Shown piece after piece: positions 1-64,000 of a stretch of DNA of 64,000 nucleotides. The stretch is from Candidatus Geohabitans tengchongensis. Its GTDB lineage: Bacteria > Sysuimicrobiota > Sysuimicrobiia > Sysuimicrobiales > Humicultoraceae. Made by a program: the position numbers and the translations under genes. Location of the stretch: contig JAVKIH010000011.1 in NCBI GenBank assembly GCA_031459625.1, positions 21,031 through 85,030 on the forward strand, given 5' to 3'. How positions within the stretch are numbered: position 1 is the first letter of the stretch; every line of letters starts with the position of its first letter. The notes below the pieces were generated by a model. It was not told where the DNA came from. It did no database searches and saw only the letters and a program-made list of their open reading frames with translations.

Positions 1-587
1 TCGACGAGCCGCTCAGCAACCTGGACGCCAAGCTGCGCCGCCGCGTGCGCGCCGAGATCCGCGAGCTGCAGCAGCGGCTCGGCATCACCAGCATCTACGT
101 CACCCACGACCAGGCGGAGGCGTTGGCGCTCTCCGACGTGGTGGTGGTGATGCACCAGGGGCGCGTGGAGCAGGTGGGGACCCCCGAGGACCTCTACCGC
201 CGCCCGGCCACGCGCTTCGTCGCCGACTTCATCGGCGAGGCCAACCTCCTCCCTGCCCGCTACGACGGCGGGCGCGTCACCGTGGGCGGCTACACCTTCC
301 CCTTCGCCCAGCCGGGGATGGGCCCAGGGGCGGTGACGCTGATGGCCCGTCCCGAGGCGGTGCACCTGGCGCGCGACGGAGAGGGGCTGCCGGGGCGCGT
401 GCGCACGGCCTTCTTCATGGGGATGACCACGGAGTACCTGGTGGAAACGCCGGTGGGAGAGGTCACGGTGGTGGAGCCACTGGGCGCGCGGGAGGCCTTC
501 CCGCCCGGCGCGGAGGTGGCGCTGCGCTTCCGGGAGGCGGGGCTCTTCCTCCTGCCGGGGATGGGTCCGGGCGACGCCCGCTCCTAA
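1..587 (+). CDS. ABC transporter ATP-binding subunit (PotA/FbpC/MalK-type), 5'-truncated by the window edge
   Basis: Frame from nt 3 reads [12 protein letters not shown] (Walker B/D-loop), then YVTHDQAEA (H-loop), FVADFIG and a TOBE-like C-terminus. Confidence 0.9.
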
Positions 588-593
588 CCGATC

Positions 594-2057
594 ATGGCCC
601 CATCGCCCACGATCCTGACCCTCGACCTGGGGACGACCGCGCTCAAGGCCGCCCTCTTCGACCTCGATGGCGACGTGCTGGCGGCGGCGCAGTCCACCTT
701 TCCCACGCGCCGGCCCCGCCCTGGGTGGGCGGAGCAGGACGCGCAGGCGTGGTGGCAGGCGACGGTGACCGCCACCCGCCAGGTGGTGCGAGACGCCGAA
801 GCCTCTATCCGTGCCCTGGCAGGGGTCGGGCTCACCTCCCAGCGCGAGGGCGTGGTGCCGGTCGACGACCGGGGCGAGCCGGTGGCAGCGTGCATCACCT
901 GGATGGACCGGCGCGCCCAGCCCGAGGCGGAAGCGCTCGGGCGCGAGTTCCCCGACCTCCACCGGCGCACCGGGATGCGGCCGGAGGCCACCTTCACCGC
1001 CGCCAAGGTGCGCTGGCTGGCCCGCCACAAGCCCGAGACGCTCCGCCGCGCCCGCTGGCTCCTCCAGCCGCGGGACTTCCTCTATTACCGGCTGACCGGC
1101 GTGGTCCTGACCGACCCCTCGCTGGCCTCGCGCACGATGCTCTTCGACCTGCGTACCCGCGCCTGGGCCCCCGACCTGGTGGCCGCGGCGGGAGCCTCAC
1201 CAGACCAGCTCCCTCCCGTGCTGCCCTCCCTGTGGGCACCCGGGCGGCTGACCGCCGAGGCGGCGCGCGCGCTGGGCCTGACCGAGAGGACACCGGTCCT
1301 CGTCGGCGGCGGAGACCGGGCCTGCGAGGCGCTGGGTACCGGGGCCCGCCCGGGCCGGGCGATGGAGTCCACCGGCACCACCACCAACCTCTCCCTGCCT
1401 GCCGAGGGCCTGCCTGAGGTCCCCGACGGAATCCTCGTCTCCCTGCACGTCGTGCCGGGGCAGGTTCTGCTGGAGCAGGGGCTCAGCGCCTCCGGGGCGG
1501 TCCTGGCGTGGGTGCGGGCGCTCACGGGGCTGACCGACGCGGACCTGGACGAGGTGGTAGCGCACAGTCCTGCCGGCGCCCGCGGGTTGCGACTGCTCCC
1601 CCACTTCCACGGGGCGCGGGCCCCCTGGTGGGATCCTGCGGCGCGCGCGGTGTGGTCGGGCTTCACGCTGGCGCACGACCGCCCCGACCTGGTGCGCAGC
1701 GTGCTGGAGGCGGTGGCCTGCGAGGTGCGCGGCTGCCTCGAGGTGCTGCGCGCGAGCGGCCAGCGGGTGGAGGAGGTCGTGCTGGCGGGGGGTGGCGCCC
1801 GCAGCCGGGTCTGGGCGGCGATCAAGGCGCACACCTGGCGCCTCCCGGTGCTCCTGCCCCGGGTGACGGAGGCGGCCTCGCTGGGGGCCATGGTCCTGGC
1901 CGCGGCGGGGTTGGGGCTGCGCCCGCTGGAGGAAGCTACCACCCTCAACCCGCCGGTGGGGCGGATCGACCCGGATCCGGCGCTGGCGGCGCAGTACGAC
2001 CGCGTCTACGCCGAGCACCGTGCCCTCTACCAGCGGATGCGTGACGTGCGGGCGTGA
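594..2057 (+). CDS. FGGY-family carbohydrate kinase (xylulokinase-like)
   Basis: DLGTTALKA, WAEQD, ITWMDRR, GGGDR, GARAPWWDP, GGGARS motifs. Confidence 0.9.
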   Translation: MAPSPTILTLDLGTTALKAALFDLDGDVLAAAQSTFPTRRPRPGWAEQDAQAWWQATVTATRQVVRDAEASIRALAGVGLTSQREGVVPVDDRGEPVAACITWMDRRAQPEAEALGREFPDLHRRTGMRPEATFTAAKVRWLARHKPETLRRARWLLQPRDFLYYRLTGVVLTDPSLASRTMLFDLRTRAWAPDLVAAAGASPDQLPPVLPSLWAPGRLTAEAARALGLTERTPVLVGGGDRACEALGTGARPGRAMESTGTTTNLSLPAEGLPEVPDGILVSLHVVPGQVLLEQGLSASGAVLAWVRALTGLTDADLDEVVAHSPAGARGLRLLPHFHGARAPWWDPAARAVWSGFTLAHDRPDLVRSVLEAVACEVRGCLEVLRASGQRVEEVVLAGGGARSRVWAAIKAHTWRLPVLLPRVTEAASLGAMVLAAAGLGLRPLEEATTLNPPVGRIDPDPALAAQYDRVYAEHRALYQRMRDVRA

Positions 2058-3043
2058 CACCTGACCCCATGGCCCAGCACGCCCTGAGCCTCCCACCCGA
2101 CGTCGTCGCCCGCCTGGTGGACCTGCGCGTCCACCAACCCCAGCGGGTCCTGGACGCCGCCCGCACCCGCCAGCGTCGGAGCCGCCTGGCCGGGCCGAAC
2201 GGCCGGCTGGTCCTGCTGGCGGCCGACCACCCCGCCCGCATGGTCACCGCCGCCGGCGGCGACCCCCTGGCCCTGGCCGACCGGTGGGGCCTGCTCGCCC
2301 GCATCGCCGCCGTGCTGGAAGAGCCGGGGGTGGACGGCGTGATGGGCACCGCGGACCTCCTCGATGACCTCCTGTTGCTCGACGAGGTGCGCATGGAGCG
2401 GGGGGAAGCGCCGCTGCTGCGGGAGCGCGTGCTCGTGGGCTCGATGAACCGCGGTGGCCTGGCCGGCAGCCGCTTCGAGCTGGACGACCGCTTCACCGGG
2501 TACACGGCCCGGGGCATCGCGGCGATGGGGCTGGACGGGGGCAAACTGCTCGTGCGCGTCGACCCCGACGACCCCGGCACCGTGGCCACGCTCGAGGCCG
2601 CCGCCCGGGCCGTGGACGCCCTGGCCGACCTGGGCCTGGCCGCCTTCGTCGAAGTTCTCCCGGTGCGGAAGGTGGAGGGACGGCTCGCGGTGACGGTCGA
2701 GGCGGAAGCCCTTGCCGCAGTGGTCGGGGTGGCGACCGGGCTGGGGAGCTCCTCGCGCCATGTCTGGCTGAAGCTGCCCGCCTGCCCAGGCTACGACCGG
2801 GTGGCCCGGGCCACCACCTGCCCCATCCTGTTGCTGGGAGGGGATGTGGCGCCGGCGGAAGCGGTCCTGCGGGAGACGGCCGAGGCCCTGGCCGCCGGGC
2901 CAACGGTGCGCGGGGTGCTGATGGGCCGCAACGTGCTGTTTCCCTCGGCGGGCACCCCGCGAACGATGGCCCGGGCCGTCGCCGCCCTGGTCCACGAGGG
3001 GGTCGGCTTCACCGAAGCCCGGCGACTCCTGGAGGTGGGATGA
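2054..3043 (+). CDS. Cgl0159-like (beta/alpha)8 class I aldolase
   Basis: AADHPAR, GSMNRGGL, FELDDRFT, GGKLL, WLKLP, GRNVLF motifs; GTGA overlap with the kinase stop. Confidence 0.75.
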   Translation: MTPDPMAQHALSLPPDVVARLVDLRVHQPQRVLDAARTRQRRSRLAGPNGRLVLLAADHPARMVTAAGGDPLALADRWGLLARIAAVLEEPGVDGVMGTADLLDDLLLLDEVRMERGEAPLLRERVLVGSMNRGGLAGSRFELDDRFTGYTARGIAAMGLDGGKLLVRVDPDDPGTVATLEAAARAVDALADLGLAAFVEVLPVRKVEGRLAVTVEAEALAAVVGVATGLGSSSRHVWLKLPACPGYDRVARATTCPILLLGGDVAPAEAVLRETAEALAAGPTVRGVLMGRNVLFPSAGTPRTMARAVAALVHEGVGFTEARRLLEVG

Positions 3044-3846
3044 TGCCCCGCTTCTCCGCGAGCCTGAGCTTCCTCTTCACCGAGGTGCCGTTCATGGAGC
3101 GGTTCCAGGCGGCCTACACGGCCGGCTTTGCGGCGGTGGAGTACATGTTCCCCTACGAGCACAACCTGGAGGCCATCGCCGCCGAGCTGTCGCGGCTCCA
3201 GCTCCGGCAGGTCCTCTTCAACCTGCCGGCGGGCGACTGGAGCCGTGGGGAGCGCGGGATTGCCGCCCTCCCCGACCGCCGGGAGGAGTTCCGCCGGGGC
3301 GTGGTCCAGGCCCTGGAGGCGGCGCGGCGCCTGGACTGCCCTCGCCTGAACTGCCTCGTGGGGTTGCGGGACGAGCGTTACACTCTGGCGCAGCAATGGG
3401 CGACTCTGGTGGAGAACCTGCGGTGGGCGGCGGAGGAGCTGGGCCGGGAGGGACGCACCCTTCTGGTGGAGGCGGTCAACACGTACGACGTCCCCGGGTT
3501 CCTCCTGTCGCGCACGGGAGAGGTCCTGCGCCTCCTGGACGATGTGGGCGCTCCCAACACCGCCCTCCAGGTGGACATCTACCACCTCCAGCGCATGGAG
3601 GGGAACATCGTGCCCACCCTGCGGGCGCTGCTGCCACGCATCGGGCACATCCAGATCGCCGACCCCCCGGAGCGCCACCAGCCCGGGACGGGGGAGCTGC
3701 GCTTCGAGTACATCCTGAGGCAGCTCGACGCCATGGGGTATGAGGGCTACGTGGGGCTCGAATATGCTCCCCTGGGGACGACGGCGGACTCGCTGGGGTG
3801 GATCGAGGCCATGGGGTACAGCCTGACCCAGCCGGCGGGGCGCTGA
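3040..3846 (+). CDS. hyi: Hydroxypyruvate isomerase family protein
   Basis: PRFSASLSFLF, FNLPAGDW, DIYHLQRMEG, HIQIADPPERHQPGTGE, GLEY. Confidence 0.9.
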   Translation: MMPRFSASLSFLFTEVPFMERFQAAYTAGFAAVEYMFPYEHNLEAIAAELSRLQLRQVLFNLPAGDWSRGERGIAALPDRREEFRRGVVQALEAARRLDCPRLNCLVGLRDERYTLAQQWATLVENLRWAAEELGREGRTLLVEAVNTYDVPGFLLSRTGEVLRLLDDVGAPNTALQVDIYHLQRMEGNIVPTLRALLPRIGHIQIADPPERHQPGTGELRFEYILRQLDAMGYEGYVGLEYAPLGTTADSLGWIEAMGYSLTQPAGR

Positions 3847-3973
3847 GGCCGCGGCCGCGAACCTCTCGACCGCGAACCCTGTAGTCCGGGCTCGCTGTGC
3901 TCCGGAGTCAGCGGCCGGGCCATCCCGGCGCTTCCCGGGCTAAGGCACTTCCCGGGCCAAGGAGGAGGCACAA

Positions 3974-4879
3974 ATGCCACAGACCGTCGGGTTCATCGGG
4001 TTGGGGATCATGGGGAGGCCCATGGCCCGCAACCTCCTCCGGGCGGGCTTCCGGCTCGTGGTGCACAACCGCAGCCGGGGACCGGTCGAGGAGCTGGTGA
4101 CCCAGGGAGCGCTGGACGGCCGGTCGGCCTGCGGGGTGGCCGAGGCGGCCGAGGTCGTGATCACCATGCTGCCGGACACCCCTGACGTCCGGGCCGTGGT
4201 CCTGGGGCCCGACGGGGTGCTGGAGGGGTTGCGCCGCGGGGCCATCTACGTCGATATGAGTACCATCTCGCCTGTGGCCACCCGGGAGCTGGCCGAAGCG
4301 GTGCGGGCCCAGGGGGCTGTCATGCTGGACGCCCCCGTGAGCGGCGGTGAGAAGGGGGCGATCGAGGGGACGCTTTCCATTATGGTCGGAGGTCCCGAGG
4401 AGGCCTTCAGGGAGGTCCTGCCGGTCTTCCAGGCCATGGGCAAGAATATTGTGCGCATCGGGGAGGTGGGGGCCGGCCAGGTGGCCAAGGCCTGCAACCA
4501 GATCGTCGTGGCCGTGACCATCCAGGCGGTCAGCGAGGCGCTGACCCTGGCCCGCAAGGCGGGGGTGGACCCGGGCAGGGTGCGCGAGGCGCTGCTGGGG
4601 GGCTTCGCCCAGAGCCGCATCCTCGACCTGCACGGGCAGCGCATCCTGGAGCGCAACTTCCAGCCCGGCTTCCGAGCCCGGCTCCACCACAAGGACCTGG
4701 GGATCGCCCTGGAGACGGGGAAGGCCACAGGGACGCCGCTGTGGGCCACCGCGCTCGTCCACGAGATCTTCGGCGCGCTCCGGACCCGCGGCATGGGCGA
4801 TTTGGACCACTCTGCCGTCGCCCGGCTCGTGGAAGAGCTGGCGGGGCTGGGGGACGCGGGGCCGCAGGGCGTCCACTGA
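3974..4879 (+). CDS. garR: 2-hydroxy-3-oxopropionate (tartronate semialdehyde) reductase
   Basis: GFIGLGIMGRPMA, DAPVSGG, KACNQI, PGFRARLHHKDL, DHSA; AAGGAGG RBS upstream. Confidence 0.88.
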   Translation: MPQTVGFIGLGIMGRPMARNLLRAGFRLVVHNRSRGPVEELVTQGALDGRSACGVAEAAEVVITMLPDTPDVRAVVLGPDGVLEGLRRGAIYVDMSTISPVATRELAEAVRAQGAVMLDAPVSGGEKGAIEGTLSIMVGGPEEAFREVLPVFQAMGKNIVRIGEVGAGQVAKACNQIVVAVTIQAVSEALTLARKAGVDPGRVREALLGGFAQSRILDLHGQRILERNFQPGFRARLHHKDLGIALETGKATGTPLWATALVHEIFGALRTRGMGDLDHSAVARLVEELAGLGDAGPQGVH

Positions 4880-4896
4880 ACAGGGCCTCTGACGTC

Positions 4897-4922
4897 GTTG
4901 TGGCCCGGTGTTGTGGCCCGGT
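4897..4922. repeat. 13-bp tandem duplication GTTGTGGCCCGGT x2
   Basis: Read directly from the intergenic sequence. Confidence 0.8.
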
Positions 4923-5013
4923 GAAGAGGCTTCCAGGAGGATCGAAGGGCCGTCGGCGCAACGGACGGTCTGTGGGCAACTTTGAGTAAAGTTCGGGGTG
5001 GCGCAATGCCGGT

Positions 5014-5043
5014 TTGACCCCCGCTCGATGGCGCCCCTATAAT
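5014..5043 (+). promoter_or_regulatory. Sigma70-type promoter of tRNA-Asp
   Basis: TTGACC (5014-5019), 18-nt spacer, TATAAT (5038-5043), about 55 nt upstream of the tRNA. Confidence 0.75.
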
Positions 5044-5097
5044 GCCCTCGGCGGGAGTGGCTCCGAGGGCGTCAGCCGAGCCTGAGCCCTGCTGCTC

Positions 5098-5176
5098 GGG
5101 GGCGTGGTGTAGCCTGGACGAACACACCTCCCTGTCACGGAGGAGATCGCGGGTTCAAATCCCGTCGCTCCCGCCA
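5098..5176 (+). tRNA. tRNA-Asp (GTC)
   Basis: Acceptor stem GGGGGCG/CGCTCCC, D arm GTGT/ACAC, anticodon arm CCTCC-CTGTCAC-GGAGG, T loop TTCAAAT, G discriminator, encoded CCA. Confidence 0.97.
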
Positions 5177-5483
5177 ATCGGCGTAGGTCGGTGTTCTCGC
5201 CATCGGCGTAGGCGGGGATGAGCTCCGGCCCTCTGTCGATCAAGGAATCTCCCCTCCGTCTATCGAAGTAAGAATCCCTCCGTCGCTCGGCAGAGGAACG
5301 GGCCTAGTCCTCGCTCGATTTGGGCACAGGATAGGCGGCGTGCCAGCGCAGGGAGGCGTGCCGGAGGCGCCTAACAGAGAAAGCAGTGCTGGGACGCGGG
5401 CCCGTCCTGGATGGCCGTGGTGACGGCGGTCCGGCGGCGGCAACATCCCCTCCCCAATCGGGAAGAGCAGGAGCGAGTCGGAC

Positions 5484-6143
5484 GTGGATCTCTCTCCCGT
5501 GCGTGTCCTCATCGTGGACGACCTCACCCTGGTGCGCCAGGGGATCCGTGCGCTGCTCAGCAGCGCCGAGGGCGTGGAGATCGTCGGCGAGGGTGGTGAC
5601 GCTTCCGAGGCGCTGGAGCTGGCGCTCGCCACCTCGCCGGACGTCGTCCTGATGGACCAGGACATGCCCGGTAACCCTCTCGAGGTCACCCGCACGCTCA
5701 AGGAGCGGCTGCCGGGTGTGGAGATCATCGTCATGACCGACCGGCTCGACGAAACCAAGGCCCTGGAGGCCATCGAAGCCGGTGCCACGGGGTACATCCT
5801 CAAAGACATCCCGCTGACGAACCTGCTGGCCGCGCTCCGGTCGGTGTGCAACGGTCGGGCCTTCTTCCACCCCGAGATCACCCGCAAGCTGATGCAGCGG
5901 CTGGCCCACCTGGCCAAGGACCAGCGCTCCCGGATGCGCTGGGAGTCAGAGGGGCTCACCGCCCGGGAACTGGACATCCTCATCGAGCTGGCCAAGGGCA
6001 GCACTGACCGGGAGATTGCCGCCAAGCTGGTGGTGGCCGAAGGGACGGTGAAGACCCACATTCGCCACATCCTGCACAAGCTGGGGGTCCGCAACCGCAC
6101 CCAGGCCGTCGCCTACGTCCTCCGCAAAGGCCTGATCCGCTAG
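5484..6143 (+). CDS. NarL/LuxR-family response regulator (orphan in this window)
   Basis: Receiver IVDD..LMD..T..LK; LuxR HTH LTARE..G.TDREIA..TVKTHIRHILHKL..NRTQA. Confidence 0.93.
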   Translation: MDLSPVRVLIVDDLTLVRQGIRALLSSAEGVEIVGEGGDASEALELALATSPDVVLMDQDMPGNPLEVTRTLKERLPGVEIIVMTDRLDETKALEAIEAGATGYILKDIPLTNLLAALRSVCNGRAFFHPEITRKLMQRLAHLAKDQRSRMRWESEGLTARELDILIELAKGSTDREIAAKLVVAEGTVKTHIRHILHKLGVRNRTQAVAYVLRKGLIR

Positions 6144-6324
6144 CCCCGCCGCAAGGGAGCCTGGACCGCTCTCTCGGGAGGGCGGTCACCCCGAAACCCC
6201 GCCCCGGGTGGCTCGTCCGGCCCCCGGCGCGTCTCGGTCCACCGCCTCCTCGGAGCCCCGGCACCCTCCAGGAGATTTCAGGCGAATCTATCGTCCAGTC
6301 GGTCAATTTCGGTCTCTTGAGATA

Positions 6325-6354
6325 TCGACACCGTCCACGCCCTCGGCCTAGACT
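6325..6354 (+). promoter_or_regulatory. Putative sigma70-type promoter of the polysaccharide operon
   Basis: TCGACA, 18 nt, TAGACT inside a locally AT-rich patch 70 nt before the first ORF. Confidence 0.45.
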
Positions 6355-6423
6355 GCGGTCGATCCAGGGGACCAACCGGGCGGATCGACTCCACGCGCGC
6401 CAGGCGCTGATCCGAGGGATGGT

Positions 6424-6657
6424 ATGCCTGAGCCCGTGTACCTCAATGCGCGCGCCGAGCAGTGCTCCATTGCCGGGATCGAGCAGGGCCGCCGGCTGAT
6501 CAGGTACGCAGGGGCGCACTACCTCCTCGTCGGGCTGTACTTCGCGCGCTCCCAGGACGGGCAGCGCGACCTCTTCTACATCTTGCGGGCGCTCTCGACC
6601 AATGGGGCTGGAACGCGCGCCCCGGTCTCGATGGGTGGACCTCCCGGAGGTCGGTGA
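6424..6657 (+). CDS. Small hypothetical protein (77 aa)
   Basis: ATG after GAGGGA, GC3-rich codons, protein-like composition, fills the gap before the Wza-like gene. Confidence 0.6.
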   Translation: MPEPVYLNARAEQCSIAGIEQGRRLIRYAGAHYLLVGLYFARSQDGQRDLFYILRALSTNGAGTRAPVSMGGPPGGR

Positions 6658-6708
6658 GACCACCGGAGGGCACGGCGATGGAGAACGGCAGCCGGAGGTG
6701 ACGGGATC

Positions 6709-7641
6709 GTGAAGGGACCGCTGTGGAAGGTGGCCGTGATGGCTGTCGTCATCGCCCTCCCGCTGGCGCAGGCCCTGCCGGTGCTGGGCCAGCAACCGGC
6801 CGTGCCGTCGGACTACCGCCTCCGCCCCGGTGATGTGATCGAGATCCTGGTGATGGGCGAGGCGGACCTCACCCGCACGGTGACCATCCGGCCGGACGGG
6901 AAGATCAGTTACCCGCTGCTGGGCGACGTCCCCGTGGCGGGGATGACCGCCGCGGAAGTGGCCGACTCTCTGGCCGCGCTCCTGCGCAAGTACCTCCGGA
7001 ACCCGGTCGTCACCGTTACGGTGACGCAGATCCGACAGGATCGCGCCTTCGTCTACCTCCTGGGTCCGGGGGTGGCCCGTCCGGGATCCTACGAGATCCA
7101 GCCCGGCTGGACGGTCATGGAGGCCATCGCCAGCGCCGGGGGGCTGGCCCCCCGTGCCAACCTGCGCCGCGCCGTCCTCATCCGGCGAGGGAAGGCCGAC
7201 CCCGTGCCGCTCGACCTGGAGCGCCTGGTCCTGCGCGGCGACCAGAGCGCGAACATGGCGGTCGAGCCCGGCGACATCATCCTCGTCCCCAGCCAGCAGA
7301 ACCGGGTGCTGGTCCTGGGCGCGGTGCGCTCCCCGGGTGCCTATGACGTCGACGACGGCGCCCGCCTGGTGGACGCCATCTCGCTGGCCGGCGGGCCGGC
7401 CGACCGGGCCGGCATTCGGCAGATCGGGATCATCCGGCAAGGTGCCGACGGGAAGATGGCCGTGACGACGGTGAACTTCGAGCGCGTCCTGCGCCAGGGT
7501 GATGCCACCCAGAACCCGCTCCTGCAGCACGGGGACATCGTCTACATCCCGCCGGACACGCGGGTGAACTGGCTCGACGTACTCTCCTGGCTGACCGGCC
7601 TCCGGCTCATCCAGGCGGTCTTCGGGATCCCCGGCCCCTGA
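6709..7641 (+). CDS. Polysaccharide export protein (OPX/Wza-like; Poly_export plus SLBB domains)
   Basis: Signal peptide, YRLRPGDVI, IRPDGKISYPLLGDV, two SLBB repeats, amphipathic C-terminal helix. Confidence 0.9.
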   Translation: MKGPLWKVAVMAVVIALPLAQALPVLGQQPAVPSDYRLRPGDVIEILVMGEADLTRTVTIRPDGKISYPLLGDVPVAGMTAAEVADSLAALLRKYLRNPVVTVTVTQIRQDRAFVYLLGPGVARPGSYEIQPGWTVMEAIASAGGLAPRANLRRAVLIRRGKADPVPLDLERLVLRGDQSANMAVEPGDIILVPSQQNRVLVLGAVRSPGAYDVDDGARLVDAISLAGGPADRAGIRQIGIIRQGADGKMAVTTVNFERVLRQGDATQNPLLQHGDIVYIPPDTRVNWLDVLSWLTGLRLIQAVFGIPGP

Positions 7642-7687
7642 GGGCGGGGTGAGCAGGGCATCGCATCCGCCGTGGGGGAGAGGCGAC

Positions 7688-9310
7688 ATGGGTGAGCAGA
7701 GCGCAACGGGACAGTACCTGAAGGCGATCAAGCGCCGGTGGTGGATCCCCGTGTTGCTGGCGGCCGTCGCCGTCGTGGGCGTCTACTACCGGATGGGGGC
7801 GGTGCCTCCAGTTTATCAGGCCAGCACGGTCCTCCTCGTGACGGCGCCACCCCTGATGCCGCCGGAGGTGCCCGGCGCGGAAGCGGGAGCGGCGGCGGGC
7901 GCGTTCCGGGCGACCCGCATCGACGCGGTGGAGGCGGACGTTCGGGAGCTCCTCCGTACCCGCGTCCTGGCCGAGCGCGTGGGACGCCGGGCTGGTCGGG
8001 CGGACATCGCCGAGGTGCAGCGCAGCCTCACCGTGACGAACCCGCGGGATACCAACCTGATTCGCATTCAGGCACGGGCCAGTACGCCGGCAGCGGCCGC
8101 CGGGTTGGCCAACGCGGCCGCCCGTGAACTGATCGGGTACTTCCGCCAGGCCAACTCCCATGATGCCCGGGAGGCCCGACGGTTCATCGAGACCCAGCGG
8201 GGTGAGGTGCTGGAGCGCCTCCAGGCGGTGGAGCGGCGCCTGTTGCGGCTGCAGGGCCTGGCGACGATCGAGGGCGCCCCAGGGGCGATTGTGGGACGCT
8301 ACTACGAGGCGCTGGGTGAGCTCGACAACACGCGGCGGACGATTCGGGAGCTGGATGCCCGCCTGGCCGCGGCGAGCCGCCGTCTGGGTCGGGAGAGCTC
8401 GACCCGAGTCTCGGAGACGGCGCGGCTGGACAACCCGGTCTTCCGTCAGATCCAGTCGCGGCTGGTCGAGTTGGAGATGCAGCGCATCGAGCTGTCGCAG
8501 CAGTACACCGACGCTCACCCGCGAATGCAGCAGCTGGCGGCCCAGATCGATGAGATGCGTCGTCGGCTGGCTACGGAGACGGAGACGCTGGTCGGTCGCC
8601 AGGTCCTCGCTCCCAACCCCATCCACGAGCGGCTGGTTGGTGATCTGGTCAACCTGCAGGTGGAGCGGGCGGGGGCGGTGGCGCGCGCCCAGGCCCTCGA
8701 GGCGGACGTCCAGCGGCGCCGGGCAGCGGTGCAGGCTCTCCCCGGCATCCAGGCCCGGCTGGGGGCGCTCATGCGCGAGCACGAGATCCTGCAGAACAAC
8801 TACCGGCTCCTCTCGGAGCGCCTCCAGGAGGCGGTGCTGCGCGAGAACGTGGCGGCGTACTTCCCCACGGGCCTGCAGGTGGTCGACCCGGCGGTGGCGC
8901 CGCGGCGGCCGCAGCCGACCTCACTGCCCCGAACGGCCGCCGCTGGCGCGCTGGCGGGCGTCCTGCTCGGGTTGCTCGCCGCCCTCACCCTGGAGACGGG
9001 CGACGACAAGATCCGCACCCGCGACGACGCCGAGCGGGCGCTGGGAGTGCCGGTGCTCGCCGAGATTCCCCACGCGGCGCCCCCGCGGCTCAGTCCGGCA
9101 GTCTGGGGCCTGGCCGTCCTGCTGGTCGTCGGTCTGCTCGGCGGCGGGCTGGGCCTGAGCGCCTATGCCGATGCCCGCCTCGGCCCCGGCCACCCGGCCG
9201 GAGCGCTCGCCCGGCTGCCGCTGGTCCGTCCGGCGGCCGATCGGGTGGCCCAGGCCGCGGGGTGGTTTGACGTCCAGCCGGTCCGCACGACCGTCGAGAC
9301 CGGCCGGTGA
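7688..9310 (+). CDS. Polysaccharide co-polymerase (Wzc N-terminal/GumC-like)
   Basis: KRRWW-TM, PVYQAST, long coiled coil with YTDAHP, VVDPAVAP-TM, ALGVPVLAEIP. Confidence 0.88.
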   Translation: MGEQSATGQYLKAIKRRWWIPVLLAAVAVVGVYYRMGAVPPVYQASTVLLVTAPPLMPPEVPGAEAGAAAGAFRATRIDAVEADVRELLRTRVLAERVGRRAGRADIAEVQRSLTVTNPRDTNLIRIQARASTPAAAAGLANAAARELIGYFRQANSHDAREARRFIETQRGEVLERLQAVERRLLRLQGLATIEGAPGAIVGRYYEALGELDNTRRTIRELDARLAAASRRLGRESSTRVSETARLDNPVFRQIQSRLVELEMQRIELSQQYTDAHPRMQQLAAQIDEMRRRLATETETLVGRQVLAPNPIHERLVGDLVNLQVERAGAVARAQALEADVQRRRAAVQALPGIQARLGALMREHEILQNNYRLLSERLQEAVLRENVAAYFPTGLQVVDPAVAPRRPQPTSLPRTAAAGALAGVLLGLLAALTLETGDDKIRTRDDAERALGVPVLAEIPHAAPPRLSPAVWGLAVLLVVGLLGGGLGLSAYADARLGPGHPAGALARLPLVRPAADRVAQAAGWFDVQPVRTTVETGR

Positions 9311-9320
9311 GGAGGCACGG

Positions 9321-9983
9321 ATGAGCAGGAACGGGTTCTACACCGTTACGGGGATGAAGCAGGGGTCCTCGTTCGTCGAAGCCTACGGCTTGCTGGTGGT
9401 CAACCTGATCCTGGGGCACAACGGCACCCCGGTTCACTGCCTGGCCGTCACGGCGGCACGTGAGGGAGACGGGGCCACCACCACGGCGGTGAACATCGGG
9501 CTCACCCTGGCGCAGATCGGCCGTGCCACACTCCTGGTGGAGGCCAACCTGCGCACGCCAGCCTTTGAGAAAGTCTTCAAGCTGAAGGACGGTCCGGGCC
9601 TGGTTGACGTGCTGACCGGGGCGAAGCCGGTGAAGGAGGCCGTCCGGCCGACCGGAACCGCCAACCTGTCCGTGCTGACGGCCGGCAAGCCCAAGGGCTC
9701 TCCGCACGCACTGCTCGACCCCCGGCGGATCGAGACCCTGGTGCAGCAGCTGCGACAGGGATACGACTTCGTGGTCTTCGATACCGCGGCACTGTTGAAG
9801 TACCCGGACACCCTCAACCTGGTGAGGGCGGTGGATGGCATTCTCCTGGTGGTCCCGGTGCATGACGCCTCGGGACGGACTCAGCAGGAGATGCGCCGGC
9901 GGCTGGAGCGGGTTGAAGCCAAGGTGCTCGGGGCGGTGCTGAACCGCGTGCCACCGGCTCAGGTGGCGGCGGTCATGGGCTGA
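9321..9983 (+). CDS. CpsD/CapB-family BY-kinase domain protein with degenerate catalytic motifs
   Basis: CpsD layout recognisable (VTAAREGDGATT, LLVEANLR, FDFV-like YDFVVFDT, LGAVLN); GAGGAGG RBS. Confidence 0.85.
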   Translation: MSRNGFYTVTGMKQGSSFVEAYGLLVVNLILGHNGTPVHCLAVTAAREGDGATTTAVNIGLTLAQIGRATLLVEANLRTPAFEKVFKLKDGPGLVDVLTGAKPVKEAVRPTGTANLSVLTAGKPKGSPHALLDPRRIETLVQQLRQGYDFVVFDTAALLKYPDTLNLVRAVDGILLVVPVHDASGRTQQEMRRRLERVEAKVLGAVLNRVPPAQVAAVMG

Positions 9984-10011
9984 GACGGGACTGGAGGCCA
10001 GCGTCGCGACC

Positions 10012-10518
10012 GTGAGCTGCGCCTGGTATGCCGTTCAGACCAAGCCCCGGGCCGAGGAGCGCGTCTCGCGCTGGCTGCGCGAGCGTCACCACATTCGGGT
10101 CTTCCTGCCCAAGCTCGCCGTGCCCAAGTGGCGGCGCCAGCGACGCGTCACGGTCATCGAGACGCTCTTCCCGTCGTACCTGTTCGTGTGGATGTCGCTG
10201 GATCCGGGACCCTGGTACGCCGTGAAGTGGACGCCGGGGGTCCGGGCCATCGTCACCACCGGTGAGGTGCCGGTGCCTGTCCCCGACGAAGCCATCCATT
10301 TCCTGATGGATCGGTCGGTGGACGGCGGCGTGATCCCCTGGCAGCCGCGGTACCCGGCCGGGTCCACTGTGCGCGTGCTGCGCGGACCGTTTGCCGGCCT
10401 GGTGGGCATCCTGGAACGCCCCACCACCAGGCAGGAACGCGTCCGGGTGCTGCTGAGCCTCCTGGGCCGGCCGACGCCGGTGGAGGTGGACATCCTGGAT
10501 CTCGAGGAGGTCTCCTGA
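10012..10518 (+). CDS. NusG-family antitermination paralogue (RfaH/UpxY/LoaP-like)
   Basis: WYAVQTKP..E, LFPSYLFV, TPGV, KOW motif VRVLRGPFAGLVG. Confidence 0.9.
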   Translation: MSCAWYAVQTKPRAEERVSRWLRERHHIRVFLPKLAVPKWRRQRRVTVIETLFPSYLFVWMSLDPGPWYAVKWTPGVRAIVTTGEVPVPVPDEAIHFLMDRSVDGGVIPWQPRYPAGSTVRVLRGPFAGLVGILERPTTRQERVRVLLSLLGRPTPVEVDILDLEEVS

Positions 10519-10630
10519 CCGCTCCCGCCTCGGGAGTGTGGTCGGCACCGCGTAGACCACAACCTCCTCGCCACGTCGGGTGGAGAGTCCGACCACCCAA
10601 CGGCGGAGCCATGCCCCTGACACCATCGCC

Positions 10631-11965
10631 ATGGCCACGCTGACCCGCGCGACCCACCGACCGATCCGCTCCTTCGACGAGCGGGTACGGGCCCGCCAGG
10701 CCACGGTGGCGGTGGTCGGACTCGGGTATGTCGGCCTGCCGCTGGCCGTGGCGTATGCCGAGGCCGGCTTCCCCGTGGTAGGCGTCGACATCGACCCCGA
10801 CAAGGTGGCCACGGTGAATGCCGGGCGCTCGCCCATCGGTGAAGTCTCCGACGCCACCATGGCTCAGGTCGTGGCCCACGGTCGCCTGCGAGCCACCGGC
10901 ACCGCTGAAGCCCTGGCCGGGGCGGACGTGATCTTCATCTGCGTGCCCACGCCCTGCACGCGCAACAAGGAGCCGGACACGACCTTCATCCGCCAGGCGG
11001 CCGAGGGAATCGCTGCGCATGCTCGTCCCGACCAGCTCGTCATCCTCCGCAGTACGAGCTACCCCGGGACGACCGAGGAGCTGGTGCGGCCGGCACTGGA
11101 GCAGCGGGGGTGGCGGGTGGGTCGCGACCTCTTCCTGGCCTTCGCCCCCGAACGAGTGGACCCGGGACGTCGCGACTACGGGATCCGCAACACGCCCGTG
11201 CTCGTGGGCGGGTGCGACCCCGAGAGCACCCGGCGGGCCAGGCTGGTGCTCAGCCAGGTGACGGACCGCGTCGTCTCGATGTCCTCGCCGGCGGCGGCCG
11301 AGATGGCCAAGCTGCTGGAGAACGTCTTCCGCAATGTGAACATCGCGCTGGTGAACCAGCTGGCCGTGCTCTGCGACCGGATGGGGCTGAACATCTGGGA
11401 GATCGTCGACGCCGCGGCCACCAAGCCCTACGGCTTCCTGGCCTTCCGCCCCGGGCCGGGCGTGGGGGGGCACTGCATTCCGGTCGACCCGTACTACCTG
11501 GCCTGGAAGGCCCGGGAGTACGACTTCCACATGGACTTCATCGAGCTGGCGGCCCGCATCAACGACGACATGCCCTATTACGTCGCCAACAAACTCATCC
11601 TCGCCCTCAATGGTGCACGCCCAGGTCGCCGGCGCCGGGTGCTGGTGCTGGGGGTGACGTTCAAGCGGGACGTCGACGACTACCGGGACTCCCCGGCGCT
11701 GAAGGTCATCGAGCTGCTCACGAAAGCGGGCGTGCAGGTGGACTACTACGACCCCTATGTGGCCGTCCTGCCGCTGAACGGGAGGACGCTGCGGCGGCGG
11801 CCACTCACCCCGCAGCTCCTGCGGGCGGTGGACTGCGTGGCCATCCTCACGGACCACTCCACCGTCGACTACGCTCGGGTCGTCCGCCACGCCCGCAGGG
11901 TCTTTGACGCCCGGAATGCCACTGCCCACGTCCGCCGGGAGCGCGACAAGATCATCACCCTCTGA
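10631..11965 (+). CDS. Nucleotide-sugar 6-dehydrogenase (UDP-GlcNAc dehydrogenase, WbpA/TviB-like)
   Basis: GLGYVGLPLA, CVPTP, PERVDPG, KLLENVFR, PGPGVGGHCIPVDP, DYRDSP; alternative GTG start at 10580. Confidence 0.92.
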   Translation: MATLTRATHRPIRSFDERVRARQATVAVVGLGYVGLPLAVAYAEAGFPVVGVDIDPDKVATVNAGRSPIGEVSDATMAQVVAHGRLRATGTAEALAGADVIFICVPTPCTRNKEPDTTFIRQAAEGIAAHARPDQLVILRSTSYPGTTEELVRPALEQRGWRVGRDLFLAFAPERVDPGRRDYGIRNTPVLVGGCDPESTRRARLVLSQVTDRVVSMSSPAAAEMAKLLENVFRNVNIALVNQLAVLCDRMGLNIWEIVDAAATKPYGFLAFRPGPGVGGHCIPVDPYYLAWKAREYDFHMDFIELAARINDDMPYYVANKLILALNGARPGRRRRVLVLGVTFKRDVDDYRDSPALKVIELLTKAGVQVDYYDPYVAVLPLNGRTLRRRPLTPQLLRAVDCVAILTDHSTVDYARVVRHARRVFDARNATAHVRRERDKIITL

Positions 11966-13163
11966 CCCCCGCCAGGCCCCGGCGCCGCTCGGGGCCGGGC
12001 CGGCCGTCCTGCAGGTCATCCAGGAGGGGACGCTGCGCGGGGCTGAGGTCTTCGCCCTGGACCTGTCGGCCGCGCTGCGCCGGGCGGGCTGGTCGGTGGT
12101 GCTGCTGAGTCTCTTCCGGGTCGAGGCGAGTTTCGCCGAGGCGGCTGCCGCGGCAGAGGTGCCGCTCGTGACGGTGGCGGCGGGAGGCCGGGCGGCCGGC
12201 TTCGACCCTCGGGTGCTGGTCGGAGTGCGCAGGCACATCGTGCGCGGGCGGTTCGGCGTGGTCCAGGCCAACGGTGCGGCGACCCTGAAATACCTGGCTG
12301 CGGCCCGGCTGACGGGCCGCGAGCCCTGGACGCTCGTCTACCGGGCCATCGGGATAGGCTCGTTCTGGCGCCGGGGGTGGCGCGGCCGCCTCTACCGTCC
12401 GTTGCTGCAGCGGCCCCACCGGATCGTCGCGGTCTCCGGGGCGGTGCGGGACGACCTGACGGCCTCGGGGGTTTCGCCGCAGCGGGTCGTGGTGATTCCG
12501 AACGCGGTGGACCCCGCCCGCCTGGCCGGCCACCCGCTAGAGCGGGCTGCCGTCCGCTCCCGCCTGGGCATCGGGGAGGAGGAGCGCGTCCTGGTCTACG
12601 CAGGGAGCTTTTCGCCCGAAAAACAGGTCCCCGCTGTCCTCGAAGTGGTTCGGCGGTGCCGTGCCAGCGGCCTCCCGGTGCGTGCGATCCTCGTCGGGGA
12701 CGGCCCCGAGCGCGGTGTCCTGGCAGAGGCGCTGGGCCACGACGGTCTGCGGCAGGCTGTCGCGCTCCTGCCACCCCACCCGCGCGTGGCGCCGTTCCTG
12801 CGCGCAGCCGACCTCTGCCTGCTGCCCAGCCGGACAGAGGGCATGCCCGCGCTGCTCATCGAGGCCGGCCTCCTCGGCGTCCCCGCCGTCGCCTACCGCG
12901 TGGGCGGGGTGGGGGAGGTGGTCGAGAACGGCGTCACCGGCACCCTGGTCCCGCCGGGAGACCTCTCCGGGCTGGCGGCCGCCGTCATGGCCCTCCTGCG
13001 CGATGACGCCCGCCGTCAGGCCATGGGGCGGGCCGCGGTCGCCCGCTGCCGGCGGTTTACGATCGACGCGGTGGCCAGCACCTATGCGGCGCTCTACCAG
13101 GGCCTGATGCCCCATGGGGTCGGGCGCCCATCTACAGGCGATGGAGCGGGGCGATGGGCGTGA
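11916..13163 (+). CDS. Glycosyltransferase family 4
   Basis: GAE, IPNAVD, PSRTEGMP..LIEA, VGGVGEVV; start uncertain and overlapping the upstream gene. Confidence 0.88.
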   Translation: MPLPTSAGSATRSSPSDPRQAPAPLGAGPAVLQVIQEGTLRGAEVFALDLSAALRRAGWSVVLLSLFRVEASFAEAAAAAEVPLVTVAAGGRAAGFDPRVLVGVRRHIVRGRFGVVQANGAATLKYLAAARLTGREPWTLVYRAIGIGSFWRRGWRGRLYRPLLQRPHRIVAVSGAVRDDLTASGVSPQRVVVIPNAVDPARLAGHPLERAAVRSRLGIGEEERVLVYAGSFSPEKQVPAVLEVVRRCRASGLPVRAILVGDGPERGVLAEALGHDGLRQAVALLPPHPRVAPFLRAADLCLLPSRTEGMPALLIEAGLLGVPAVAYRVGGVGEVVENGVTGTLVPPGDLSGLAAAVMALLRDDARRQAMGRAAVARCRRFTIDAVASTYAALYQGLMPHGVGRPSTGDGAGRWA

Positions 13164-14281
13164 CACCGCACCGCCTGCGGGTGCTGCTGGTGATCAAAGG
13201 GCTGGGCGTGGGAGGTGCGGAGCGGCTCCTCGAGCGGGCCATCCCCTACCTGGACCGGGAAACCTTCGAGTACCAGGTGGCCTATCTGCTGCCCTGGAAG
13301 GATGCCCTCGTCCCGCCGTTCCGGGCCGCCGGCATCCCGGTGCACTGCCTGGAGTACCGCGCTCCGCTGGACCTGCGCGTGATCCGTCGGTTCCGTGCCC
13401 TCGTTCGGCGTGAGCGGTTCGCCCTGGTCCACGCTCACCTCCCTGTGGCCGGGCTGCTGGCACGGCTGGGCCGGCGCCTGGGAGATGTCCCGCGGGTGAT
13501 CTACACCGAGCACGGCCTGCCGTCCCACTATCGCTGGCCCACCCGGTGGGCCAACGTCCTCACCTACCGGTGGGCTGACGCCGTGATCGCGGTCTCCGAG
13601 GCGGTGGCCGCGGGCGTGCGTCCCTACATCAAGGGGGACCGTCCGCGCCTGGTGACGATCGTGAACGCGGTCGACGCCGACGGGATGACGACCACCCCGG
13701 AAAGCCGTGAGGCGGTACGCAGGGAATTCGGGATCCCGGCGGACGCACCGCTCGTCGTAACGGTCGGCAATCTCCGTCCGGTCAAGGGCCACGCCGTGCT
13801 GCTGACGGCGGCGCGGCGGGTGCTGGCGGCCGAGCCCCGGGCGCGTTTCCTCATCGTGGGGGTGGGCCCATTGGCTGAGCACCTGCCGCGGGAGGCCCGG
13901 CGCCTCGGGCTGGATGGCCAGGTGATCTTCACGGGCTTCCGCGCCGATGCGACCTCGATTATCGCGGCGTCGGACGTCTACGTCCTGCCATCGCTCGACG
14001 AGGGGCTCCCCGTCAGCCTGCTAGAGGCGATGGCCCTGGGGCGGGCGGTCGTGGCTACGCGCGTCGGCGGGATTCCCGAGGTCGTCCTCCCGGACCGCAC
14101 CGGGATTCTGGTGGAGCCCAACGACCCGGAGCGCCTGGCCTGGGAAGTGCTGGGACTGCTGCAGACCCCCGAGCGTCGTCGGCAACTGGGCGAGGCCGCA
14201 CAGGCGGCGGCCCGACAGCGGTACGGTATGGGGCCCATGGTGACGGCCATCGAGCAGCTCTACCGGGAGGTGGTCGCGTAA
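13154..14281 (+). CDS. Glycosyltransferase family 4
   Basis: GGAERL, KGH, PSLDEGLPVSLLEAM, VGGIPE. Confidence 0.92.
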   Translation: MGVTPHRLRVLLVIKGLGVGGAERLLERAIPYLDRETFEYQVAYLLPWKDALVPPFRAAGIPVHCLEYRAPLDLRVIRRFRALVRRERFALVHAHLPVAGLLARLGRRLGDVPRVIYTEHGLPSHYRWPTRWANVLTYRWADAVIAVSEAVAAGVRPYIKGDRPRLVTIVNAVDADGMTTTPESREAVRREFGIPADAPLVVTVGNLRPVKGHAVLLTAARRVLAAEPRARFLIVGVGPLAEHLPREARRLGLDGQVIFTGFRADATSIIAASDVYVLPSLDEGLPVSLLEAMALGRAVVATRVGGIPEVVLPDRTGILVEPNDPERLAWEVLGLLQTPERRRQLGEAAQAAARQRYGMGPMVTAIEQLYREVVA

Positions 14282-15279
14282 TGCCGCGGCCGGCCTTCCT
14301 GGTCACGATCGACACCGAGGCCGACGACCTCTGGGCCCGGCCGCGGCACCTCACGACGCGCAACACGGCGGCGCTGCCGCGCTTCCAGGCGCTCTGTGAG
14401 CGCTACGGGATCCGCCCGACCTACCTGGCGACCTACGAGGTGGCTGTGGACCCGGTCTTCCGCGACTTCGGGCTCGACCTGCTGCGCCGCGGGGCAGGGG
14501 AGATCGGCATGCACCTCCACGCCTGGACCACTCCGCCGATCGTCCCGCTGACGGACGACGACCTGACCGCGCAGCCGTACTTGATCGAGCACGACACCGA
14601 GGTCATGCGGCTGAAGATCGGCACGCTGACCCGGCTGCTCGAAGAGACATTCGGCCGCCGCCCCGTGAGCCACCGCGCCGGCCGCTGGGCTCTGGACGCC
14701 CGCTATGCCCGTCTCCTGGTGGAGTTCGGCTACCGGGTCGACGCCACGGTCACGCCCCACGTCTCCTGGCAGGACCACCGGGGGGCTCACGGGGGCGGGC
14801 CAGATTACCGGGGCTTCCTCTCGACGCCGTACTTCGTCGACCTCGAGGACATCCGCCGGCCCGGGGCCTCGCCGCTCCTCGAAGTCCCGGTGACCGTGCT
14901 CCCGCGCTCACGCCCGCGCCCGGCGGCCCTGGAGCGGCTTTTCGCCCGCAGCCGTACGGGCCGCCGCCTGCTGGACCGGTACCTGCCTGCGGTCTGGTGG
15001 CTGCGCCCCAACGGACGGAACGGGGGGCGGCTGCTCGAGATCGTCCAGCGGGGCATCGACCGCGGCGTGGCGCACCTGACGATGGTCCTGCACTCCTCGG
15101 AACTGGCGGTCGGCCAGAGCCGGGTGTCGCGCACCCGCAAGGCCCTGGAAGACCTCTACCGCGACCTGGAGCGCCTCTTCGCCGCAGCATCCCGGTCTTG
15201 CTGGCCGGCCACGCTGGCGGAATTCTCCGCCGCCTGGGCGGGGCGGATGGCGCCGGTCGGCGCGGCCGCAGTGGGATGA
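14281..15279 (+). CDS. Polysaccharide deacetylase (WalW-like)
   Basis: TIDTEAD, GMHLHAW, SHRAGRW, LEVPVT, HSSEL. Confidence 0.82.
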   Translation: MPRPAFLVTIDTEADDLWARPRHLTTRNTAALPRFQALCERYGIRPTYLATYEVAVDPVFRDFGLDLLRRGAGEIGMHLHAWTTPPIVPLTDDDLTAQPYLIEHDTEVMRLKIGTLTRLLEETFGRRPVSHRAGRWALDARYARLLVEFGYRVDATVTPHVSWQDHRGAHGGGPDYRGFLSTPYFVDLEDIRRPGASPLLEVPVTVLPRSRPRPAALERLFARSRTGRRLLDRYLPAVWWLRPNGRNGGRLLEIVQRGIDRGVAHLTMVLHSSELAVGQSRVSRTRKALEDLYRDLERLFAAASRSCWPATLAEFSAAWAGRMAPVGAAAVG

Positions 15280-16340
15280 GTACCGGGTTCGCCCTGCGTG
15301 CCTACCAGCCCGGGGATGAGGCGGCGGTCCTGGCGCTGCTCCGGCAGGTCCTGGGCGAGGGCGGCCGGGCATTCGAGCGCACGGAGGCCTTCTGGCACTG
15401 GAAGCACGAGGCCAACGTCTTCGGCCGGTCCATCCTCATGCTCGCCACACAGGACGAAGTCGTCGGGGTGCGGGCCTTCATGCGGTGGCGCTTCCGGTCG
15501 GCCCACGGCCCGCTCGGCGCCGTGCGCGCCGTGGACACGGCCACCCACCCGCGGGCGCGCCGTCGGGGCGTCTTCTCCACCCTGACGCGCGCCGCCGTGG
15601 CGCAGGCGGAAGCGGCGGGGGTGGACCTGATCTTCAACACTCCCAACCGCCTTAGCCTCCCCGGGTACCTGAAGCTCGGCTGGACGCGGGTAGGGCGTCC
15701 CCTCTTGCTCGTCCGGCTCGTCCGCCCCCTGCGCGTGCTCGCCGCAGTACGCGCCCGCCGGACCCCGGCCCGGCCGCATGCCTACACCCCCGGGCACGAG
15801 GTCGTCGGCCGGAACGGCGCCACCCCGGACGCGCCCGGCGACCTGCCGCAGGTGCGCGAGTGGCTGCAGGCCTTCGACGTCGAGAGGCTGCTGGCCGAGG
15901 CAGACCGCCTGGAGGGGGAGGGGATCCGCACCGACCGGTCCGTCGCCTGGCTGCGCTGGCGCTACGCGGAGGCGCCGACGCTTCCCTACCAGGCCGTCTG
16001 GACGACCGATCCGGGACCTGCGGTGCTCGTGGTGCGGATGGGCGCGCGGGGAGGCCTGCGGGAAGCGATGCTGAGCGAGGTCCTGGCCTCGCCGCGCGGG
16101 GTCTCCGCGCTGGGGAAGCTGGTGCGCTGGGTGGTGGCGGCGGCCGCGCCAGACTACCTGGTGGCGCACGCACCCTGGGGCTCCGTGCGCTGCCGTGCAC
16201 TGCTGCGCGCCGGGTTCGTGCCGCTGCCGTGGGTCGGTCCCGTCCTCACGGTGCGGCCGCTCAGCGCCACGGCGCGGGCCGCCGGGCTCAACCGACCCGG
16301 CGCCTGGCAGCTCTCCCTGGGAGACCTGGAGATCTTTTGA
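15276..16340 (+). CDS. GNAT-family N-acyltransferase
   Basis: DTATHPRARRRGVF, NTPN..SLPGYLKLGW, R...WLRWRY; ATGA overlap. Confidence 0.85.
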   Translation: MSTGFALRAYQPGDEAAVLALLRQVLGEGGRAFERTEAFWHWKHEANVFGRSILMLATQDEVVGVRAFMRWRFRSAHGPLGAVRAVDTATHPRARRRGVFSTLTRAAVAQAEAAGVDLIFNTPNRLSLPGYLKLGWTRVGRPLLLVRLVRPLRVLAAVRARRTPARPHAYTPGHEVVGRNGATPDAPGDLPQVREWLQAFDVERLLAEADRLEGEGIRTDRSVAWLRWRYAEAPTLPYQAVWTTDPGPAVLVVRMGARGGLREAMLSEVLASPRGVSALGKLVRWVVAAAAPDYLVAHAPWGSVRCRALLRAGFVPLPWVGPVLTVRPLSATARAAGLNRPGAWQLSLGDLEIF

Positions 16341-16368
16341 GGCCTACAGCCGGCCGAGGAGGGTGCTC

Positions 16369-17709
16369 ATGAGCTCCGTCGTCTTCTCCCGCTCCACGGT
16401 GCGCACGGTCCTGGCACTGCCGCTCTTCGCGGCCGCGGCGCTGGGGGTAGGGCTGCTGCTGGGGTCCAAGGACCTGGAGGCCACGCGCGCCGCCACCATC
16501 CTCACCGTGCTGGTGGCGACCTCCCTCGTCCTCTTCACCCGTGTGGCGTCCCGGGACCCGCTGGGACGGGCGCTCCTGGTCGTGCTGTGGCTGAGCTTCG
16601 CGCTGAAGCTGGGGGCGATGACCTACCGCTTCCTGGGCGGCCTGCTGGCCGATGCCTTCGCCTACAACAACGCCGGCCAGCGGATCGCCGAAGAGCTGGC
16701 CCGCGGAGAGTGGCCGCAGCTGGGCGAGTACGGGACGGCCTACATCCGGCTCCTGGCCGGCCTGGTCTACTACGCCTTCGGCGTGAGCTTCTCCGGCATC
16801 TCCATCCTCTGGACCTGGCTCGGCATGGTGGGGCTGCTCTTCTTCTACCTGGCGTTCCGCATGGCGTTCCCGCTCGGGCACCACCGGCTGTACATGCTGC
16901 TGATCTTCCTCTTCCCGTCGATGCTGCTCTGGACCAGCAGCCTGGGGAAAGACGCCCTCATGGTCCTCTTCCTCGGCATGGCGGCATACGGTGCCGCCCG
17001 CCTGCGCCACGGTCTCGGCCTCCCGGCGGTCGGATGGCTGGCGCTGGGCCTGTTGGGCATGCTGCCGATCCGCCCGCACCTCGCGGCTGTCTTCGCGGTG
17101 GCGCTGGCGGCCTCATCCCTCATCCTGCCCATCCGGGCGGGGCTCCTCACCCCGATCCTCCGGGTGGCCGGGATCGGCGTGGTGGCGGCGGTCTCGGTGT
17201 TGATCGTGAGCACGGCCCGCGGGTACGTGGGGCTGGAGGAGCTGGGGACGGAGGAGGTCTTCGCCTTCATCGAGCGGCAGCAGGAGTTCACCGCCAGATT
17301 CGGCGAGTCGGGGTTCCAGCAGGTGAACCCCCGCTCGCCGGTGGGGGTCGCCCTGGCCATCCCCACAGTGCTCTTCCGGCCCTTCCCCTGGGAGGCGCAC
17401 AACGCCAACGCCCGCCTGGCGGCCGCGGAAGGCTTCGCGCTGCTGCTCCTGACCCTCTACCGCCTGCGGAGCGTCCGGGCCGCGCTGGGGGCGGTCTTCC
17501 GCCACAGCTACGTGCTTATGGTTGTCGTCTACGCCCTGCTCTTCATCTTCTTCTTCACGGCCATCGGCAACTTCGGGATCATCGCCCGGCAACGGGCGCA
17601 GCTCTTCCCGTTCTTCTTCATGCTCCTGGCCTACCTGCCCCCGACGCCGCGTCGCCCGGCGGCAGCCCGCCTCCAGCACCGGCCGCCCGCGACCAGGACT
17701 GCGCCATGA
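16369..17709 (+). CDS. Multi-TM protein, probable Wzy-type polymerase
   Basis: About 11 TM helices, PSMLLWTSSLGKD, IRPH, RPFPWE, GNFGIIARQR; adjacent to the flippase. Confidence 0.65.
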   Translation: MSSVVFSRSTVRTVLALPLFAAAALGVGLLLGSKDLEATRAATILTVLVATSLVLFTRVASRDPLGRALLVVLWLSFALKLGAMTYRFLGGLLADAFAYNNAGQRIAEELARGEWPQLGEYGTAYIRLLAGLVYYAFGVSFSGISILWTWLGMVGLLFFYLAFRMAFPLGHHRLYMLLIFLFPSMLLWTSSLGKDALMVLFLGMAAYGAARLRHGLGLPAVGWLALGLLGMLPIRPHLAAVFAVALAASSLILPIRAGLLTPILRVAGIGVVAAVSVLIVSTARGYVGLEELGTEEVFAFIERQQEFTARFGESGFQQVNPRSPVGVALAIPTVLFRPFPWEAHNANARLAAAEGFALLLLTLYRLRSVRAALGAVFRHSYVLMVVVYALLFIFFFTAIGNFGIIARQRAQLFPFFFMLLAYLPPTPRRPAAARLQHRPPATRTAP

Positions 17710-19223
17710 GGGTTCCTGCACCTGCAGCGGGACCGCGCCGTGTGGATATCGCGGCGGTGCGGGGGGCGGGATGGCTGGCCATCGACCAGCTGGGCAGCCG
17801 CGTCGTCGACCTGGCGGCGTCCGTGGTCCTGGCCCGCCTCCTCTTCCCGGACGACTACGGGCTGCTGGCCATGGCCGCCACCTCCACCGCCTTCTTCCGG
17901 ATCTTCGCCAACCTGGGGCTGGGGGCGGCCATCGTGCAGCGTCGGGAGGTGGACGACGAGTACCTCTCCACGGCGTTCTGGGCCAACCTGGCGTCCGGGG
18001 CGCTCCTCACCGCCCTCGTGGCCCTCTCGGGGGAGCTCCTGGGGGCCCTGCTGCGCGAGCCGCGCGTGGGCCTCGTCATCCTCTTCCTGTCGTTCCGCTT
18101 CGTGATCGCCGCGGGATCCGCGACGCAGGTGGCGATGATCACCCGCCGCATGGACTTCCGGGCGCTCAGCCTGCGGTCCATCGCCGCCTCGGTCGTGGCC
18201 GGGCTGGCCGGTGTGTTGCTGGCGTGGCACCACCTAGGCGTGTGGGCACTGGTCGGGCGGGAGATCGCCCGGACCGTCACCAGCACCCTCCTGCTCTACC
18301 GGGCGACGGGCTGGGCACCGCGGTTGCGCTTCTCGTGGGCCAAGTTCCTGGACCTGTGGTCGTTTGGCGGGCCGCTGCTGCTGTCGCGCCTCTTTCGCTA
18401 CCTCACCGGCAACATGGACAACATCCTGATCGGCCGCTACCTGGGCTCGGCCGCGCTGGGGCTGTACGCGTTTGCCTACACCATGTTCGCCATCCCTCTC
18501 AACGACTTCAGCGCGGTCGCGCACCGTGTGCTCTTCGCGGCGCTCTCCCGACTCCACACCGACGGAGAGCGGTTCAAGCGCGGCTTCCTGCTGGCGACCC
18601 GCTACGTGACGATGGTGCAGGTGCCCGTCATGACCGGACTGGCCCTCGTCGCGCCGGTGGCCATCCAGGTGGTCTTCGGGCGGCGCTGGGCGCCGGCTGC
18701 ACCGGTGGTCACCGTGCTGGCGCTCACCAGCATCGTGGGGATGATGACGGCCATCGCGCCGAGCGGCCTCCAGGCGGGCGGGCGGGCCGACCTGCAGCTG
18801 CGCCGGAGCTTCCTGGGGGTGCTGCTCTACCTGCCCGCATTCGCCCTGGGGTTGCGCTGGGGCATCCTGGGCGTGGCGATCGGGTCGCTCGCGGCCGGCC
18901 TGGTCCTCCTCCCCGTGGACCTGCGCTACGTCCACGAAACCACAGGGGCCACCGCGCGCGAGCTGCTCGATGCCAGCATGCCCGGCCTGGCGGCGTCCCT
19001 CATCATGGCCGTCATCGTGCTGGCGGGACGCTGGCTGCTGGCCGGACACGGCCTGCCGGGCGTCGTGGTCCTGGCGGTGCTGATCGGGGCCGGCGCCCTG
19101 GCCTACGGCGCCGCGCTGTGGGTCTTCCACCGGGATGCCGTGCGGAGCCTGGCCGCCGTGCTGCGGGACGCCCTGCCGCCGGTGGCCGGCCGGATCCTCG
19201 GCTCCATCGTGCCCGCATCGTGA
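17706..19223 (+). CDS. wzx: Wzx-type polysaccharide flippase
   Basis: LARLLFPDDYG, LGLGAAIVQ, DNILIGRYLG..ALGLY, about 12-14 TM helices. Confidence 0.9.
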   Translation: MRVPAPAAGPRRVDIAAVRGAGWLAIDQLGSRVVDLAASVVLARLLFPDDYGLLAMAATSTAFFRIFANLGLGAAIVQRREVDDEYLSTAFWANLASGALLTALVALSGELLGALLREPRVGLVILFLSFRFVIAAGSATQVAMITRRMDFRALSLRSIAASVVAGLAGVLLAWHHLGVWALVGREIARTVTSTLLLYRATGWAPRLRFSWAKFLDLWSFGGPLLLSRLFRYLTGNMDNILIGRYLGSAALGLYAFAYTMFAIPLNDFSAVAHRVLFAALSRLHTDGERFKRGFLLATRYVTMVQVPVMTGLALVAPVAIQVVFGRRWAPAAPVVTVLALTSIVGMMTAIAPSGLQAGGRADLQLRRSFLGVLLYLPAFALGLRWGILGVAIGSLAAGLVLLPVDLRYVHETTGATARELLDASMPGLAASLIMAVIVLAGRWLLAGHGLPGVVVLAVLIGAGALAYGAALWVFHRDAVRSLAAVLRDALPPVAGRILGSIVPAS

Positions 19224-20059
19224 ACCTGACCCTCAGTGCCGTCAAGCTCGCCGTGTTGCCCTACGGCCTGGCGTTCGGCGAACGGCGACCGGGGATCGTC
19301 ATCCTGGTCTACCACCGGGTGGGCGGGGGGACGCGACGGGAGATCGACCTCCCCGTCGAGACCTTTGCGCGTCAGGTGGCCTACCTGGCGGCCCGCTGCC
19401 GTGTGGTCAGCCTGGAGGAGGCCCTGGCACTGGGACGCAACGGCGCCACCCCGCCGGGCGACGTCCTCGTGCTGACCTTCGACGACGGCTACCGGGAGAC
19501 GTACGACCACGTCTTCCCGATCCTGCACCGGTACCGCCTCCCGGCCACGGTCTACGTGGCGACGGCGTACGTCGAGCAGGGACGACCCTTCGACTTCGGC
19601 GTGCAGCGCTGGGCGGACGCGCCGGGACGCCCGCTGACCTGGTCGCAGCTCCGTGAGATGACATCCTCGGGGCTCATCACCGTCGGCTCTCACACCCACA
19701 CCCATGCCGACCTGTCGGTGGTGCCCCTGCCGGCGGTCCGCGAGGAACTGCGGCGCAGCCAGGAGCTGATCGAGGAGCGGCTGGGACAGCCGGTCAGGCA
19801 TTTCGCCTATCCCTGGGGACGGTGGCGCCCCGAGGTCCGGGGGGTGGTGGGCGAGCGGTTCCAGAGCGCCGTCCGCGGGGGGTGTGGCAAGAACCCCTAT
19901 GGAGCCCTGGACCCGCTGGCTCTCTGGCGCCAGCCCGTCCAACGCAGTGACGGGCTCTGGTTCTTCCGCGCGCGGCTCCGGTCGTACCTGGATGGCGAGG
20001 AGGTCTTCCGCTCCCGGTTGGCGGCCCTCCGCGCGGCCCCCCCGACCCTCGATGGCTAA
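19220..20059 (+). CDS. Polysaccharide deacetylase (NodB/CE4)
   Basis: YHRV, TFDDGY, GSHTHTH, FAYPWG. Confidence 0.88.
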   Translation: MNLTLSAVKLAVLPYGLAFGERRPGIVILVYHRVGGGTRREIDLPVETFARQVAYLAARCRVVSLEEALALGRNGATPPGDVLVLTFDDGYRETYDHVFPILHRYRLPATVYVATAYVEQGRPFDFGVQRWADAPGRPLTWSQLREMTSSGLITVGSHTHTHADLSVVPLPAVREELRRSQELIEERLGQPVRHFAYPWGRWRPEVRGVVGERFQSAVRGGCGKNPYGALDPLALWRQPVQRSDGLWFFRARLRSYLDGEEVFRSRLAALRAAPPTLDG

Positions 20060-21209
20060 GCCCGTCACGGTCCTGCATCTCATCGAGGGGCTGGGCACCG
20101 GTGGGTCGGAGCAGCACCTGGCCCACCTGGTGCTCCGGTCCGACAGGAGACGCTTCCGCCACCACGTCTGCGGGCTGGGCACGGCGGGTCGGTTCGCGCA
20201 GACCCTGGAGGCGGCAGGCATCCCGGTGTACACCCTGGGGTATCCTGCGGAACGCGACTTCCTGCGTCCGCTCGTGCCGCTTCGCCGTCTGGTGCAGCGC
20301 GTCTACCCCGACGTGCTCCACGCCTGCCTGTACCGGCCCGGCGTCCTGGCCCGCCTGATCGGCCGCTGGAGTGGCCTGCCGGTGGTGACGACCCTGGTGA
20401 ACACGGCCTACGAGCCGGAGTGGCGGCTGGACAACCCCCGGCTCTCGCCCCTCAAGGTCTCCCTGGCCCGGACGCTGGATGCGGCCACCGCCCGGTGGCG
20501 CGGCGCCTGGTTCGTGGCGGTGAGCGAGACGGTGCGCGACTCGGCGGTGCGCCAGCTGGGGATTCCAGCCGGGCGGGTTCGGGTCATTCGCCGTCCGCTG
20601 CTGCTGAGCCCCAACGGCCAGCGCCCTTCCGCCCAAGCGGTGCGCGCGGCGCTGGGGCTTCCGGACGCCGACCCGCTGCTGCTCAACGTCGGCCGCCTGG
20701 TGCCCCAGAAGGGACAGCAGTACGCCGTGCGCGCCATGCCGGGCATCCTGGCGTCCCGCCCGGGAGCCCACCTGGTGATCGTGGGCGAGGGGCCGCTGCG
20801 GCCCTCCCTGACCGCGCTGGCCGAGGCGCTGGGAGTGGCGGATCATGTCACGTTGCTGGGCGAACGGCACGACGTGCCCGACCTGCTGGCCGCCGCCGAC
20901 TGCTTCCTCTTCCCCTCGCTCTTCGAGGGTGCGGCCAATGCGCTGATGGAGGCGCTGGCGGCAGGGACGCCGGTGGTGGCTTCGGACATCCCGTCGCTGC
21001 GGGAGCTCACCGACGACGGCCGCGTGGCGGCGTTGGTCCCGCTGCGCGCGCCGGAGGCGCTGGCAGAGGCGGCCCTCGGCCTGCTGGCGGACGACGCGCG
21101 GCGACGCCGGCTCTGCGACGCTGGCCAAGCCTGGGTGCGTCGCTGGGGGGACGGCGACGCCGTCCTGGCCTGGGAGGAGTTCGTTGCTCACATCGCGGCC
21201 AGGGACTGA
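20052..21209 (+). CDS. Glycosyltransferase family 4
   Basis: GGSEQHL, GRLVPQKG, PSLFEGAANALMEA. Confidence 0.9.
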   Translation: MAKPVTVLHLIEGLGTGGSEQHLAHLVLRSDRRRFRHHVCGLGTAGRFAQTLEAAGIPVYTLGYPAERDFLRPLVPLRRLVQRVYPDVLHACLYRPGVLARLIGRWSGLPVVTTLVNTAYEPEWRLDNPRLSPLKVSLARTLDAATARWRGAWFVAVSETVRDSAVRQLGIPAGRVRVIRRPLLLSPNGQRPSAQAVRAALGLPDADPLLLNVGRLVPQKGQQYAVRAMPGILASRPGAHLVIVGEGPLRPSLTALAEALGVADHVTLLGERHDVPDLLAAADCFLFPSLFEGAANALMEALAAGTPVVASDIPSLRELTDDGRVAALVPLRAPEALAEAALGLLADDARRRRLCDAGQAWVRRWGDGDAVLAWEEFVAHIAARD

Positions 21210-22302
21210 CCGGAGTGCGAGGCGGAGCGCCCTGCCAGGGGAGCCCCTCCTGGACTTCGTCCAGTTTGGGACGTTCTCCGGCTCGGCGGTCTCCCTGCGC
21301 CGGGCGATGGCGCACCGGGTGCCGCTGGCCGTCCTGAACGTGCTCCCGCTGGCACGCGATGTCACGCTCCTGCCGGCCCGGCTCCGTGCCCTGGCCGAGG
21401 CGCGGCGGTCGGGTCGGGGAGTGTCCTGGGTGCGCACGCGGGCCTGGTCGGTGGCGGTGGAGCGCCGGTTGCGCCAGGCCGGCGTGGGGCGGGGACGCCC
21501 GGCGCTCTTCGTCCAGGCGATGACCCCGGTGATCCTCCCCGAGGGCGTCCGGTACGCCGTGTACACCGACCGGGTCGCACGGGAAGGGGCGGCCATGGGC
21601 GGTCATCTGGCCTCCCGCTTCTCCGCGGGATGGCTCGCCCGCGAGGAGAGCTTCCTGCGTAACGCCGCGCGCGTCTACACGATGGGGCCGACGACGGCCC
21701 AGTGGCTGCAGCGCGCCTATGGGATACCGCGCGATCGCATCCGCGTGGTGGGAGCGGGGCCCAACGCCCCCCTGACCGACCCCATCGCCTCGCGGACCTG
21801 CCGCCGACTGCTCTTCGTGGGTCTGGAGTGGGAACGGAAGGGCGGTCCGCAGCTGCTGGAAGCCTTCGCGCAGGTCCGTCGCTGCCACCCGCACCTCGAG
21901 CTGCTGGTAGTGGGAGCGACGCCACGCGGTCCGCTGCCGCCCGGTGTGCGGGTGTGCGGTCGGACGGTCCACCGCGCCATGGACGACTTCTACTCGCAGG
22001 CGGATGCCCTGGTGCTGCCCACGCACCGGGACGCAGTCCCGATCTGCCTGATCGAGGCGATGTGGAAGGCCCTGCCCTGCATCGTCACCACGGTGGGCAA
22101 CCAGCGCTGGATCGTGCAGGAGGCGGGGCTGGTGGTGGAGCCCGGCGACGTCCCCGGCCTGGTTGCCGCCCTCGACCGGCTGGTGCGAGAGTACCCGACG
22201 TTTGCCGCCCGGGCCGCCCGCCGGAGCGAGGTCGCGCGCCAGACCTTCCGCTGGGACCGGGTCGCCGACCAGATCCTCGGCGACCTCCTCCAGCCCGACT
22301 GA
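21184..22302 (+). CDS. Glycosyltransferase family 4
   Basis: LFVGLEWERKGG, PTHRDAVPICLIEA; TTG start after GGAGG; paralogue of 46275-47414. Confidence 0.85.
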   Translation: MLTSRPGTDRSARRSALPGEPLLDFVQFGTFSGSAVSLRRAMAHRVPLAVLNVLPLARDVTLLPARLRALAEARRSGRGVSWVRTRAWSVAVERRLRQAGVGRGRPALFVQAMTPVILPEGVRYAVYTDRVAREGAAMGGHLASRFSAGWLAREESFLRNAARVYTMGPTTAQWLQRAYGIPRDRIRVVGAGPNAPLTDPIASRTCRRLLFVGLEWERKGGPQLLEAFAQVRRCHPHLELLVVGATPRGPLPPGVRVCGRTVHRAMDDFYSQADALVLPTHRDAVPICLIEAMWKALPCIVTTVGNQRWIVQEAGLVVEPGDVPGLVAALDRLVREYPTFAARAARRSEVARQTFRWDRVADQILGDLLQPD

Positions 22303-22312
22303 TCCGGTGCCC

Positions 22313-23350
22313 ATGCTGCGACGTGCCGTCGAGAACCTGCTCGGCCGGATGCCGGTGTACCTCCTGCGGGTGGCGGACGGGCGCGACGGCGTGCTGCGCG
22401 TCGTGGTCTATCACCGCCTCCTCGCCCCGGGGCAGCCCTTCGCCGGGGACCCGCACCTGCTCTCGGCCACAGTGGCGGAGTTCGACCGCCAGATCGCCTA
22501 CATGCGTCGCCACTACACCCCGGTGAGCGCCGCGCAGGTGGTGGCCGCCCTGGGGAAGGAGGCCTCCCTTCCGCGCGGCGCGGTGCTGGTCACTTTCGAC
22601 GACGCCTACCGGGACGTCCTGACCCACGCCTGGCCGGTGCTGCAGCGTTACCGGGTCCCGGCGTTGCTCTTCGTCCCCACGGCCTTCCCGGGGACGGATC
22701 GGCTCTTCTGGTGGGACGAGGTGTACGAGGCGTTGCGGCAGACCGACCGGCCGCAGGTCCGTGTGACGAACCACGCCTTCGCCCTCGACACACCAGCCGC
22801 CCGTCACCGCGCTGCGCGGGCTCTCATCCGTCTGTGGCGGCCACTGGCGCCGGCCGCACTGGAGGACCGGCGGCAGGCCCTGCTCGAACAGGTCGGGCAC
22901 CCGCGGATCGACCGAGCCGCGTGCGCAGTCCTCAGCTGGGCCGAGGTGGCGGCGCTGGCCACGGCGGGGGTGGCCATCGGGCTCCACACCCGGACCCACC
23001 CGGCGCTGCCCGCCGTCGACCCGGCGACCCTGGAGGCGGAACTGGAGACGGGCGATGTCGACCTGCGCGCACACGTGCCCTCCGGACGCGTGCCGTGCTT
23101 CGCCTTCCCCTACGGGTTCGTGGACGACCGTGCCAAACCGGTGCTCCGACGCCTGGGCTATGTGGCCGCCTTCACGACCCTGGCCGGCGTGAACCGGCTC
23201 GGTCGACGCGACCCCTACCGTCTCTGCCGTCACGCCGTGGGCATCGACCACCCGCGGGGGCGTCTGCCCCTCAACCTGACGGCGGCCTACGCCGGCCTCC
23301 GCGAACGGACCCAGACCCTGCGCCCGCGGACCCGGCCGACACTCCCGTGA
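22313..23350 (+). CDS. Polysaccharide deacetylase (NodB/CE4)
   Basis: YHRL, TFDDAY, FWWD, GLHTRTHP, FAFPYG. Confidence 0.88.
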   Translation: MLRRAVENLLGRMPVYLLRVADGRDGVLRVVVYHRLLAPGQPFAGDPHLLSATVAEFDRQIAYMRRHYTPVSAAQVVAALGKEASLPRGAVLVTFDDAYRDVLTHAWPVLQRYRVPALLFVPTAFPGTDRLFWWDEVYEALRQTDRPQVRVTNHAFALDTPAARHRAARALIRLWRPLAPAALEDRRQALLEQVGHPRIDRAACAVLSWAEVAALATAGVAIGLHTRTHPALPAVDPATLEAELETGDVDLRAHVPSGRVPCFAFPYGFVDDRAKPVLRRLGYVAAFTTLAGVNRLGRRDPYRLCRHAVGIDHPRGRLPLNLTAAYAGLRERTQTLRPRTRPTLP

Positions 23351-24180
23351 GCGATGCCCGGCACTTCCTGTTCACCGTGGACGCGGACTGGGTCCCGGGT
23401 TCGGGCCCCGGCTTGCTGGCGCTGCTCGACCTCTGTCATGCCCTGGGGCTGCGGGCCACGATTTTCACGACGGGGATGTTCGCCCTGCACCACCCGGAGG
23501 CCATCGGCCGGGCCCACGCCGAGGGGCACGAGATCGGCGTCCACGGCTGGGAGCACCCGATGCCGGTCTTCATGGCCGAGAACTACCGGTTCACGCCGGT
23601 GGACCGCCGCCGGACTTGGCTCCGGCAGGCCACGGATGCTGTGGCCGGAATCATCGGTGCTCTTCCGCGGGCCTTCCGGGCGCCGTACCTGTGGATCGAC
23701 GGCGCCACGTTGCACCTGCTGGAGGAGATCGGGTACGTGGTGGACTCGTCGGTCCCGACGCGCCGGTTCGACGGGCTCCTGGGAATGATCAACCACCTCG
23801 ACTACTTCCTCGCCCCGCTGGCGCCGTACCGGCCAGACCCGCACCGGCCCGGGCGCCGCGGCAGGGGGAGGGTGCTGGAGGTTCCTCCCTCGGCCTGGCT
23901 GCTGCCGCTCAACATGAGCACTGTCCGTTTCCTGGGATGGCGGGCAACCCTGGCCGTGGCCGACCTGATCGGGCGGGCGTCACCCGTCCTGAACTTCTAC
24001 TGCCACCCCTGGGAGTTCGTGGCCTCCGACGCGCTGACGTTCCCCCCCGGCACGCCCGTGCGGCACACGCGTGCCACCGGACCTCACCTGCTGCCCGGCG
24101 TTGCGGCCTTTGCGGATGGGGTCCTACGGAGAGGATACCGACCGGCAACGGTCGCTGAGGTGGCCCGGTGCGTCTCGTGA
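23347..24180 (+). CDS. Polysaccharide deacetylase family protein
   Basis: FTVDADW, GHEIGVHGWEH, FRAP, DSS, YCHPWE. Confidence 0.82.
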   Translation: MSDARHFLFTVDADWVPGSGPGLLALLDLCHALGLRATIFTTGMFALHHPEAIGRAHAEGHEIGVHGWEHPMPVFMAENYRFTPVDRRRTWLRQATDAVAGIIGALPRAFRAPYLWIDGATLHLLEEIGYVVDSSVPTRRFDGLLGMINHLDYFLAPLAPYRPDPHRPGRRGRGRVLEVPPSAWLLPLNMSTVRFLGWRATLAVADLIGRASPVLNFYCHPWEFVASDALTFPPGTPVRHTRATGPHLLPGVAAFADGVLRRGYRPATVAEVARCVS

Positions 24181-24962
24181 TCGCCACTACCGCGGACGAT
24201 CCGCTCGCCCCGGTGTTCTGGGAGGCCTACCGGACAGCCGGGGGGCCCTCGGCGATCGCGGTCTTCTTCCTGCGCCCACGCCGCCGCGTGTCGGCCGTGC
24301 GGCGGGTTGCGGAGGGGCTGCTGCTCTTCGGTCCCAGCGGCGCCGTGTACTGGTGGCAGCAGAGGCGTCGCCTCCGCCGACCCGCCGACTCGCTCCTGCC
24401 CCTCTCGGACGCCACGCGGGGACAGCACGTGGGCAGCCTCAACCGGGGAGAAGGCCACCAGGCCCTCCGCGACGCGCAGGCGGACGTCCTGGTCTCGGTG
24501 GGATCGCCGGAGATCTTCAAGCCGTCCACACTCGCGCTGGCGCGGTGGGGAGCCCTCAACGTCCACCACGGGCGGCTTCCCACCTATCGGGGGCTCTTCG
24601 GCACCTTTTGGGAGGCGCTGCACGGCGAGCCGTGGGGATACACGACGGTCCACCGGATGGACGCGGGGATCGACACGGGCGCGGTCGTGGCGGAGGCGCG
24701 GGTGCCCCTGGGACGGCGCCGCCTCCTCGACGTCCTCATCGAGAAGCGGCAGGTGGGCGGTCGGCTCCTCGCAGAGGTCCTGGCCCGCGCGGCGGTCTCC
24801 GGGGCCCTTCCGCCAGCGGCGCCCCGCCGCGACGGGGTGGTCGGCTACTACGGCTGGCCCTCGCTGGCCGACCTGCTCCGGTTCCGGCTGGGCACGCGGC
24901 GAGGTGTAATGGCCGGCCCCGTGCGCGCCGGCGATGCCTTGGGCGAGGGCGGCGGCCGATGA
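24168..24962 (+). CDS. Formyltransferase-family protein
   Basis: LNVHHGRLPTYRG, TTVHRMDAGIDTG (N10-formyl-THF transferase signature). Confidence 0.85.
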   Translation: MRLVIATTADDPLAPVFWEAYRTAGGPSAIAVFFLRPRRRVSAVRRVAEGLLLFGPSGAVYWWQQRRRLRRPADSLLPLSDATRGQHVGSLNRGEGHQALRDAQADVLVSVGSPEIFKPSTLALARWGALNVHHGRLPTYRGLFGTFWEALHGEPWGYTTVHRMDAGIDTGAVVAEARVPLGRRRLLDVLIEKRQVGGRLLAEVLARAAVSGALPPAAPRRDGVVGYYGWPSLADLLRFRLGTRRGVMAGPVRAGDALGEGGGR

Positions 24963-26179
24963 CCACCCACGCCACGGTGGAGGTGTCCAGGCCTCCGGCG
25001 CAGCGGCTGGCCCTCCTGCGGCTCGCCCATATCACCACCGCCGACCTGAGCCTGCGCTTCCTGCTGCTGGACCAGTTACGGGCCTTTCAGGATGCCGGCT
25101 TCGACGTCCTGGCGGTCAGCGCCCCGGGACCCTGGTCCGACGACCTCGCACGGGCGGGCATCCCCCACGCGGCGGTCCCGGGCCTGGAGCGTCGGTGGGC
25201 GCCCCTCGGGGACCTCAGGGCATTGTGGGGACTCGTCCGGGTGTTGGCCCGTCACCGTCCGCACATCGTCCACACCCATACCCCCAAGGGCCGCATGCTC
25301 GGGCGGCTGGCGGCCCGGCTGGTCGGTGTGCCGGTCGTGGTAAACACCTTTCACGGTCTGTATGGCCTGGACGGCTCATGGCTGCGGCGTCGCGCCTTCG
25401 TCGTGCTCGAACGGGCCGGGGCGCGGCTGGGGGACTTCGACCTGTGCCAGAGCCGTGAGGACCTGGCCACCCTCCTCCGGGAGCGCATTACCACCCCGGA
25501 GCGCTCCGCCTGGCTGGGCAACGGCGTGGACCTCTCGCGCTTCGATCCCGCCCGCGTGGACCGCCGCGCGGTGCGCCGCCGCCTGGAGATCGCCGACGGG
25601 GCGCTGGTCGTGGGCACGGTTGGCCGCCTGGTCTGGGAGAAGGGGTTCAGGGAGTTCTTCGCCATGGCTGCGGCCCTCACCGCTGAAGACGCCCGCGTCG
25701 TGCCCCTGGTCGTGGGCCCGGTCGAGGCCGGCAAGCCCGATGGGATCCCGTCCCCGGTGCTCGAGGACGTCGCCCGCCGCTGCCGGGTGCGTTTCCTCGG
25801 TCTGCGGACGGACATGCCCGACCTCTACGCGGCGATGGACGTCTTCGTCCTCCCCTCCTACCGCGAGGGGTTTCCCCGCTCGGCGGTGGAAGCGGCGGCC
25901 ATGGGGCGGGCCATGGTCCTGACCGACATCCGCGGGTGCCGCGAGGTCGTCGAGGACGGCCACAACGGCTTCCTCGTGCCGCCCCGTGACTCCGGCGCCC
26001 TGACTGAGCGGGTGCGCCGGCTACTGGGCGACCCTGCGCTGCGCGAGCGATTCGGCGCGCGCAGCCGCGCGAAGGCGCTGGCCGAGTTCGACGAGCGCCG
26101 GGTGGTCGCGACCACCCTGAGGGTCTACGAGCGCCTGTGGGAGGTCCGGAGGGTCGCCGGTGCGGTTGCACCTCGCTGA
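24959..26179 (+). CDS. Glycosyltransferase family 4 (PglA/CapM-like)
   Basis: HTHTPKG, GNGVD, GRLVWEKG, PSYREGFPRSAVEA, TDIRGCRE. Confidence 0.92.
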   Translation: MTTHATVEVSRPPAQRLALLRLAHITTADLSLRFLLLDQLRAFQDAGFDVLAVSAPGPWSDDLARAGIPHAAVPGLERRWAPLGDLRALWGLVRVLARHRPHIVHTHTPKGRMLGRLAARLVGVPVVVNTFHGLYGLDGSWLRRRAFVVLERAGARLGDFDLCQSREDLATLLRERITTPERSAWLGNGVDLSRFDPARVDRRAVRRRLEIADGALVVGTVGRLVWEKGFREFFAMAAALTAEDARVVPLVVGPVEAGKPDGIPSPVLEDVARRCRVRFLGLRTDMPDLYAAMDVFVLPSYREGFPRSAVEAAAMGRAMVLTDIRGCREVVEDGHNGFLVPPRDSGALTERVRRLLGDPALRERFGARSRAKALAEFDERRVVATTLRVYERLWEVRRVAGAVAPR

Positions 26180-26771
26180 CGCCGCCGACATCGGAGTCAT
26201 CGCCGCGTTGCACCGGAGCCAGATCCCTTGGGGGCTGCTCAGTGATCTGGGCGAGGCGGCTGTGACGCGCTTCTACCGGGTGCTGATCACGTCTGGCGTC
26301 GGGTTCGTCGTGCTGGCGGAGGACGGCGAGGGGCCGGTGGGCTTCGCCAGCGCGGTGACCGACTGGCCGCGGTTCTACCGGGCTTTCGTGCGCCCCGCGC
26401 CCTGGTCGGCGGTCCCGCTGCTGGTGCGGGCGTGGTCGGGCCGTCGGTGGCGCCGCCTGCTCGAGACCCGGCGGTACGTCACCGCGAGCCAGCTCCCCCG
26501 GGCCGAGCTCGCCTCGATCGCCCTAGCGCCCTCCGCCCGCGGCCGGGGAATCGGGCGGGCGCTGGTGGCCGCCGTGCTGGCTGAGCTCGGCCGGCGCGGC
26601 GTGACCACCGTCCGCGTGACTACGGCCGCGGACAACGGGGAGGCGCGCCGCCTGTACGAGGGTGCGGGCTTCCGGCTGCACGGAGAGCTCGAGATCCACC
26701 CGCATGAGCGCGCCGCCGTCTACGTTCGGGACGTTCCGGCCGTCGCCGCGGGGGTCCCCGGGCGCTCATGA
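26160..26771 (+). CDS. GNAT-family N-acetyltransferase
   Basis: SIALAPSARGRGIG, N..ARRLYE..GF. Confidence 0.85.
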   Translation: MRLHLADAADIGVIAALHRSQIPWGLLSDLGEAAVTRFYRVLITSGVGFVVLAEDGEGPVGFASAVTDWPRFYRAFVRPAPWSAVPLLVRAWSGRRWRRLLETRRYVTASQLPRAELASIALAPSARGRGIGRALVAAVLAELGRRGVTTVRVTTAADNGEARRLYEGAGFRLHGELEIHPHERAAVYVRDVPAVAAGVPGRS

Positions 26772-27988
26772 GGCCGCCGCGGGCACGCGACATCCCGGTG
26801 CTGATCCTCGAGCCGGGCTACGGCGGGCTGGGGGCCGCGCGCAGCCTGGGACGGCTCGGCATCCCCGTGTACGCGGTTCGCCAGACACCGAGCCCGGTGC
26901 TGCGCTCCCGGTACTGGCGTGGGTGTCTCCGCTGGCGGTGCGGTCCCGGGCTGGCCGACGACGCCGTGCTCTTCCTGCAGACGGTGCAGCGGCGTCTGGG
27001 GGCTCCGGTGGTGCTCCTGCCCACCACGGACCAGACGGCGCTGCTCCTCGCCGAGTACGCGGAGACCCTCGGTCCGGAGTTCCTCTTTCCCCGCGTTCCG
27101 GCGGACCTCGTGCGGGCCCTGGTCGACAAGCGCCGCCTCCACGCGCTAGCCCGGGCTGCGGGGGTGGCGGTGCCGCGGACGGCGACGGTCCGCTCTCGCC
27201 GGGAGGCGGCTGCCTTCCTCGCCGAGGCCGGATTGCCCGTCATCGCCAAGGCTGCCCACCCGAGCGGACCGATGGGCACGACGCGGCGGGTCTTCCGGCG
27301 CGCGCGGGCGCTGCTGGACTACGTCGAGCGCCTCGGACCCGCCGAGCGGAGCAACCTGCTCCTCCAGGAGTTCCTGGGTGGCGAGGGAGTCTGGATGGTG
27401 GATGCCTACCTGGGAGGCGACGGCCGGCAGGTCCGCGTCGCGGTGGGGATGAAGCTGCGGCAGCATCCCGACCCGGCCGGCGTGGCCTCCCTGGCCGTGG
27501 TGCGGCCGCAGGACCGGCTGGCCGAGGTGACGGTGACGTTCCTGCGCGGCTGCGGGTACCGCGGGCTGGTGGACGTCGACTACGCGGTCGACCCGCGCGA
27601 CGGCACTTACCGGCTGCTCGACGTGAACCCCCGGCTCGGCGCGACCTTCCGTCTCTTCACCGGGCCGGACGGTATGGATCTCGCCCGGGCGTACTACCTG
27701 GACCTCACGGACCAGTCCGTCCCGGAGCTCCGGCCCGTCCCCGGGCGCCGCTGGTGGCTGGAGGACGATGTGGCATACCTGCTGGCGGCCCGGCGGCCGG
27801 GGGAAGTCTGGCGATGGGCGAGGGCGCTGCGGGGGGTGCGCGAGGCGGCCTGGGCCGCCCTCGACGACCCGTTCCCGCTGCTTGCCCGCGTGAGCGGCGC
27901 GCTCTGGAGGGGGATGCGCCACGGATGGCGCCGGTCCACCCCCGGCGTGCCTGCGCCGCTACGGGAGGTCCCGGTCAAGCGCACGTGA
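26768..27988 (+). CDS. ATP-grasp carboxylate-amine ligase (D-aspartate-ligase-like)
   Basis: ARSLGRLG, LLPTTD, DK, PVIAK, LLQEFL, KLRQHP, LLDVNPR. Confidence 0.8.
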   Translation: MRPPRARDIPVLILEPGYGGLGAARSLGRLGIPVYAVRQTPSPVLRSRYWRGCLRWRCGPGLADDAVLFLQTVQRRLGAPVVLLPTTDQTALLLAEYAETLGPEFLFPRVPADLVRALVDKRRLHALARAAGVAVPRTATVRSRREAAAFLAEAGLPVIAKAAHPSGPMGTTRRVFRRARALLDYVERLGPAERSNLLLQEFLGGEGVWMVDAYLGGDGRQVRVAVGMKLRQHPDPAGVASLAVVRPQDRLAEVTVTFLRGCGYRGLVDVDYAVDPRDGTYRLLDVNPRLGATFRLFTGPDGMDLARAYYLDLTDQSVPELRPVPGRRWWLEDDVAYLLAARRPGEVWRWARALRGVREAAWAALDDPFPLLARVSGALWRGMRHGWRRSTPGVPAPLREVPVKRT

Positions 27989-28031
27989 CTGCCGGGGTCC
28001 CCGGCGGACCCCCAGGCGTCTCTGACCCCAC

Positions 28032-28745
28032 ATGGACCGTCGCCGCCTGCTCGACACGATGCTGGCCGCCGTCCTCCTGGTGCTGGCCGCTCCGGTGATG
28101 CTCCTGCTCGCGCTGGCCAACCGCTCCCTGTCGGGGCGCGCCTTCTTCGTCCAGGAGCGGTTGGGCCAGGACCTGCGGCCGTTCCGGCTGTTCAAGTACC
28201 AGACGATGGTCGACGGCGCGGACCAAGGCTCCACGGTCACGGTGGCCCGGGACGCGCGCGTGACCCGGTTCGGCGGGGTGCTGCGGACGCTCAAGCTCGA
28301 CGAGCTGCCCCAGCTCATCAACGTCCTGCGCGGGGAGATGACCTTCGTCGGCCCCCGCCCGTTGACGCCCAATGAGATCGCCGCCATTCCACGCCCGCTG
28401 GCCGCCCTGGTCTACCGCCAGCCACCGGGACTCACCGGGATCGCCAGCCTGGCCTTCCATGACGAAGAGCGCCTGCTGGCGCAGGCCGCCGACCCATTGC
28501 GGACATACTTCAACGAGATCCTGCCCCGGAAGATCGCCGTCGAGCTGGCCTACGTACAGCGCCGGACGTGGGCGACCGACCTGCTGATCCTGGCCTTCAC
28601 GCCCTTCGCGCCGTTGTGGCCGCGCCTTCGCCGCGCGCTGGTGGCGTGGCTGGTCCCCGACGCCGCCGCCTGGTGGCCGGCGAAGGGCCGTGCCGCCGAC
28701 AGGACCGACGCGCAGGAACTGCCGGTCCGGGTGTCGTTCAAGTGA
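28032..28745 (+). CDS. Priming phosphoglycosyl transferase (Bac_transf, PglC-like)
   Basis: FFVQERLG, KLDELPQLINVLRGEMTFVGPRP, PGLTG. Confidence 0.92.
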   Translation: MDRRRLLDTMLAAVLLVLAAPVMLLLALANRSLSGRAFFVQERLGQDLRPFRLFKYQTMVDGADQGSTVTVARDARVTRFGGVLRTLKLDELPQLINVLRGEMTFVGPRPLTPNEIAAIPRPLAALVYRQPPGLTGIASLAFHDEERLLAQAADPLRTYFNEILPRKIAVELAYVQRRTWATDLLILAFTPFAPLWPRLRRALVAWLVPDAAAWWPAKGRAADRTDAQELPVRVSFK

Positions 28746-29920
28746 GCGCGCCGACGGTCAGCGTGATCATCCCCGCCTACAACGCCGAGGCCTACGTAGG
28801 CGAGGCCATCCGGAGTGTCCTTGCTCAGTCCTTCCGCGACGTGGAGCTCCTGGTGGTGGACGACGGGTCCACCGACGGCACAGCGGCGGTGGTGCAGGGC
28901 TTCGGCCCCGGGGTGCGCTATCTGTACCAGCCCAATGCCGGACTCCCTGCGGCCCGGAATGCGGGTATCCGGCTCGCGCGTGGCGCCATCATCGCGTTCC
29001 TCGATGCCGATGACCTCTGGCTACCGGACTTCCTCGACGCGGTCGTCGGAGCGTTGCTCGCCGATTGGGGGGTCGACGGAGCTTACGCCTGGGCCCGGTA
29101 CATCGAGCCGCACGGACGGGTCCTCCCCGGAGGCATGGGCCCCACTCCGGCGGGGGACACCCTGGAGCGGGTGTTCCTGATGGGCGGGTCCCTGCAGTTC
29201 TCCATGGTGGCGTTGCGCCGCGAGGTGTTCGGGAGGGTGGGGCTCTTCGACGAGACGCTGCGCCAGGCGCAGGACTGGGACTTCCTGCTCCGGGCAGCGG
29301 CGGTCGGCATCCGTTTCGCTTGCGTGCCACGGATCCTGGTATACCGACGAGTCCATGGGGAGAGCCTGGCCGCCGACCCGGAACGCCACCTGGCCTGGGA
29401 GCGGCGCGTCCTGGCCAAGGCGCTGGCCACGCTGCCGCTCCCCCACCGCCTCCGGGCGCTGGCACCCGTCGCCGAGTACCGCATGGTCGTCCGGGCGGCC
29501 ATGACGCACTGGCGGCAGGGCCATCACCAGGCCGCGGTCGACCGCCTGGCGGAGGCGCTGGCGTCGTGGCCGGAGGCGGCGGAGCGCCCGCAGACTTACC
29601 TGGGCCTGCTCCACCGGCTCCTGCCGGTGGGCGTGCGGTGTGCGCAGACCGTGGGGCGAGAGTTGCCCCGACTGGTGCAGGAAGGCCATCGCCTCCTCGA
29701 TCTGGTCCTCGCCCATCCCCTCATTACGGCGACCGCGGCCATCCGTCCGCGACGGGCCCGGGCGGCCTTCCACACGGGGGTCGCCTATCTGGCCCTGCGC
29801 TCGCTGCGGCTGGGGCTGGCGGCCCAGGCGGGACTGCAGGTGGTGGCCGCCGATCCGACGCTGCCCCTACGTCCGACCTGGCGGCGGTGGCGGAGCGCAC
29901 CGGTCGGGGAATCGAGGTGA
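28742..29920 (+). CDS. Glycosyltransferase family 2
   Basis: VSVIIPAYN, VDDGSTD, ARNAG, FLDADD, QDWD. Confidence 0.92.
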   Translation: MSAPTVSVIIPAYNAEAYVGEAIRSVLAQSFRDVELLVVDDGSTDGTAAVVQGFGPGVRYLYQPNAGLPAARNAGIRLARGAIIAFLDADDLWLPDFLDAVVGALLADWGVDGAYAWARYIEPHGRVLPGGMGPTPAGDTLERVFLMGGSLQFSMVALRREVFGRVGLFDETLRQAQDWDFLLRAAAVGIRFACVPRILVYRRVHGESLAADPERHLAWERRVLAKALATLPLPHRLRALAPVAEYRMVVRAAMTHWRQGHHQAAVDRLAEALASWPEAAERPQTYLGLLHRLLPVGVRCAQTVGRELPRLVQEGHRLLDLVLAHPLITATAAIRPRRARAAFHTGVAYLALRSLRLGLAAQAGLQVVAADPTLPLRPTWRRWRSAPVGESR

Positions 29921-29932
29921 CATCGAGGTGAC
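29911..29932. repeat. 11-bp tandem duplication ATCGAGGTGAC x2 at a gene junction
   Basis: Read directly; carries the GT2 stop codon and a GAGGTG RBS for the next gene. Confidence 0.75.
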
Positions 29933-29936
29933 GGCG

Positions 29937-31127
29937 ATGGAGCCTTTGAGGATCCCGCTCTCTCGCCCCGACATCGGAGACGAGGAGCGCAAAGAGGTCC
30001 TCGCGGTGCTGGACACCCCATGGCTGAGCATGGGGCCGAAAGTGGGAGCGTTCGAGCGGCAGTTTGCCGCTGCGGTGGGCAGCCGGTACGCCATCGCCGT
30101 GAGCAGTGGGACCGCAGGGCTCCACCTGGCCCTGCGCGCAGTGGGAGTGGGGAGCGGAGACGACGTCATCACCACCCCCTTTACCTTCGTCGCCACCGCC
30201 AATGTCGTCCTGATGGAGCGGGCCCGGCCGGTCTTCGTCGACGTGGACCCGCAGACGCTCAACCTCGACCCCGCCACCGTGGAGGCGCACATTGAGCGTA
30301 CTTACGCGGGCCGGGGCGGGACGCTGGTCCACCGGGTCACCGGGGCGCCGTTGCGCGCGCTCCTGCCCGTGGCCGTCTTCGGCCACCCGGTGGACATGGA
30401 CGGCTTCGTCCGTTTGCGTGACCGCTTCGGCCTGCCCGTCGTGCACGACGCGTGTGAGGCGCTGGGGGCGCGCTACTGGTCCGCCGCCCGCGAGGCGTGG
30501 GTCTGCGAGGCCGCCCTCGCCGATGCCGCCGTATACGCCTTCTACCCCAACAAGCAGATCACCACCGGCGAGGGCGGTATGGTCGTGACCTCGGACGACG
30601 GGATCGCGCGGGCCTGCCGCGTCGGCCGGAACCAGGGGCGCGATCCGGACGCCGAGTGGCTGGCGCACGAGGCGCTGGGCTTCAACTACCGGCTGGACGA
30701 GCTCTCCGCGGCGCTCGGGCTGGCGCAGTTGCGACGGCTGCCCACCCTCCTGGCCCGACGGCGCCAGGTCGCCGAGTGGTACGACGTCCTGCTGGCCGAC
30801 GTGCCCGAGGTCGTCCGCCCCACTGCCGCCCCCTGGGCGGACGTGAGTTGGTTCGTCTACGTCGTGCGGCTCCCTTCGCCCGAGGTGCGCGATGCCGTCC
30901 AGCGTCACCTCCTCGCCCGCGGGATCGGCGCGCGCCCCTACTTCCCTGCCGTCCACCTGTTTCGTCACCTGCGGGTCCTGGGGTACGCCCCCGGGGACTT
31001 CCCGGTGGCGGAGGCGGCCGCCCTGCGCGGGCTGGCCCTGCCCTTCTTCGCGGGCCTGACGCGGGAGGAGGTCGAGGATGTTGTCCGCACCCTCAAGGAG
31101 GCACTGGCCATCCGTGCCCCTGCCTAG
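29937..31127 (+). CDS. DegT/DnrJ/EryC1/StrS sugar aminotransferase
   Basis: SSGTAGLH, TFVAT, HDACEA, FYPNKQITTGEGG (PLP Lys), GFNYRL. Confidence 0.93.
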   Translation: MEPLRIPLSRPDIGDEERKEVLAVLDTPWLSMGPKVGAFERQFAAAVGSRYAIAVSSGTAGLHLALRAVGVGSGDDVITTPFTFVATANVVLMERARPVFVDVDPQTLNLDPATVEAHIERTYAGRGGTLVHRVTGAPLRALLPVAVFGHPVDMDGFVRLRDRFGLPVVHDACEALGARYWSAAREAWVCEAALADAAVYAFYPNKQITTGEGGMVVTSDDGIARACRVGRNQGRDPDAEWLAHEALGFNYRLDELSAALGLAQLRRLPTLLARRRQVAEWYDVLLADVPEVVRPTAAPWADVSWFVYVVRLPSPEVRDAVQRHLLARGIGARPYFPAVHLFRHLRVLGYAPGDFPVAEAAALRGLALPFFAGLTREEVEDVVRTLKEALAIRAPA

Positions 31128-33075
31128 GCTCCACCCCACCACGACCTGGCGCGCCCTGATCTTCCTGGTCGGGGACCTGCTCATCTGGAGCCTGTCGGTC
31201 TGGGCGGCCTTCCTGATCCGCTTCGACGGGGAGATCCCGCCGAGCTACCTCCGGGACATCCCTTACCTGCTGGCCCTGGTGGTGCCGGTACGGCTGGGCT
31301 GGCACGCGGCCTACCGGCTCTACCACCTGACCTGGCGGACCGTGGGGTTGACCGACCTCCTCAACATCCTGAAGGCCAACACCCTGGCCTCCCTCATGAT
31401 CCTGGGCGCAGCCCTGATGCTGCGCACGGTCGACGCCTACGGCGACCTGCCCCGGTCGGTGCTGATCCTGGACTACGTGCTCAGCAGCGGGGGCGTGGCC
31501 CTCTTCCGCATCAGCCGGCGCGGCTGGGCCCTCCACCGCCACGCGCTGCGCATGCGGGGTCGCGGGGGCACCCGGCTGCTCATCGTCGGAGCGGGGGCGG
31601 CCGGCAACCGGATCCTCCAGACCATCGAGGAGTCCGGCCGGGAGCTCTACCAGGTGGTGGGGTTCGTCGACGACGATCCCGGGAAGCGGGGCGCCTTCAT
31701 CCGGGGCGTGCGCGTCCTGGGGGGGACGGACGCGCTGGCCCGCCTGATCCGCGAGCAGGCGGTGGAGGAGGTCCTCATCGCCATGCCGTCGGTCCCCGCG
31801 CCGCGGCTCCGGGAGATCGTGGCCCAGGCCCGGGCCACGGGGATCCAGCGCATCAAGGTGCTGCCCGGCGTCGACGAGTGGCTGGCGGGGCGCGCCACCC
31901 TGAAGGACATCCGCGACGTCAACCTGCACGACCTGCTGCGACGCGCCCCGGTGCGCATCCAGTACGACGCGCTGCGGACCTACTTCACGGGCAAGCGCGT
32001 CCTGGTCACCGGGGCCGCCGGGTCGATCGGGGCGGAGGTGGTGCGCCAGCTCACCCGCTTCCGGCCGGCTCTGGTGATCGCCGCCGACATCAACGAGAGC
32101 GCGCTCTTTGAGCTCGAGCAGGAGCTGTTGCAGGCCCGACCCGAGGCGCCGGTGCAGGTCATGCTGGCGGACATCCGGGACGCCCGGAAGATCGACTGGG
32201 CCATGGCCACGGGCCGTCCCGAGGTCGTCGTCCACGCGGCCGCCTACAAGCACGTCCCGATGATGGAGCGCGAAGTGGAGGAGGCGGTGAAGACCAACGT
32301 CTTCGGCACCCTCACGGTGGCCGAGGCCGCTCTGCGCCACGACGTGGAGACGTTCGTCTTCATCTCCAGCGACAAGGCGGTCCACCCGGGGAACGTCCTG
32401 GGAGCGACGAAGCGGGTGGGCGAGCTGATCGTCCAGGCCTTTGGCGCCCGGCAGCGCACCCGTTTCCTGGCCGTGCGCTTCGGCAACGTGCTGGGCAGCC
32501 GGGGTAGCCTGATCCCCCTCATGCTGGAGCAGATCCGGAACGGGGGTCCGGTGACCATCACCCACCCGGACATGACGCGCTACTTCATGACGATCTCCGA
32601 GGCGGTGCTGCTCGTCCTGCAGACGCCGCTGATGACCGCCCCGGGCAGCGTCTTCATGCTCGAGATGGGCAGCCCCATCCGCATCGTCGACCTGGTGCGG
32701 GACCTCATCCGGCTGGCGGGGCTGGAGGACGATCGGGACATCCCCATCGTCTTCAGCGGCATCCGTGCCGGCGAGAAACTCCAGGAGCAGCTCGTGGGGA
32801 CGGACGAGGAGTTCGTCCCCACCGCCTTCGATGGGATCGGCGAGGTGCGGTCGTCTCGGACCGTAGACGAGGTCACCCTGCGCCTGGCGCTGCGTGAGCT
32901 GCAGGCGCGGGTGGAGGCCATGGACGCCGACGGGGTGCGCTCGCTGCTCCGCCGTATCTGCGAGGCCACATCTGTCCCAGCGACCCTCGAATGGGCGGGA
33001 GCTGGCGCCGGTCTGGCACAGGGGTCGTGGACAGGCGGGCAGGACGTCAGCGCGTTGGGGGGGACGCCATCATGA
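31114..33075 (+). CDS. Membrane-anchored UDP-GlcNAc 4,6-dehydratase (CapD/PglF/WbpM-like)
   Basis: 4 N-terminal TMs, GAGAAG, TGAAGSIG, HAAAYKHVP, SSDKAV, RFGNVLGSRGS, MTRYFM, GEKL. Confidence 0.93.
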   Translation: MPLPRLHPTTTWRALIFLVGDLLIWSLSVWAAFLIRFDGEIPPSYLRDIPYLLALVVPVRLGWHAAYRLYHLTWRTVGLTDLLNILKANTLASLMILGAALMLRTVDAYGDLPRSVLILDYVLSSGGVALFRISRRGWALHRHALRMRGRGGTRLLIVGAGAAGNRILQTIEESGRELYQVVGFVDDDPGKRGAFIRGVRVLGGTDALARLIREQAVEEVLIAMPSVPAPRLREIVAQARATGIQRIKVLPGVDEWLAGRATLKDIRDVNLHDLLRRAPVRIQYDALRTYFTGKRVLVTGAAGSIGAEVVRQLTRFRPALVIAADINESALFELEQELLQARPEAPVQVMLADIRDARKIDWAMATGRPEVVVHAAAYKHVPMMEREVEEAVKTNVFGTLTVAEAALRHDVETFVFISSDKAVHPGNVLGATKRVGELIVQAFGARQRTRFLAVRFGNVLGSRGSLIPLMLEQIRNGGPVTITHPDMTRYFMTISEAVLLVLQTPLMTAPGSVFMLEMGSPIRIVDLVRDLIRLAGLEDDRDIPIVFSGIRAGEKLQEQLVGTDEEFVPTAFDGIGEVRSSRTVDEVTLRLALRELQARVEAMDADGVRSLLRRICEATSVPATLEWAGAGAGLAQGSWTGGQDVSALGGTPS

Positions 33076-33608
33076 CGCTCGTACACCGAGGCCATCACCC
33101 GGACATCCGGGGGCTGCACCGGGGGCTGCGGGAGCTGGAGACCCGGTTCCTGGACCTGCAGGAAGTGATGGGCGCGACCGGCCTGACGGACGAGAACGCC
33201 CTGGAGGCGGTGGACATCATCGTCCGCATCCAGCAGGTCCACCGGGCCGTAGAGGAGGAGCGGGGCCGACGCGACCTGGCCTTTGCCACCGAGCGGCGCC
33301 TGCTGCACCTCAGCGCGTGGGGCCGGTGGCTGCTCCGCAAGGTGGTGGACGAGTACGTTCTCCACGCCCGCGTGGCGTTGGAGCAGCGGATCCGCAGCGC
33401 CCTGCCGGAGCATGCCGCGGAGTACTACCGGCGGGTGGCCGACCTGGTCGACCTGGCCAAGGAGATCGCCGGCATGCCGGACGAGGTGCTCTCGGAACAA
33501 CTCTGGCAGGGCGACCTGGCGCAGATGGTCGTCGAGCAGATCCACGTGCTCCCCCGCGACATCAGCCCGCGGGGGGAGGCCATCTCGACAGAGGCGGTGA
33601 GGAGCTGA
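33072..33608 (+). CDS. Hypothetical all-helical protein
   Basis: ATGA-coupled to the upstream gene, 1 nt before the next gene, GC3-rich codons; no motif recognised. Confidence 0.7.
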   Translation: MTLVHRGHHPDIRGLHRGLRELETRFLDLQEVMGATGLTDENALEAVDIIVRIQQVHRAVEEERGRRDLAFATERRLLHLSAWGRWLLRKVVDEYVLHARVALEQRIRSALPEHAAEYYRRVADLVDLAKEIAGMPDEVLSEQLWQGDLAQMVVEQIHVLPRDISPRGEAISTEAVRS

Positions 33609-33609
33609 C

Positions 33610-35268
33610 GTGACCATTGCAGACCTCATGAGCACCCCGCGGCTGCTGCGCAGCCTGGGCGAGTTCTTCGCCACTCCCCTGACCCCGGCGCGGGCGGCGG
33701 CTCTCGTCCGTCAGCGCCTGGAGCAGCGCGAGGAGCGCTTCCTGGCCCACGTGGACCGGGTCATCTTCGGTGTGCCCCACAGTCCGTACCGCGCGCTGCT
33801 GCAGTCTGTCGGGTGCGACCGGCCGGCCCTGGCACAGGCCGTCCGCGCCCACGGTCTCGAGGGAGCGCTGGCCCAGCTGCGTGACGCCGGCGTCTACCTC
33901 TCCTACGAGGAGTTCAACGGGCGTCGCGAGGTCGTGCGCGGCGGGCGGACCTTCCGGTTCACCCGGGCCGATTTCGACAACCCCCTCCGCGACGTGGATC
34001 TGGAGGTCCGCAGCGGGGGGACCCGCAGCCGCGGCACGCCGGTGGTGGTCGCCCTCAGGACCATCGCCGAGAACCGGGCCGTGGCCTTCCAGCTGATGTT
34101 CCAGGCCGCCGGGGTGGACGCCCCGCCTGTGGTCTGGCTGCCGGGCTTCCCCTCCGGATCGGGGGTCTTCTTCTGGCTCGCCCTGGCCCACATCGGCCGA
34201 CCGGCGGTCCGATGGTTCACCGTCACCGATCCGCGCGGCCCCTCCGTCGCGCCGCGCCACCGCTGGCTGATCACGCTGGCCCGCCTGGTGGCCCGCCGGC
34301 GGGGGTGGCAACTGCCCGTCCCGGAGCACGCGCCCCTGTCGGCCCCGGAGCCTGTCCTGGAGGCGGTCCTCCGTACGCGCGACCGTTTCGGCCGATGCGC
34401 CGTGATCTCCACGCCCAGCGGAGCGGTGCGGGTGGCCACGCTGGCGCGGCGCCGCGGGGAGCGGCTGGAGGGGGTGGACTTCTTCGTGGGGTCCGAGCCG
34501 CTCACAGAGGGCAAGGCGGAGGAGATTCGCCGCAGCGGCGCCCGGGTCTGGCCGCGCTATGTCTTCACCGAGGGGGGCGCGGTAGGAGTCGGGTGTGGCC
34601 GTCCTGGGAGCGTCGACGACATGCACCTGATGGCCGACAGCTTTGCGCTCATCCTCAACCGCCGGCCCATGCCGGGGATCGGGGAACGCGATGCGTACAT
34701 GTTCACCTCGCTGCTGCAGTTTGCGCCCAAGGTCATGCTGAACGTCGAGAGCGACGACTTCGGCACGGTAACGTCGCGCCGCTGCGGGTGTCCGCTGGAC
34801 AGCCTCGGGCTCGACCGGCACCTGGCCCAGGTGCGCTCCTTCACCAAGCTCACCGGCGAGGGGGCGACGGTGCTGGGGACGGAAGCCGTGCGCATCGTCG
34901 AGGAGGTCCTCCCGCGGACATTCGGGGGGAGCAGTCTGGACTACCAGCTCCTCGAGACGGAGGATGAAGACCACCTCACCCGCCTCTTCCTGGTGGTCAG
35001 CCCGGAAGTCGGGGCGCTGGACGAAGAGGCGGTGCGACGCACCTTCATCGACGAGTTGTGGCGCGCCGGCGTCGGGCTCTCCGAGGTCTGGTTCCCCGGC
35101 CAGGGGGAGACGGTCCGCGTTCTGCGGCGGGAGCCCGTCCAGACGCCGGGGGGGAAACTGCTGCCGTTCTACTCGACCATCCGTCGCGACGGGGACGCCT
35201 CTGCAGCCAGCGTCTCCGCCCCCGCTGCGGGCAGCCGGTCGGCGGTGGGAAGAGGGGTGACCCGATGA
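33610..35268 (+). CDS. Phenylacetate-CoA-ligase-like (PaaK/CapK-type) adenylate-forming protein
   Basis: SGGT..GTP P-loop-like motif, RYVFTEGG, TSLL..NVESDD.G..CGC, C-terminal GGKL. Confidence 0.65.
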   Translation: MTIADLMSTPRLLRSLGEFFATPLTPARAAALVRQRLEQREERFLAHVDRVIFGVPHSPYRALLQSVGCDRPALAQAVRAHGLEGALAQLRDAGVYLSYEEFNGRREVVRGGRTFRFTRADFDNPLRDVDLEVRSGGTRSRGTPVVVALRTIAENRAVAFQLMFQAAGVDAPPVVWLPGFPSGSGVFFWLALAHIGRPAVRWFTVTDPRGPSVAPRHRWLITLARLVARRRGWQLPVPEHAPLSAPEPVLEAVLRTRDRFGRCAVISTPSGAVRVATLARRRGERLEGVDFFVGSEPLTEGKAEEIRRSGARVWPRYVFTEGGAVGVGCGRPGSVDDMHLMADSFALILNRRPMPGIGERDAYMFTSLLQFAPKVMLNVESDDFGTVTSRRCGCPLDSLGLDRHLAQVRSFTKLTGEGATVLGTEAVRIVEEVLPRTFGGSSLDYQLLETEDEDHLTRLFLVVSPEVGALDEEAVRRTFIDELWRAGVGLSEVWFPGQGETVRVLRREPVQTPGGKLLPFYSTIRRDGDASAASVSAPAAGSRSAVGRGVTR

Positions 35269-35708
35269 CCGGTCTGAGCCTGGCTCAGGCCTTGGCTGCC
35301 GTGGAGGCCGCGCGGGCGGAAGCGGTGCGGCTCGGGGTGGCCCTGGGGATCGCCGTGGTCGACGCGGCGGGCCATCCCGTCGTCGTCGTCCGCATGGACG
35401 GGGCCATCTTCCTGGCCCCCGAGCTGGCCCTGAAGAAGGCCTTCACCGCGGCCGCCTTCCGCCGCCCCACCAGCGCCATCGCGCCGCGCCTGACCACCAG
35501 TGACTTCTGGATGCAGGCCCCCGCCGTGGCGCAGGGGCGCATCCTGGCCAGCGGCGGGGGTGTGCCGCTCCTCGTCGACGGGACCCTCGTCGGGGCGGTG
35601 GGGACGAGCGGGGGCACCAGTGAGCAGGACGACCTCTGCGCGCAGGCGGCCGCCGCCGCGGTGGCCGGGGGGGACGGGCGAGCGGCGGCCGGGGGGGACG
35701 GGCGATGA
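35265..35708 (+). CDS. GlcG/HbpS-family haem-binding protein
   Basis: IAVVDAAG, RMDGA, KKAFTA, GGGVPL..G..VGAVGTSGG..EQD. Confidence 0.9.
   Translation: MTGLSLAQALAAVEAARAEAVRLGVALGIAVVDAAGHPVVVVRMDGAIFLAPELALKKAFTAAAFRRPTSAIAPRLTTSDFWMQAPAVAQGRILASGGGVPLLVDGTLVGAVGTSGGTSEQDDLCAQAAAAAVAGGDGRAAAGGDGR
35663..35705. repeat. 19-bp direct repeat GGCCGGGGGGGACGGGCGA (24-bp period)
   Basis: Read directly; encodes AGGDGR twice at the C-terminus of the GlcG-like protein. Confidence 0.7.
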
Positions 35709-36934
35709 GCACCGACCGACCGGAGCGCCCACCGGCGGCGGGGCCGCTCGCCGGGGTGCGCGTCGTGGAGCTCGGCCACATGATCGCCGGGCCCTTCGCC
35801 ACCCTGCTGCTGAGCTACTTCGGCGCCGAGGTCATCAAGGTGGAGTCCCGGCACCGCATGGACGGCTTTCGGCGGCGCGAGGCGGCGACGAACTACCTGA
35901 CCCGGGCCTTCGGCGACTTCAACCGCAACAAGCGCTCCCTCACCCTGAACCTGCAGCAGCCGCGGGGGCGCGAGCTGCTGGGGCGGCTGTTGGCCCGCAG
36001 CGACGCGCTCCTGGAGAACTTCAGCGCCCGCGTCCTGCCCCAGTGGGGGCTCGACTGGCCGACGCTGCACCGCCGCTACCCGCGGCTCGTCGTCGTGCGC
36101 ATGCAGGGGCTCGGAGCCACGGGCCCGCACCGCGACTTCGTCACCTTCGGCCCGTCCATCCTGGCGCTCACCGGCTTCACCTACCTGTGGAACGCGCCGG
36201 GCGCCGACGAGGTGGTCGGCTCCCAGACCGCCCACGCCGACTACATCGCCGGCGTCCACGCTGCGGTGGCGGTCATGGCGGGCCTGCACCACCGCGCCCG
36301 CACCGGCGAGGGCCTCTACGTCGACGTCTCCCAGGCCGAGGCCACGGCCGCCCTGCTCGGCCCGGCGTACCTGGAATGGCTGCTGCTGGGCCGCGAGGCC
36401 CGACCGGTAGGCAACACCCGCCGGGAGTACGCCCCGGGCGGGTGCTACCGCTGCGCCGGCGAGGACGAGTGGTGCGTCATCACCGTCCGCACCGAGGCGG
36501 AGTGGGAGGCGCTGGTGCGGGCCACCGGGTGCACCGAATGGGCGCTCGATCCGCGCTTCCGCGACCGCACCCAGCGCACGCTCCACCGCCAGGCCCTCGA
36601 CGCCGCGCTGGAGACCTGGACGCGCCGGCGCCCGGCCGCCGAGGTCGTCCGGTTGCTGCGGGCCGCGGGCGTGCCGGCAGGGCAGGTCAAGAAGGGCAGC
36701 GACCTGCTGGCCGACCCGCACCTGCGGGCGCGCGGCTTCATCCACCACGTCGACCACCCCGCCTTCCGGCCGATCAGCTACCCGGGGGCTCCCGTGCGCC
36801 TGGTCGGCCACGAAGCCGCGACGCGCCGTCCGGCACCGACGCTGGGCCAGGACACCGAGGCGGTGCTGCGCGAGGTCCTGGAGTTGAACGCCGAGGAGAT
36901 CGAGCGCTACCGGGCCGAGGAGGTGCTGGTGTGA
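35705..36934 (+). CDS. Family III CoA-transferase (CaiB/BaiF)
   Basis: PLAGVRVVEL, AGP, GAEVIKVES, NRNKRS, ENF, catalytic Asp in ADYIAG, PTLGQDT. Confidence 0.92.
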   Translation: MSTDRPERPPAAGPLAGVRVVELGHMIAGPFATLLLSYFGAEVIKVESRHRMDGFRRREAATNYLTRAFGDFNRNKRSLTLNLQQPRGRELLGRLLARSDALLENFSARVLPQWGLDWPTLHRRYPRLVVVRMQGLGATGPHRDFVTFGPSILALTGFTYLWNAPGADEVVGSQTAHADYIAGVHAAVAVMAGLHHRARTGEGLYVDVSQAEATAALLGPAYLEWLLLGREARPVGNTRREYAPGGCYRCAGEDEWCVITVRTEAEWEALVRATGCTEWALDPRFRDRTQRTLHRQALDAALETWTRRRPAAEVVRLLRAAGVPAGQVKKGSDLLADPHLRARGFIHHVDHPAFRPISYPGAPVRLVGHEAATRRPAPTLGQDTEAVLREVLELNAEEIERYRAEEVLV

Positions 36935-36962
36935 GCGTGCGGGGCGTCGGGGAGGGACCGGG

Positions 36963-38177
36963 ATGAGTGTGCGGCGGCCGGAGACCGCGGCCCTCCCCGA
37001 GGCGGTCCCACGCCTGCCGCTACCGCAGCCGCTCCGCGGGGTGCGGGTGCTGGAGGTGGCGGACCGGCGCGTGGCCTATGCCGGACGCCTGCTGGCCGGG
37101 CTGGGAGCCGAGGTGATCCTCATCGAACCGCCGGAGCGGCGCCGCGACGCGCCCACGCCCGCGGACCTCTACTTCCGGACCGGGAAGAAGGCGGTCACGC
37201 TGGACCTCGCCGTCGCCGCCGGGCGCCACACCCTGTTCCGCCTGGCCGCGTATGCCGACGTCCTGCTGGTGGCCGGCCCGCCGGGGGAGCGGCGGCGGCT
37301 GGGGCTGACCTTCGAGGACCTCCACCCGGCGTTTCCCCGCCTGGTGGTGGGGAGCATCGCCGACTTCGGCCTGAGCGGCCCGGACGCCGACCGCCCGGCC
37401 AACGAGCTCGTGGCCTTCGCCGAGAGCGGGCTGATGTACATCAGTGGCAGGCCGGGCGAGCCGCCGGTGGCCGCCCCGCCCCACCACGCCGCCGACCTGG
37501 CCGGCGCCTACCTGGCCTTCGGAGTGCTGGTGGCCCTGTGGGAGCGCGCGCACACGCGGCGCGGCCGGGAGGTGGAGGTGTCCGTCCAGGAGGCCCTGGC
37601 CGTCGAGGAGCACACCATCTCCACTGCCTCGGACGAGGGGCGCGACCTGGTGCGCGTGGGCAGCCAGCACATGGTGGCGGTCCCGGGGTCGGTCTTCCGG
37701 GTGAAGGACGGCTACGTCCACGCCTACGTGGCCGACACCATGCCGGGGTCGTGGGAGCGGCTGCTGGAGTGGATGGGCCACCCGCCGGAGCTGGCCGACG
37801 AGCGCTACCGCCAGGGCCTCTACCGCCGCGCCCACGTCGAGGAGATCACTCCGGTGGTGGCCCGCTTCTTCGCCCGCTTCACCCGCCAGGAGCTTTACCT
37901 GGAAGGGCAGCGCCGGCGGTTGTGCATCACCCCGGTGAACACGCCGCGCGAGTACCTGGAGGACGTCCAGACCCGCGCGCGCGGGTTCGTCGTGCAGGCG
38001 CACGTACCGGGGCACGGATGGGTCGGCGTGCCGGGCGGCCCCTTCCTGCTGAACGGGCACCGCGTGCCCTTGCCCCCGGTGCCGCGCGTGGGCGAGCACA
38101 ACCGTGAGGTCTACCTGGGCCTGGTGGGCTACGGCGAAGAGGAGCTGGCGGTCCTGACCCAGGGCGGCGTCATCTGA
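36963..38177 (+). CDS. Family III CoA-transferase, second subunit (BbsE/BbsF-type pair)
   Basis: PLRGVRVLE, GAEVILIEPP, GKKAVTLDL, ADLAG, PRVGEHN. Confidence 0.88.
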   Translation: MSVRRPETAALPEAVPRLPLPQPLRGVRVLEVADRRVAYAGRLLAGLGAEVILIEPPERRRDAPTPADLYFRTGKKAVTLDLAVAAGRHTLFRLAAYADVLLVAGPPGERRRLGLTFEDLHPAFPRLVVGSIADFGLSGPDADRPANELVAFAESGLMYISGRPGEPPVAAPPHHAADLAGAYLAFGVLVALWERAHTRRGREVEVSVQEALAVEEHTISTASDEGRDLVRVGSQHMVAVPGSVFRVKDGYVHAYVADTMPGSWERLLEWMGHPPELADERYRQGLYRRAHVEEITPVVARFFARFTRQELYLEGQRRRLCITPVNTPREYLEDVQTRARGFVVQAHVPGHGWVGVPGGPFLLNGHRVPLPPVPRVGEHNREVYLGLVGYGEEELAVLTQGGVI

Positions 38178-38235
38178 CCCGATCCAGCGCGGCGTCCGAC
38201 CCGACCCAGCGCGGCGTCCGACCCGACCCAGCGCG
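38176..38235. repeat. 22-bp tandem repeat GACCCGAYCCAGCGCGGCGTCC, about 2.7 copies
   Basis: Read directly in the intergenic gap; no spacers. Confidence 0.85.
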
Positions 38236-38282
38236 CGCACGACCGCGACGCTGCGCGACACGAACACGCAGGAGGCACAGCC

Positions 38283-39452
38283 GTGGAGTTCACCGTCCCC
38301 GAGGAGTACCAGGCGCTGCGGCGGCGTGTCCGCGCCTTCGTGGAGCGGGAGCTGCTGCCCCTCGAGCGCACCCTGCCGGAGGCGCCCGACCTCCCCGACG
38401 ACCTGCGCCGCCAGCTGCAGGAGAAGGCCAAGGCAGAAGGGCTGTGGGCGCTCGACGTGCGCCGGGAGTTCGGCGGGCAGGGACTCCCCAACCTCGGCAT
38501 GGTGATGGTGTGGGAGGAACTCGGCCGCTCCACCGTGCCGCCGCTGCGGGCCCCGTCGGTGCTCACGCCCCGCATCGGCGCGCTCTACCACTGCACCCCC
38601 GAGCAGCGCGAGCGCTTCCTCGACCCCATCGTGCGGGGGGAGAAGCGCACCGCCTTCGCGCTCACCGAACCCTGGGGCGGCTCGGACGCCGCCGGCAACA
38701 TGCGCACCCGTGCCGTGCGCGACGGGGATCACTGGGTGCTCACCGGCCGCAAGGTCTTCGTCGGTGGAGCGGACAAGGCCGACGTCGTCCAGGTCTTCGC
38801 CCTCACCGACCCGGAGAAGCGGGCGCGCGGCGGGATCACCTGCTTCCTGGTCGAGCGCGGCACCCCGGGCTTCCGCCTGGGGCGGCAGTTCCAGCTGATG
38901 GTGGCGGACAGCCCCTGGGAGCTGATCTTCGAGGAGTGCCGCGTGCCGCACGCCAACGTGCTGGGGCCGGTGGGCGAAGGCTTCCGCCTGGCGCAGCAGC
39001 ACCTGACCCGTGACCGCATCTTCCACGGGGCGAAGGCGGTGGGGATGGCGGAGCGGGCCCTGGAGCTGGCCATCGACTACGCCCGCGACCGCGTCACCTT
39101 CGGGGCGCCCATTGCGGAGCGGCAGGCCGTCCAGTGGATGTTCGCCGAGTCGGCGATGGAGATCCACGCCACACGCCTCATGACCTACCACGCCGCCTGG
39201 AAGCTCGACCAGGGCCTGGACGTCCGCCAGGAGGCCTCCATCGTCAAGGCCTTCGGGACGGAGATGCTGGGCCGCGTCACCGACCGGGCCCTGCAGGTCT
39301 TCGGGGCCATCGGGCTCTCCAAGGACCTGCCCATCGAGCGCATGTTCCGTGACGCCCGCAGCCGGCGCATTGGGGAGGGCACCTCGGAGATCCAGCGCAT
39401 GGTCATCGCCCGGACGCTCTTGCGCGATCCGCGCCGGGTGCGGCTGGTGTGA
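38283..39452 (+). CDS. Acyl-CoA dehydrogenase
   Basis: FALTEPWGGSD, G.KVF, R.TFG.PI, QVFGAIG, ERMFRDAR..RIGEGTSEIQR. Confidence 0.93.
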   Translation: MEFTVPEEYQALRRRVRAFVERELLPLERTLPEAPDLPDDLRRQLQEKAKAEGLWALDVRREFGGQGLPNLGMVMVWEELGRSTVPPLRAPSVLTPRIGALYHCTPEQRERFLDPIVRGEKRTAFALTEPWGGSDAAGNMRTRAVRDGDHWVLTGRKVFVGGADKADVVQVFALTDPEKRARGGITCFLVERGTPGFRLGRQFQLMVADSPWELIFEECRVPHANVLGPVGEGFRLAQQHLTRDRIFHGAKAVGMAERALELAIDYARDRVTFGAPIAERQAVQWMFAESAMEIHATRLMTYHAAWKLDQGLDVRQEASIVKAFGTEMLGRVTDRALQVFGAIGLSKDLPIERMFRDARSRRIGEGTSEIQRMVIARTLLRDPRRVRLV

Positions 39453-39510
39453 CCGGAAAGCCCCATCCCCCCTGCGGGATGCACCCGACACCGTGAGGAG
39501 CGTGAGTCCC

Positions 39511-40497
39511 ATGACCCTGATCCGCCTGACCCTCCTGGCCGCCGTGCTGGTCCTCCTGGCTGGCCTCCTCGGAGGCTCCGCTCTCGCGAAGCAGTCGCGG
39601 CTGCCCGTGGGCTTCTCGGGCGTGCGGCAGCTCACCTACGCCGCCACCCTCATCGCCCTGGAGCGGATGCGCGACCGGGGCTACGAGGCCCCGCCCGTCT
39701 TCTTCCCCCGCCCCGAGCTGGCGCTGCAGGCCTTGCTGCGCGGCGAGGTGGACCTGGTGCGGGCCGAGCCCACCACCCCGGCCAACGCGGTCGCCCGCGG
39801 GGCGCGGGTGGCCATGGTGGCCGCTCCCGGGCTGAACCAGTGGGTGCTGGTGACGCCCCGGACCATCACCGCCCCCCGCCAGCTCGACCGCAAGCGCATC
39901 GCCGTGCACAGCCTTTCGTCCATGTCCAACACCGTGGTGCAGTTTGCCGTCCGCCGGCACCGCATCGCCGCCCCCCAGATCCTGGTCATCCCGGGCTCCC
40001 CGGCGCGGGCGCAGGCCCTGCTGCGGGGCGAGGTGGACGCCACGAGCCTCTTCCTCACCGACGCCATCCGCCTCGACCTGACCGCCCCGGGCCGCTTCCA
40101 CGTCCTGCTCGACTTCAAGGACCTGCCGGTGCTGGACTCGGTGCTGGTGGCCCGCCGCGAGTGGCTGGCCGCCCGGCCGCAGGAGATCCGGGACGTCCTG
40201 CGGGTGCTGCTGGACACCCACCGGCGCATCGCCGCCGGGCCGGAGTGGGCGGTGGTGCGGACGCTGCAGCTCTTCCCCGACGAGGACCGCGCGTTTGCCG
40301 AGGCGACCGTGCGCGCCTTCGTCGCCCGCGGCATCTGGGACGTGAACGGGGGGATCCCTGGATACGACGTCGTGCGGGAGATGATCGCCTTCCTGAAGAG
40401 CATCGAGGCGCTGCCGCCGGGTGCCCCTGACGACCCCGAGGCGTACGCCGACCTGAGCCCGCTCCAGGATGTCCTCCGCGTCTTGGGGCGTCGGTGA
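39511..40497 (+). CDS. ABC substrate-binding protein (NMT1/THI5/SsuA-like)
   Basis: Signal peptide, QALLRGEVD twice, KRIAV; adjacent permeases and ATPase. Confidence 0.82.
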   Translation: MTLIRLTLLAAVLVLLAGLLGGSALAKQSRLPVGFSGVRQLTYAATLIALERMRDRGYEAPPVFFPRPELALQALLRGEVDLVRAEPTTPANAVARGARVAMVAAPGLNQWVLVTPRTITAPRQLDRKRIAVHSLSSMSNTVVQFAVRRHRIAAPQILVIPGSPARAQALLRGEVDATSLFLTDAIRLDLTAPGRFHVLLDFKDLPVLDSVLVARREWLAARPQEIRDVLRVLLDTHRRIAAGPEWAVVRTLQLFPDEDRAFAEATVRAFVARGIWDVNGGIPGYDVVREMIAFLKSIEALPPGAPDDPEAYADLSPLQDVLRVLGRR

Positions 40498-40536
40498 GGA
40501 CGTCGGGCGAGACTGAGCGGCCGTCGTGCGAGTGGA

Positions 40537-41361
40537 GTGCACGCTGAGGACATGAGCGTGTTCGTGGCTTCACGGGAGTGGGCGGCGCGGATGCGGATGC
40601 GCCTGCCGGCCGGGATACGCCCGGACCGCTACCGCCTGGCCCGGTGGGGCTCGCTGCTGCTCTGCCTGGTCGGGTGGGAGGCGCTGGGACGGCGCGCCGC
40701 CGGGACGCTGACCCTCCCGCCGGCCTCGGCGGTGCTGCAGGCCCTGGCCCGGCAACTGACGGACGCGCGGTTCTGGGCGGCGTGCGCCACGACGCTGGAG
40801 GCGCTGGCGGTGGGGCTGGTCCTGCTGGTCGCCCTCGGCATCCCGCTGGGCCTCGCCTGCGGCCGCTACCCGCTGGCGGGGCGGATCGCCGAGCCGTACC
40901 TGGGCTTCCTGCTGGCGGTGCCGGCTTCGCCCATGGTTCCGGTCTTCGTCATCGCCTTCGGCATCGGGCTGGCCGCGCGCGTGGCCACCATCGTCGCCTT
41001 CGCCCTGCCGCTGCTCATCCTGAACACCGCCGCCGGGGTGCGGCTGGCGCCGGTCCGGCTGGTGGAGATGGCCCGGTCCTTCGGCGCCGGGGAGGGGATG
41101 GTCTTCCGGCGGGTGATTCTGCCGGCGGCGATGCCGGCCATCGGCGCCGGGCTGCGGCTGGCCTCCGCCCGGGCGGTGGTGGGGATGGTCGTCTCGGAGC
41201 TGATCATCATCGCGGTGGGGCTGGGGCGGCTCATCAGCACCTACAGCGCCACCTTCGACAACGCCAACCTCTTCGCCGTGGTCCTGGCCGTCCTGGGCAT
41301 CGGGCTGGGCGTGGCGCGGCTGATGACGTGGGTGGAACGGAGGCTGGCCCCGTGGAGCTGA
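40537..41361 (+). CDS. ABC permease (SsuC/TauC/NitT-type)
   Basis: TM helices, EAA-like EMARSFGA..FRRVILPAA, VVSEL..GLG. Confidence 0.9.
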   Translation: MHAEDMSVFVASREWAARMRMRLPAGIRPDRYRLARWGSLLLCLVGWEALGRRAAGTLTLPPASAVLQALARQLTDARFWAACATTLEALAVGLVLLVALGIPLGLACGRYPLAGRIAEPYLGFLLAVPASPMVPVFVIAFGIGLAARVATIVAFALPLLILNTAAGVRLAPVRLVEMARSFGAGEGMVFRRVILPAAMPAIGAGLRLASARAVVGMVVSELIIIAVGLGRLISTYSATFDNANLFAVVLAVLGIGLGVARLMTWVERRLAPWS

Positions 41362-42131
41362 TCGTCCCCGCCATCGAGGTGCGAGAGGTGGTGAAGGCCT
41401 TCCGCGGCCCGGAGGGCGAGCCGCTGCCGGTGCTGGAGCGCCTGAGCTTCGTCGTCCCGCCGCGGCAGTTCGTCGCCGTCATCGGCCCGAGCGGCTGCGG
41501 GAAGACGACGCTGCTGCGCGTGCTGGACGGGCTGACCCCGGCCGACGGCGGCGAGGTGCGGGTCTTCGGCCGCCGCGTCACCGGTCCGGGCCCGGATCGG
41601 GCGGTGGTCTTCCAGGACTTCGCCCTGCTGCCCTGGGCCACCGTGCTGGAGAACGTCGCCTTCCCGCTGGAGATCCGGCGCATCCCCTCGCCGGAGCGCG
41701 AGCGCCGCGCGCGCGCCGCCATCGCGCTGGTGGGGCTGGACGGTTTCGAGGGCTACTACCCCCAGGCGCTGTCGGGCGGGATGCAGCAGCGGGTGGGACT
41801 GGCCCGGGCCCTGGTGGTGGACCCGCAGGTGCTCCTGCTGGACGAGCCCTTCGGGGCGCTGGACGCGCAGACCCGGATGCTGCTGCAAGACGAGCTGCTG
41901 GCCCTGTGGCAGCGGCGCCCGACCACCGTCGTGCTCGTCACCCATGACATGGCCGAGGCGGTCTACCTGGCCGACCGGGTGCTGGTGATGAGTCCGCGCC
42001 CGGGGCGGATCATCGAGGAGGTGCCGATTCCCCTGCCGCGGCCGCGGGACCAGAGCGTGCGCCGTTCGGCGCGCTTCGCCGAGCTCGTGGAGGAGGTGTG
42101 GGCGTGCCTGCGGGGCTTCGTGCGCCTGTGA
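41352..42131 (+). CDS. ABC ATP-binding protein (SsuB/TauB/NitT-type)
   Basis: GPSGCGKTT, VFQ, LSGGMQQR, LLDEPFGALDAQTR, VTHD. Confidence 0.94.
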   Translation: MELIVPAIEVREVVKAFRGPEGEPLPVLERLSFVVPPRQFVAVIGPSGCGKTTLLRVLDGLTPADGGEVRVFGRRVTGPGPDRAVVFQDFALLPWATVLENVAFPLEIRRIPSPERERRARAAIALVGLDGFEGYYPQALSGGMQQRVGLARALVVDPQVLLLDEPFGALDAQTRMLLQDELLALWQRRPTTVVLVTHDMAEAVYLADRVLVMSPRPGRIIEEVPIPLPRPRDQSVRRSARFAELVEEVWACLRGFVRL

Positions 42132-42898
42132 GGCGCCCCTGGCCGGACCGGCAGCGTCGGGCGGCCGAACGCACCCCCTGGGTCCTGACGCTGGTCCCGC
42201 TCGCCGCGGGCTGGGAGGTGGTGGGCCGCTCGGGGCGCTTCCCCTTCGTCCCACCGCTCTCCCGGGTGGCGGACGCGGCCGTGCTGCTGGCCGCGCGCGG
42301 GGAGCTGTGGCGGCACGGCCTGCGCACCCTGGCCGCGGTGCTGGCGGGGTTCGCCCTGGCCGCCCTGGTGGGGACGGTGCTGGGCGTCCTCATGGGGCGC
42401 TCCCGCTGGGTGGACGCCGTGGCGGGCCTGTACGTCGACCTCTTCCAGGTCACCCCCGCCGCCGCCAAGGTGCCGGTGCTCATCCTCCTCTTCGGCCTGG
42501 GGCCGGAGAGCATCCTGGCCACGGTGGTGCTCTTCAGCGTCTTCGTGGTAACGGTGAACGTCCGCGCCGGCGTGCGGGCCGTGCCGCCGGGGCTGGTGGA
42601 GATGGCGCGTGCCTTCGGCGCCGGGGAGGCGGTGCTGCTGCGGCGGGTCGTCCTCCCCGCTGCGCTGCCGCTCGTCCTGACCGGGTTGCGCGCGGGGATC
42701 GGCCGGGCCGTGAACGGCGCGGTCCTCGGCGAGATGCTCATCTCCATCGTGGGGATCGGCGGGCTGCTCATGTACTACGGGGGCGCCTTCCGCATGGACG
42801 TGCTCTGTGCGTTGATCCTGGGGATCGCCCTGCTGGCCACCGCCCTCATGGGGGCGGTGCGGGCGGTGGAGCGGCGGGTCCTGCGCTGGACCCTCTGA
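42098..42898 (+). CDS. ABC permease (SsuC/TauC-type), second subunit
   Basis: EMARAFGA..LRRVVLPAA, GEM..GIG; start uncertain (42098, 42104 or 42128). Confidence 0.88.
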   Translation: MGVPAGLRAPVRRPWPDRQRRAAERTPWVLTLVPLAAGWEVVGRSGRFPFVPPLSRVADAAVLLAARGELWRHGLRTLAAVLAGFALAALVGTVLGVLMGRSRWVDAVAGLYVDLFQVTPAAAKVPVLILLFGLGPESILATVVLFSVFVVTVNVRAGVRAVPPGLVEMARAFGAGEAVLLRRVVLPAALPLVLTGLRAGIGRAVNGAVLGEMLISIVGIGGLLMYYGGAFRMDVLCALILGIALLATALMGAVRAVERRVLRWTL

Positions 42899-42926
42899 GC
42901 GGCGCCCCGTCGAGGAGGCAGACCTG

Positions 42927-43823
42927 ATGGAGGGGCGGTACGAGACCATCCTGGTGAGGGACGACGACGGGATCGTGACGGTCACCTTCAACCGGCCCGA
43001 GAAGAAGAACGCCATGAACCCCACGCTGCACCGGGAGATGCACGCGGCGCTCACGGCCCTGGCCGCGGACGACCGGGTGCGCGTGCTGGTCATCACCGGA
43101 GCGGGGGACGCCTTCAGCGCCGGAATGGACCTGAAGGAGTACTTCTACGACCTCAAGGACCGGCCCCGGGAGGTGGACCGCAACCGCGTCATCTCCCAGG
43201 AGTGGCGCGACCGCAAGCTGCGGCTCTTCCCCGCGCCCACCATCGCCATGGTGAACGGGTACTGCTTCGGCGGGGCGCTGCCGGTGGTGGCGGCCTGCGA
43301 CCTGGCCCTGGCCGCCGAGGAGGCGCTCTTCGGCCTCTCCGAGGTGAACTTCAAGGGCATCCCGGCCGGGCCGGTGGCCATGGCCATGGGGCGCGTCCTC
43401 CACCCGCGCGACGCCCTGTGGCACATGCTGCTGGGCGAGCCGTTCGACGGCCGCCGGGCGGCGGAGCTGAAGCTGGTGAACCGGGCGGTGCCGCGGGCGC
43501 AGCTGGCCGCGGAGACCTACGCCGTGGCCGCCGCCCTGCGGGCGAAAGACCCCCACGCGCTGCGCCTGACCAAGGAGCTCTTCCGCCACAGCCTGGGGAT
43601 GGACCCCGACGCCGCGCTGGCCTTCGCCAACGCCAAGGTGCGGGAGCTGACCTACCTGCAGCAGGGGGGCTGGATCGAGGAAGGCATCGGGGCGTTCCTG
43701 GCGGGGCGGTCGCGGCCGGGGTTGGGGGCGGAGGGCGTCGCGTCCGATCCGGACGCAATACCCTCCTCCACGACCGACCGCCCTGGTCGCCACGACGTGC
43801 CGCCGCCTCCAGGGGGGCGCTGA
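42927..43823 (+). CDS. Crotonase-family enzyme, hydroxycinnamoyl(feruloyl)-CoA hydratase/lyase-like
   Basis: NRPEKKNAMNPTL, AGMDLKEYF, PTIAMVNGYCFGG, FGLSEVN, C-terminal F...RPGL; resembles HCHL/Ech. Confidence 0.8.
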   Translation: MEGRYETILVRDDDGIVTVTFNRPEKKNAMNPTLHREMHAALTALAADDRVRVLVITGAGDAFSAGMDLKEYFYDLKDRPREVDRNRVISQEWRDRKLRLFPAPTIAMVNGYCFGGALPVVAACDLALAAEEALFGLSEVNFKGIPAGPVAMAMGRVLHPRDALWHMLLGEPFDGRRAAELKLVNRAVPRAQLAAETYAVAAALRAKDPHALRLTKELFRHSLGMDPDAALAFANAKVRELTYLQQGGWIEEGIGAFLAGRSRPGLGAEGVASDPDAIPSSTTDRPGRHDVPPPPGGR

Positions 43824-43850
43824 ACGCCCGTCGGCGGCGGGGAGGGATCC

Positions 43851-45425
43851 GTGACCACCGCAGCTCCCGTACCCTCTGCGCTGTCCTCGGGCTCCGTGCC
43901 GATCGAAGAGGAGCCCTACGTGCACCTGCGCCTGGAGGACGGTGGGGTGACGGTGCGGGGGAACCCGGCGGTGACGTTGGGTCACCGGGTTCCCCGGGGA
44001 GCGGGGGAGAAGCCGGACGGCGTCTTCGCAGCCTGGTCCTGGGACGGCCGTGTCCTGCGCGTGGAGAACGACCGCTACGGGTGCTATCCGCTGTACTATG
44101 CCGCCGCTCCGGGCGAGCTCCGCCTCTCTCCCTCCATCCCGCGGCTTCTGCGCGCCGGGGTGTCGCGGGAAGTGGACGAGACGGCCCTCGGCGTCTTCCT
44201 GCGGCTGGGCTACTTTCTGGACGATGAAACACCGTTCCGGGCCATCCGGGCCGTGCCGCCCGACGCGACGTTCATCTGGCGCGACGGGCAGCTCGAGGTC
44301 AGCGGGCGCTACGCCGGCAGCCCGGAGCAGACCATCACCCGGAGGGCCGCCATCGACGCCTACGTCGAGCTGTTCCGGCAGGCGATCCGCCGCCGTCCCC
44401 CGACGGAGGAGGCGGTGGTGACCCTGAGCGGCGGGCGGGATTCCCGGCACATCCTCCTGGAACTGTGCGCACAGGGCACCCCACCCCGGCGGTGCGTCAC
44501 CACCTACCGGTCCTTTCCGTCCATGCTGGGCCGTCACGCGCCCAGCGAGGACGTGGAGCTCGCCCGGGCCCTGGCCGAAGCCGTCAGGGTGGAGCACGTG
44601 CTGGTCCCGCAGTCCCCTTCGGCGCTGCGCGCCGAGCGCCGCAAGAACCTGCTGACCGGCTTCTGCACAGACGAGCATGGGTGGTACGTCGCGGTGGCCG
44701 ACTACCTGAAGGGCCACGCCACGGCCGTGTACGACGGGATCGCCGGCGACGGGCTCTCCGAGGACCCGCTGCTCGACGCGGAGGGGCTGCGCCTCTACCG
44801 GGAGGGGCGGCTGGGCGAGCTGGCAGACCGCTGGCTCGACGAGCGGGAGGAGGCTCTCCTCCGCACGCTCATCCCGCCGATGTGGGCGGGGGCGGCCGAC
44901 CGCGACCGGGTCCACGCGCGCCTGGTGGCGGAGCTGCGCGCCTTCGCGGGCGCGCCCAATCCGGTGGGGACCTTCCTCTTCTGGAGCCTCACCCGCCGCG
45001 AGACCGCCCTGGCCCCCTACGGCCTGCTGCGCGGGGTCGACCTCGTCTACAGTCCCTACCTGGACCACGATCTCTACGACTTCCTGACGTCGCTGCCTGG
45101 GGAGATGCTGCTGGGCCACCGGTTCCACACGGAGACGATCGCGCGGGGGCATCCCCGCTACGCCGCCTTTCCCTACCCCTCGAAGGATGCGGCGGCCCTG
45201 CGGCGGCCGGTGCGTCATCGGTCCTTCACCCTGGAGGTGCTCCGCGAGGTGCTCGCCCGGCCCACGGCGTTCCGGGCGACGCTGGTCCCCACACTCCTCG
45301 CCGCGCTGGCCCGGGGAGCCCCCCGCTGGGTGTTGCCGGTCGTCGTCTACCTCATGCAGCTCGAGGAGGTCTGCCGCGACCTGCCGGCGTGGTGGCGGGC
45401 CGGTGAGCCCGGCGAGGGGGCCTGA
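43851..45425 (+). CDS. Asparagine-synthetase-like ATP-dependent amide ligase without the N-terminal Cys
   Basis: DRYGCYPLYY, TPFRAI, PP-loop LSGGRDSR, GIAGD, SPYLDHD. Confidence 0.78.
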   Translation: MTTAAPVPSALSSGSVPIEEEPYVHLRLEDGGVTVRGNPAVTLGHRVPRGAGEKPDGVFAAWSWDGRVLRVENDRYGCYPLYYAAAPGELRLSPSIPRLLRAGVSREVDETALGVFLRLGYFLDDETPFRAIRAVPPDATFIWRDGQLEVSGRYAGSPEQTITRRAAIDAYVELFRQAIRRRPPTEEAVVTLSGGRDSRHILLELCAQGTPPRRCVTTYRSFPSMLGRHAPSEDVELARALAEAVRVEHVLVPQSPSALRAERRKNLLTGFCTDEHGWYVAVADYLKGHATAVYDGIAGDGLSEDPLLDAEGLRLYREGRLGELADRWLDEREEALLRTLIPPMWAGAADRDRVHARLVAELRAFAGAPNPVGTFLFWSLTRRETALAPYGLLRGVDLVYSPYLDHDLYDFLTSLPGEMLLGHRFHTETIARGHPRYAAFPYPSKDAAALRRPVRHRSFTLEVLREVLARPTAFRATLVPTLLAALARGAPRWVLPVVVYLMQLEEVCRDLPAWWRAGEPGEGA

Positions 45426-45430
45426 CGTCC

Positions 45431-46270
45431 GTGTACCACGTTACCCTCGACGGCTTCCGCGGGTACCGTTCGCGCTTCGACGACATTCGGCTCGTCCAGG
45501 AAGTCCTGGAGGGACTGCCCGTGATCCTCGAGTTGCAGCCGACGATGCCGGCGTTCCTGCTCCCCTACTACAACGGCGTGGTCCCCGAGGACTGCGGCAT
45601 CAGCGCGTTCGTGTTCCTGGAAGGCGGCCACTGCACCATCCACACCTTCTCCTTCCGTGAGACGTATTTTGCTGACGTCGTCTCGCCGCGGGCGTTCGAT
45701 GCCGAGCGGCTGTATCGGCACTTGCAGGCCGCCTTCCCGTGCGCCATCACCGCTGTCAGTGCCCTGTCCCGTGACGGGACTCCGGTCGAGGCGCCCGAGG
45801 CGGACCCGGAGGCCGACTTCGGCCCGCACTACTTCCTGGACCTCATGGACTACGCCGGCCCGGCCCACCTGGACGAGGTGTTCGACCTGTTCGACCGGCT
45901 GCCGGGGGTGATCGGGATGACACCGATCATGCGTCCGTACGTCCTGCGGGGCCGGACGGCGGACGGCCGGCAGCACGTTAGCGCGATGACCATGATCGCG
46001 GAGAGTCACCTCGCCCTGCACGTCTTCCCCGGGGACCGTCGGGCGCACTTCGACCTGTTCTCGTGTCGCTTCTTCGACCACACCGCGGTCATCCCGCGGA
46101 TCCGGCGGGAGTTGCCCGGGACGATCCGCGGGGAAGCGCTCATCGCCCGAGGGCGGCGCTATCGCTACCTGCGGATGGACGGGCCGGGACACACGGCCCA
46201 GGCCCGGGCGTGGGTCAGGGTCTTGCCGGCCTCGGCGGCCGCGGAGGAGGTCGGCGCATCCTCCGGGTGA
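45431..46270 (+). CDS. Tandem two-domain S-adenosylmethionine decarboxylase-fold (pyruvoyl) protein
   Basis: Domain 1 GISAFVFLEGGHCTIHTF; domain 2 GPH..D, SAMTMIAESHLALHVFP..DLFSC. Confidence 0.82.
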   Translation: MYHVTLDGFRGYRSRFDDIRLVQEVLEGLPVILELQPTMPAFLLPYYNGVVPEDCGISAFVFLEGGHCTIHTFSFRETYFADVVSPRAFDAERLYRHLQAAFPCAITAVSALSRDGTPVEAPEADPEADFGPHYFLDLMDYAGPAHLDEVFDLFDRLPGVIGMTPIMRPYVLRGRTADGRQHVSAMTMIAESHLALHVFPGDRRAHFDLFSCRFFDHTAVIPRIRRELPGTIRGEALIARGRRYRYLRMDGPGHTAQARAWVRVLPASAAAEEVGASSG

Positions 46271-46274
46271 TCCG

Positions 46275-47414
46275 ATGACCGCCAGTCCGTCCATGAGGCT
46301 GCGACCATCCGTGGCCTTGGTCCACCACGGGCAGTTCTCCGGGTGCACGGCATCGCTGCGCGGCGCCCTGGCCGCGCGGATGTCGGTGGTCGACCTGGAC
46401 CTGCTCCGCCTGGCGCGGCGCCCCGCGTTGCTGCGCGCCCGGGTGCGCGCGACGTGGGAAGCGCAGCGAACGGGCAGGGGGACGCCCTGGGTGAAGACGG
46501 GGGCCTGGTCCCGGGCCTGTCAGCAGTGGGCGGAGGAGCACGGGTTCCTTGCGCCACACCGTCCCGTCCTGTTCCTGCAGACCCTCTCAGCCTTCGTGCT
46601 GGACAGGGCGGGGCCACGGTACGCCGTCTACACCGATCGGGTCAGCGCCGAGGGGGCGACCCGGGACGGGGTCTACGCGTCGCGGTTCACACCGGCGTGG
46701 CGGGCCCGGGAGCGGGTGTTCCTCCAGCGGGCGGAACGGGTCTTCGTGATGGGTCCGGCAACACAAGACGTGCTGGAACGGGAGTACGGCGTCCCGCGGT
46801 GGCGCGTCAGTGTGGTCGGCGGCGGGCCCAACGTCCCGCTCACCGGGCCCGTCCAAGCCGACCGGTGCCGTGCCCTGCTCTTCGTGGGGCGGGAGTGGGA
46901 GATGAAGGGCGGCCCGCTGGTGTTGCGCGCCTTCCAGCAGCTGCGCCGTCGGTTCCCCGACCTGGAACTCCTCATCGCGGGCTGCAGGCCGTTCGTCCGG
47001 CCCCCGGCGGGAGTGCGGATGTTGGGCTGGGTGCCTCGCGAGGCCATGGACGACGTCTACTCCGCGGCCCAGATCCTGGTGGTCCCCGGTTACAAGGAAG
47101 CATTTGGACACGCCTTCGTCGAGGGGCTCATCAAGGGCCTGCCCTGTGTGGCCTCGTGTGGAGGGAACCAGGCCGACCTGATCGCCGATGCCGGGCGCTG
47201 CGTCCCCCCCGGAGACGTGGGGGCGTTGCGCGTGGCGCTGGCCGAGGTCATCGCCCGCTACCCGGAGTACCGGCGTCGGGCCGTGCGACGGGGCCGGGAG
47301 CTGCGGGAACGCTTCGCCTGGGACCGCATTGCCGGCCGCATCCTGGGGGAGTTCCTGGAGGCGGCCCCGGTGTCCGGGGAGGACCCGGCGCGCCCGACAC
47401 CAGCGCGGTCCTGA
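46275..47414 (+). CDS. Glycosyltransferase family 4
   Basis: LFVGREWEMKGG, EAFGHAFVE; paralogue of 21184-22302. Confidence 0.87.
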   Translation: MTASPSMRLRPSVALVHHGQFSGCTASLRGALAARMSVVDLDLLRLARRPALLRARVRATWEAQRTGRGTPWVKTGAWSRACQQWAEEHGFLAPHRPVLFLQTLSAFVLDRAGPRYAVYTDRVSAEGATRDGVYASRFTPAWRARERVFLQRAERVFVMGPATQDVLEREYGVPRWRVSVVGGGPNVPLTGPVQADRCRALLFVGREWEMKGGPLVLRAFQQLRRRFPDLELLIAGCRPFVRPPAGVRMLGWVPREAMDDVYSAAQILVVPGYKEAFGHAFVEGLIKGLPCVASCGGNQADLIADAGRCVPPGDVGALRVALAEVIARYPEYRRRAVRRGRELRERFAWDRIAGRILGEFLEAAPVSGEDPARPTPARS

Positions 47415-47430
47415 CGATGGGAGGCCGATC

Positions 47431-48339
47431 ATGGACGTGGGGACCACGCGTCTCGTGAACCCCGAGCTGCGCGCCCGCCTCGATGGCGGGGCGCGCCCGC
47501 CGTGTCGCATCCGGCGCCCGGGCCATCTGGCCCTCGAGGTGGCGGACCTGGGCCGGGCGGTGGACTTCTACACCCGGATCCTCCGCCTGGTGCGTGTCGA
47601 AGAGGGGGAGGGCGTCGTCTACCTCCGGTCGCAGTTCGAGCACCACTGCCTGGAGCTGCATGGCACCGGCCGGTCGGGACTCCATCACGCCGGATGGGAG
47701 ACGGACAGCGACCAGGAGACCGAGGCTCTGCACGATGCCCTGGCCCGGCGGGGCGTCCCGGTGCGCGACGCCCCGCCCGAGCCGGGCCGGCGGGGCCGGG
47801 CCTTCCAGTTCCAGGACCCCATGGGGTTCTGGCACGAGGTCTACCGGGCCATGGACCGCCTCCCGGTGCTGGTGAGCAACGGTCCCTTCCCCGTCCTGCG
47901 CCAGGCCCACTTCGCCTTCAACTCCCCGGACGTGGATCGCGACCTGGAGTTCTTCCGGGCGGTAGGGTTTCGGGTCTCGGACTGGAGTCCGGGCCGGCAG
48001 GCCTCGCTCCGCTGCCTCCCGGAGCACCACAACATCTCGCTCTTTGCCCACGGGCGCGCACGCTTCCACCACCAGGGCTTTGACATCGGCTCCTGGGAGC
48101 ACCTGAAGGGGATCCTCGACTGGATCGCCCACCAGGAGTACCCGGTCGAGGTGGGCCCCGTGCGTCACGCTCTGGGCAATAACATCTCGGTCTACCTGCT
48201 CGACCCCGACCGTTTCCGCATCGAGCTGTTCTGCGAGATGGAGCAGATCCTCGACGACGAGGATCACGAGAACCGCCGCCAGCCGCCGCTCTTCGACCTC
48301 TGGCGCCGCCAGCCCGTCCCGGCGGACTTCAGGGAGTAG
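47431..48339 (+). CDS. VOC-family extradiol ring-cleavage dioxygenase (catechol 2,3-dioxygenase-like)
   Basis: Two-domain VOC; AHFAF, EHHN, FHHQGF, GPVRH, YLLDPD..IE give the 2-His-1-Glu set plus catalytic His and Tyr. Confidence 0.8.
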   Translation: MDVGTTRLVNPELRARLDGGARPPCRIRRPGHLALEVADLGRAVDFYTRILRLVRVEEGEGVVYLRSQFEHHCLELHGTGRSGLHHAGWETDSDQETEALHDALARRGVPVRDAPPEPGRRGRAFQFQDPMGFWHEVYRAMDRLPVLVSNGPFPVLRQAHFAFNSPDVDRDLEFFRAVGFRVSDWSPGRQASLRCLPEHHNISLFAHGRARFHHQGFDIGSWEHLKGILDWIAHQEYPVEVGPVRHALGNNISVYLLDPDRFRIELFCEMEQILDDEDHENRRQPPLFDLWRRQPVPADFRE

Positions 48340-48341
48340 GC

Positions 48342-49292
48342 GTGAGCGCGGAGCCCGCCCCGGCCGTCAGCGTCGTCCTGCCCACCTACAACCGGGCCGC
48401 AGTGCTCCCGCGGGCCGTCGAGAGCACGTTGCGGCAGACGTTTCCGGATTGGGAGCTCGTCATCGTGGACGACGGCTCAGTGGACGCGACAGGTGCAGTC
48501 CTGCAGCAGTTCGTCGACGGACGGATCCGCTACGTCCGAGGGGAGCACAACCGCGGCGTGGCGGCGGCACGCCAGGTGGGCCTCACACTTGCCCGCGCTC
48601 CCTATGTCACCTTCCTGGATTCCGACGACGAGTACCGCCCGGAGAAACTGGCCGCGCAGGTCCGTGCGCTCCGGCAGCGAGGGGAGGCGGTGGAGTGCGG
48701 GATGCGGCTCGTCCTGCCCGACGGGCGTGAGCGGGACCTGGCCCCGGTGCTCTACCGCAAGTCGCCGGAACAGTTCGGGCTGGTCGCCCGCGGGATCAAC
48801 CTGGCCACCCTGCTGATTCCCCGCGAGGCTGCGCTCGCGACCGGGTTCGATGAAGCGATCCGCTTCTCGATGTCGGACTGGGACTTCGTCCTCCGGCTCC
48901 TGCGTCGCTGCCGGGTGACCGCCGTCGTGCCGCAGCCGCTGGTCGTCCACTACAGCCACCGGGGGCCGCGCATGTCCACCGCCGCGAACCTGATGCGCGG
49001 GCTGGAATACGTGCTGGCCAAGTACGAGGGGACGGAGGTCCTGTCGCCGCGCGTGCGGGCGCGATTGCTCCATCGCCTGGCGGCGTACTGCATCGGACGG
49101 GGAGACCTGCCGCGGGCACGGCAGCTCCTGCGGCGCTCGGTCGCGTCCTGGCCGTGGAGCGCTCCGCGCTGGCTCATGCTGGCGGCAGTCGCCCTCCAGC
49201 CGGTGGCCTTCGACCGATTCTACGCCGTCTACGGACGGGTGGCGCGAGTGCTGCAGCGCCTTCGCGTCCGGACGGGGGGCGTCCTGGCATGA
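48342..49292 (+). CDS. Glycosyltransferase family 2
   Basis: VSVVLPTYNRA, VDDGS.D, FLDSDD, SDWD. Confidence 0.92.
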   Translation: MSAEPAPAVSVVLPTYNRAAVLPRAVESTLRQTFPDWELVIVDDGSVDATGAVLQQFVDGRIRYVRGEHNRGVAAARQVGLTLARAPYVTFLDSDDEYRPEKLAAQVRALRQRGEAVECGMRLVLPDGRERDLAPVLYRKSPEQFGLVARGINLATLLIPREAALATGFDEAIRFSMSDWDFVLRLLRRCRVTAVVPQPLVVHYSHRGPRMSTAANLMRGLEYVLAKYEGTEVLSPRVRARLLHRLAAYCIGRGDLPRARQLLRRSVASWPWSAPRWLMLAAVALQPVAFDRFYAVYGRVARVLQRLRVRTGGVLA

Positions 49293-50275
49293 GCCCATCC
49301 TCCCCGGCGAGGCCGCTGGTCAGCGTCATCCTGCCGACCTACAACCGGGCGAGCTTTTTGGACCGGGCCCTGCGGAGCGTCCTTAGCCAGACCCTCCCGG
49401 ACTACGAAGTGCTCGTCGTGGACGACGGCTCCACCGACGACACCGCGGAGCGAGTCCGGGCCGCGGGGGACGCTCGGGTCCGCTACATCCGGCAGCCGCG
49501 CAACCGGGGCGTCTCCGCGGCCCGCAACCTGGGGTTGCGTTTGAGCCGCGGCCACTTCGTCACCTTCCTGGATTCCGACGACGAGTACCTGCCGGTCAAG
49601 CTGGAGCGACAGGTGGCGGCGCTGGCGGCGGCTCCGGCAGAGGTGGGGGCGGTGGAGTGCGGGCTGCGCATCGTAGCCAACGGCGCCCACCGGGACCAGC
49701 CGCCCCAGCTGCGCGGACGAGACTACCTGACCTTCCTGCGCTCGCGGGAGGGAGTGAACATGGCCGCCCTCCTCGTGCGGGCAGACCTGGCGCGCATGGT
49801 GGGGTTCGACGAGGGCCTGACGTCGCGGGAGGACGTGGACTTCATGGCCCGGCTGCTCTGCCGGACCTCCCTGGCGTTCATCGACGACCCGCTCGTGGTC
49901 ATCCACAACGACGCTCCGGTCCGGCTCTCCGCGGGGGCGGTGCTCCTGCGGGGGCTGGAGCAGCTCGCCCGCAAGTACGACCAGGAGCAGCACGCCTCCC
50001 GGGCCCTGCGCATCGACTGGAACCACCGGCTGGCGCTGGCCTATCTCCAGCAGGGTCGCTTCCGGGAAACGCGCCAGGCCCTGGCGCGCGCCATCGCCGC
50101 GCGGCCCCTGGGCGTGGTCCACTGGGGGCTGTACCTGAGCACGCTGCTGGGGCGGCCCGGCGCGGCGCTGGCCCATCGAGTCTACCTGGCCGGCGGGCGC
50201 GTCAAGCAGTGGCTTCGCGGCAAGGCGGCCGGGCGCCGGTCATGGGGACGAAACCTGCTCTCCCGATCGACCTAG
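49289..50275 (+). CDS. Glycosyltransferase family 2
   Basis: VSVILPTYNRA, VDDGSTD, ARNLG, FLDSDD, ED; tandem paralogue of the previous gene. Confidence 0.92.
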   Translation: MSPSSPARPLVSVILPTYNRASFLDRALRSVLSQTLPDYEVLVVDDGSTDDTAERVRAAGDARVRYIRQPRNRGVSAARNLGLRLSRGHFVTFLDSDDEYLPVKLERQVAALAAAPAEVGAVECGLRIVANGAHRDQPPQLRGRDYLTFLRSREGVNMAALLVRADLARMVGFDEGLTSREDVDFMARLLCRTSLAFIDDPLVVIHNDAPVRLSAGAVLLRGLEQLARKYDQEQHASRALRIDWNHRLALAYLQQGRFRETRQALARAIAARPLGVVHWGLYLSTLLGRPGAALAHRVYLAGGRVKQWLRGKAAGRRSWGRNLLSRST

Positions 50276-50331
50276 CCCGTGGCCTTCCAGCCGCATCACG
50301 CTCCCCGAAGATGGGCCGTGGGGAGCTGTCC

Positions 50332-51138
50332 GTGACCTTCTCCTTCGGCAGCAACTGGCTGGACTACCTGAAGAGCGTTTCCGAGGACGCAGTCGCGCGC
50401 GCCCGGGCCGACATCGAGCATTGGGTCGGCAGCGCCACGGTCCGGGACGCCTCAATCCTCGACGTGGGGTCCGGCTCCGGCATCCACTCGCTGGCGTTTC
50501 TCCAGCTGGGCGCCCGGCGCGTATGCTCGTTCGACGTCGATCCCCGCTGCGTGGATGCCACGCGACAGCTCTGGGAGCGGGCGGGTCGCCCGGCGCACTG
50601 GGAGGTGCTCCAGGGCTCGATCCTCGATCCGGCCTTCACCGGCACCCTCGGGAGCTTTGATCTGGTCTACGCCTGGGGGGTGCTGCACCACACCGGGGCT
50701 CTGTGGGAGGCCCTTGCCCGGACCTGCACCCTGGTCCGATCCGGCGGCCTGTTGTGGGTGGCGATCTACACGAAAGGCCCGAGCTACGCCGACGACCTGG
50801 CCTTGAAGCGACGGTACAATGCCGCGTCCCCTTTGGGCAAGCGCCTCCTGATCTACAAGAAGATCGGCAAGGTGATGCTCAAGCGGCTCCGGAAGTTCCA
50901 GAACCCGCTGGCATGGAACCAGCCCAAGGAGCGCGGCATGGATGTCTACCACGACATCGTCGACTGGCTGGGCGGGCTGCCCTACGAGGTGGCCAGCCCG
51001 GACGAGGTGGTGCGGTTCACCCGTCAGCGGGGATTCGTCCTGGAGCGTATCAGGGTGGAGGGGGAGCGGGCGAACAGCATCTATATACTCCGCGCACCGG
51101 ACGCTGTGCGCACACCGGGGGAGAAACCGCAGCCGTGA
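50332..51138 (+). CDS. Class I SAM-dependent methyltransferase
   Basis: FSFGSNW, LDVGSGSG, FDLVYAWGVLHHTG, DWLGGLPYE; alternative ATG at 50311. Confidence 0.88.
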   Translation: MTFSFGSNWLDYLKSVSEDAVARARADIEHWVGSATVRDASILDVGSGSGIHSLAFLQLGARRVCSFDVDPRCVDATRQLWERAGRPAHWEVLQGSILDPAFTGTLGSFDLVYAWGVLHHTGALWEALARTCTLVRSGGLLWVAIYTKGPSYADDLALKRRYNAASPLGKRLLIYKKIGKVMLKRLRKFQNPLAWNQPKERGMDVYHDIVDWLGGLPYEVASPDEVVRFTRQRGFVLERIRVEGERANSIYILRAPDAVRTPGEKPQP

Positions 51139-53324
51139 GAACCGCCCGTCCGGTGCGCCTCGGCATTGTCGGCTGCGGCGCCGTGACGCAGATCTGCCAC
51201 CTGCCGGCAGCCAGGAGCGTGCCCGACGTGGAGGTCGTGGCCCTGGCCGACCTGAACCTGGCCCGCGCGCGGTTCCTGGCCGCGCGGTTCGGTGTTGCGC
51301 GGTACAGCACCGACTACCACGCCTGGCTCGACGAGGTGGACGGGGTCATCCTGGCCCTTCCCCACGCCCTGCACGTGCCGGTGGCGAGCGAGCTCCTCGA
51401 GCGCGGCCTGCCCGTGCTCCTGGAGAAGCCCCTGGCCGTGACGGTGCGGGAGGCCGAGGAGCTGGTGGCCCGGGCGGCGGCCACGGGCACGCCGCTGCAA
51501 CCCGGCTACATGTTCCGGCACAATCGGTCCGCCCGGGTCGTGAAGCACATGCTCGAGGCGGGCTGGATCGGCCGCGTGCAGACCTTCGTGGCGCGCTGGG
51601 GCGGCGTCTACCGTTGGCCGGTGGCCTCGGGCTTCTTCTGGGACCGCCAGCAGGCGGGCGGAGGGGTGGTGGTGGACGCGGGCTCGCACCTCCTGGATCT
51701 CCTCCTGTGGTGGTTCGGGGACGTGCTCGAGGTCGAGTACCGCGACGACAGCCGGGGCGGGGTGGAGGCGGACGCCTGGATGCGACTCGTCCTCCAGGGC
51801 CCGCACGGCCCGGTCCGCGGAGAGGTGGTGATCAGCCGGCTGCGCCACCTGCGCTCGCACGTGCGGCTGGACGGCGAGCAGTTCGTCGTGGACTGGGGAT
51901 CGGCGGGCGACCGCTATGCCGCCCGCATCGCTCCGCAGACCTGGAACGGCGACGATCCGCGTTTCCTCTCCCAGGCCGACCCCGGCGGGAGCGACACCTT
52001 TGTGGGCATGTTCGCCGAACAGCTCCGGGCGTTCGCCCGGACGATCCGGGGAGCCCCTCCGGCTGTCTCCGCCCGGGACGTCCTGCCGACCGTCGCCTTG
52101 ATCGAGCGCTGCTACCGCGAACGGGCGGGGAGCCTGTTGGAGCCCTGGGACCGTCCGGTCTCCGTCACGAGCCCCGCAGGTCCGGTGCTCGTCACGGGGG
52201 CCACAGGGTTCATCGGCGGACGGCTGGCGGAGGTCCTGGCGGCGCAGGGGGTGCCGGTGCGTGCGCTCGTGCGCACCTGGAGTCGCGCCGCGCGGCTGGC
52301 CCGGCTGCCGGTGGAGCTCGTGGGCGGCGACATGCTCGACCTGGCCAGCCTCCGCCGCGCCGCCGCGGGGTGCCGCACGATCTACCACTGCGCCGTGGAC
52401 TTCGCGGCGGGCGGTCGGGCGATCCGGCGCTCCTCGGCCCTGGGCGCGCGGCACGTCCTGCAGGCTGCGCTGAACGCCGGGGTCGAGCGTGTGGTGCTCC
52501 TCAGCACGGTGGCGGTCTACGGAGCCGATCCTCCGCCGGGTTCGATCTCAGAGGACACGCCCGTACGACACGAAGGGGACGACTATGCCGACGGGAAGAT
52601 CGACGCGGAGGCCGCCGCGCGTGACGTCTACCACCGCTACGGACTGCCGATCGTCATTCTGCGGCCGCCGATCGTCTACGGCCCCTTCAGCAGCCGGACC
52701 GTCTCCCTCGCCCAGGCGATCCGCGCCGGGCGCCTGGCGCTCATCGCCGACACCGGGGGCGTCTGCAACACCCTGTACGTCGACGACCTGGTGGCGGCGA
52801 TGTTGCTGGCCGCCGCCGCGCCGGGGGCCCCCGGGCAGACCTTCCACGTGACCGACGGGGCCCCCGTGACCTGGCACGCCTTCATCGAAGCGCACGCACG
52901 GGCGCTGGAGGTGCCCGCCCCCTCACTGCCGCGCGTCACCCTTCAGGAGCTCGAGCAGGCCTGGGCGGCCCAGGCCCGCGGACGGCGGACATCGTGGCGC
53001 ACCCTGGCCGGCCTCGTCCTGCGGGACAGCCGGCTGCGCGAGACGGTGCGCGCCTTGCCGGTGGTGGCGACGCTGGAACGGTTGGGCCGCCTCGTCGCGC
53101 CGGAGGCGATCCGCGAGCAGGCGGCCCGCCTCGCCCTGGCTGCGCCAGCCAACGGGGCGGCCGCCTCCCCGCCGCCGCCCTCCCGCAGCCTCGCCCGGCT
53201 GATGGTGGGGCGCACGGTCTACGACATCACCCGGGCCCGGCAGGTGCTCGGCTACACTCCCGCGGTGGACTTCCATGAGGGCATGGCGCGCACCGCGGCC
53301 TGGATGCGGTGGGCGCACCTGTGA
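51135..53324 (+). CDS. Gfo/Idh/MocA oxidoreductase fused to an NAD-dependent epimerase/dehydratase (SDR)
   Basis: GIVGCG, EKP, DAGSH; then TGATGFIG, HCA, YADGK (YxxxK), RPPIVYGP. Confidence 0.88.
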   Translation: MRTARPVRLGIVGCGAVTQICHLPAARSVPDVEVVALADLNLARARFLAARFGVARYSTDYHAWLDEVDGVILALPHALHVPVASELLERGLPVLLEKPLAVTVREAEELVARAAATGTPLQPGYMFRHNRSARVVKHMLEAGWIGRVQTFVARWGGVYRWPVASGFFWDRQQAGGGVVVDAGSHLLDLLLWWFGDVLEVEYRDDSRGGVEADAWMRLVLQGPHGPVRGEVVISRLRHLRSHVRLDGEQFVVDWGSAGDRYAARIAPQTWNGDDPRFLSQADPGGSDTFVGMFAEQLRAFARTIRGAPPAVSARDVLPTVALIERCYRERAGSLLEPWDRPVSVTSPAGPVLVTGATGFIGGRLAEVLAAQGVPVRALVRTWSRAARLARLPVELVGGDMLDLASLRRAAAGCRTIYHCAVDFAAGGRAIRRSSALGARHVLQAALNAGVERVVLLSTVAVYGADPPPGSISEDTPVRHEGDDYADGKIDAEAAARDVYHRYGLPIVILRPPIVYGPFSSRTVSLAQAIRAGRLALIADTGGVCNTLYVDDLVAAMLLAAAAPGAPGQTFHVTDGAPVTWHAFIEAHARALEVPAPSLPRVTLQELEQAWAAQARGRRTSWRTLAGLVLRDSRLRETVRALPVVATLERLGRLVAPEAIREQAARLALAAPANGAAASPPPPSRSLARLMVGRTVYDITRARQVLGYTPAVDFHEGMARTAAWMRWAHL

Positions 53325-55540
53325 GGGCGACCGTGGTGGGGCCACCGGTGCGCCTCGGTATCGTCGGCTGCGGGGCGGTGACGCAGGTCTGCCACCTCCC
53401 CGCGGCGCGTCGCGTGCCGGAGGTCCGGGTGGTCGCCCTGGCGGACACCAACCCGGCGCGAGCCGCCCTGCTGGCGCGGCGCTTCGACGTCCCTCGCTGG
53501 AGCACGGACTACCGGACCTGGGTGGACGACGTGGACGGCGTGATCGTCGCCGTGCCGCACGCCCTGCACCTGCCGCTGGCGGAGGAGCTGCTGCGCCGGG
53601 GCCGGCCGGTGCTGATGGAGAAGCCGCTGGCGACCTCGACGGCGGAGCTCGAGGCCATGGCGGCGATCGTTCGTGAGACCGGCACGCCGCTCGTGGGCGG
53701 CTACATGTACCGGCACAACCGGGCGGCGCACCTGGTCCGGCGCATCCTCACAGAGCACTGGCTCGGACGGCTGGAGCGCTTCACCCTGGAGTTCGGTGTG
53801 GCCTCGGGCTGGCCGGCCGCCTCCGGGTTCTACTGGGACCGCCAGCAGGCCGGTGGCGGGGTGCTCATCGACAGCGGGTCGCACATGCTCGACCTGCTCC
53901 TGTGGTGGCTGGGAGATGTCGAGGCCGTGACGTACCGGGACGACAGCCGGGGTGGTGTGGAGGCCGAGTGCCACCTCGACCTGACGCTGCGTGTCGCTCA
54001 GGGCCCCGTATCGGGCACGGTGGTGCTCAGCCGGCTGCGCGACCTGCCGGGCGTGGCCACCATTGTCGGCGAGGACTTCGCGCTGGAGTGCACCGTCTCG
54101 CCGCCCTACGAAGTACGCGTCAGCCCACGCTGGGCGGCTGGCCAGCCGGTCTTCATCGCCGACGATGCCGGCCGGGAGACCTTCAGCGGCATGTTCGTCC
54201 AGCAGCTGCGCGCGTTCGCGGCGACCGTGCGCGGTGCCCCCTCGCCTGTGCCCGTGGAGAGCGTGCGCCCCACTGTCGCTCTGATCGAACGGTGCTACCG
54301 CGAGCGCGCCGGCCGCCTCCCCGAACCCTGGTCGGTGCCGTTGTCCATGCCCACGCGGCCTGCGGGGGCCTGCATCACGGGGGCTACAGGGTTCATCGGC
54401 GGACGGCTGGCTGAAGTGCTGGTCCAGGAGGGAGCGAAGGTGACCGCCCTGGTCCGCCGGTGGTCGCAGGCAGCACGTCTGGCGCGCCTTCCCGTCCGGA
54501 TGGTCGGAGGCGACGTCCTCGACGTGGCGAGCCTGCGCCAGGCCATGGCCGGCTGTCGCGTGGTGTACCACTGCGCCTTCAGCTTCGCCGGGGGCAAGCG
54601 CGGCATGCGGCGGCTGGCGGTTCAGGGCACCCTGGCTGTCCTCCAGGCCGCCCTGGAGGCGGAGGTGGAGCGCGTCGTCCTGCTGAGCACGGTGGCGGTG
54701 CACGGGGTCACGCTCCCGGCCGGGGTGATCACCGAGGAGATGGCCCGCGGGCCGACAGGGGATCCCTACGGCGACGCCAAGCTCGCCGGCGAGCAGGCCG
54801 CGCTGGCCTTCCACCGCCGCACGGGGCTGCCGGTGACCATCCTCCGTCCGGCGATCGTCTACGGCCCCTACGGGGGAGCCTGGACGGTGGAGATCGTGCG
54901 GCTGGCACGGGAAGGGCGGCTGGCGCTGGTGAACGGCGGGGAGGGGGTCTGCAACCCCCTGTACGTGGACAACCTGGTTCAGGCCATGCTGCTGGCGGCC
55001 ACGCACCCGGGCGCGGTCGGGCAGGTCTTCCACGTCACGGACGGCAGTCCGATCACCTGGCGGCGCTTCCTCGAGGCGCATGTGCGGGGCCTGGGGGACC
55101 ATCTCCTGCCGCTGCCCGAGATCCGTCTGGAGGAGCTGGAGGCGGCCTGGGCGGAGGTCCGGCGCCGCCGGCCTTCCCTGCGCCACCTCGCGGGGCTCGT
55201 CCTGCGCGAGCCCGCGCTGCGCAGCGCAGTGCGTGGCCTGGCGCCCGTGGCTGCCCTGGAGCGGATCGGCCGGTTCGCCTTCGACCGGGTGCTGCCCCTG
55301 CGCTGGCAGCAGGAGCTGCGGGAACGGGCGGTCCGCCTCATGCTGGAGGCGTCCCTCAACGGTGCGGGTCCGGCCCCGGGGGCGCCACCGCTGCCCCTGG
55401 GCATCGCGCGGGCGTTGGCCAACCAGGGCGTCTTCAGCATCGACCGCGCCGTGGAGATGCTCGGCTATGCTCCCGGGGTGAGTACGGAGGAGGCGATGGA
55501 CCGCACGGAGGCCTGGGTCCGGTGGGCCTACCGGGCGTAG
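53321..55540 (+). CDS. Second Gfo/Idh/MocA-SDR fusion (tandem paralogue)
   Basis: Same architecture: GIVGCG, EKP, DSGSH, TGATGFIG, YGDAK; GTGA overlap. Confidence 0.88.
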   Translation: MRATVVGPPVRLGIVGCGAVTQVCHLPAARRVPEVRVVALADTNPARAALLARRFDVPRWSTDYRTWVDDVDGVIVAVPHALHLPLAEELLRRGRPVLMEKPLATSTAELEAMAAIVRETGTPLVGGYMYRHNRAAHLVRRILTEHWLGRLERFTLEFGVASGWPAASGFYWDRQQAGGGVLIDSGSHMLDLLLWWLGDVEAVTYRDDSRGGVEAECHLDLTLRVAQGPVSGTVVLSRLRDLPGVATIVGEDFALECTVSPPYEVRVSPRWAAGQPVFIADDAGRETFSGMFVQQLRAFAATVRGAPSPVPVESVRPTVALIERCYRERAGRLPEPWSVPLSMPTRPAGACITGATGFIGGRLAEVLVQEGAKVTALVRRWSQAARLARLPVRMVGGDVLDVASLRQAMAGCRVVYHCAFSFAGGKRGMRRLAVQGTLAVLQAALEAEVERVVLLSTVAVHGVTLPAGVITEEMARGPTGDPYGDAKLAGEQAALAFHRRTGLPVTILRPAIVYGPYGGAWTVEIVRLAREGRLALVNGGEGVCNPLYVDNLVQAMLLAATHPGAVGQVFHVTDGSPITWRRFLEAHVRGLGDHLLPLPEIRLEELEAAWAEVRRRRPSLRHLAGLVLREPALRSAVRGLAPVAALERIGRFAFDRVLPLRWQQELRERAVRLMLEASLNGAGPAPGAPPLPLGIARALANQGVFSIDRAVEMLGYAPGVSTEEAMDRTEAWVRWAYRA

Positions 55541-55593
55541 AGGATTCCCGCTGGCCGGGCCAGGCGGGCGTCGGTCAACCCGAGAGACGGCGC

Positions 55594-56381
55594 ATGCGGT
55601 TGATGAGAGCTGTTGGGGCTGCAAGGGCGAAGCTGATCCACTACGCGGCTCTGCGCGAGCTGACACCGGATCACATGAGGCTCGCGCTCAGGAAGCTCAT
55701 CAAGCGCTATTACCTCATGCGCTTCTGGTTGCGGACACGCTCGGGACTGTCGGTCTACATGAGTGAGGACCCACTGGACGATCTCGTCCTGGAGTCGATG
55801 CTGCAGGCAAAGGCTCACATCTACTTCCCCCCGTTGCCCTGGGCGACCGCCGGTGGCCTGGTCGTCGATCTTGGGGCGTGGCACGGTTTCTACACCCTGG
55901 AAGCCTTGCGCCGGTACCCCGGGGCGAGAGTCGTCGCGGTGGAGCCGGACAGCTGGAACTGCGCCCTCCTGCGCAGGAACCTCGCCGCGAACGGCTTGGT
56001 GGACCGGGCGGAGGTCATCGAGGCCGCCGTCGGGTCCAGCGAGGGTTCGGACAGCTCGTCCAGCGAAGGACCTCCCTGGAGTATCGAGTGGTTCAGCCTC
56101 AGGATGAGCAAGGGGGGAGATGGATTAGGATCGTTGGCCCGGAGAGTGTTGTCCGGGACGCTCAGCCCCTGGTGGTGAAGTGCAACGCCGAGGGGGCCGA
56201 GTTTGCCTTCTTTCCTCAGCTCTTCCGGTTGGGTCGGCACCCCAGGCTCGTCATCGTGGAGATTCATGCAAGGTATGGCGATACGGACGCGTTGCTGGGG
56301 GTCTTCCGCCAGTCGGGATACTCGGTGTCCCTGGTCGATCGAATGCCTCACGGGGCGTGGTTTCACTGTTGGTTGATCTGA
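55594..56381 (+). pseudogene. FkbM-family methyltransferase split by a frameshift
   Basis: Frame A has DLGAWHG, AVEPD..N and AAVG and stops at 56178; frame B has KCNAEGAE and VEIH and stops at 56381; switch at about 56045-56090. Confidence 0.75.
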
Positions 56382-56416
56382 CGGTGTGGCGGCGTGGAGC
56401 AGGGGTAGCGTAGGCC

Positions 56417-58312
56417 ATGTGCGGCATCGCGGGCCTCTACGCCAGGCGAGGGGCGGTCGACCCCCAGGTGGTGCGGACCATGACGGCGGTACAGACGCAC
56501 CGCGGGCCGCTGGAGGAGGGGTACCTCCTCACGCCCCGTGTCGGCCTGGGCATGCGCCGCCTCTCCATCATCGACGTGGCCGGCGGCCAGCAGCCCGTCT
56601 ACAACGAGGACGGCTCGATCGCCGTCGTCTTCAACGGGGAGATCTTCAACTACCGGGAGCTGCGCGCCGAGCTCCTCGAGCGCGGCCACCGCCTCACCAC
56701 GGTCTCCGACACGGAGGTCATCGTCCACCTGTACGAGGAGCGGGGGATCGACTGCCTGCACGCCTTCAACGGGATGTTCGCCTTCGCCCTGTGGGACGGC
56801 CGGCGCGAGCGCCTGTTCCTGGCACGCGACCGCCTGGGCGTCAAGCCCCTCTACTACTGGGACGACGCCCGGGGCCTGGCCTTCGCATCCGAGCTGAAGG
56901 CGCTCCTGCTCTGTGACTTCGTGGAGCGCCGTCCGGACCCCTATGCCCTCCTCGACTACCTGGCGCTGATGTACGTTCGCGCGCCACGCACGCCGTTCCA
57001 GGACGTACACAAGCTCGCCCCCGGCCACTACCTGGTGGCGGACCGCATGGGGACCCGGGTGGACGCGTACTGGCGCCTGGCCGACTACTACACGCCCGCA
57101 CGAGTTTCAGTACCGGAGGCCGTCGAGCACGTCCGGGAGCTGCTGCGTGACGCTGTGCGCCTCCGGCTGCGCAGCGACGTCCCGGTGGGCGCCTTCCTGA
57201 GCGGCGGGATCGACTCCAGCGCGATCGTAGCCCTGGCGGCACAGGAATCGGCCACTCCCCTGCGGACCTTCACCGTGGACTTCGGTCCGGACAGCTTCGA
57301 CGAGGTCCGCTACGCCCGGCTGGTGGCCGACCGCTATGCCACCGCGCACAACGAGATGCGGGCGACCGTGAACGATGCCCTGCAGGAGCTGCCTCGGCTG
57401 GTCTGGCACATGGATGAGCCGCACGGCGACTCGGCCGTCGTCTCGACCTATCTGGTCTCGCGGTTCGCTGCCAGCCAGCTCCGCGTGGTCCTGTCCGGTT
57501 CCGGGGGCGACGAGGTCTTCGGCGGCTACCGGCGGTACTTCGACGGCGGCGCTGTGGACCACCTCTACCGACGGCTGCCGCAGGGGCTGCAGGTGGCCGG
57601 CGCGCGCTGGGCCAGGCGCGTCAACGCGGAGCTGGGCGGCCGCCTGGCCTGGAACGCCATGCCCGTAGAGCAGCGCTACCTGCGCACCCTCTCACTTTTC
57701 CACGCCCAGGAGCGCCGCCGGCTCCTCGGCGAGGCGGTGCACGACACCCTCGACCTGCGGGAAGTGTTCGCCGCCGTCCCGCACGCCGACCCGGTCAATC
57801 GCCTGATGTACGTGGACGCGGTGACCTACCTGCCGGACGACATTCTCCACGTGACCGACCGGATGAGCATGGCGGTCTCGCTGGAGGCGCGTACGCCCTT
57901 TCTCGACTACCGTCTGGTAGAATTTGTCGCCGGACTTCCTGGACGCTGGAAGGTGAACCCCTGGCGGCGGACCTGGAAGATTTTGCTGAAGCGAGCGGTG
58001 GGGCCCTGGCTGCCCCCGGCGATCCTGGCGCGCCCGAAGTGGGGGTTTGGCGCTCCGTTGCGCGCCTGGATGAGCCATGGGCTGCTGGACGTGATGGCCC
58101 AGGTCTACCGGAAGAGCGCCGCCGTGGACGCGGGGCTGGTGCAGGTCGAGGGCGTGCAGACCCTCCTGCAGGCGGCCCGCACCGGGCCGATGGCGGTGCA
58201 CGTGGCCCAGCAGCTCTGGTCGCTGCTGGTGCTCGAGCTCTGGTCCCGGCTCTTCCTGTGCGGACCGGCCGCTCAGGCTCCCGCCTTTACGCTGCGCGAC
58301 CTGGCGGCGTGA
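56417..58312 (+). CDS. asnB: Asparagine synthase (glutamine-hydrolysing) family amidotransferase
   Basis: MCGIAG, RRLSIID, FNGEIFN, LSGGIDSS, GGDEVFGGY, DRMSMAVSLEAR.PFLD. Confidence 0.93.
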   Translation: MCGIAGLYARRGAVDPQVVRTMTAVQTHRGPLEEGYLLTPRVGLGMRRLSIIDVAGGQQPVYNEDGSIAVVFNGEIFNYRELRAELLERGHRLTTVSDTEVIVHLYEERGIDCLHAFNGMFAFALWDGRRERLFLARDRLGVKPLYYWDDARGLAFASELKALLLCDFVERRPDPYALLDYLALMYVRAPRTPFQDVHKLAPGHYLVADRMGTRVDAYWRLADYYTPARVSVPEAVEHVRELLRDAVRLRLRSDVPVGAFLSGGIDSSAIVALAAQESATPLRTFTVDFGPDSFDEVRYARLVADRYATAHNEMRATVNDALQELPRLVWHMDEPHGDSAVVSTYLVSRFAASQLRVVLSGSGGDEVFGGYRRYFDGGAVDHLYRRLPQGLQVAGARWARRVNAELGGRLAWNAMPVEQRYLRTLSLFHAQERRRLLGEAVHDTLDLREVFAAVPHADPVNRLMYVDAVTYLPDDILHVTDRMSMAVSLEARTPFLDYRLVEFVAGLPGRWKVNPWRRTWKILLKRAVGPWLPPAILARPKWGFGAPLRAWMSHGLLDVMAQVYRKSAAVDAGLVQVEGVQTLLQAARTGPMAVHVAQQLWSLLVLELWSRLFLCGPAAQAPAFTLRDLAA

Positions 58313-58378
58313 GGTTGGGGAGTAGGACCGCCCCCCCCGCCCGTCAGCCGCCGCGGAGGGCAATGTGGCTCCTGCCGC

Positions 58379-60535
58379 TCAGAGCCGCGTGACCCGGGCG
58401 TTCCAGCGGGGTTCGAAGTACGTCCCGGACTGGTCCCGACGCCGCAGTTCGAGGGCTCCGTGGACGCCATCTCGGATCTCGACGACGTGCCCCGGGTTCA
58501 TCGAGTCCGCGAGCCAGGCCTCATTCCCGCCAAAGGTGTTGTCTACGAGCCGCCAGCGAACGGCCTCCCGCTCCGGCGACCCCACGTCGAGCTGAACGGC
58601 CGCATGGGTGTATCCGCGCCAGGTCATCCGCTCGAAGAGCACAGCCCCGGGGAAGACGTAGTCCTGGGCTCGCAGCGCGTACGGGAAACGTCCGGCCAGG
58701 TCGACGATCCCCTCGCGGAACGTGAGCTGGTCTCCGATGGCGTAGAGCAGGACGGGGCCGCTGCCGTAACAGGTGAACCGTTCGTAGCGGTAGGGGTTGG
58801 CGTATGCCCCGTGCTCGATGCATCGCTCCTGGTGGTAGCCGACGAAGCCCGTGACGACGTGGACGAGGCGCGTGTTCTGCCAGGTGAAGATCCCGCCCCG
58901 GCGGTTGTTGTGGGCGAGACCCGTCTCCCAGGTCCAGACCCCCTCGCCGGAGTTGTCGTCCGACTGGCCTTCCGGCCAAACGAATCCCCACCACTCGCCG
59001 TTCACGGCCACCAGGTTGCGGGCGACGTTGCGCAGCCCGCGGCCGAAGGAGAACCCGGCCTCCCGCGTGGCCCGGACGTCACCGGGAAACCGCTTGGACA
59101 CCTGCCAGAAGGAGGCCACCGCGTGCTCCCAGACCGCCTCATGGGTGTGGTGCGGGGAGCCGCCCGGGTCCCACCAGTAAGCCGTGTCCATCGTGTTGTG
59201 CGAGATGGTCCACCGCAGCGTGATCCCGTGCGACCCGTGAGGCACGAAGGCGTGGCCGCCGGAATCCCGCACCACGACGCCCTCGACCACCGTTCCGCGT
59301 GAAGCGCTGCCCATCATGTGGAAGTGCAGCCCGTACCGGCCGAGGATCCCATCCGTGAGGCGCGAGTCATTGGGGTTGGGGCGACGCGGCCCGGTCCAGG
59401 CGATCTCCACGTAGCGGATGTCCTGCGGCCGGTCCGAGCGGATGAACACGTGCGTCCGCCCGCTCGGCGTGCCCTCGATGCGCACGTTCCGCGTGAGGTT
59501 GAGGACCTCGGCGGTGTAGGTTCGCCCGTTGACCGTGACAGCCGGGTGAGGGTAGCTCAGCGGTGCATCGAGCACGATCCGGTTGCCTGCCAGGCTGGAG
59601 ATCCGCCGCCGGTCGAACTGCCGCCAGAAGTCGTTGGCCTCACCCGCCTCCCACGGTACCGTCGCCGTGATGACGAGCTCATCCCCCACCTGCCAGTCGT
59701 CGGCGTCCTGGACCTCAATCATCGTCTGTCCCGCCTGCGCCGCCCCGGTGAGGCGTGTCCACGCGGTCTTGGCCTGCCCGCGGAAGTCCAGGGTGCCGCC
59801 GGGCATGACCCACAGCCCCACATCGGTGGGTACCGGGTCCATGCCGCCGCCCACGAACGCGTCCTCCCGGATTCCCACGAACCGCAGCACGTGAACCACT
59901 CCGGGGTTCGGCTGGCTCACGAGCCGGCCCTCGACGATGACATTGCCCGTGGACTCGAGCGTCGTCGAGCAGGAGGGATTGAAGGCCAGGGTTTCGCCCG
60001 CCTGCACCCGGAGCCCCGAGACGCGGGTCGTGCCGCACGGCAACATGTCCCCGCTCGGTGGGCGAGACGTCGGCTGTGGACGCGGGGTGGCGGTGGGCCC
60101 TGGCTGGGGGGTCGGGGCCGGGGTGGGCTGCGGGGTGGGGCTGGGACGCGGTCCCGGCGCTTTGCCCGGGGTGGGCAGGGTGATCTGTGTCCGCGTGACC
60201 TGCCCGGCGCGCACGGTCGTGGTGGCGAGCCGGGAGAGGAAACCACGGGCCCGCACCCAGATCTCATAGCGCCCGGGACGCACGGCCACGCTGAAGAACC
60301 CCGACGGCGAGGTCTGCACGGCCAGCCGGACCGGGCCGACGAGCACGACGGTCGTAGCGATGCCGACGCCCGTGCGTGCGTCGCGAATCCGGCCCTGCAG
60401 CACCCCCGAGGGTGTGGAGGCCGCCTCTCCCGGAACGGTGGCGCTGGAGGTGAGCGCGAGGAGTGTGCCGACGAGGAGGATGGTCAGGGCACGGAACCGC
60501 TGGCGGGGGTGGCAGAGGGCGACGGCGCGCCGCAT
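58379..60535 (-). CDS. Secreted G8-domain/beta-helix protein (CEMIP/TMEM2/fibrocystin-like) with a carboxypeptidase-regulatory-like domain and Pro/Thr linker
   Basis: Signal/TM segment, GRIRDARTG..PGRYEI..A.GF, PTP linker, WTRL, AEVLNLTRNVRIEG, LGRYGLHFH; AGGAGG RBS. Confidence 0.78.
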   Translation of the reverse strand: MRRAVALCHPRQRFRALTILLVGTLLALTSSATVPGEAASTPSGVLQGRIRDARTGVGIATTVVLVGPVRLAVQTSPSGFFSVAVRPGRYEIWVRARGFLSRLATTTVRAGQVTRTQITLPTPGKAPGPRPSPTPQPTPAPTPQPGPTATPRPQPTSRPPSGDMLPCGTTRVSGLRVQAGETLAFNPSCSTTLESTGNVIVEGRLVSQPNPGVVHVLRFVGIREDAFVGGGMDPVPTDVGLWVMPGGTLDFRGQAKTAWTRLTGAAQAGQTMIEVQDADDWQVGDELVITATVPWEAGEANDFWRQFDRRRISSLAGNRIVLDAPLSYPHPAVTVNGRTYTAEVLNLTRNVRIEGTPSGRTHVFIRSDRPQDIRYVEIAWTGPRRPNPNDSRLTDGILGRYGLHFHMMGSASRGTVVEGVVVRDSGGHAFVPHGSHGITLRWTISHNTMDTAYWWDPGGSPHHTHEAVWEHAVASFWQVSKRFPGDVRATREAGFSFGRGLRNVARNLVAVNGEWWGFVWPEGQSDDNSGEGVWTWETGLAHNNRRGGIFTWQNTRLVHVVTGFVGYHQERCIEHGAYANPYRYERFTCYGSGPVLLYAIGDQLTFREGIVDLAGRFPYALRAQDYVFPGAVLFERMTWRGYTHAAVQLDVGSPEREAVRWRLVDNTFGGNEAWLADSMNPGHVVEIRDGVHGALELRRRDQSGTYFEPRWNARVTRL

Positions 60536-60589
60536 GGGCAGCCCCTCCTGTCTGCGGTAGTTCCTTCCGCGGTAGGAGGCCCTCGGTGA

Positions 60590-60675
60590 GGCCTCTTCGG
60601 CAACCCGGCTGACTCGAAGGAGTCCCGTGGCTTTGCGTCCCCGGATCGCTCCGGGTTTGCGTTTATCGGAAGGCC
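60590..60675 (-). ncRNA. c-di-GMP-I (GEMM) riboswitch aptamer
   Basis: Minus strand: CCGATAAAC-GCAAA-CCCGGA-GCGA-TCCGGG-GACGCAAAGCC-ACGG-GACTC-CTTC-GAGTC-AGCCGGGTTGCCG; GNRA loop, both GCAAA motifs and the 3' GCCG are present. Confidence 0.9.
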
Positions 60676-60738
60676 CATCAGACTCTTGCCCTCTCACCCG
60701 GGGGCCTTAGACCGTGGTCGGTCGGTGATGGCAGGGCG

Positions 60739-60744
60739 ATTATA
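60739..60744 (-). promoter_or_regulatory. Putative -10 box (TATAAT) for the riboswitch/G8 transcript
   Basis: Perfect TATAAT about 60 nt upstream of the aptamer in a GC-rich context; no good -35. Confidence 0.5.
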
Positions 60745-60789
60745 GAGCAGATCGCCGGAGGCTTTGGGCCAGAGAAGGGAGAGACGACG

Positions 60790-60867
60790 ATGACGACATT
60801 TTGGATCCTGGTGGTGGTCTCGGTGCTCTTCTACCTGTGGGCGACAGGGCGCCTCATGGTCCAGTGA
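60790..60867 (+). CDS. Putative 25-aa single-TM small protein (MTTFWILVVVSVLFYLWATGRLMVQ)
   Basis: AAGGGAGAG RBS, ATG, hydrophobic helix; below the ORF-track size cut-off. Confidence 0.45.
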   Translation: MTTFWILVVVSVLFYLWATGRLMVQ

Positions 60868-62014
60868 CCTGAGCGGCCGCTCGAACGAAGCGGGCAATCC
60901 GCCGGCAACCTTCTGCCACCGCCTCGGGCGGCGAGGCAAAGGAGATCCGGAGCGTCGCTCTGGCCTGGTCGCCGAACGCCTCCCCCGGGGTGGCGGCCAC
61001 CCGGACCTCCTCCAGGAGGCGCATGGCCACGGCCTCGGCGTCCGTGCCGACCCGTGAGACGTCCACCAGGGCGTAGAACGCGCCCCGCGGGATGGCGGGC
61101 AGGATGCCCTCTGGGGCCAGCAGCTCCACCACGAGGTCACGCCGCGCCCGATAGGCGTCCCGCATCTCGGCAACTTCCTCCTGCGGGCCAGTCAGGGCGG
61201 CTTCGGCAGCGTGCTGCGCGATCGCTGAAGGACAGGAGACGAAGGGTTCCGCGATCCGGGCCATCGCCTCGGCGACCCCACCGCGCGCCAGCGCATACCC
61301 CAGGCGCCACCCCGTCATCGCGTAGGTCTTCGAGACACCGGAGACCGTGACGACGCGCCCGTCTCGGTCTGTGACGGCCGGCCGCACGTGGGTCCCCTCG
61401 TAGACGAAGGCCTCGTAGACTTCGTCCGAGATCAGGACGAGGTCCATCTCGCGAGCGAAGTCGACCAGCCGGTGCACCACCGTTGCGGGGAACACCGCTC
61501 CCGTGGGGTTGGCGGGACTGTTCACGATGAGGGCGCGGGTGCGCGGTGTGACCTGCGGTGCGATGTCCTCCACGTCGGGGACATACGCCAGCTCCCGCCG
61601 CAGAGGGTAGGGCACCGGCGTGGCTCCGATGGCGTGGAGCACAGCCCGGTAGTTTGGCCATCCGGGGTTGGGGATCAGGACCTCATCCCCGGGGTCGACG
61701 ACGGCCAGGAGCGCTGCGGCGAGGGCGAACACCGCTCCCGGTGTGACGATGACCTCCTCGGGAGACGCCGGCAGCCCTTCGGCGGCAAAGCGCGCGGCGA
61801 TCGCCGCCCGCAGCGAGGGGAGCCCGGCCGTGGGGGTGTAGCGCGTCGCGCCCTCCCGGGCGGCGCGCACGGCGGCCTCGACGACGTGCCGCGGGGTGGG
61901 GAAGTCCGGCTCCCCCACCTCCAGGTGGATGATATCCGGCAGCTGGCGCGCCCGCTCCATCATCGCCCGGATGCCGGAGGCGGGCAGCGCGCGGACCCGG
62001 GCGCTGAGCGTCAT
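60854..62014 (-). CDS. PLP-dependent class I/II aminotransferase (AspB-like)
   Basis: GEPDF, YTPTAG, NSPANPTG, SDEVY, SKTYAMTGWRLG, GAFY. Confidence 0.92.
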   Translation of the reverse strand: MTLSARVRALPASGIRAMMERARQLPDIIHLEVGEPDFPTPRHVVEAAVRAAREGATRYTPTAGLPSLRAAIAARFAAEGLPASPEEVIVTPGAVFALAAALLAVVDPGDEVLIPNPGWPNYRAVLHAIGATPVPYPLRRELAYVPDVEDIAPQVTPRTRALIVNSPANPTGAVFPATVVHRLVDFAREMDLVLISDEVYEAFVYEGTHVRPAVTDRDGRVVTVSGVSKTYAMTGWRLGYALARGGVAEAMARIAEPFVSCPSAIAQHAAEAALTGPQEEVAEMRDAYRARRDLVVELLAPEGILPAIPRGAFYALVDVSRVGTDAEAVAMRLLEEVRVAATPGEAFGDQARATLRISFASPPEAVAEGCRRIARFVRAAAQVTGP

Positions 62015-62166
62015 GGCACGTACCTTCGGCGAAGCGGCATCGGAGTCCTGGAGTCGGTGCCGCGCCGGCGCGGGCCCGGCGCGTTCCGTCTCGGCCGTCC
62101 GTGTCGGCAGGCAATGCTTGTGGCCGGCAGGCCCTGGCAGGCTACGCTCCTGGCTGAACGCCCCCG

Positions 62167-63072
62167 CTACTTGCCCACGTAGGTCCGCGACTCCCAGATC
62201 AGCGGGAAGAAGCGCTTCCCCAGCGTCCCCTGCAGGTAGACCGAGCCCGAGGGCATCTCGGGATCCCCGGCCACCTGGTAGAGGCTCTGGCGTCCCGTCC
62301 CCGGGCGCGAGCCGATCATCCGCTCGACCATGAGCAGGTGGCGGGTCCGCCACAGGGCGAAGCGGGAGTCGAACTCCAGCAGGGCCTCCGACAGGTCGTC
62401 CAGGTCGCGCTGCGCCGGGTCCTGGTGGATGCGCACCAGCGTCTCGAGGATCTCCTTCCGCGTCGCCACCGGGTGACCGGCCCGCGCCAGGAGCTCGACG
62501 AAGGCGTCCCACAGGCTGGGTTCGCCCAGACGGCGCTCCAGGGTGCGCTGCGCCTCGGGGTCGTCCCGGAAGAGGCGCAGGAAGCGGGCGTCCCGCGCCC
62601 CCGCCAGGAACTCGATCTCCCGGAACTGGTGGCTCTGCACGCCGCTGGCCCCGCCCAGCTGGGCGCGGAACTCCAGGAAGCTGGCCGGCCGCATCGTCTC
62701 CAGGACCGGGAAGATGCTGATGAGGATCTTCACGACCTCCGAGGCGCGCCGCAGCAGGAGGCGAGCCCGGGGCACCGTCCCTGCCGCGATGGCGTCGCGC
62801 GCCGCGGCGAGCTCGAACGCCAGCAGGCGGAACCACAGCTCGAAGACCTGGTGCACGATGATGAACTGCAGCTCGTCGTGCGCGCTCGTCCGGGGGTGCT
62901 GGAGGCTCAGGAGGTCGCGCAGGCGGAGGTAGGAGGCGTAGGTGAGCGGCTCCGCCGCCGGCCCGGCCGTGGCGGCGGGATGGGGTGATGCGGCGTCAGC
63001 CGGGGTCCGCTCGCCGGCAGACGGGGCGGGGCCCGCCCCTTCGGCCTCGCCGGGAGGGACGTCGACGGCCAC
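62167..63072 (-). CDS. kynA: Tryptophan 2,3-dioxygenase
   Basis: TYASYL, HDELQFIIVHQVFELWF, FR..LG.ASG.QS.QFREIE, WR.RH..MVERMIG..PGTG, FFP.IW; start uncertain. Confidence 0.88.
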   Translation of the reverse strand: MAVDVPPGEAEGAGPAPSAGERTPADAASPHPAATAGPAAEPLTYASYLRLRDLLSLQHPRTSAHDELQFIIVHQVFELWFRLLAFELAAARDAIAAGTVPRARLLLRRASEVVKILISIFPVLETMRPASFLEFRAQLGGASGVQSHQFREIEFLAGARDARFLRLFRDDPEAQRTLERRLGEPSLWDAFVELLARAGHPVATRKEILETLVRIHQDPAQRDLDDLSEALLEFDSRFALWRTRHLLMVERMIGSRPGTGRQSLYQVAGDPEMPSGSVYLQGTLGKRFFPLIWESRTYVGK

Positions 63073-63174
63073 GCCCAGCAGATCACCTTCGGATGGCGCG
63101 CTCACGCACGGAACCCGCCTTGTGGTTGAGGTGGTTGGGGCTTCGTGCCCGGGCGAAGAGGCCCCTTCCGTCGG

Positions 63175-63203
63175 AAGATAGAAACTCCCGAATCGCTTGA
63201 CCA
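63175..63203 (-). promoter_or_regulatory. Putative sigma70-type promoter for kynA-aminotransferase
   Basis: TGGTCA, 17 nt, TATCTT on the minus strand in an AT-rich patch. Confidence 0.35.
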
Positions 63204-63303
63204 TGCCGGGAATGGCCACCGCAGCGCCTCTGAGGCCATGACGATCGGGCCGGGAAGTTCCTCCAACCTTGCACCCGCCCGCGCCCGGCTCCCGGAGCCG
63301 CCG

Positions 63304-64000
63304 ATGCGCCTCGGTGTCGTCTTTCCCCAGACCGAGATTGGTCCCGATCCCGGCGCGGTGCGCGCCGTTGCGGAGGCGGCCGAGGACCTGGGCTTCGACC
63401 ACCTGCTGGCGTTCGACCACGTCCTGGGGGCCGTCCCGCGGGGTCCACACTGGACCGGATACACGCACGAGCACCCCTTCCACGAGCCCTTCGTCCTCTT
63501 CGCCTACCTGGCCGGCCTGACGCGCCGGGTGGAGTTCTGCACCGGCATCCTGGTCCTGCCCCAGCGCCAGACGGCCCTCGTCGCGAAGCAGGCGGCCGAG
63601 GTCGACGTGCTCAGCGGCGGGCGTCTGCGCCTCGGCGTGGCCGTGGGGTGGAACCACGTGGAGTACGAGGCACTCGGCGCCGACTTCCACACCCGCGGCG
63701 CACGGATCGCCGAGCAAATCGCCGTCCTGCGCGCCCTCTGGACGCAGGAGGTCGTGACCGTGGAGGGGCGCTGGCACCGAATTGTCCAGGCCGGGCTGCG
63801 GCCGCTGCCGGTGCAGCGGCCGATCCCGATCTGGCTCGGCGGCCACGACGACCGGGTGCTGCGCCGGGCGGCGGCACTGGCCGACGGCTGGATCGCAGTG
63901 GGGATGGGGATGCCGCCGACGTCAGGGACGGCGCCTCCACCGCGCCCGGAGCTCTCCATGCTGGTCGAACGGTTGCGGACCTACCTGCGGGAGGCCGGAC
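63304..64000 (+). CDS. LLM-class (probably F420-dependent) oxidoreductase, 3'-truncated by the window edge
   Basis: Translated by hand: MRLGVVFPQTEIG, FDHVLG, HEPFVL, ILVLPQRQTALVAKQAAEVDVLSGGRLRLG..GWN..EY, PIPIWLGG. Confidence 0.9.
   Translation, partial: MRLGVVFPQTEIGPDPGAVRAVAEAAEDLGFDHLLAFDHVLGAVPRGPHWTGYTHEHPFHEPFVLFAYLAGLTRRVEFCTGILVLPQRQTALVAKQAAEVDVLSGGRLRLGVAVGWNHVEYEALGADFHTRGARIAEQIAVLRALWTQEVVTVEGRWHRIVQAGLRPLPVQRPIPIWLGGHDDRVLRRAAALADGWIAVGMGMPPTSGTAPPPRPELSMLVERLRTYLREAG

Follow-up and report, generated by a model that had tools for sequence, protein, structure and literature searches.

The window (the whole stretch of DNA analysed here, 64,000 nucleotides) contains two neighbouring genes that belong to large families without described function. 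We refer to them as gene A (AsnBL) and gene B (SpeDD). These genes, their motifs and the other features of the window that bear on them are as follows.

43851-45425, forward strand: gene A (AsnBL), an ORF of 524 aa for an adenylating (PP-loop) enzyme of the AsnB superfamily, in which the N domain is vestigial and the glutaminase site is missing
44427-44444, forward strand: PP-loop ATP pyrophosphatase motif S193-G-G-R-D-S198 of gene A, from the translation
45382-45388, forward strand: direct repeat TGCCGGC, copy 1, in the 3' end of gene A; left edge of an 842-nt deletion in a relative
45426-45430, forward strand: spacer of 5 nt (cgtcc) between the stop codon of gene A (TGA, 45423-45425) and the GTG of gene B
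45431-46270, forward strand: gene B (SpeDD), 279 aa with a GTG start; two fused AdoMetDC class-1b folds
45623-45628, forward strand: Gly65-Gly66 in the N half of gene B, at the position of the processing Glu-Ser, from the translation
46001-46066, forward strand: catalytic stretch in the C half of gene B (E191-S192, H197 and C212), from the translation and alignment to Thermotoga maritima
46224-46230, forward strand: direct repeat TGCCGGC, copy 2, in the 3' tail of gene B; right edge of the same 842-nt deletion
46275-47414, forward strand: GT4 glycosyltransferase, starting 4 nt past the stop codon of gene B
56417-58312, forward strand: canonical glutamine-dependent AsnB (MCGIAG...), for which the nearest model is the WbpS-type eps_aminotran_1
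10580-11965, forward strand: nucleotide-sugar 6-dehydrogenase (TIGR03026, 414.6 bits), nearest to UDP-ManNAc dehydrogenases

Gene A starts with GTG, preceded by GGGAGGG, and is separated from an upstream ECH gene by 27 nt. The 5-nt gap between genes A and B and the 4-nt gap between gene B and the GT4 gene fit co-translation in one operon. GC3 is 0.90-0.91 for genes A and B, which together with the hundreds of homologues of each (see below) marks both as genuine genes rather than chance ORFs. A preliminary description of this DNA had named gene A as an AsnB-like ligase ending 5 nt before a gene of pyruvoyl decarboxylase fold, and had reported a canonical AsnB at 56417, a dehydrogenase at 10631 and no spermidine synthase in the window; each of these observations is borne out here. 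The AsnB at 56417 gives strong GATase_7 and Asn_synthase matches and scores 549 bits with TIGR03108 (below the cut-off of 816.9) and 479.9 bits with TIGR01536 (cut-off 267.1). No Spermine_synth domain was found among the 48 window ORFs scanned, and the matches in this genome sit on other contigs. The 6-dehydrogenase ORF that covers position 10631 lies 32 kb upstream of genes A and B in the same-strand glycan locus and is a possible source of uronic acid.

Gene A keeps the PP-loop SGGRDS (residues 193-198) but begins with MTTAAPV and has no Cys2, as had been noticed. The change goes beyond loss of the Cys. In profile comparison the first ~115 residues of the glutaminase domain are unmatched in gene A, and hhalign pairs residues 54-329 of gene A with residues 116-388 of the window AsnB (probability 97.9). 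Gene A scores above the Pfam cut-off for Asn_synthase (25.8 bits, cut-off 21) and below that for GATase_7 (17 bits, cut-off 25). Thus, compared with asparagine synthetase B, it has the PP-loop SGGxDS and the synthetase fold and lacks both Cys2 and a complete glutaminase domain. It also stays far below the NCBIfam cut-offs for the asparagine synthetase B equivalog TIGR01536 (45.5 bits against 267.1) and for the WbpS-type uronate amidotransferase TIGR03108 (34.5 bits against 816.9). We identified 732 homologues of gene A at E<=1e-3. Among 19 aligned sequences of the family, S193, G195, D197, S198, R199 and H200 are invariant, and none of the Cys positions in the N domain is invariant. Having no glutaminase half, gene A cannot take ammonia from glutamine, in agreement with the preliminary description; its nucleophile must be ammonia, an amine or an amino acid taken up from solution, or else be part of the substrate.

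The AF2 model of gene A (pLDDT 82.8) is closest in Foldseek to TsnB9 (7ylz, E 3.6e-14), followed by beta-lactam synthetase, carbapenam synthetase and AsnB; the matches to AsnB, ASNS, beta-lactam synthetase and TsnB9 range from E 1e-10 to 4e-14. The hydroxyamidotransferase TsnB9 and the beta-lactam and carbapenam synthetases are adenylating enzymes of the AsnB fold in which the nitrogen nucleophile differs from the usual glutamine-derived ammonia. They share only 13-17% identity with gene A (7ylz, 1mbz and 1q19; TM 0.45-0.63) and work in natural-product contexts, whereas gene A has a shorter N domain and a glycan biosynthesis context. Another comparison is with WbpS, WbqG and PGN_1234 (TIGR03108, eps_aminotran_1), which like gene A are AsnB-superfamily PP-loop enzymes in polysaccharide loci. 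It had been stated that WbpS-type enzymes amidate uronic acids, and PMC7468200 agrees: they convert a sugar carboxylate into an amide. Unlike gene A, these enzymes retain the Cys nucleophile and the full length of a glutamine amidotransferase, and the WbpS-like protein of the window is the AsnB at 56417 rather than gene A. The literature on AsnB-type amidation of uronic acids with amines, outside subscription journals, gave no description of the gene A family.

Gene B matches Pfam AdoMet_dc (PF02675) with 66.6 bits (cut-off 25) in two stretches. Scored singly, its two halves reach 32.1 and 38.2 bits, both above the cut-off, so that gene B is a fused tandem of the fold, a feature absent from the preliminary description. 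The AF2 model (pLDDT 85.7) has two repeats with the same order of strands and helices, and the top Foldseek matches are the T. maritima AdoMetDC structures 1tmi, 1vr7 and 1tlu (TM 0.80 on the target). E191-S192, H197 and C212 of gene B align to S63, H68 and C83 of the T. maritima enzyme, and E191-S192 is the predicted self-cleavage (pyruvoyl) site. The N half, judged from its residues, is catalytically dead: it has Gly-Gly at the Glu-Ser position, and the equivalent of the Cys is absent. This asymmetry is a property of the family. Of the genomic homologues, 76 of 79 have Gly-Gly in the N half, as have 110 of 120 from the database (the others fall outside the search pattern, with one EG); the Glu-Ser of the C half is found in all 79 genomic homologues and the Cys in 78 of the 79. 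All the catalytic residues are invariant in the family alignment A1. We identified 408 homologues at E<=1e-3; identity is 50-62% across phyla, and 60-odd invariant residues are spread over both halves.

Class 1b AdoMetDC (SpeD; 1tlu, 1tmi and 1vr7 of T. maritima) is a dimer of single domains of ~120-140 aa. Each half of gene B has this fold and the family match, but Glu-Ser, His and Cys are kept in the C half only, and gene B joins two domains in a single polypeptide, one of whose sites is dead. The score with TIGR03330 (39.5 bits) is under the cut-off of 75.65. Two SpeD-like domains in one polypeptide are also described for bacterial SpeD1-SpeD2 fusions and eukaryotic class 2 AdoMetDC, only one of them active in V. 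vadensis and eukaryotes (Li et al. 2023, PMC10407285). In these proteins, according to the same study, the active AdoMetDC comes first in the chain, followed by a C-terminal domain that either is an ornithine decarboxylase or has degraded, and speE lies downstream of the gene. Gene B has the reversed polarity, with Gly-Gly in the N half, and no adjacent speE. The single chain of this bacterial protein is thus a pseudo-dimer of the AdoMetDC fold whose C-terminal half is the active one, the mirror image of what is found in the eukaryotic enzyme and in the bacterial fusions from which, as has been discussed, that enzyme may descend. The literature on SpeD-like proteins in gene clusters, outside subscription journals, gave no description of the gene B family.

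It had been proposed that genes A and B form a coupled cassette, in which the decarboxylase makes an amine and the ligase attaches it as an amide, and it was set down beforehand that failure of the pair to recur in other genomes would count against this proposal. The pair does not recur. Neither gene A nor any AsnB was found within 8 kb of gene B at the 80 loci of gene B, which are the best 80 of 168 genomic matches (flanking sequence beyond 1.6 kb is available upstream in 74 and downstream in 71). Conversely, among 79 metagenomic loci of gene A, from the best 80 of 324 metagenomic matches, one (L105) shows any signal of gene B, and this is only a remnant. Gene B is also found in none of 40 related genomes, and a full-length ortholog of gene A is found in one of the 40 (G001, 45% identity), with no gene B nearby. 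Genes A and B are neighbours only in one narrow lineage and therefore probably do not constitute an obligate two-enzyme cassette. The main result is negative but useful: the distribution of the genes does not bear out the cassette idea.

Within this lineage, gene B can be lost while gene A is kept. Gene A of L105 is 89% identical to that of the window, and the order ECH, A, GT4, dioxygenase, GT2, GT2 is syntenic. In L105, gene A and the rest of the locus are intact, and gene B is reduced to a 131-aa in-frame remnant from which 92 and 56 codons are gone, including the AESH active site. In a soil relative (run X6, contig record 26), position 45381 is joined to 46224 with 7 shared letters, which removes 842 nt. 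Protein P0122 matches this joint and ends in ...CRDLPASAAAEEVGASSG; it is a 525-aa fusion in which gene A is also intact. The three deletions in relatives all stay in frame into the same stop codon. A further skip of 260 nt inside gene B in run X1 (45971 to 46232) was set aside, as its shorter side has only 25 letters. A tree of 13 A-family proteins places the window pair, P0122 and P0123 in an unresolved three-way fork, compatible with either a deletion or a pre-insertion state. The B-less form is more likely to be a deletion than a pre-insertion state, since the 7-nt direct repeats favour this order. On this order of events, at least two of the clade's three lineages would share an ancestor that had gene B beside gene A, and gene B may be in the course of being lost from relatives via microhomology deletions.

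Outside this lineage, gene A is found in other company. Among its 79 loci (best 80 of 324 metagenomic matches), a Wzx-type flippase lies directly upstream in 18, and GT2, GT4, FemAB-like, GFO/MocA and initiating-transferase genes are also found as neighbours. The gene A family is thus a polysaccharide-locus enzyme in many lineages, where it marks an amide-forming step unable to use glutamine. A homologue of the sugar dehydrogenase within 8 kb was found in two of the 79 loci, many of which are short. The downstream ORFs scanned at loci of gene A are 24 picked by eye from the ORF list. A PSD-type pyruvoyl decarboxylase follows gene A directly in six loci of one clade, whose A proteins are 82-90% alike; in L162, where the likeness of A is 55-58%, it lies 2.3 kb downstream. 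Its presence near gene A in two other lineages is a hint that gene A may work with a decarboxylase. This PSD-like neighbour is unrelated to gene B, is membrane-anchored and resembles lipid head-group enzymes.

Elsewhere, the gene B family has some neighbours of polyamine type. In 17 of its 80 loci (best 80 of 168), all from the Rokuibacteriota/Methylomirabilota group, a homologue of deoxyhypusine synthase lies directly downstream, and in one database record a gene B-type protein is fused with such a homologue. SpeY-type homologues act on agmatine, and their genes are found clustered with those of arginine decarboxylases derived from SpeD, as described in PMC13625781 and PMC10407285. These decarboxylases (SpeDA) are second SpeD homologues beside a bona fide SpeD, and the gene B family shares their speY adjacency in the 17 of 80 loci noted above. 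The window locus has no speY, and no match to deoxyhypusine synthase was found in the window genome (94% completeness). We take SpeDA to be of the class 1b form, unlike the two-domain gene B; PMC10407285 contrasts the typical class 1b with the fusions.

Gene B is not the AdoMet decarboxylase that serves spermidine synthase in the window genome, in which a canonical SpeD is located on contig C12 and PvlArgDC, SpeE and agmatinase are located together on contig C14. The genome thus has a complete route from arginine to spermidine apart from gene B, which leaves gene B spare for some other use. We then examined 12 other gene B-bearing genomes chosen to span lineages. A canonical single-domain SpeD (at least 127 bits) was found in nine of them, and in most of the genomes examined the gene B family is therefore accompanied by a normal SpeD. 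An OKR_DC_1 decarboxylase was found in six of the 12, and SpeA together with PvlArgDC in one. At least one of SpeA (above cut-off), PvlArgDC and OKR_DC_1 was found in seven genomes and none of them in the other five. These results suggest that gene B is not simply the only arginine or ornithine decarboxylase of its host. Gene B probably belongs to a step of polyamine or amino-acid metabolism that has so far gone unrecognised.

The explanation we prefer, with confidence about evenly divided between its being right and wrong, is that genes A and B encode accessory enzymes that are separate from each other: gene A a ligase forming glycan amides, and gene B a pyruvoyl decarboxylase of polyamine type, which probably acts on arginine. 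Gene A would bind ATP at the PP-loop and then adenylate the carboxylate of a sugar or glycan intermediate, and attack of a nitrogen nucleophile on this adenylate would yield an amide, AMP and PPi. The proenzyme of gene B would cut itself between Glu191 and Ser192, Ser192 would become the pyruvoyl cofactor, and His197 and Cys212 would assist. The dead N half would stand in for the second subunit of the class-1b dimer, leaving one active site per chain. Such an enzyme would decarboxylate an alpha-amino acid with a free amine and would not be the housekeeping AdoMetDC; our best guess for its substrate is L-arginine, converted to agmatine for polyamine metabolism.

The coupling of the two enzymes could also be variable among strains. 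Gene B would then make an amine (agmatine or another decarboxylated amino acid), gene A would couple it to the carboxylate of a uronic acid in the polymer, and strains losing gene B would make an undecorated or differently amidated polymer. Precedent comes from the HS:2 capsule of Campylobacter jejuni, where, according to PMC12409886, serine phosphate is decarboxylated by Cj1436 and an amide is formed on GlcA by Cj1438C with ATP. The logic described there is that of the cassette proposal, an amine made by a decarboxylase and put on glucuronic acid by an ATP-dependent ligase. Unlike genes A and B, the C. jejuni genes are a fixed part of their capsule locus. We take Cj1436 and Cj1438C to belong to enzyme families different from those of genes B and A. 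Variable coupling also agrees with the close spacing of the two genes in a same-strand glycan operon, with the need of gene A for an outside nucleophile, with the 6-dehydrogenase of the locus, with a polyamine pathway that is complete elsewhere in the genome and makes gene B an extra, and with the PSD-type decarboxylases beside gene A in two other lineages, and the three in-frame deletions suit a variable decoration gene inside an operon. Nevertheless, we consider it doubtful, if well within the range of the plausible. Linkage is 0 of 80 when counted from gene B (best 80 of 168) and 1 of 79 from gene A (best 80 of 324), gene A remains intact where gene B is destroyed, and the neighbours of the gene B family elsewhere are polyamine-type or unrelated rather than glycan genes. 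A dehydrogenase accompanies gene A in only the two loci mentioned, and the membrane-anchored PSD-like neighbour resembles lipid head-group enzymes. A broader version is clearly unlikely in our estimation. It holds that the glutaminase-less AsnB clade comprises glycan amine- or amino-acid-ligases, for which the supplier of the nucleophile was recruited at least twice from unrelated pyruvoyl decarboxylase folds (AdoMetDC-type here and PSD-type in soil lineages), and that N-substituted uronamides, e.g., of agmatine or polyamine type, vary among strains.

Each gene also admits another reading of its own. Gene A might form an intramolecular amide, like beta-lactam synthetase, carbapenam synthetase and the lasso-peptide cyclases, or have a peptide or lipid substrate in place of a sugar. 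The closest folds are TsnB9 and the two synthetases, these enzymes functionally lack a glutaminase as gene A does, and weak NCBIfam matches to lasso-peptide and macrolactam cyclases were found (34.9 and 24.8 bits). These scores, however, are far under the cut-offs of 525 and 300, the 27-nt gap between ECH and gene A leaves no room for a precursor peptide gene, the scanned ORFs of the window showed neither a lasso B protein nor an RRE domain, and in other genomes gene A has flippase, glycosyltransferase and initiating-transferase genes beside it. We therefore regard such a role as very unlikely. It seems just as improbable that gene B encodes another true AdoMet decarboxylase, or that it is a regulatory or non-catalytic leftover without a role of its own. 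The match to the Pfam family is clear, and gene B keeps a Pro after the catalytic His (HVFPG), which by our own mapping is the position that PMC10407285 gives as conserved in true AdoMetDCs. This Pro is replaced in several members of alignment A1, the score with TIGR03330 is too low, and a canonical SpeD is already present in the window genome and in the nine others. The identity of 50-62% across phyla and the 60-odd invariant residues in both halves argue for a specific conserved activity of the family. Apart from these readings, a 3651-nt stretch is found whole in one 5434-nt contig of run X4, which is filed as a metatranscriptome (DNA is possible in such libraries), and the contig of the DNA run X1 is equally long.

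Genes A and B open the second of two glycan blocks in the window, which has a G+C content of 68–75% and carries nearly all of its genes on the + strand. The features concerned are the following.

6.7–35 kb: large polysaccharide locus with a Wza-like exporter, a Wzz-like protein, a NusG-like factor, a nucleotide-sugar 6-dehydrogenase, many GT4 genes, a deacetylase, a formyltransferase-like gene, a GNAT, an ATP-grasp enzyme, an initiating transferase, a DegT aminotransferase and a 4,6-dehydratase
35.7–43.8 kb (35705–43823): catabolic-looking block with two family-III CoA-transferases, an acyl-CoA dehydrogenase, an NMT1-type ABC transporter and a p-hydroxycinnamoyl-CoA hydratase/lyase-like gene (ECH)
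43.85–58.3 kb: second glycan block, in the order A, B, GT4, extradiol-dioxygenase-like protein, two GT2, two GFO/MocA-epimerase fusions, canonical AsnB
43851–45425, + strand: gene A, AsnB-like
45431–46270, + strand: gene B, tandem AdoMetDC fold

The stop codon of A at 45425 is followed after 5 nt by the GTG of B, and the stop of B after 4 nt by the ATG of GT4. The preliminary description was accurate in all its statements about the sequence, including the 5-nt gap and the canonical AsnB starting MCGIAG. The catabolic-looking block shares the strand of the glycan locus, whose two parts it separates. The extradiol-dioxygenase-like gene (~47431–48339; two glyoxalase domains, with an HpaD-like match of 133 bits that is under the cut-off) sits amid glycosyltransferase genes and is 94% conserved at L105, a related locus. 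The GFO/IDH/MocA oxidoreductase–NAD-dependent epimerase/dehydratase fusions are tandem paralogues (50703–53324 and 53309–55540; 57% alike by tblastn). Within the polysaccharide locus, immediately before the sugar dehydrogenase, lies the NusG-like gene with a KOW motif (10012–10518), which may, by analogy with RfaH and LoaP, act as an antiterminator specific to the locus.

Sequence matches of A are weak: Pfam Asn_synthase scores 25.8 bits, GATase_7 appears only as a sub-threshold piece, and every NCBIfam match is far below cut-off. When a profile of 19 family members is used, residues 54–329 of A align to residues 116–388 of the window's own AsnB, so that A retains the PP-loop domain together with the rear half of the N-terminal one; nothing in A corresponds to the first ~115 residues of AsnB, where the Cys nucleophile and glutamine site lie. 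PP-loop residues S193, G195, D197 and S198 are invariant. The AlphaFold model (pLDDT 82.8) matches TsnB9 best (E 3.6e-14, TM 0.60), followed by beta-lactam synthetase, carbapenam synthetase and asparagine synthetases. Because the glutaminase part is absent while the PP-loop is kept and the fold matches are of AsnB type, A is predicted to be an AsnB-fold adenylating enzyme unable to make ammonia from glutamine. Its family is large (732 proteins at E<=1e-3 among 8000 candidates scored); beyond the clade of A itself, members are 40–49% identical to A, partial matches reaching 52%. It forms an uncharacterised branch of the AsnB superfamily that lacks the glutaminase. Neither the A family nor the B family is described in those portions of the literature that our search covered.

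Each half of B separately matches Pfam AdoMet_dc, and the model (pLDDT 85.7) has one strand/helix order twice over, each repeat resembling Thermotoga maritima AdoMetDC (TM 0.80 on target). Residues S192, H197 and C212 in the C half correspond to the processing and catalytic residues S63, H68 and C83 of that enzyme; in the N half, Gly65-Gly66 takes the place of the processing site and no Cys equivalent is present. Gly-Gly is found in the N half of 76 of 79 genomic and 110 of 120 database homologues (one more has Glu-Gly), Glu-Ser in the C half of 79/79 and 116/120, and Cys in the C half of 78/79 and 115/120, the homologues left over having no match to the search patterns used. This residue pattern, of a predicted dead N half and active C half, is a family trait. 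Family members share 50–62% identity across candidate phyla, Myxococcota, Bacillota and others, with more than 60 invariant columns spread over both halves. We infer that B processes itself to a pyruvoyl enzyme and that each chain, laid out like a class-1b dimer in a single polypeptide, has one active site. In the published bacterial SpeD1-SpeD2 fusions (PMC10407285), the active AdoMetDC is the N half, the C half being either an ornithine decarboxylase or degraded, and the gene lies upstream of speE. The polarity of B is opposite, its catalytic residues being in the C half. Among the papers searched, B is a form of the AdoMetDC fold not described before: a pseudo-dimer in one chain whose predicted active half is C-terminal.

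It had been proposed that the two genes form a cassette, B making an amine that A couples to sugar carboxylates, but in the loci sampled the pair does not recur outside its own clade. When the best 80 of 168 confirmed genomic loci of B, 66 of which reach more than 1.6 kb on both sides, were each searched by tblastn (E<=1e-10), none held A or a canonical AsnB. Conversely, the best 80 of 324 confirmed metagenomic loci of A gave 79 distinct loci, and L105, where B is decayed, was the only one with any B signal. A survey of 40 genomes from the window's own family or order found no B and one full-length A ortholog (G001, 45% identity); there the genes after A encode an initiating sugar transferase and an epimerase, a FemAB-like gene lies close by, and no decarboxylase is near A.

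The decay of B can be followed in close relatives. L105, whose A is 89% identical, is syntenic with the window (ECH, A, GT4, dioxygenase, GT2, GT2, GFO-epimerase; protein identity 78–94%), and between A and GT4 it has a 131-aa ORF that equals B minus 276 nt and 168 nt internally (window 45551–46060 versus L105 9521–9916). The deletion junctions show microhomology of 3 and 12 nt, and the deleted parts include the N-half core as well as the AESH site. A database protein 88% identical to A, P0122, ends in ...CRDLPASAAAEEVGASSG, the end of A joined to the tail of B. The same joint is found in a contig of sequencing run X6, where 45381 is joined to 46224, skipping 842 nt, with the 7 letters TGCCGGC common to both edges. 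The pair is intact in one population at 97% identity, as P0001 and P0121 on a 6811-nt contig of run X5. Intact copies come from runs X1–X5, labelled hot springs metagenome, in two studies; the copy without the decarboxylase comes from a run labelled soil metagenome. All three deletions (276, 168 and 842 nt) are in frame to the same stop, 4 nt before the GT4 start, for which the chance is ~1 in 27 by our own arithmetic if deletions are random. This suggests selection for translation continuing into, or coupled to, GT4. Since the tree does not order the three lineages, the B-less form could be ancestral; the direct repeats at both flanks favour deletion instead. Whichever form is ancestral, in L105 B decayed and A stayed whole.

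Neighbours of A were defined as ORFs within 5 kb, clustered by BLASTP. At the 79 loci (from the best 80 of 324; 54 reach more than 1.5 kb upstream), a Wzx-type flippase lies directly upstream of A in 18, PEP mutase is near A in seven, and a PSD-type decarboxylase cluster, an unrelated pyruvoyl family, is also found in seven. Further neighbours are GT2 and GT4 glycosyltransferases, FemAB-like acyl/aminoacyl transferases, GFO/MocA oxidoreductases and sulfotransferases. Three of the PSD-type genes are Pfam-confirmed, the others being assigned via cluster membership; the PSD-type protein shows a hydrophobic stretch near its N terminus and, like lipid-type PSDs, carries the GST cleavage motif. Six of these loci are one clade with A 82–90% alike; L162 stands apart, with A just 55–58% alike and 2.3 kb between A and the downstream PSD gene. 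A recurrent module comprises, in order, a large protein twice, flippase, A, PSD-type decarboxylase, two ATP-grasp enzymes, a methyltransferase and a second AsnB-like protein. It is conserved in soil metagenomes (L111 4514–10706; also L115, L120, L122, L125, L170 and L162), where the Wzx flippase precedes the glutaminase-less AsnB-like gene and a membrane-anchored PSD-type gene, the ATP-grasp genes are RimK/LysX-like, and the second AsnB-like gene encodes 585–592 aa.

No neighbour of B is common across phyla at its 80 loci (best 80 of 168). At 17 of them, all belonging to the Rokuibacteriota/Methylomirabilota group, the next gene after B encodes a deoxyhypusine-synthase homologue. According to PMC13625781 and PMC10407285, homologues of this kind (SpeY) use agmatine as substrate and are commonly found in clusters with SpeD-derived arginine decarboxylases. 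In twelve B-bearing genomes, hand-picked to span lineages, we found a canonical single-domain SpeD (at least 127 bits) in nine, a spermidine-synthase-family match in 11, OKR_DC_1 decarboxylase in six, a deoxyhypusine-synthase homologue in three, and SpeA over cut-off and PvlArgDC in one each. The window's genome (2.76 Mb, 94% complete) has no deoxyhypusine-synthase match; it has a compact group of PvlArgDC (pyruvoyl arginine decarboxylase), SpeE and agmatinase on contig C14 (30518–32713) and, separately, a canonical SpeD on contig C12 (201781–202101). Its arginine-to-spermidine route is complete without B. With a canonical SpeD here and in most surveyed genomes, B is an extra SpeD homologue, the criterion by which neofunctionalised enzymes were found in 2023 (PMC10407285).

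The reading to which we give an even chance is that A is a glycan-locus amide synthetase, B a polyamine-type pyruvoyl decarboxylase, and their adjacency lineage-specific and unstable. A would draw its nucleophile from solution and form an amide in the glycan pathway; B would carry out pyruvoyl-dependent decarboxylation, with arginine as the best guess for its substrate. A strain-variable form of the cassette is rather unlikely: the tight spacing, the spare status of B, the parallel of a PSD-type decarboxylase near A elsewhere and a C. jejuni precedent (PMC12409886) are in its favour, but the distribution of the two genes argues against it, as does the fact that A survives where B is lost. It is improbable that A is a cyclase-type enzyme, and we have equally little confidence that B is a second AdoMetDC or a relic.

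When longer proteins were searched, a single record turned up, P0243 (522 aa), in which a B-type tandem protein is fused to the distal part of a deoxyhypusine-synthase domain; this may be an artefact of gene call or assembly, or real. At loci of Bacillota MAGs (L044, L046, L056, L059, L063 and L072), a CE4 polysaccharide-deacetylase-family gene lies within ~250 nt after B.

Follow-up and report, generated by a model that had tools for sequence, protein, structure and literature searches.

The gene at positions 45431-46270 of the window (the whole 64,000-nt stretch of DNA analysed) encodes a 279-residue protein in which two AdoMetDC-fold domains are fused in tandem and only the C-terminal half carries the residues of a pyruvoyl-forming site. 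In the preferred reading, given a probability of roughly one half, this tandem protein would be a self-processing pyruvoyl decarboxylase with one active site, acting on a basic amino acid, likeliest arginine or ornithine. The family to which it belongs is widespread among bacteria but unstudied: the same asymmetry was found in at least 408 homologues and at 195 genome loci from many phyla, and our literature search found no paper describing a tandem architecture with a non-processing N-half and a live C-half.

Domain architecture and predicted processing

The gene, its domains and residues of interest, and the two flanking genes are located as follows:

45431..46270, + strand: whole gene, 279-aa tandem AdoMetDC-fold protein, GTG start, stop codon 46268-46270
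45431..45790, + strand: N-half domain, non-processing AdoMetDC fold, residues 1-120 (Pfam, 1vr7_B match, 1tlu profile alignment)
45569..45595, + strand: insert of nine residues, Y47-C55 (YNGVVPEDC), directly after Y46; proposed substrate-binding loop
45602..45604, + strand: Ser58, equivalent to T. maritima Ser55, nearly invariant; would serve the live site in trans (after PMC1282579)
45620..45631, + strand: E64-G65-G66-H67, vestigial cleavage site, Gly-Gly where Glu-Ser is expected
45641..45655, + strand: H71-T-F-S-F75; His71 equivalent to T. maritima His68, Phe75 at the position of ribose-binding Glu72
45815..46159, + strand: C-half domain, predicted processing/catalytic AdoMetDC fold, residues 129-243, from DFGPH (Pfam, 1tlu profile, model)
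46001..46006, + strand: E191/S192, predicted autocleavage site; Ser192 would become the pyruvoyl group
46019..46021, + strand: His197, equivalent to T. maritima His68, nearly invariant, facing the vestigial site
46064..46066, + strand: Cys212, equivalent to T. maritima Cys83, invariant
46148..46153, + strand: R240-G241, invariant pair at the end of the C-half (conservation, 1tlu profile)
43851..45425, + strand: upstream neighbour, asparagine-synthase-like (AsnB-like) without the N-terminal Cys, stop 5 nt before the tandem gene
46275..47414, + strand: downstream neighbour, GT4 glycosyltransferase, start 4 nt past the stop of the tandem gene

A Shine-Dalgarno-like GAGGGGG lies about 10 nt 5' of the start, and the GC3 of the gene (0.90) is similar to that of adjoining genes. 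The two SpeD-like repeats described in the first-pass annotation were confirmed. Pfam AdoMet_dc (PF02675) matched the whole protein at 66.6 bits over two stretches, and each half, scored singly, passed the gathering cut-off of 25 bits (N-half, residues 3-114, 32.2 bits, profile positions 1-106 of 107; C-half, 37.8 bits), as that annotation had expected. The halves are homologous to one another (hhalign probability 96.8%, E 3.1e-10, 110 columns, 21% identity; BLASTP E 1e-4). Searches of the PDB with the single sequence gave weak matches only (E 0.1 to 0.34), and profiles were required; the C-half profile matched 1tlu at E 1.2e-5, and the N-half was also aligned to 1tlu by profile. The predicted structure (pLDDT 91.3) matched 1tmi_A in Foldseek (E 4.5e-7, TM 0.80 by target) and superposed domain by domain on Thermotoga maritima AdoMetDC (VIA-align of residues 1-119 to 1vr7_B: Z 17.2, rmsd 2.3, 112 residues aligned), while the whole model superposed on the human AdoMetDC protomer (1msv_B: Z 15.4, rmsd 3.1 A, 203 residues, 6% identity), the two comparisons that had been suggested at the outset. 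A tandem fusion of two AdoMetDC-fold domains is confirmed.

The roles of the pyruvoyl-site residues Ser63, His68 and Cys83 of T. maritima AdoMetDC are given in PMC10407285. Their equivalents in the C-half are S192, H197 and C212, and the motifs previously read there were found at A190-E-S-H193 and D208-L-F-S-C212. The corresponding stretches of the N-half read E64-G-G-H67 and D82-V-V-S-P86, with G66 at the Ser63 position and no Cys, leaving just one qualifying site; since Gly-Gly replaces Glu-Ser, no pyruvoyl group can form in the N-half. The annotation's single cleavage site, in the C-half only, is placed at Glu191/Ser192, and its claim that the N-half had lost the Glu-Ser pair and the Cys and had kept a Ser and a His agrees with the residue map (Ser58 in G56-I-S58, His71 in I70-H-T-F73). 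Also as it had stated, the Glu of HTWPE is missing from both halves, being replaced by F75 (HTFSF) and G201 (HVFPG). Leu43 occupies the T. maritima Phe49 position in the profile alignment. The division of catalytic and binding residues between two halves, and the ribose-binding role of the Glu, are described in PMC1282579.

In the proposed mechanism, the gene product would unite two domains of the class-1b AdoMetDC fold in a single-chain 'pseudo-heterodimer'. Self-cleavage of the proenzyme at the Glu191-Ser192 bond of the C-half would yield an N-terminal chain of 21 kDa and a C-terminal chain of 10 kDa, the latter starting with the pyruvoyl group (predicted chains 1-191, 21.4 kDa, and 192-279, 9.8 kDa). 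A single active site would form at the domain interface, with the C-half supplying the pyruvoyl group and Cys212, and the N-half supplying Ser58, His71 and the family-specific PYYNG...PEDCG loop. This loop contains the Y47-C55 insert, which is absent from T. maritima AdoMetDC and common to the tandem family and its single-domain relatives. The N-half, predicted not to self-process (Gly-Gly-His, no Cys), would be strongly constrained by its role as the second wall of that site. The enzyme would not be an S-adenosylmethionine decarboxylase, its ancestry would lie in the SpeDA-like (arginine decarboxylase-type) SpeD clade, and its product would be agmatine or putrescine, with L-arginine the first-choice substrate and L-ornithine the second.

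Conservation of the asymmetry and comparison with known fusions

Motifs were counted in 118 of the 120 listed close homologues, those of 240-310 aa; Gly-Gly occupies the N-half site in 117 of them, and 116 have Glu-Ser at the C-half site. The asymmetry is kept in 30 of 33 resolved distant representatives, and across the family it is not chance. The tandem gene is absent from sixty relatives of the source genome. In viral contigs, 22 pattern matches included no relative, and a phage collection held single-domain homologues only (3 records).

In an alignment of 60 sequences (24-95% identity), H71, S192, H193, C212, D208, Y46, G56, H67, R240 and G241 are invariant and S58, E191, G65, G66 and D54 nearly so. 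This bears on whether the protein could be a non-catalytic or regulatory pseudoenzyme, which would bind a ligand and keep the fold without decarboxylation. One of its two sites is plainly dead, and dead paralogues regulate live ones in the same fold, as in Trypanosoma brucei AdoMetDC/prozyme (PDB 5tvf, Z 12.1); that pair, like the tandem protein, joins a live unit to a dead paralogue, but it consists of separate class 2 chains acting on AdoMet, whereas the tandem protein has class-1b-type domains in one chain. The invariance of S192, H193, C212 and H71, with E191 and S58 nearly invariant at identities down to 24%, is what would be expected of a functioning pyruvoyl site, and we regard a pseudoenzyme as very improbable.

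The processing-dead N-half is better conserved than the C-half (mean column identity 67% vs 55%). The vestigial site is ringed by S184 and H197 of the C-half and D7 of the N-half, whose conservation equals that of the live site, and a simple one-site model does not explain this. In a further reading, the family would be a convergent, polarity-reversed bacterial counterpart of the eukaryotic protomer, in which the vestigial site, made up of D7 and G65-G66-H67 facing S184 and H197, would bind an effector or second substrate. The enzyme would act on a substrate other than AdoMet, Arg or Orn and, in the source genome, provide an amine for coupling to a glycan by the adjacent Cys-less AsnB-like ligase; we consider this composite unlikely.

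According to PMC10407285, AdoMetDC-fold pyruvoyl enzymes have repeatedly changed substrate, and their two-domain fusions are models of how the eukaryotic enzyme arose. SpeD1-SpeD2 fusions are described there for Desulfotignum phosphitoxidans, Ca. Omnitrophica OLB16 and Victivallis vadensis (Li et al., J Biol Chem 2023, PMC10407285). Like the tandem protein, they are single chains of about 270-320 aa with two domains of the class-1b AdoMetDC fold, and in V. vadensis self-processing is likewise confined to one domain. Their N-terminal domain, as aligned in Fig S5 of that paper, is a bona fide AdoMetDC (AESHF..H.WPE..FTCG), followed at the C-terminus by either a SpeDC ornithine decarboxylase (QLIETSL..) or a decayed copy. 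The tandem protein, with a non-processing N-terminal and a live C-terminal domain, has the opposite polarity to these published fusions; neither of its halves is of canonical type, its C-half is not of SpeDC type, and the two halves derive from a different SpeD clade. Unlike the decayed SpeD1-SpeD2 copies, its non-processing half is the better conserved one.

Human AdoMetDC has the pyruvoyl Ser68 and Cys82 in its N-half and Ser229, His243 and Glu247 in its C-half. In the tandem protein the halves are reversed, with the pyruvoyl Ser in the C-half, and the ribose-binding Glu is absent. The two share a one-chain four-layer sandwich (eukaryotic class 2 AdoMetDC, PDB 1msv, 1jl0) and a single pyruvoyl site built from both halves, predicted for the tandem protein. 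The tandem family would represent a second, independent and far more widespread fusion than SpeD1-SpeD2, distinguished by its reversed polarity, its one pyruvoyl site and the stronger constraint on the non-processing than on the catalytic half, and would amount to a natural experiment in which a symmetric homodimer with two shared sites became an asymmetric one-site single chain.

Paralogues, descent and substrate class

The tandem protein scores 39.5 bits against TIGR03330 (EC 4.1.1.50 equivalog), below the curated cut-off of 75.65, and the canonical SpeD of the source genome scores 135.2 bits. A separate canonical speD is present in 6/6 genomes examined, adjoining speE in 2, and in these six the tandem protein is never the sole SpeD homologue. 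In the source genome, speE lies on contig C14 beside the gene for PvlArgDC, a pyruvoyl arginine decarboxylase of another fold, and canonical speD lies on C12; no speE adjoins the tandem gene in the window or in the scanned loci. Family alignments show no conserved Glu at the ribose-binding position in either half, and among the closest single-domain proteins the residue already varies, 7/15 having it. The substrate is probably other than S-adenosylmethionine, as the first-pass annotation suggested; the backing is indirect, from the low TIGR03330 score, the family-wide absence of the Glu and the presence of canonical speD in all six genomes. An ordinary S-adenosylmethionine decarboxylase, acting as a second isozyme for spermidine synthesis, would fit the source annotations of the homologues ('S-adenosylmethionine decarboxylase') and the presence of the catalytic Glu-Ser, His and Cys; set against the sub-threshold score, the missing Glu, Leu or Ile in place of the aromatic T. 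maritima Phe49, the constant presence of another SpeD homologue, the lack of an adjacent speE and a branch separate from canonical SpeD, it has little probability. Hundreds of database entries named 'S-adenosylmethionine decarboxylase' are probably mislabelled.

Both halves nest in the tree within a single-domain 'PED-loop' SpeD clade, from which canonical SpeD stands apart at 99/98. Since both halves fall in this non-canonical single-domain clade, the fusion is judged from the tree to be independent of the eukaryotic AdoMetDC and of the published bacterial fusions. Of the independent, mirror-image duplication-fusion put forward in the first-pass annotation, the reversed polarity and the independent origin stand, and in-place duplication is one of two candidate origins, beside fusion of two diverged paralogues: the N-half and C-half are not sisters in the free tree, but a tree with the halves as sisters is not rejected by the AU test (p 0.09).

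A search for PED-clade relatives (query P0251) returned 1066 matches. One PED-type SpeD (P0258) is fused to a deoxyhypusine-synthase domain, and Microcystis phage MaAM05 has the gene order speH(canonical)-speH(PED-type)-speE-speB. PMC10407285 reports this gene order in Vampirovibrio chlorellavorus, whose second homologue has been assayed as an arginine decarboxylase. By context, the PED-loop clade thus appears linked to arginine decarboxylases, the tie to the assayed enzyme being one of gene order alone.

SpeDA are AdoMetDC homologues neofunctionalised to L-arginine decarboxylase; as described in PMC10407285 and PMC13625781, they have L-arginine activity and no AdoMetDC activity, and their genes cluster with speY, speB or aguAB. 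Canonical speD co-occurs with SpeDA and speY, speB or speE adjoins it, features shown as well by the single-domain proteins most closely related to the two halves. The SpeDA assayed in PMC10407285 are SpeD homologues and not SpeD-SpeD fusions, and as class-1b-like proteins would be expected to have two identical sites per dimer, the tandem protein being a fused, asymmetric, one-site form. That paper gives no sharp sequence signature for SpeDA. For SpeDC it names diagnostic Gln, Thr, Phe and Tyr residues near the cleavage site, whose positions were inferred from its Fig S5 and from the SpeDC-type homologue L095 (QLIETS...). At the positions so inferred, the C-half (TMIAESHLALHVF) is without the Gln/Thr signature of SpeDC (QLIETSLISGHF in Fig S5; QLIETSLISMH in L095). 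This lack counts against the arginine or ornithine reading, as do PvlArgDC in the source genome and L095 in genome G002, which would make an extra arginine or ornithine decarboxylase redundant there. Replacement of PanD was considered and rejected: PanD was not found in the source genome or G005 and is present in G002-G004, which forms no pattern.

Gene neighbourhoods

The tandem gene (start 45431) shows translational coupling with both of its neighbours, the AsnB-like gene (stop 45425) and GT4 (start 46275). Two GT2 genes and genes for a DegT aminotransferase and a Polysacc_synt_2 dehydratase belong to the same locus; the gene order is preserved in a contig from a second study (138 differences in 5.5 kb), and the source genome's own arginine decarboxylase, speD and speE are located elsewhere. 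These observations favour a pyruvoyl decarboxylase whose substrate lies outside AdoMet, Arg and Orn and whose amine product the Cys-less AsnB-like ligase would, in the source genome, join to a carboxylate of the glycan made by the neighbouring glycosyltransferases. One Bacillota locus adjoining Bac_transf and Polysacc_synt genes is consistent with such a role, and an HAD-IIB-like phosphatase domain at the N-terminus of the distant members P0190 and P0195 hints at a phosphorylated substrate, but these fusions are two representatives at 33-34% identity. When 19 window proteins were searched by tblastn against 80 homologue loci, no common neighbour emerged: the window neighbours are not kept (AsnB-like 0/80, GT4 1/80, ECH 5/80, dioxygenase 0/80), and the one informative gene that recurs beside homologues elsewhere, for deoxyhypusine synthase, is of polyamine type. 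A glycan-linked role is accordingly a possible but doubtful assignment. All-against-all clustering of 3086 ORFs, with Pfam assignment of 46 neighbour ORFs, found synteny that is only lineage-limited. PADLOC gave no match for the tandem protein and four neighbours. The contig from 'RNA' run X4 is shaped like that of DNA run X1 and was not taken as evidence for transcription.

The single-site arginine or ornithine decarboxylase preferred here draws on the deoxyhypusine-synthase neighbourhood. A full-length deoxyhypusine-synthase (SpeY-like) gene, whose product matches PDB 7cmc at E 8.6e-25, lies directly 3' of the tandem gene on the same strand at 18/80 loci. The adjacency belongs to one lineage (17 of the 18 loci are titled Rokuibacteriota or Methylomirabilota) and may, in evolutionary terms, be no more than one observation; neither the source genome (94% complete) nor G002-G004 yielded a deoxyhypusine-synthase homologue. 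One 522-aa protein (P0392) joins a tandem SpeD to a deoxyhypusine-synthase domain without its first 55 profile positions; because it is one sequence only and its contig is not recorded, it was kept as a lead and not counted as a genuine fusion. The 18 loci resemble SpeDA in having a deoxyhypusine-synthase homologue next to the gene, and their arrangement matches the speDA-speY clusters described in PMC10407285 and PMC13625781. Should the substrate be arginine or ornithine, polyamine pathway predictions would need revision in Methylomirabilota/Rokubacteria, Myxococcota and several Bacillota, among other groups.

Two-domain architecture and proposed active site

The fused, two-domain SpeD-like gene (tandem gene) and its upstream neighbour were located in the window as follows:
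43851-45425, asparagine-synthase-like gene (524 aa), 5 nt upstream of the tandem gene
45431-46270, + strand, tandem gene, 279-aa ORF with a GTG start (N-half, residues 1-120; C-half, residues 129-243)

The tandem gene has a GAGGGGG run about 10 nt 5' of its start and a GC3 of 0.90, similar to neighbouring genes. Two SpeD-like repeats, and hence two Pfam matches, had been proposed from the sequence alone; AdoMet_dc was found twice in the product (66.6 bits), the N-half (residues 3-114, 32.2 bits, profile positions 1-106 of 107) and the C-half (37.8 bits) each passed the cut-off of 25 separately, and the halves are homologous to one another by hhalign (96.8%, E 3.1e-10, 21% identity across 110 columns) and by BLASTP (E 1e-4). 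The cleavage, Cys, Ser and His motifs quoted in the first-pass annotation, and the missing Glu, all lie where it had placed them. Residues were mapped by profile alignments of each half to T. maritima 1tlu.

Table. Positions of the tandem protein corresponding to T. maritima AdoMetDC residues
His7: N-half, not mapped; C-half, H133
Glu11: N-half, D7; C-half, D137 (not conserved)
Phe49: N-half, L43; C-half, not mapped
Tyr52: N-half, Y46, then a nine-residue insert (YNGVVPEDC); C-half, not mapped
Ser55: N-half, S58; C-half, S184
Glu62-Ser63: N-half, G65-G66; C-half, E191-S192
His64: N-half, H67; C-half, not mapped
His68: N-half, H71; C-half, H197
Glu72: N-half, F75; C-half, G201
Asp79: N-half, D82; C-half, D208
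Cys83: N-half, none; C-half, C212

The processing and catalytic residues of AdoMetDC are S63, H68 and C83 (PMC10407285). In the eukaryotic enzyme one site is supplied with residues by both halves, the His serves for proton abstraction in processing, and a Glu at the strand end contacts both ribose hydroxyls (PMC1282579). By homology, the live site of the tandem protein would comprise pyruvoyl-192 and C212 from the C-half and S58 and H71 from the N-half; the ribose-binding Glu would be expected from the N-half, at the position occupied by Phe75. Cleavage is predicted to yield residues 1-191 (21.4 kDa) and 192-279 (9.8 kDa). The vestigial site would be lined by D7 and H67 (N-half) and S184 and H197 (C-half), and these residues are conserved equally to the live site in 60 aligned sequences, a pattern that a plain one-site model does not account for.

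A Foldseek comparison of the structural model with the PDB ranked T. maritima AdoMetDC first (1tmi_A, E 4.5e-7, TM by target 0.80, rmsd 1.8 A) and human proenzyme chains next. The superposition on Thermotoga and human AdoMetDC suggested earlier was obtained with VIA-align, residues 1-119 matching 1vr7_B at Z 17.2 and residues 1-239 matching the whole human proenzyme (1msv_B, chain 11-286) at Z 15.4 (rmsd 3.1 A and 6% identity over 203 residues); Z was 12.1 for the T. brucei AdoMetDC/prozyme entry. From these matches, one tandem chain is predicted to form the full sandwich otherwise made by a class 1b homodimer or eukaryotic protomer.

Family, conservation and ancestry

The tandem gene is a member of a family rather than a single occurrence. 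A word-indexed search returned 408 homologues at E <= 0.001 out of 4618 candidates, with 120 listed close homologues (232-351 aa, identity 49-95%, query coverage 81-100%); an exhaustive search of cluster representatives returned 509 at E <= 0.001, 108 at <= 1e-10 and 33 at <= 1e-30; and scanning one genome per species yielded 244 pattern matches, 195 of them encoding a relative. Named homologues carry 'S-adenosylmethionine decarboxylase' or 'S-adenosylmethionine/arginine decarboxylase-like enzyme'. Locus comparisons drew on 80 kept loci, titled Rokuibacteriota/Methylomirabilota, Myxococcota (with 12 complete Sorangium chromosomes), Bacillota including Thermincola, Aminicenantes, a Deinococcus MAG and others.

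In an alignment of 60 sequences (identity 24-95%), D7, Y46, G56, H67, H71 and D82 of the N-half and, beyond it, G131, H133, M163, A190, S192, H193, D208, S211, C212, R240 and G241 were invariant, and nearly invariant residues included H3, D54, S58, G65, G66, S184, E191 and H197. The single cleavage site claimed for the C-half was borne out among the 118 of 120 listed close homologues that are 240-310 aa long, with Glu-Ser there in 116 (the remaining two may be pattern mis-picks) and, at the N-half site, Gly-Gly in 117 and Glu-Gly in one. Both sites were resolved by pattern in 33 of 41 distant representatives of the same length (8 unresolved); the C-half site was Glu-Ser in 29 and Gln-Ser in four, and the N-half site was without Ser or Thr in 30, Gly-Ser in two and Gly-Thr in one. 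The N-half site reads Gly-Ser-His or Gly-Thr-His in three distant tandem members (P0148, P0207 and P0221), so in some relatives a second site may still be cleavable or have become so again. The non-processing N-half is more conserved than the C-half (mean column identity 67% vs 55%; 14 genomes, both halves).

At E <= 1e-20 the tandem gene was found in none of 60 relatives of the genome (33 from its family and 27 from its order), and its closest homologues beyond the strain belong to other phyla (identity 59-62%); it was therefore probably gained horizontally. A tree of 50 rows and 133 columns was built from 14 N-halves, 14 C-halves, 15 single-domain relatives, six canonical SpeDs and one SpeDC-type (ornithine decarboxylase-like) sequence. 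N-halves and C-halves each formed a clade of their own (100/100 for both), and the canonical SpeDs were split at 99/98 from a group of both halves and all single-domain relatives. The halves and these relatives share features absent from T. maritima, namely a PED-x-G loop, HTFP for HTWP, FSC-K/R-x-F-D and a C-terminal RG motif. In published SpeD1-SpeD2 fusions (PMC10407285, Fig S5) a canonical N-domain is joined to an SpeDC or decayed C-domain, whereas both halves of the tandem protein group outside canonical SpeD; this different build marks it as an independent fusion. Of the independent duplication-fusion first proposed, independence is supported by tree and build. The halves were not sisters in the free tree, but a sister constraint was not rejected (AU p 0.09), and the tandem gene may have arisen either by duplication in place or by the joining of two paralogues. 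With its reversed polarity, one site and independent origin, the protein is a real, well-conserved AdoMetDC-fold pyruvoyl variant. No description of this tandem architecture was found in the literature searched, which comprised papers open without subscription.

The sister of the N-halves (92/90) was P0232, a stand-alone 146-aa homologue without the Ser (AEGH) and the Cys (FSARD). P0232 hints at a stage in which the dead partner stood alone, and may itself be such a prozyme-like subunit.

Substrate

The tandem protein is very probably not an AdoMetDC. It scored 39.5 bits against TIGR03330, below the cut-off of 75.65, and matched no other NCBIfam model; the ribose-binding Glu is absent from both halves throughout the family. 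T. maritima Phe49 stacks on adenine, and its position is Leu or Ile in the family. The genome of origin encodes a separate canonical SpeD (135.5 bits, ISESHLSVHTWPE...FTCG, C12:201781-202101), apart from contig C14, on which speE (202.5 bits) adjoins a PvlArgDC-type pyruvoyl arginine decarboxylase (G000:C14:31539-32713); its sole PF02784 match is diaminopimelate decarboxylase. Five other tandem-gene genomes each carry a separate single-domain SpeD (151.9, 140.2, 137, 127.4 and 75.4 bits), adjoining speE in G002 and G005, and speE is clear in four of the five and weak in G003 (34 bits). The complete Myxococcota chromosome G002 holds speD-speE, the tandem gene and an additional SpeDC-type homologue (L095, G002:C1:4288446-4289069; QLIETSLISMH...YLDVFSCKWY), and gave no PF02784, OKR_DC_1 or PvlArgDC match. 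The sub-cut-off score, the family-wide loss of Glu and the separate SpeDs lend indirect backing to the suggestion of a substrate other than SAM.

The tandem protein would most likely decarboxylate arginine or ornithine. One informative neighbour alone recurs beside the tandem gene, deoxyhypusine synthase, and it is limited to one lineage: a full-length homologue lies 3' on the same strand in 18 of 80 loci (among L002-L021, e.g. L012:8793-9877), 17 of them titled Rokuibacteriota or Methylomirabilota. It matched PDB 7cmc (E 8.6e-25, residues 41-348), and its reading frame is already open before the tandem gene's stop. None was found in the genome of origin or G002-G004. An SDR gene lies directly 5' of the tandem gene in 11 of the 18 loci; the SDR search matched 12 loci, one weakly (30% identity, Thermincola L061, 1.4 kb away). 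SpeY, a bacterial deoxyhypusine-synthase homologue, makes homospermidine from putrescine or agmatine, and clusters of speY with speDA (arginine decarboxylase) occur (PMC10407285, PMC13625781). A PED-type SpeD, of the single-domain group nearest both halves, is joined to a deoxyhypusine-synthase domain in P0258, and the Atlas holds a cluster of 68 proteins of this build.

P0392 (522 aa) is an apparent in-frame merge of the tandem and synthase genes. As further evidence for a basic amino-acid substrate, in Microcystis phage MaAM05 (L098, 3546-6324), a canonical speH, a PED-type speH, speE and speB are consecutive, an operon that would give a complete arginine-to-spermidine route using two different SpeD homologues. 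Vampirovibrio chlorellavorus has the same arrangement, with an arginine decarboxylase as second SpeD homologue (PMC10407285).

Local context and sequencing runs

The asparagine-synthase-like product, a candidate amine-using amide ligase, lacks the catalytic Cys at its N-terminus. Its GATase_7 match is weak, and its best NCBIfam rows fall far under all cut-offs. A GT4 gene begins 4 nt after the tandem gene; the long same-strand locus also encodes an extradiol-dioxygenase-like protein, two GT2, a DegT aminotransferase, a Polysacc_synt_2 dehydratase, two CoA-transferases, an acyl-CoA dehydrogenase and ABC transporter parts. This context points away from polyamines, as does an extra HAD-IIB-like N-terminal domain on two distant tandem members, so the tandem protein may act on a substrate outside the polyamine field; against this, the window's neighbour genes are not conserved beside homologues (GT4 in one of the 80 loci, the asparagine-synthase-like and dioxygenase genes in none).

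The two distant members are P0190 (480 aa) and P0195 (571 aa), whose N-terminal part had no Pfam match and was grouped by the Atlas with HAD-IIB phosphatases (Hydrolase_3, S6PP, trehalose phosphatase; TM 0.67-0.75). Upstream of the tandem gene, and all on its strand, two adjoining family III CoA-transferase genes (35705-38177) come before genes for an acyl-CoA dehydrogenase, an NMT1-type binding protein, two ABC permeases and an enoyl-CoA hydratase.

Public runs containing the stretch are labelled hot-spring metagenomes. One run labelled metatranscriptomic was rejected as transcription evidence for 42900-48400, since its contig ends are identical to those of the same study's DNA run. Across 42900-48400, a contig from a second study had the same gene order and was about 97.5% identical (138 differences, 4 gaps), with a 3-nt insertion behind 45423.
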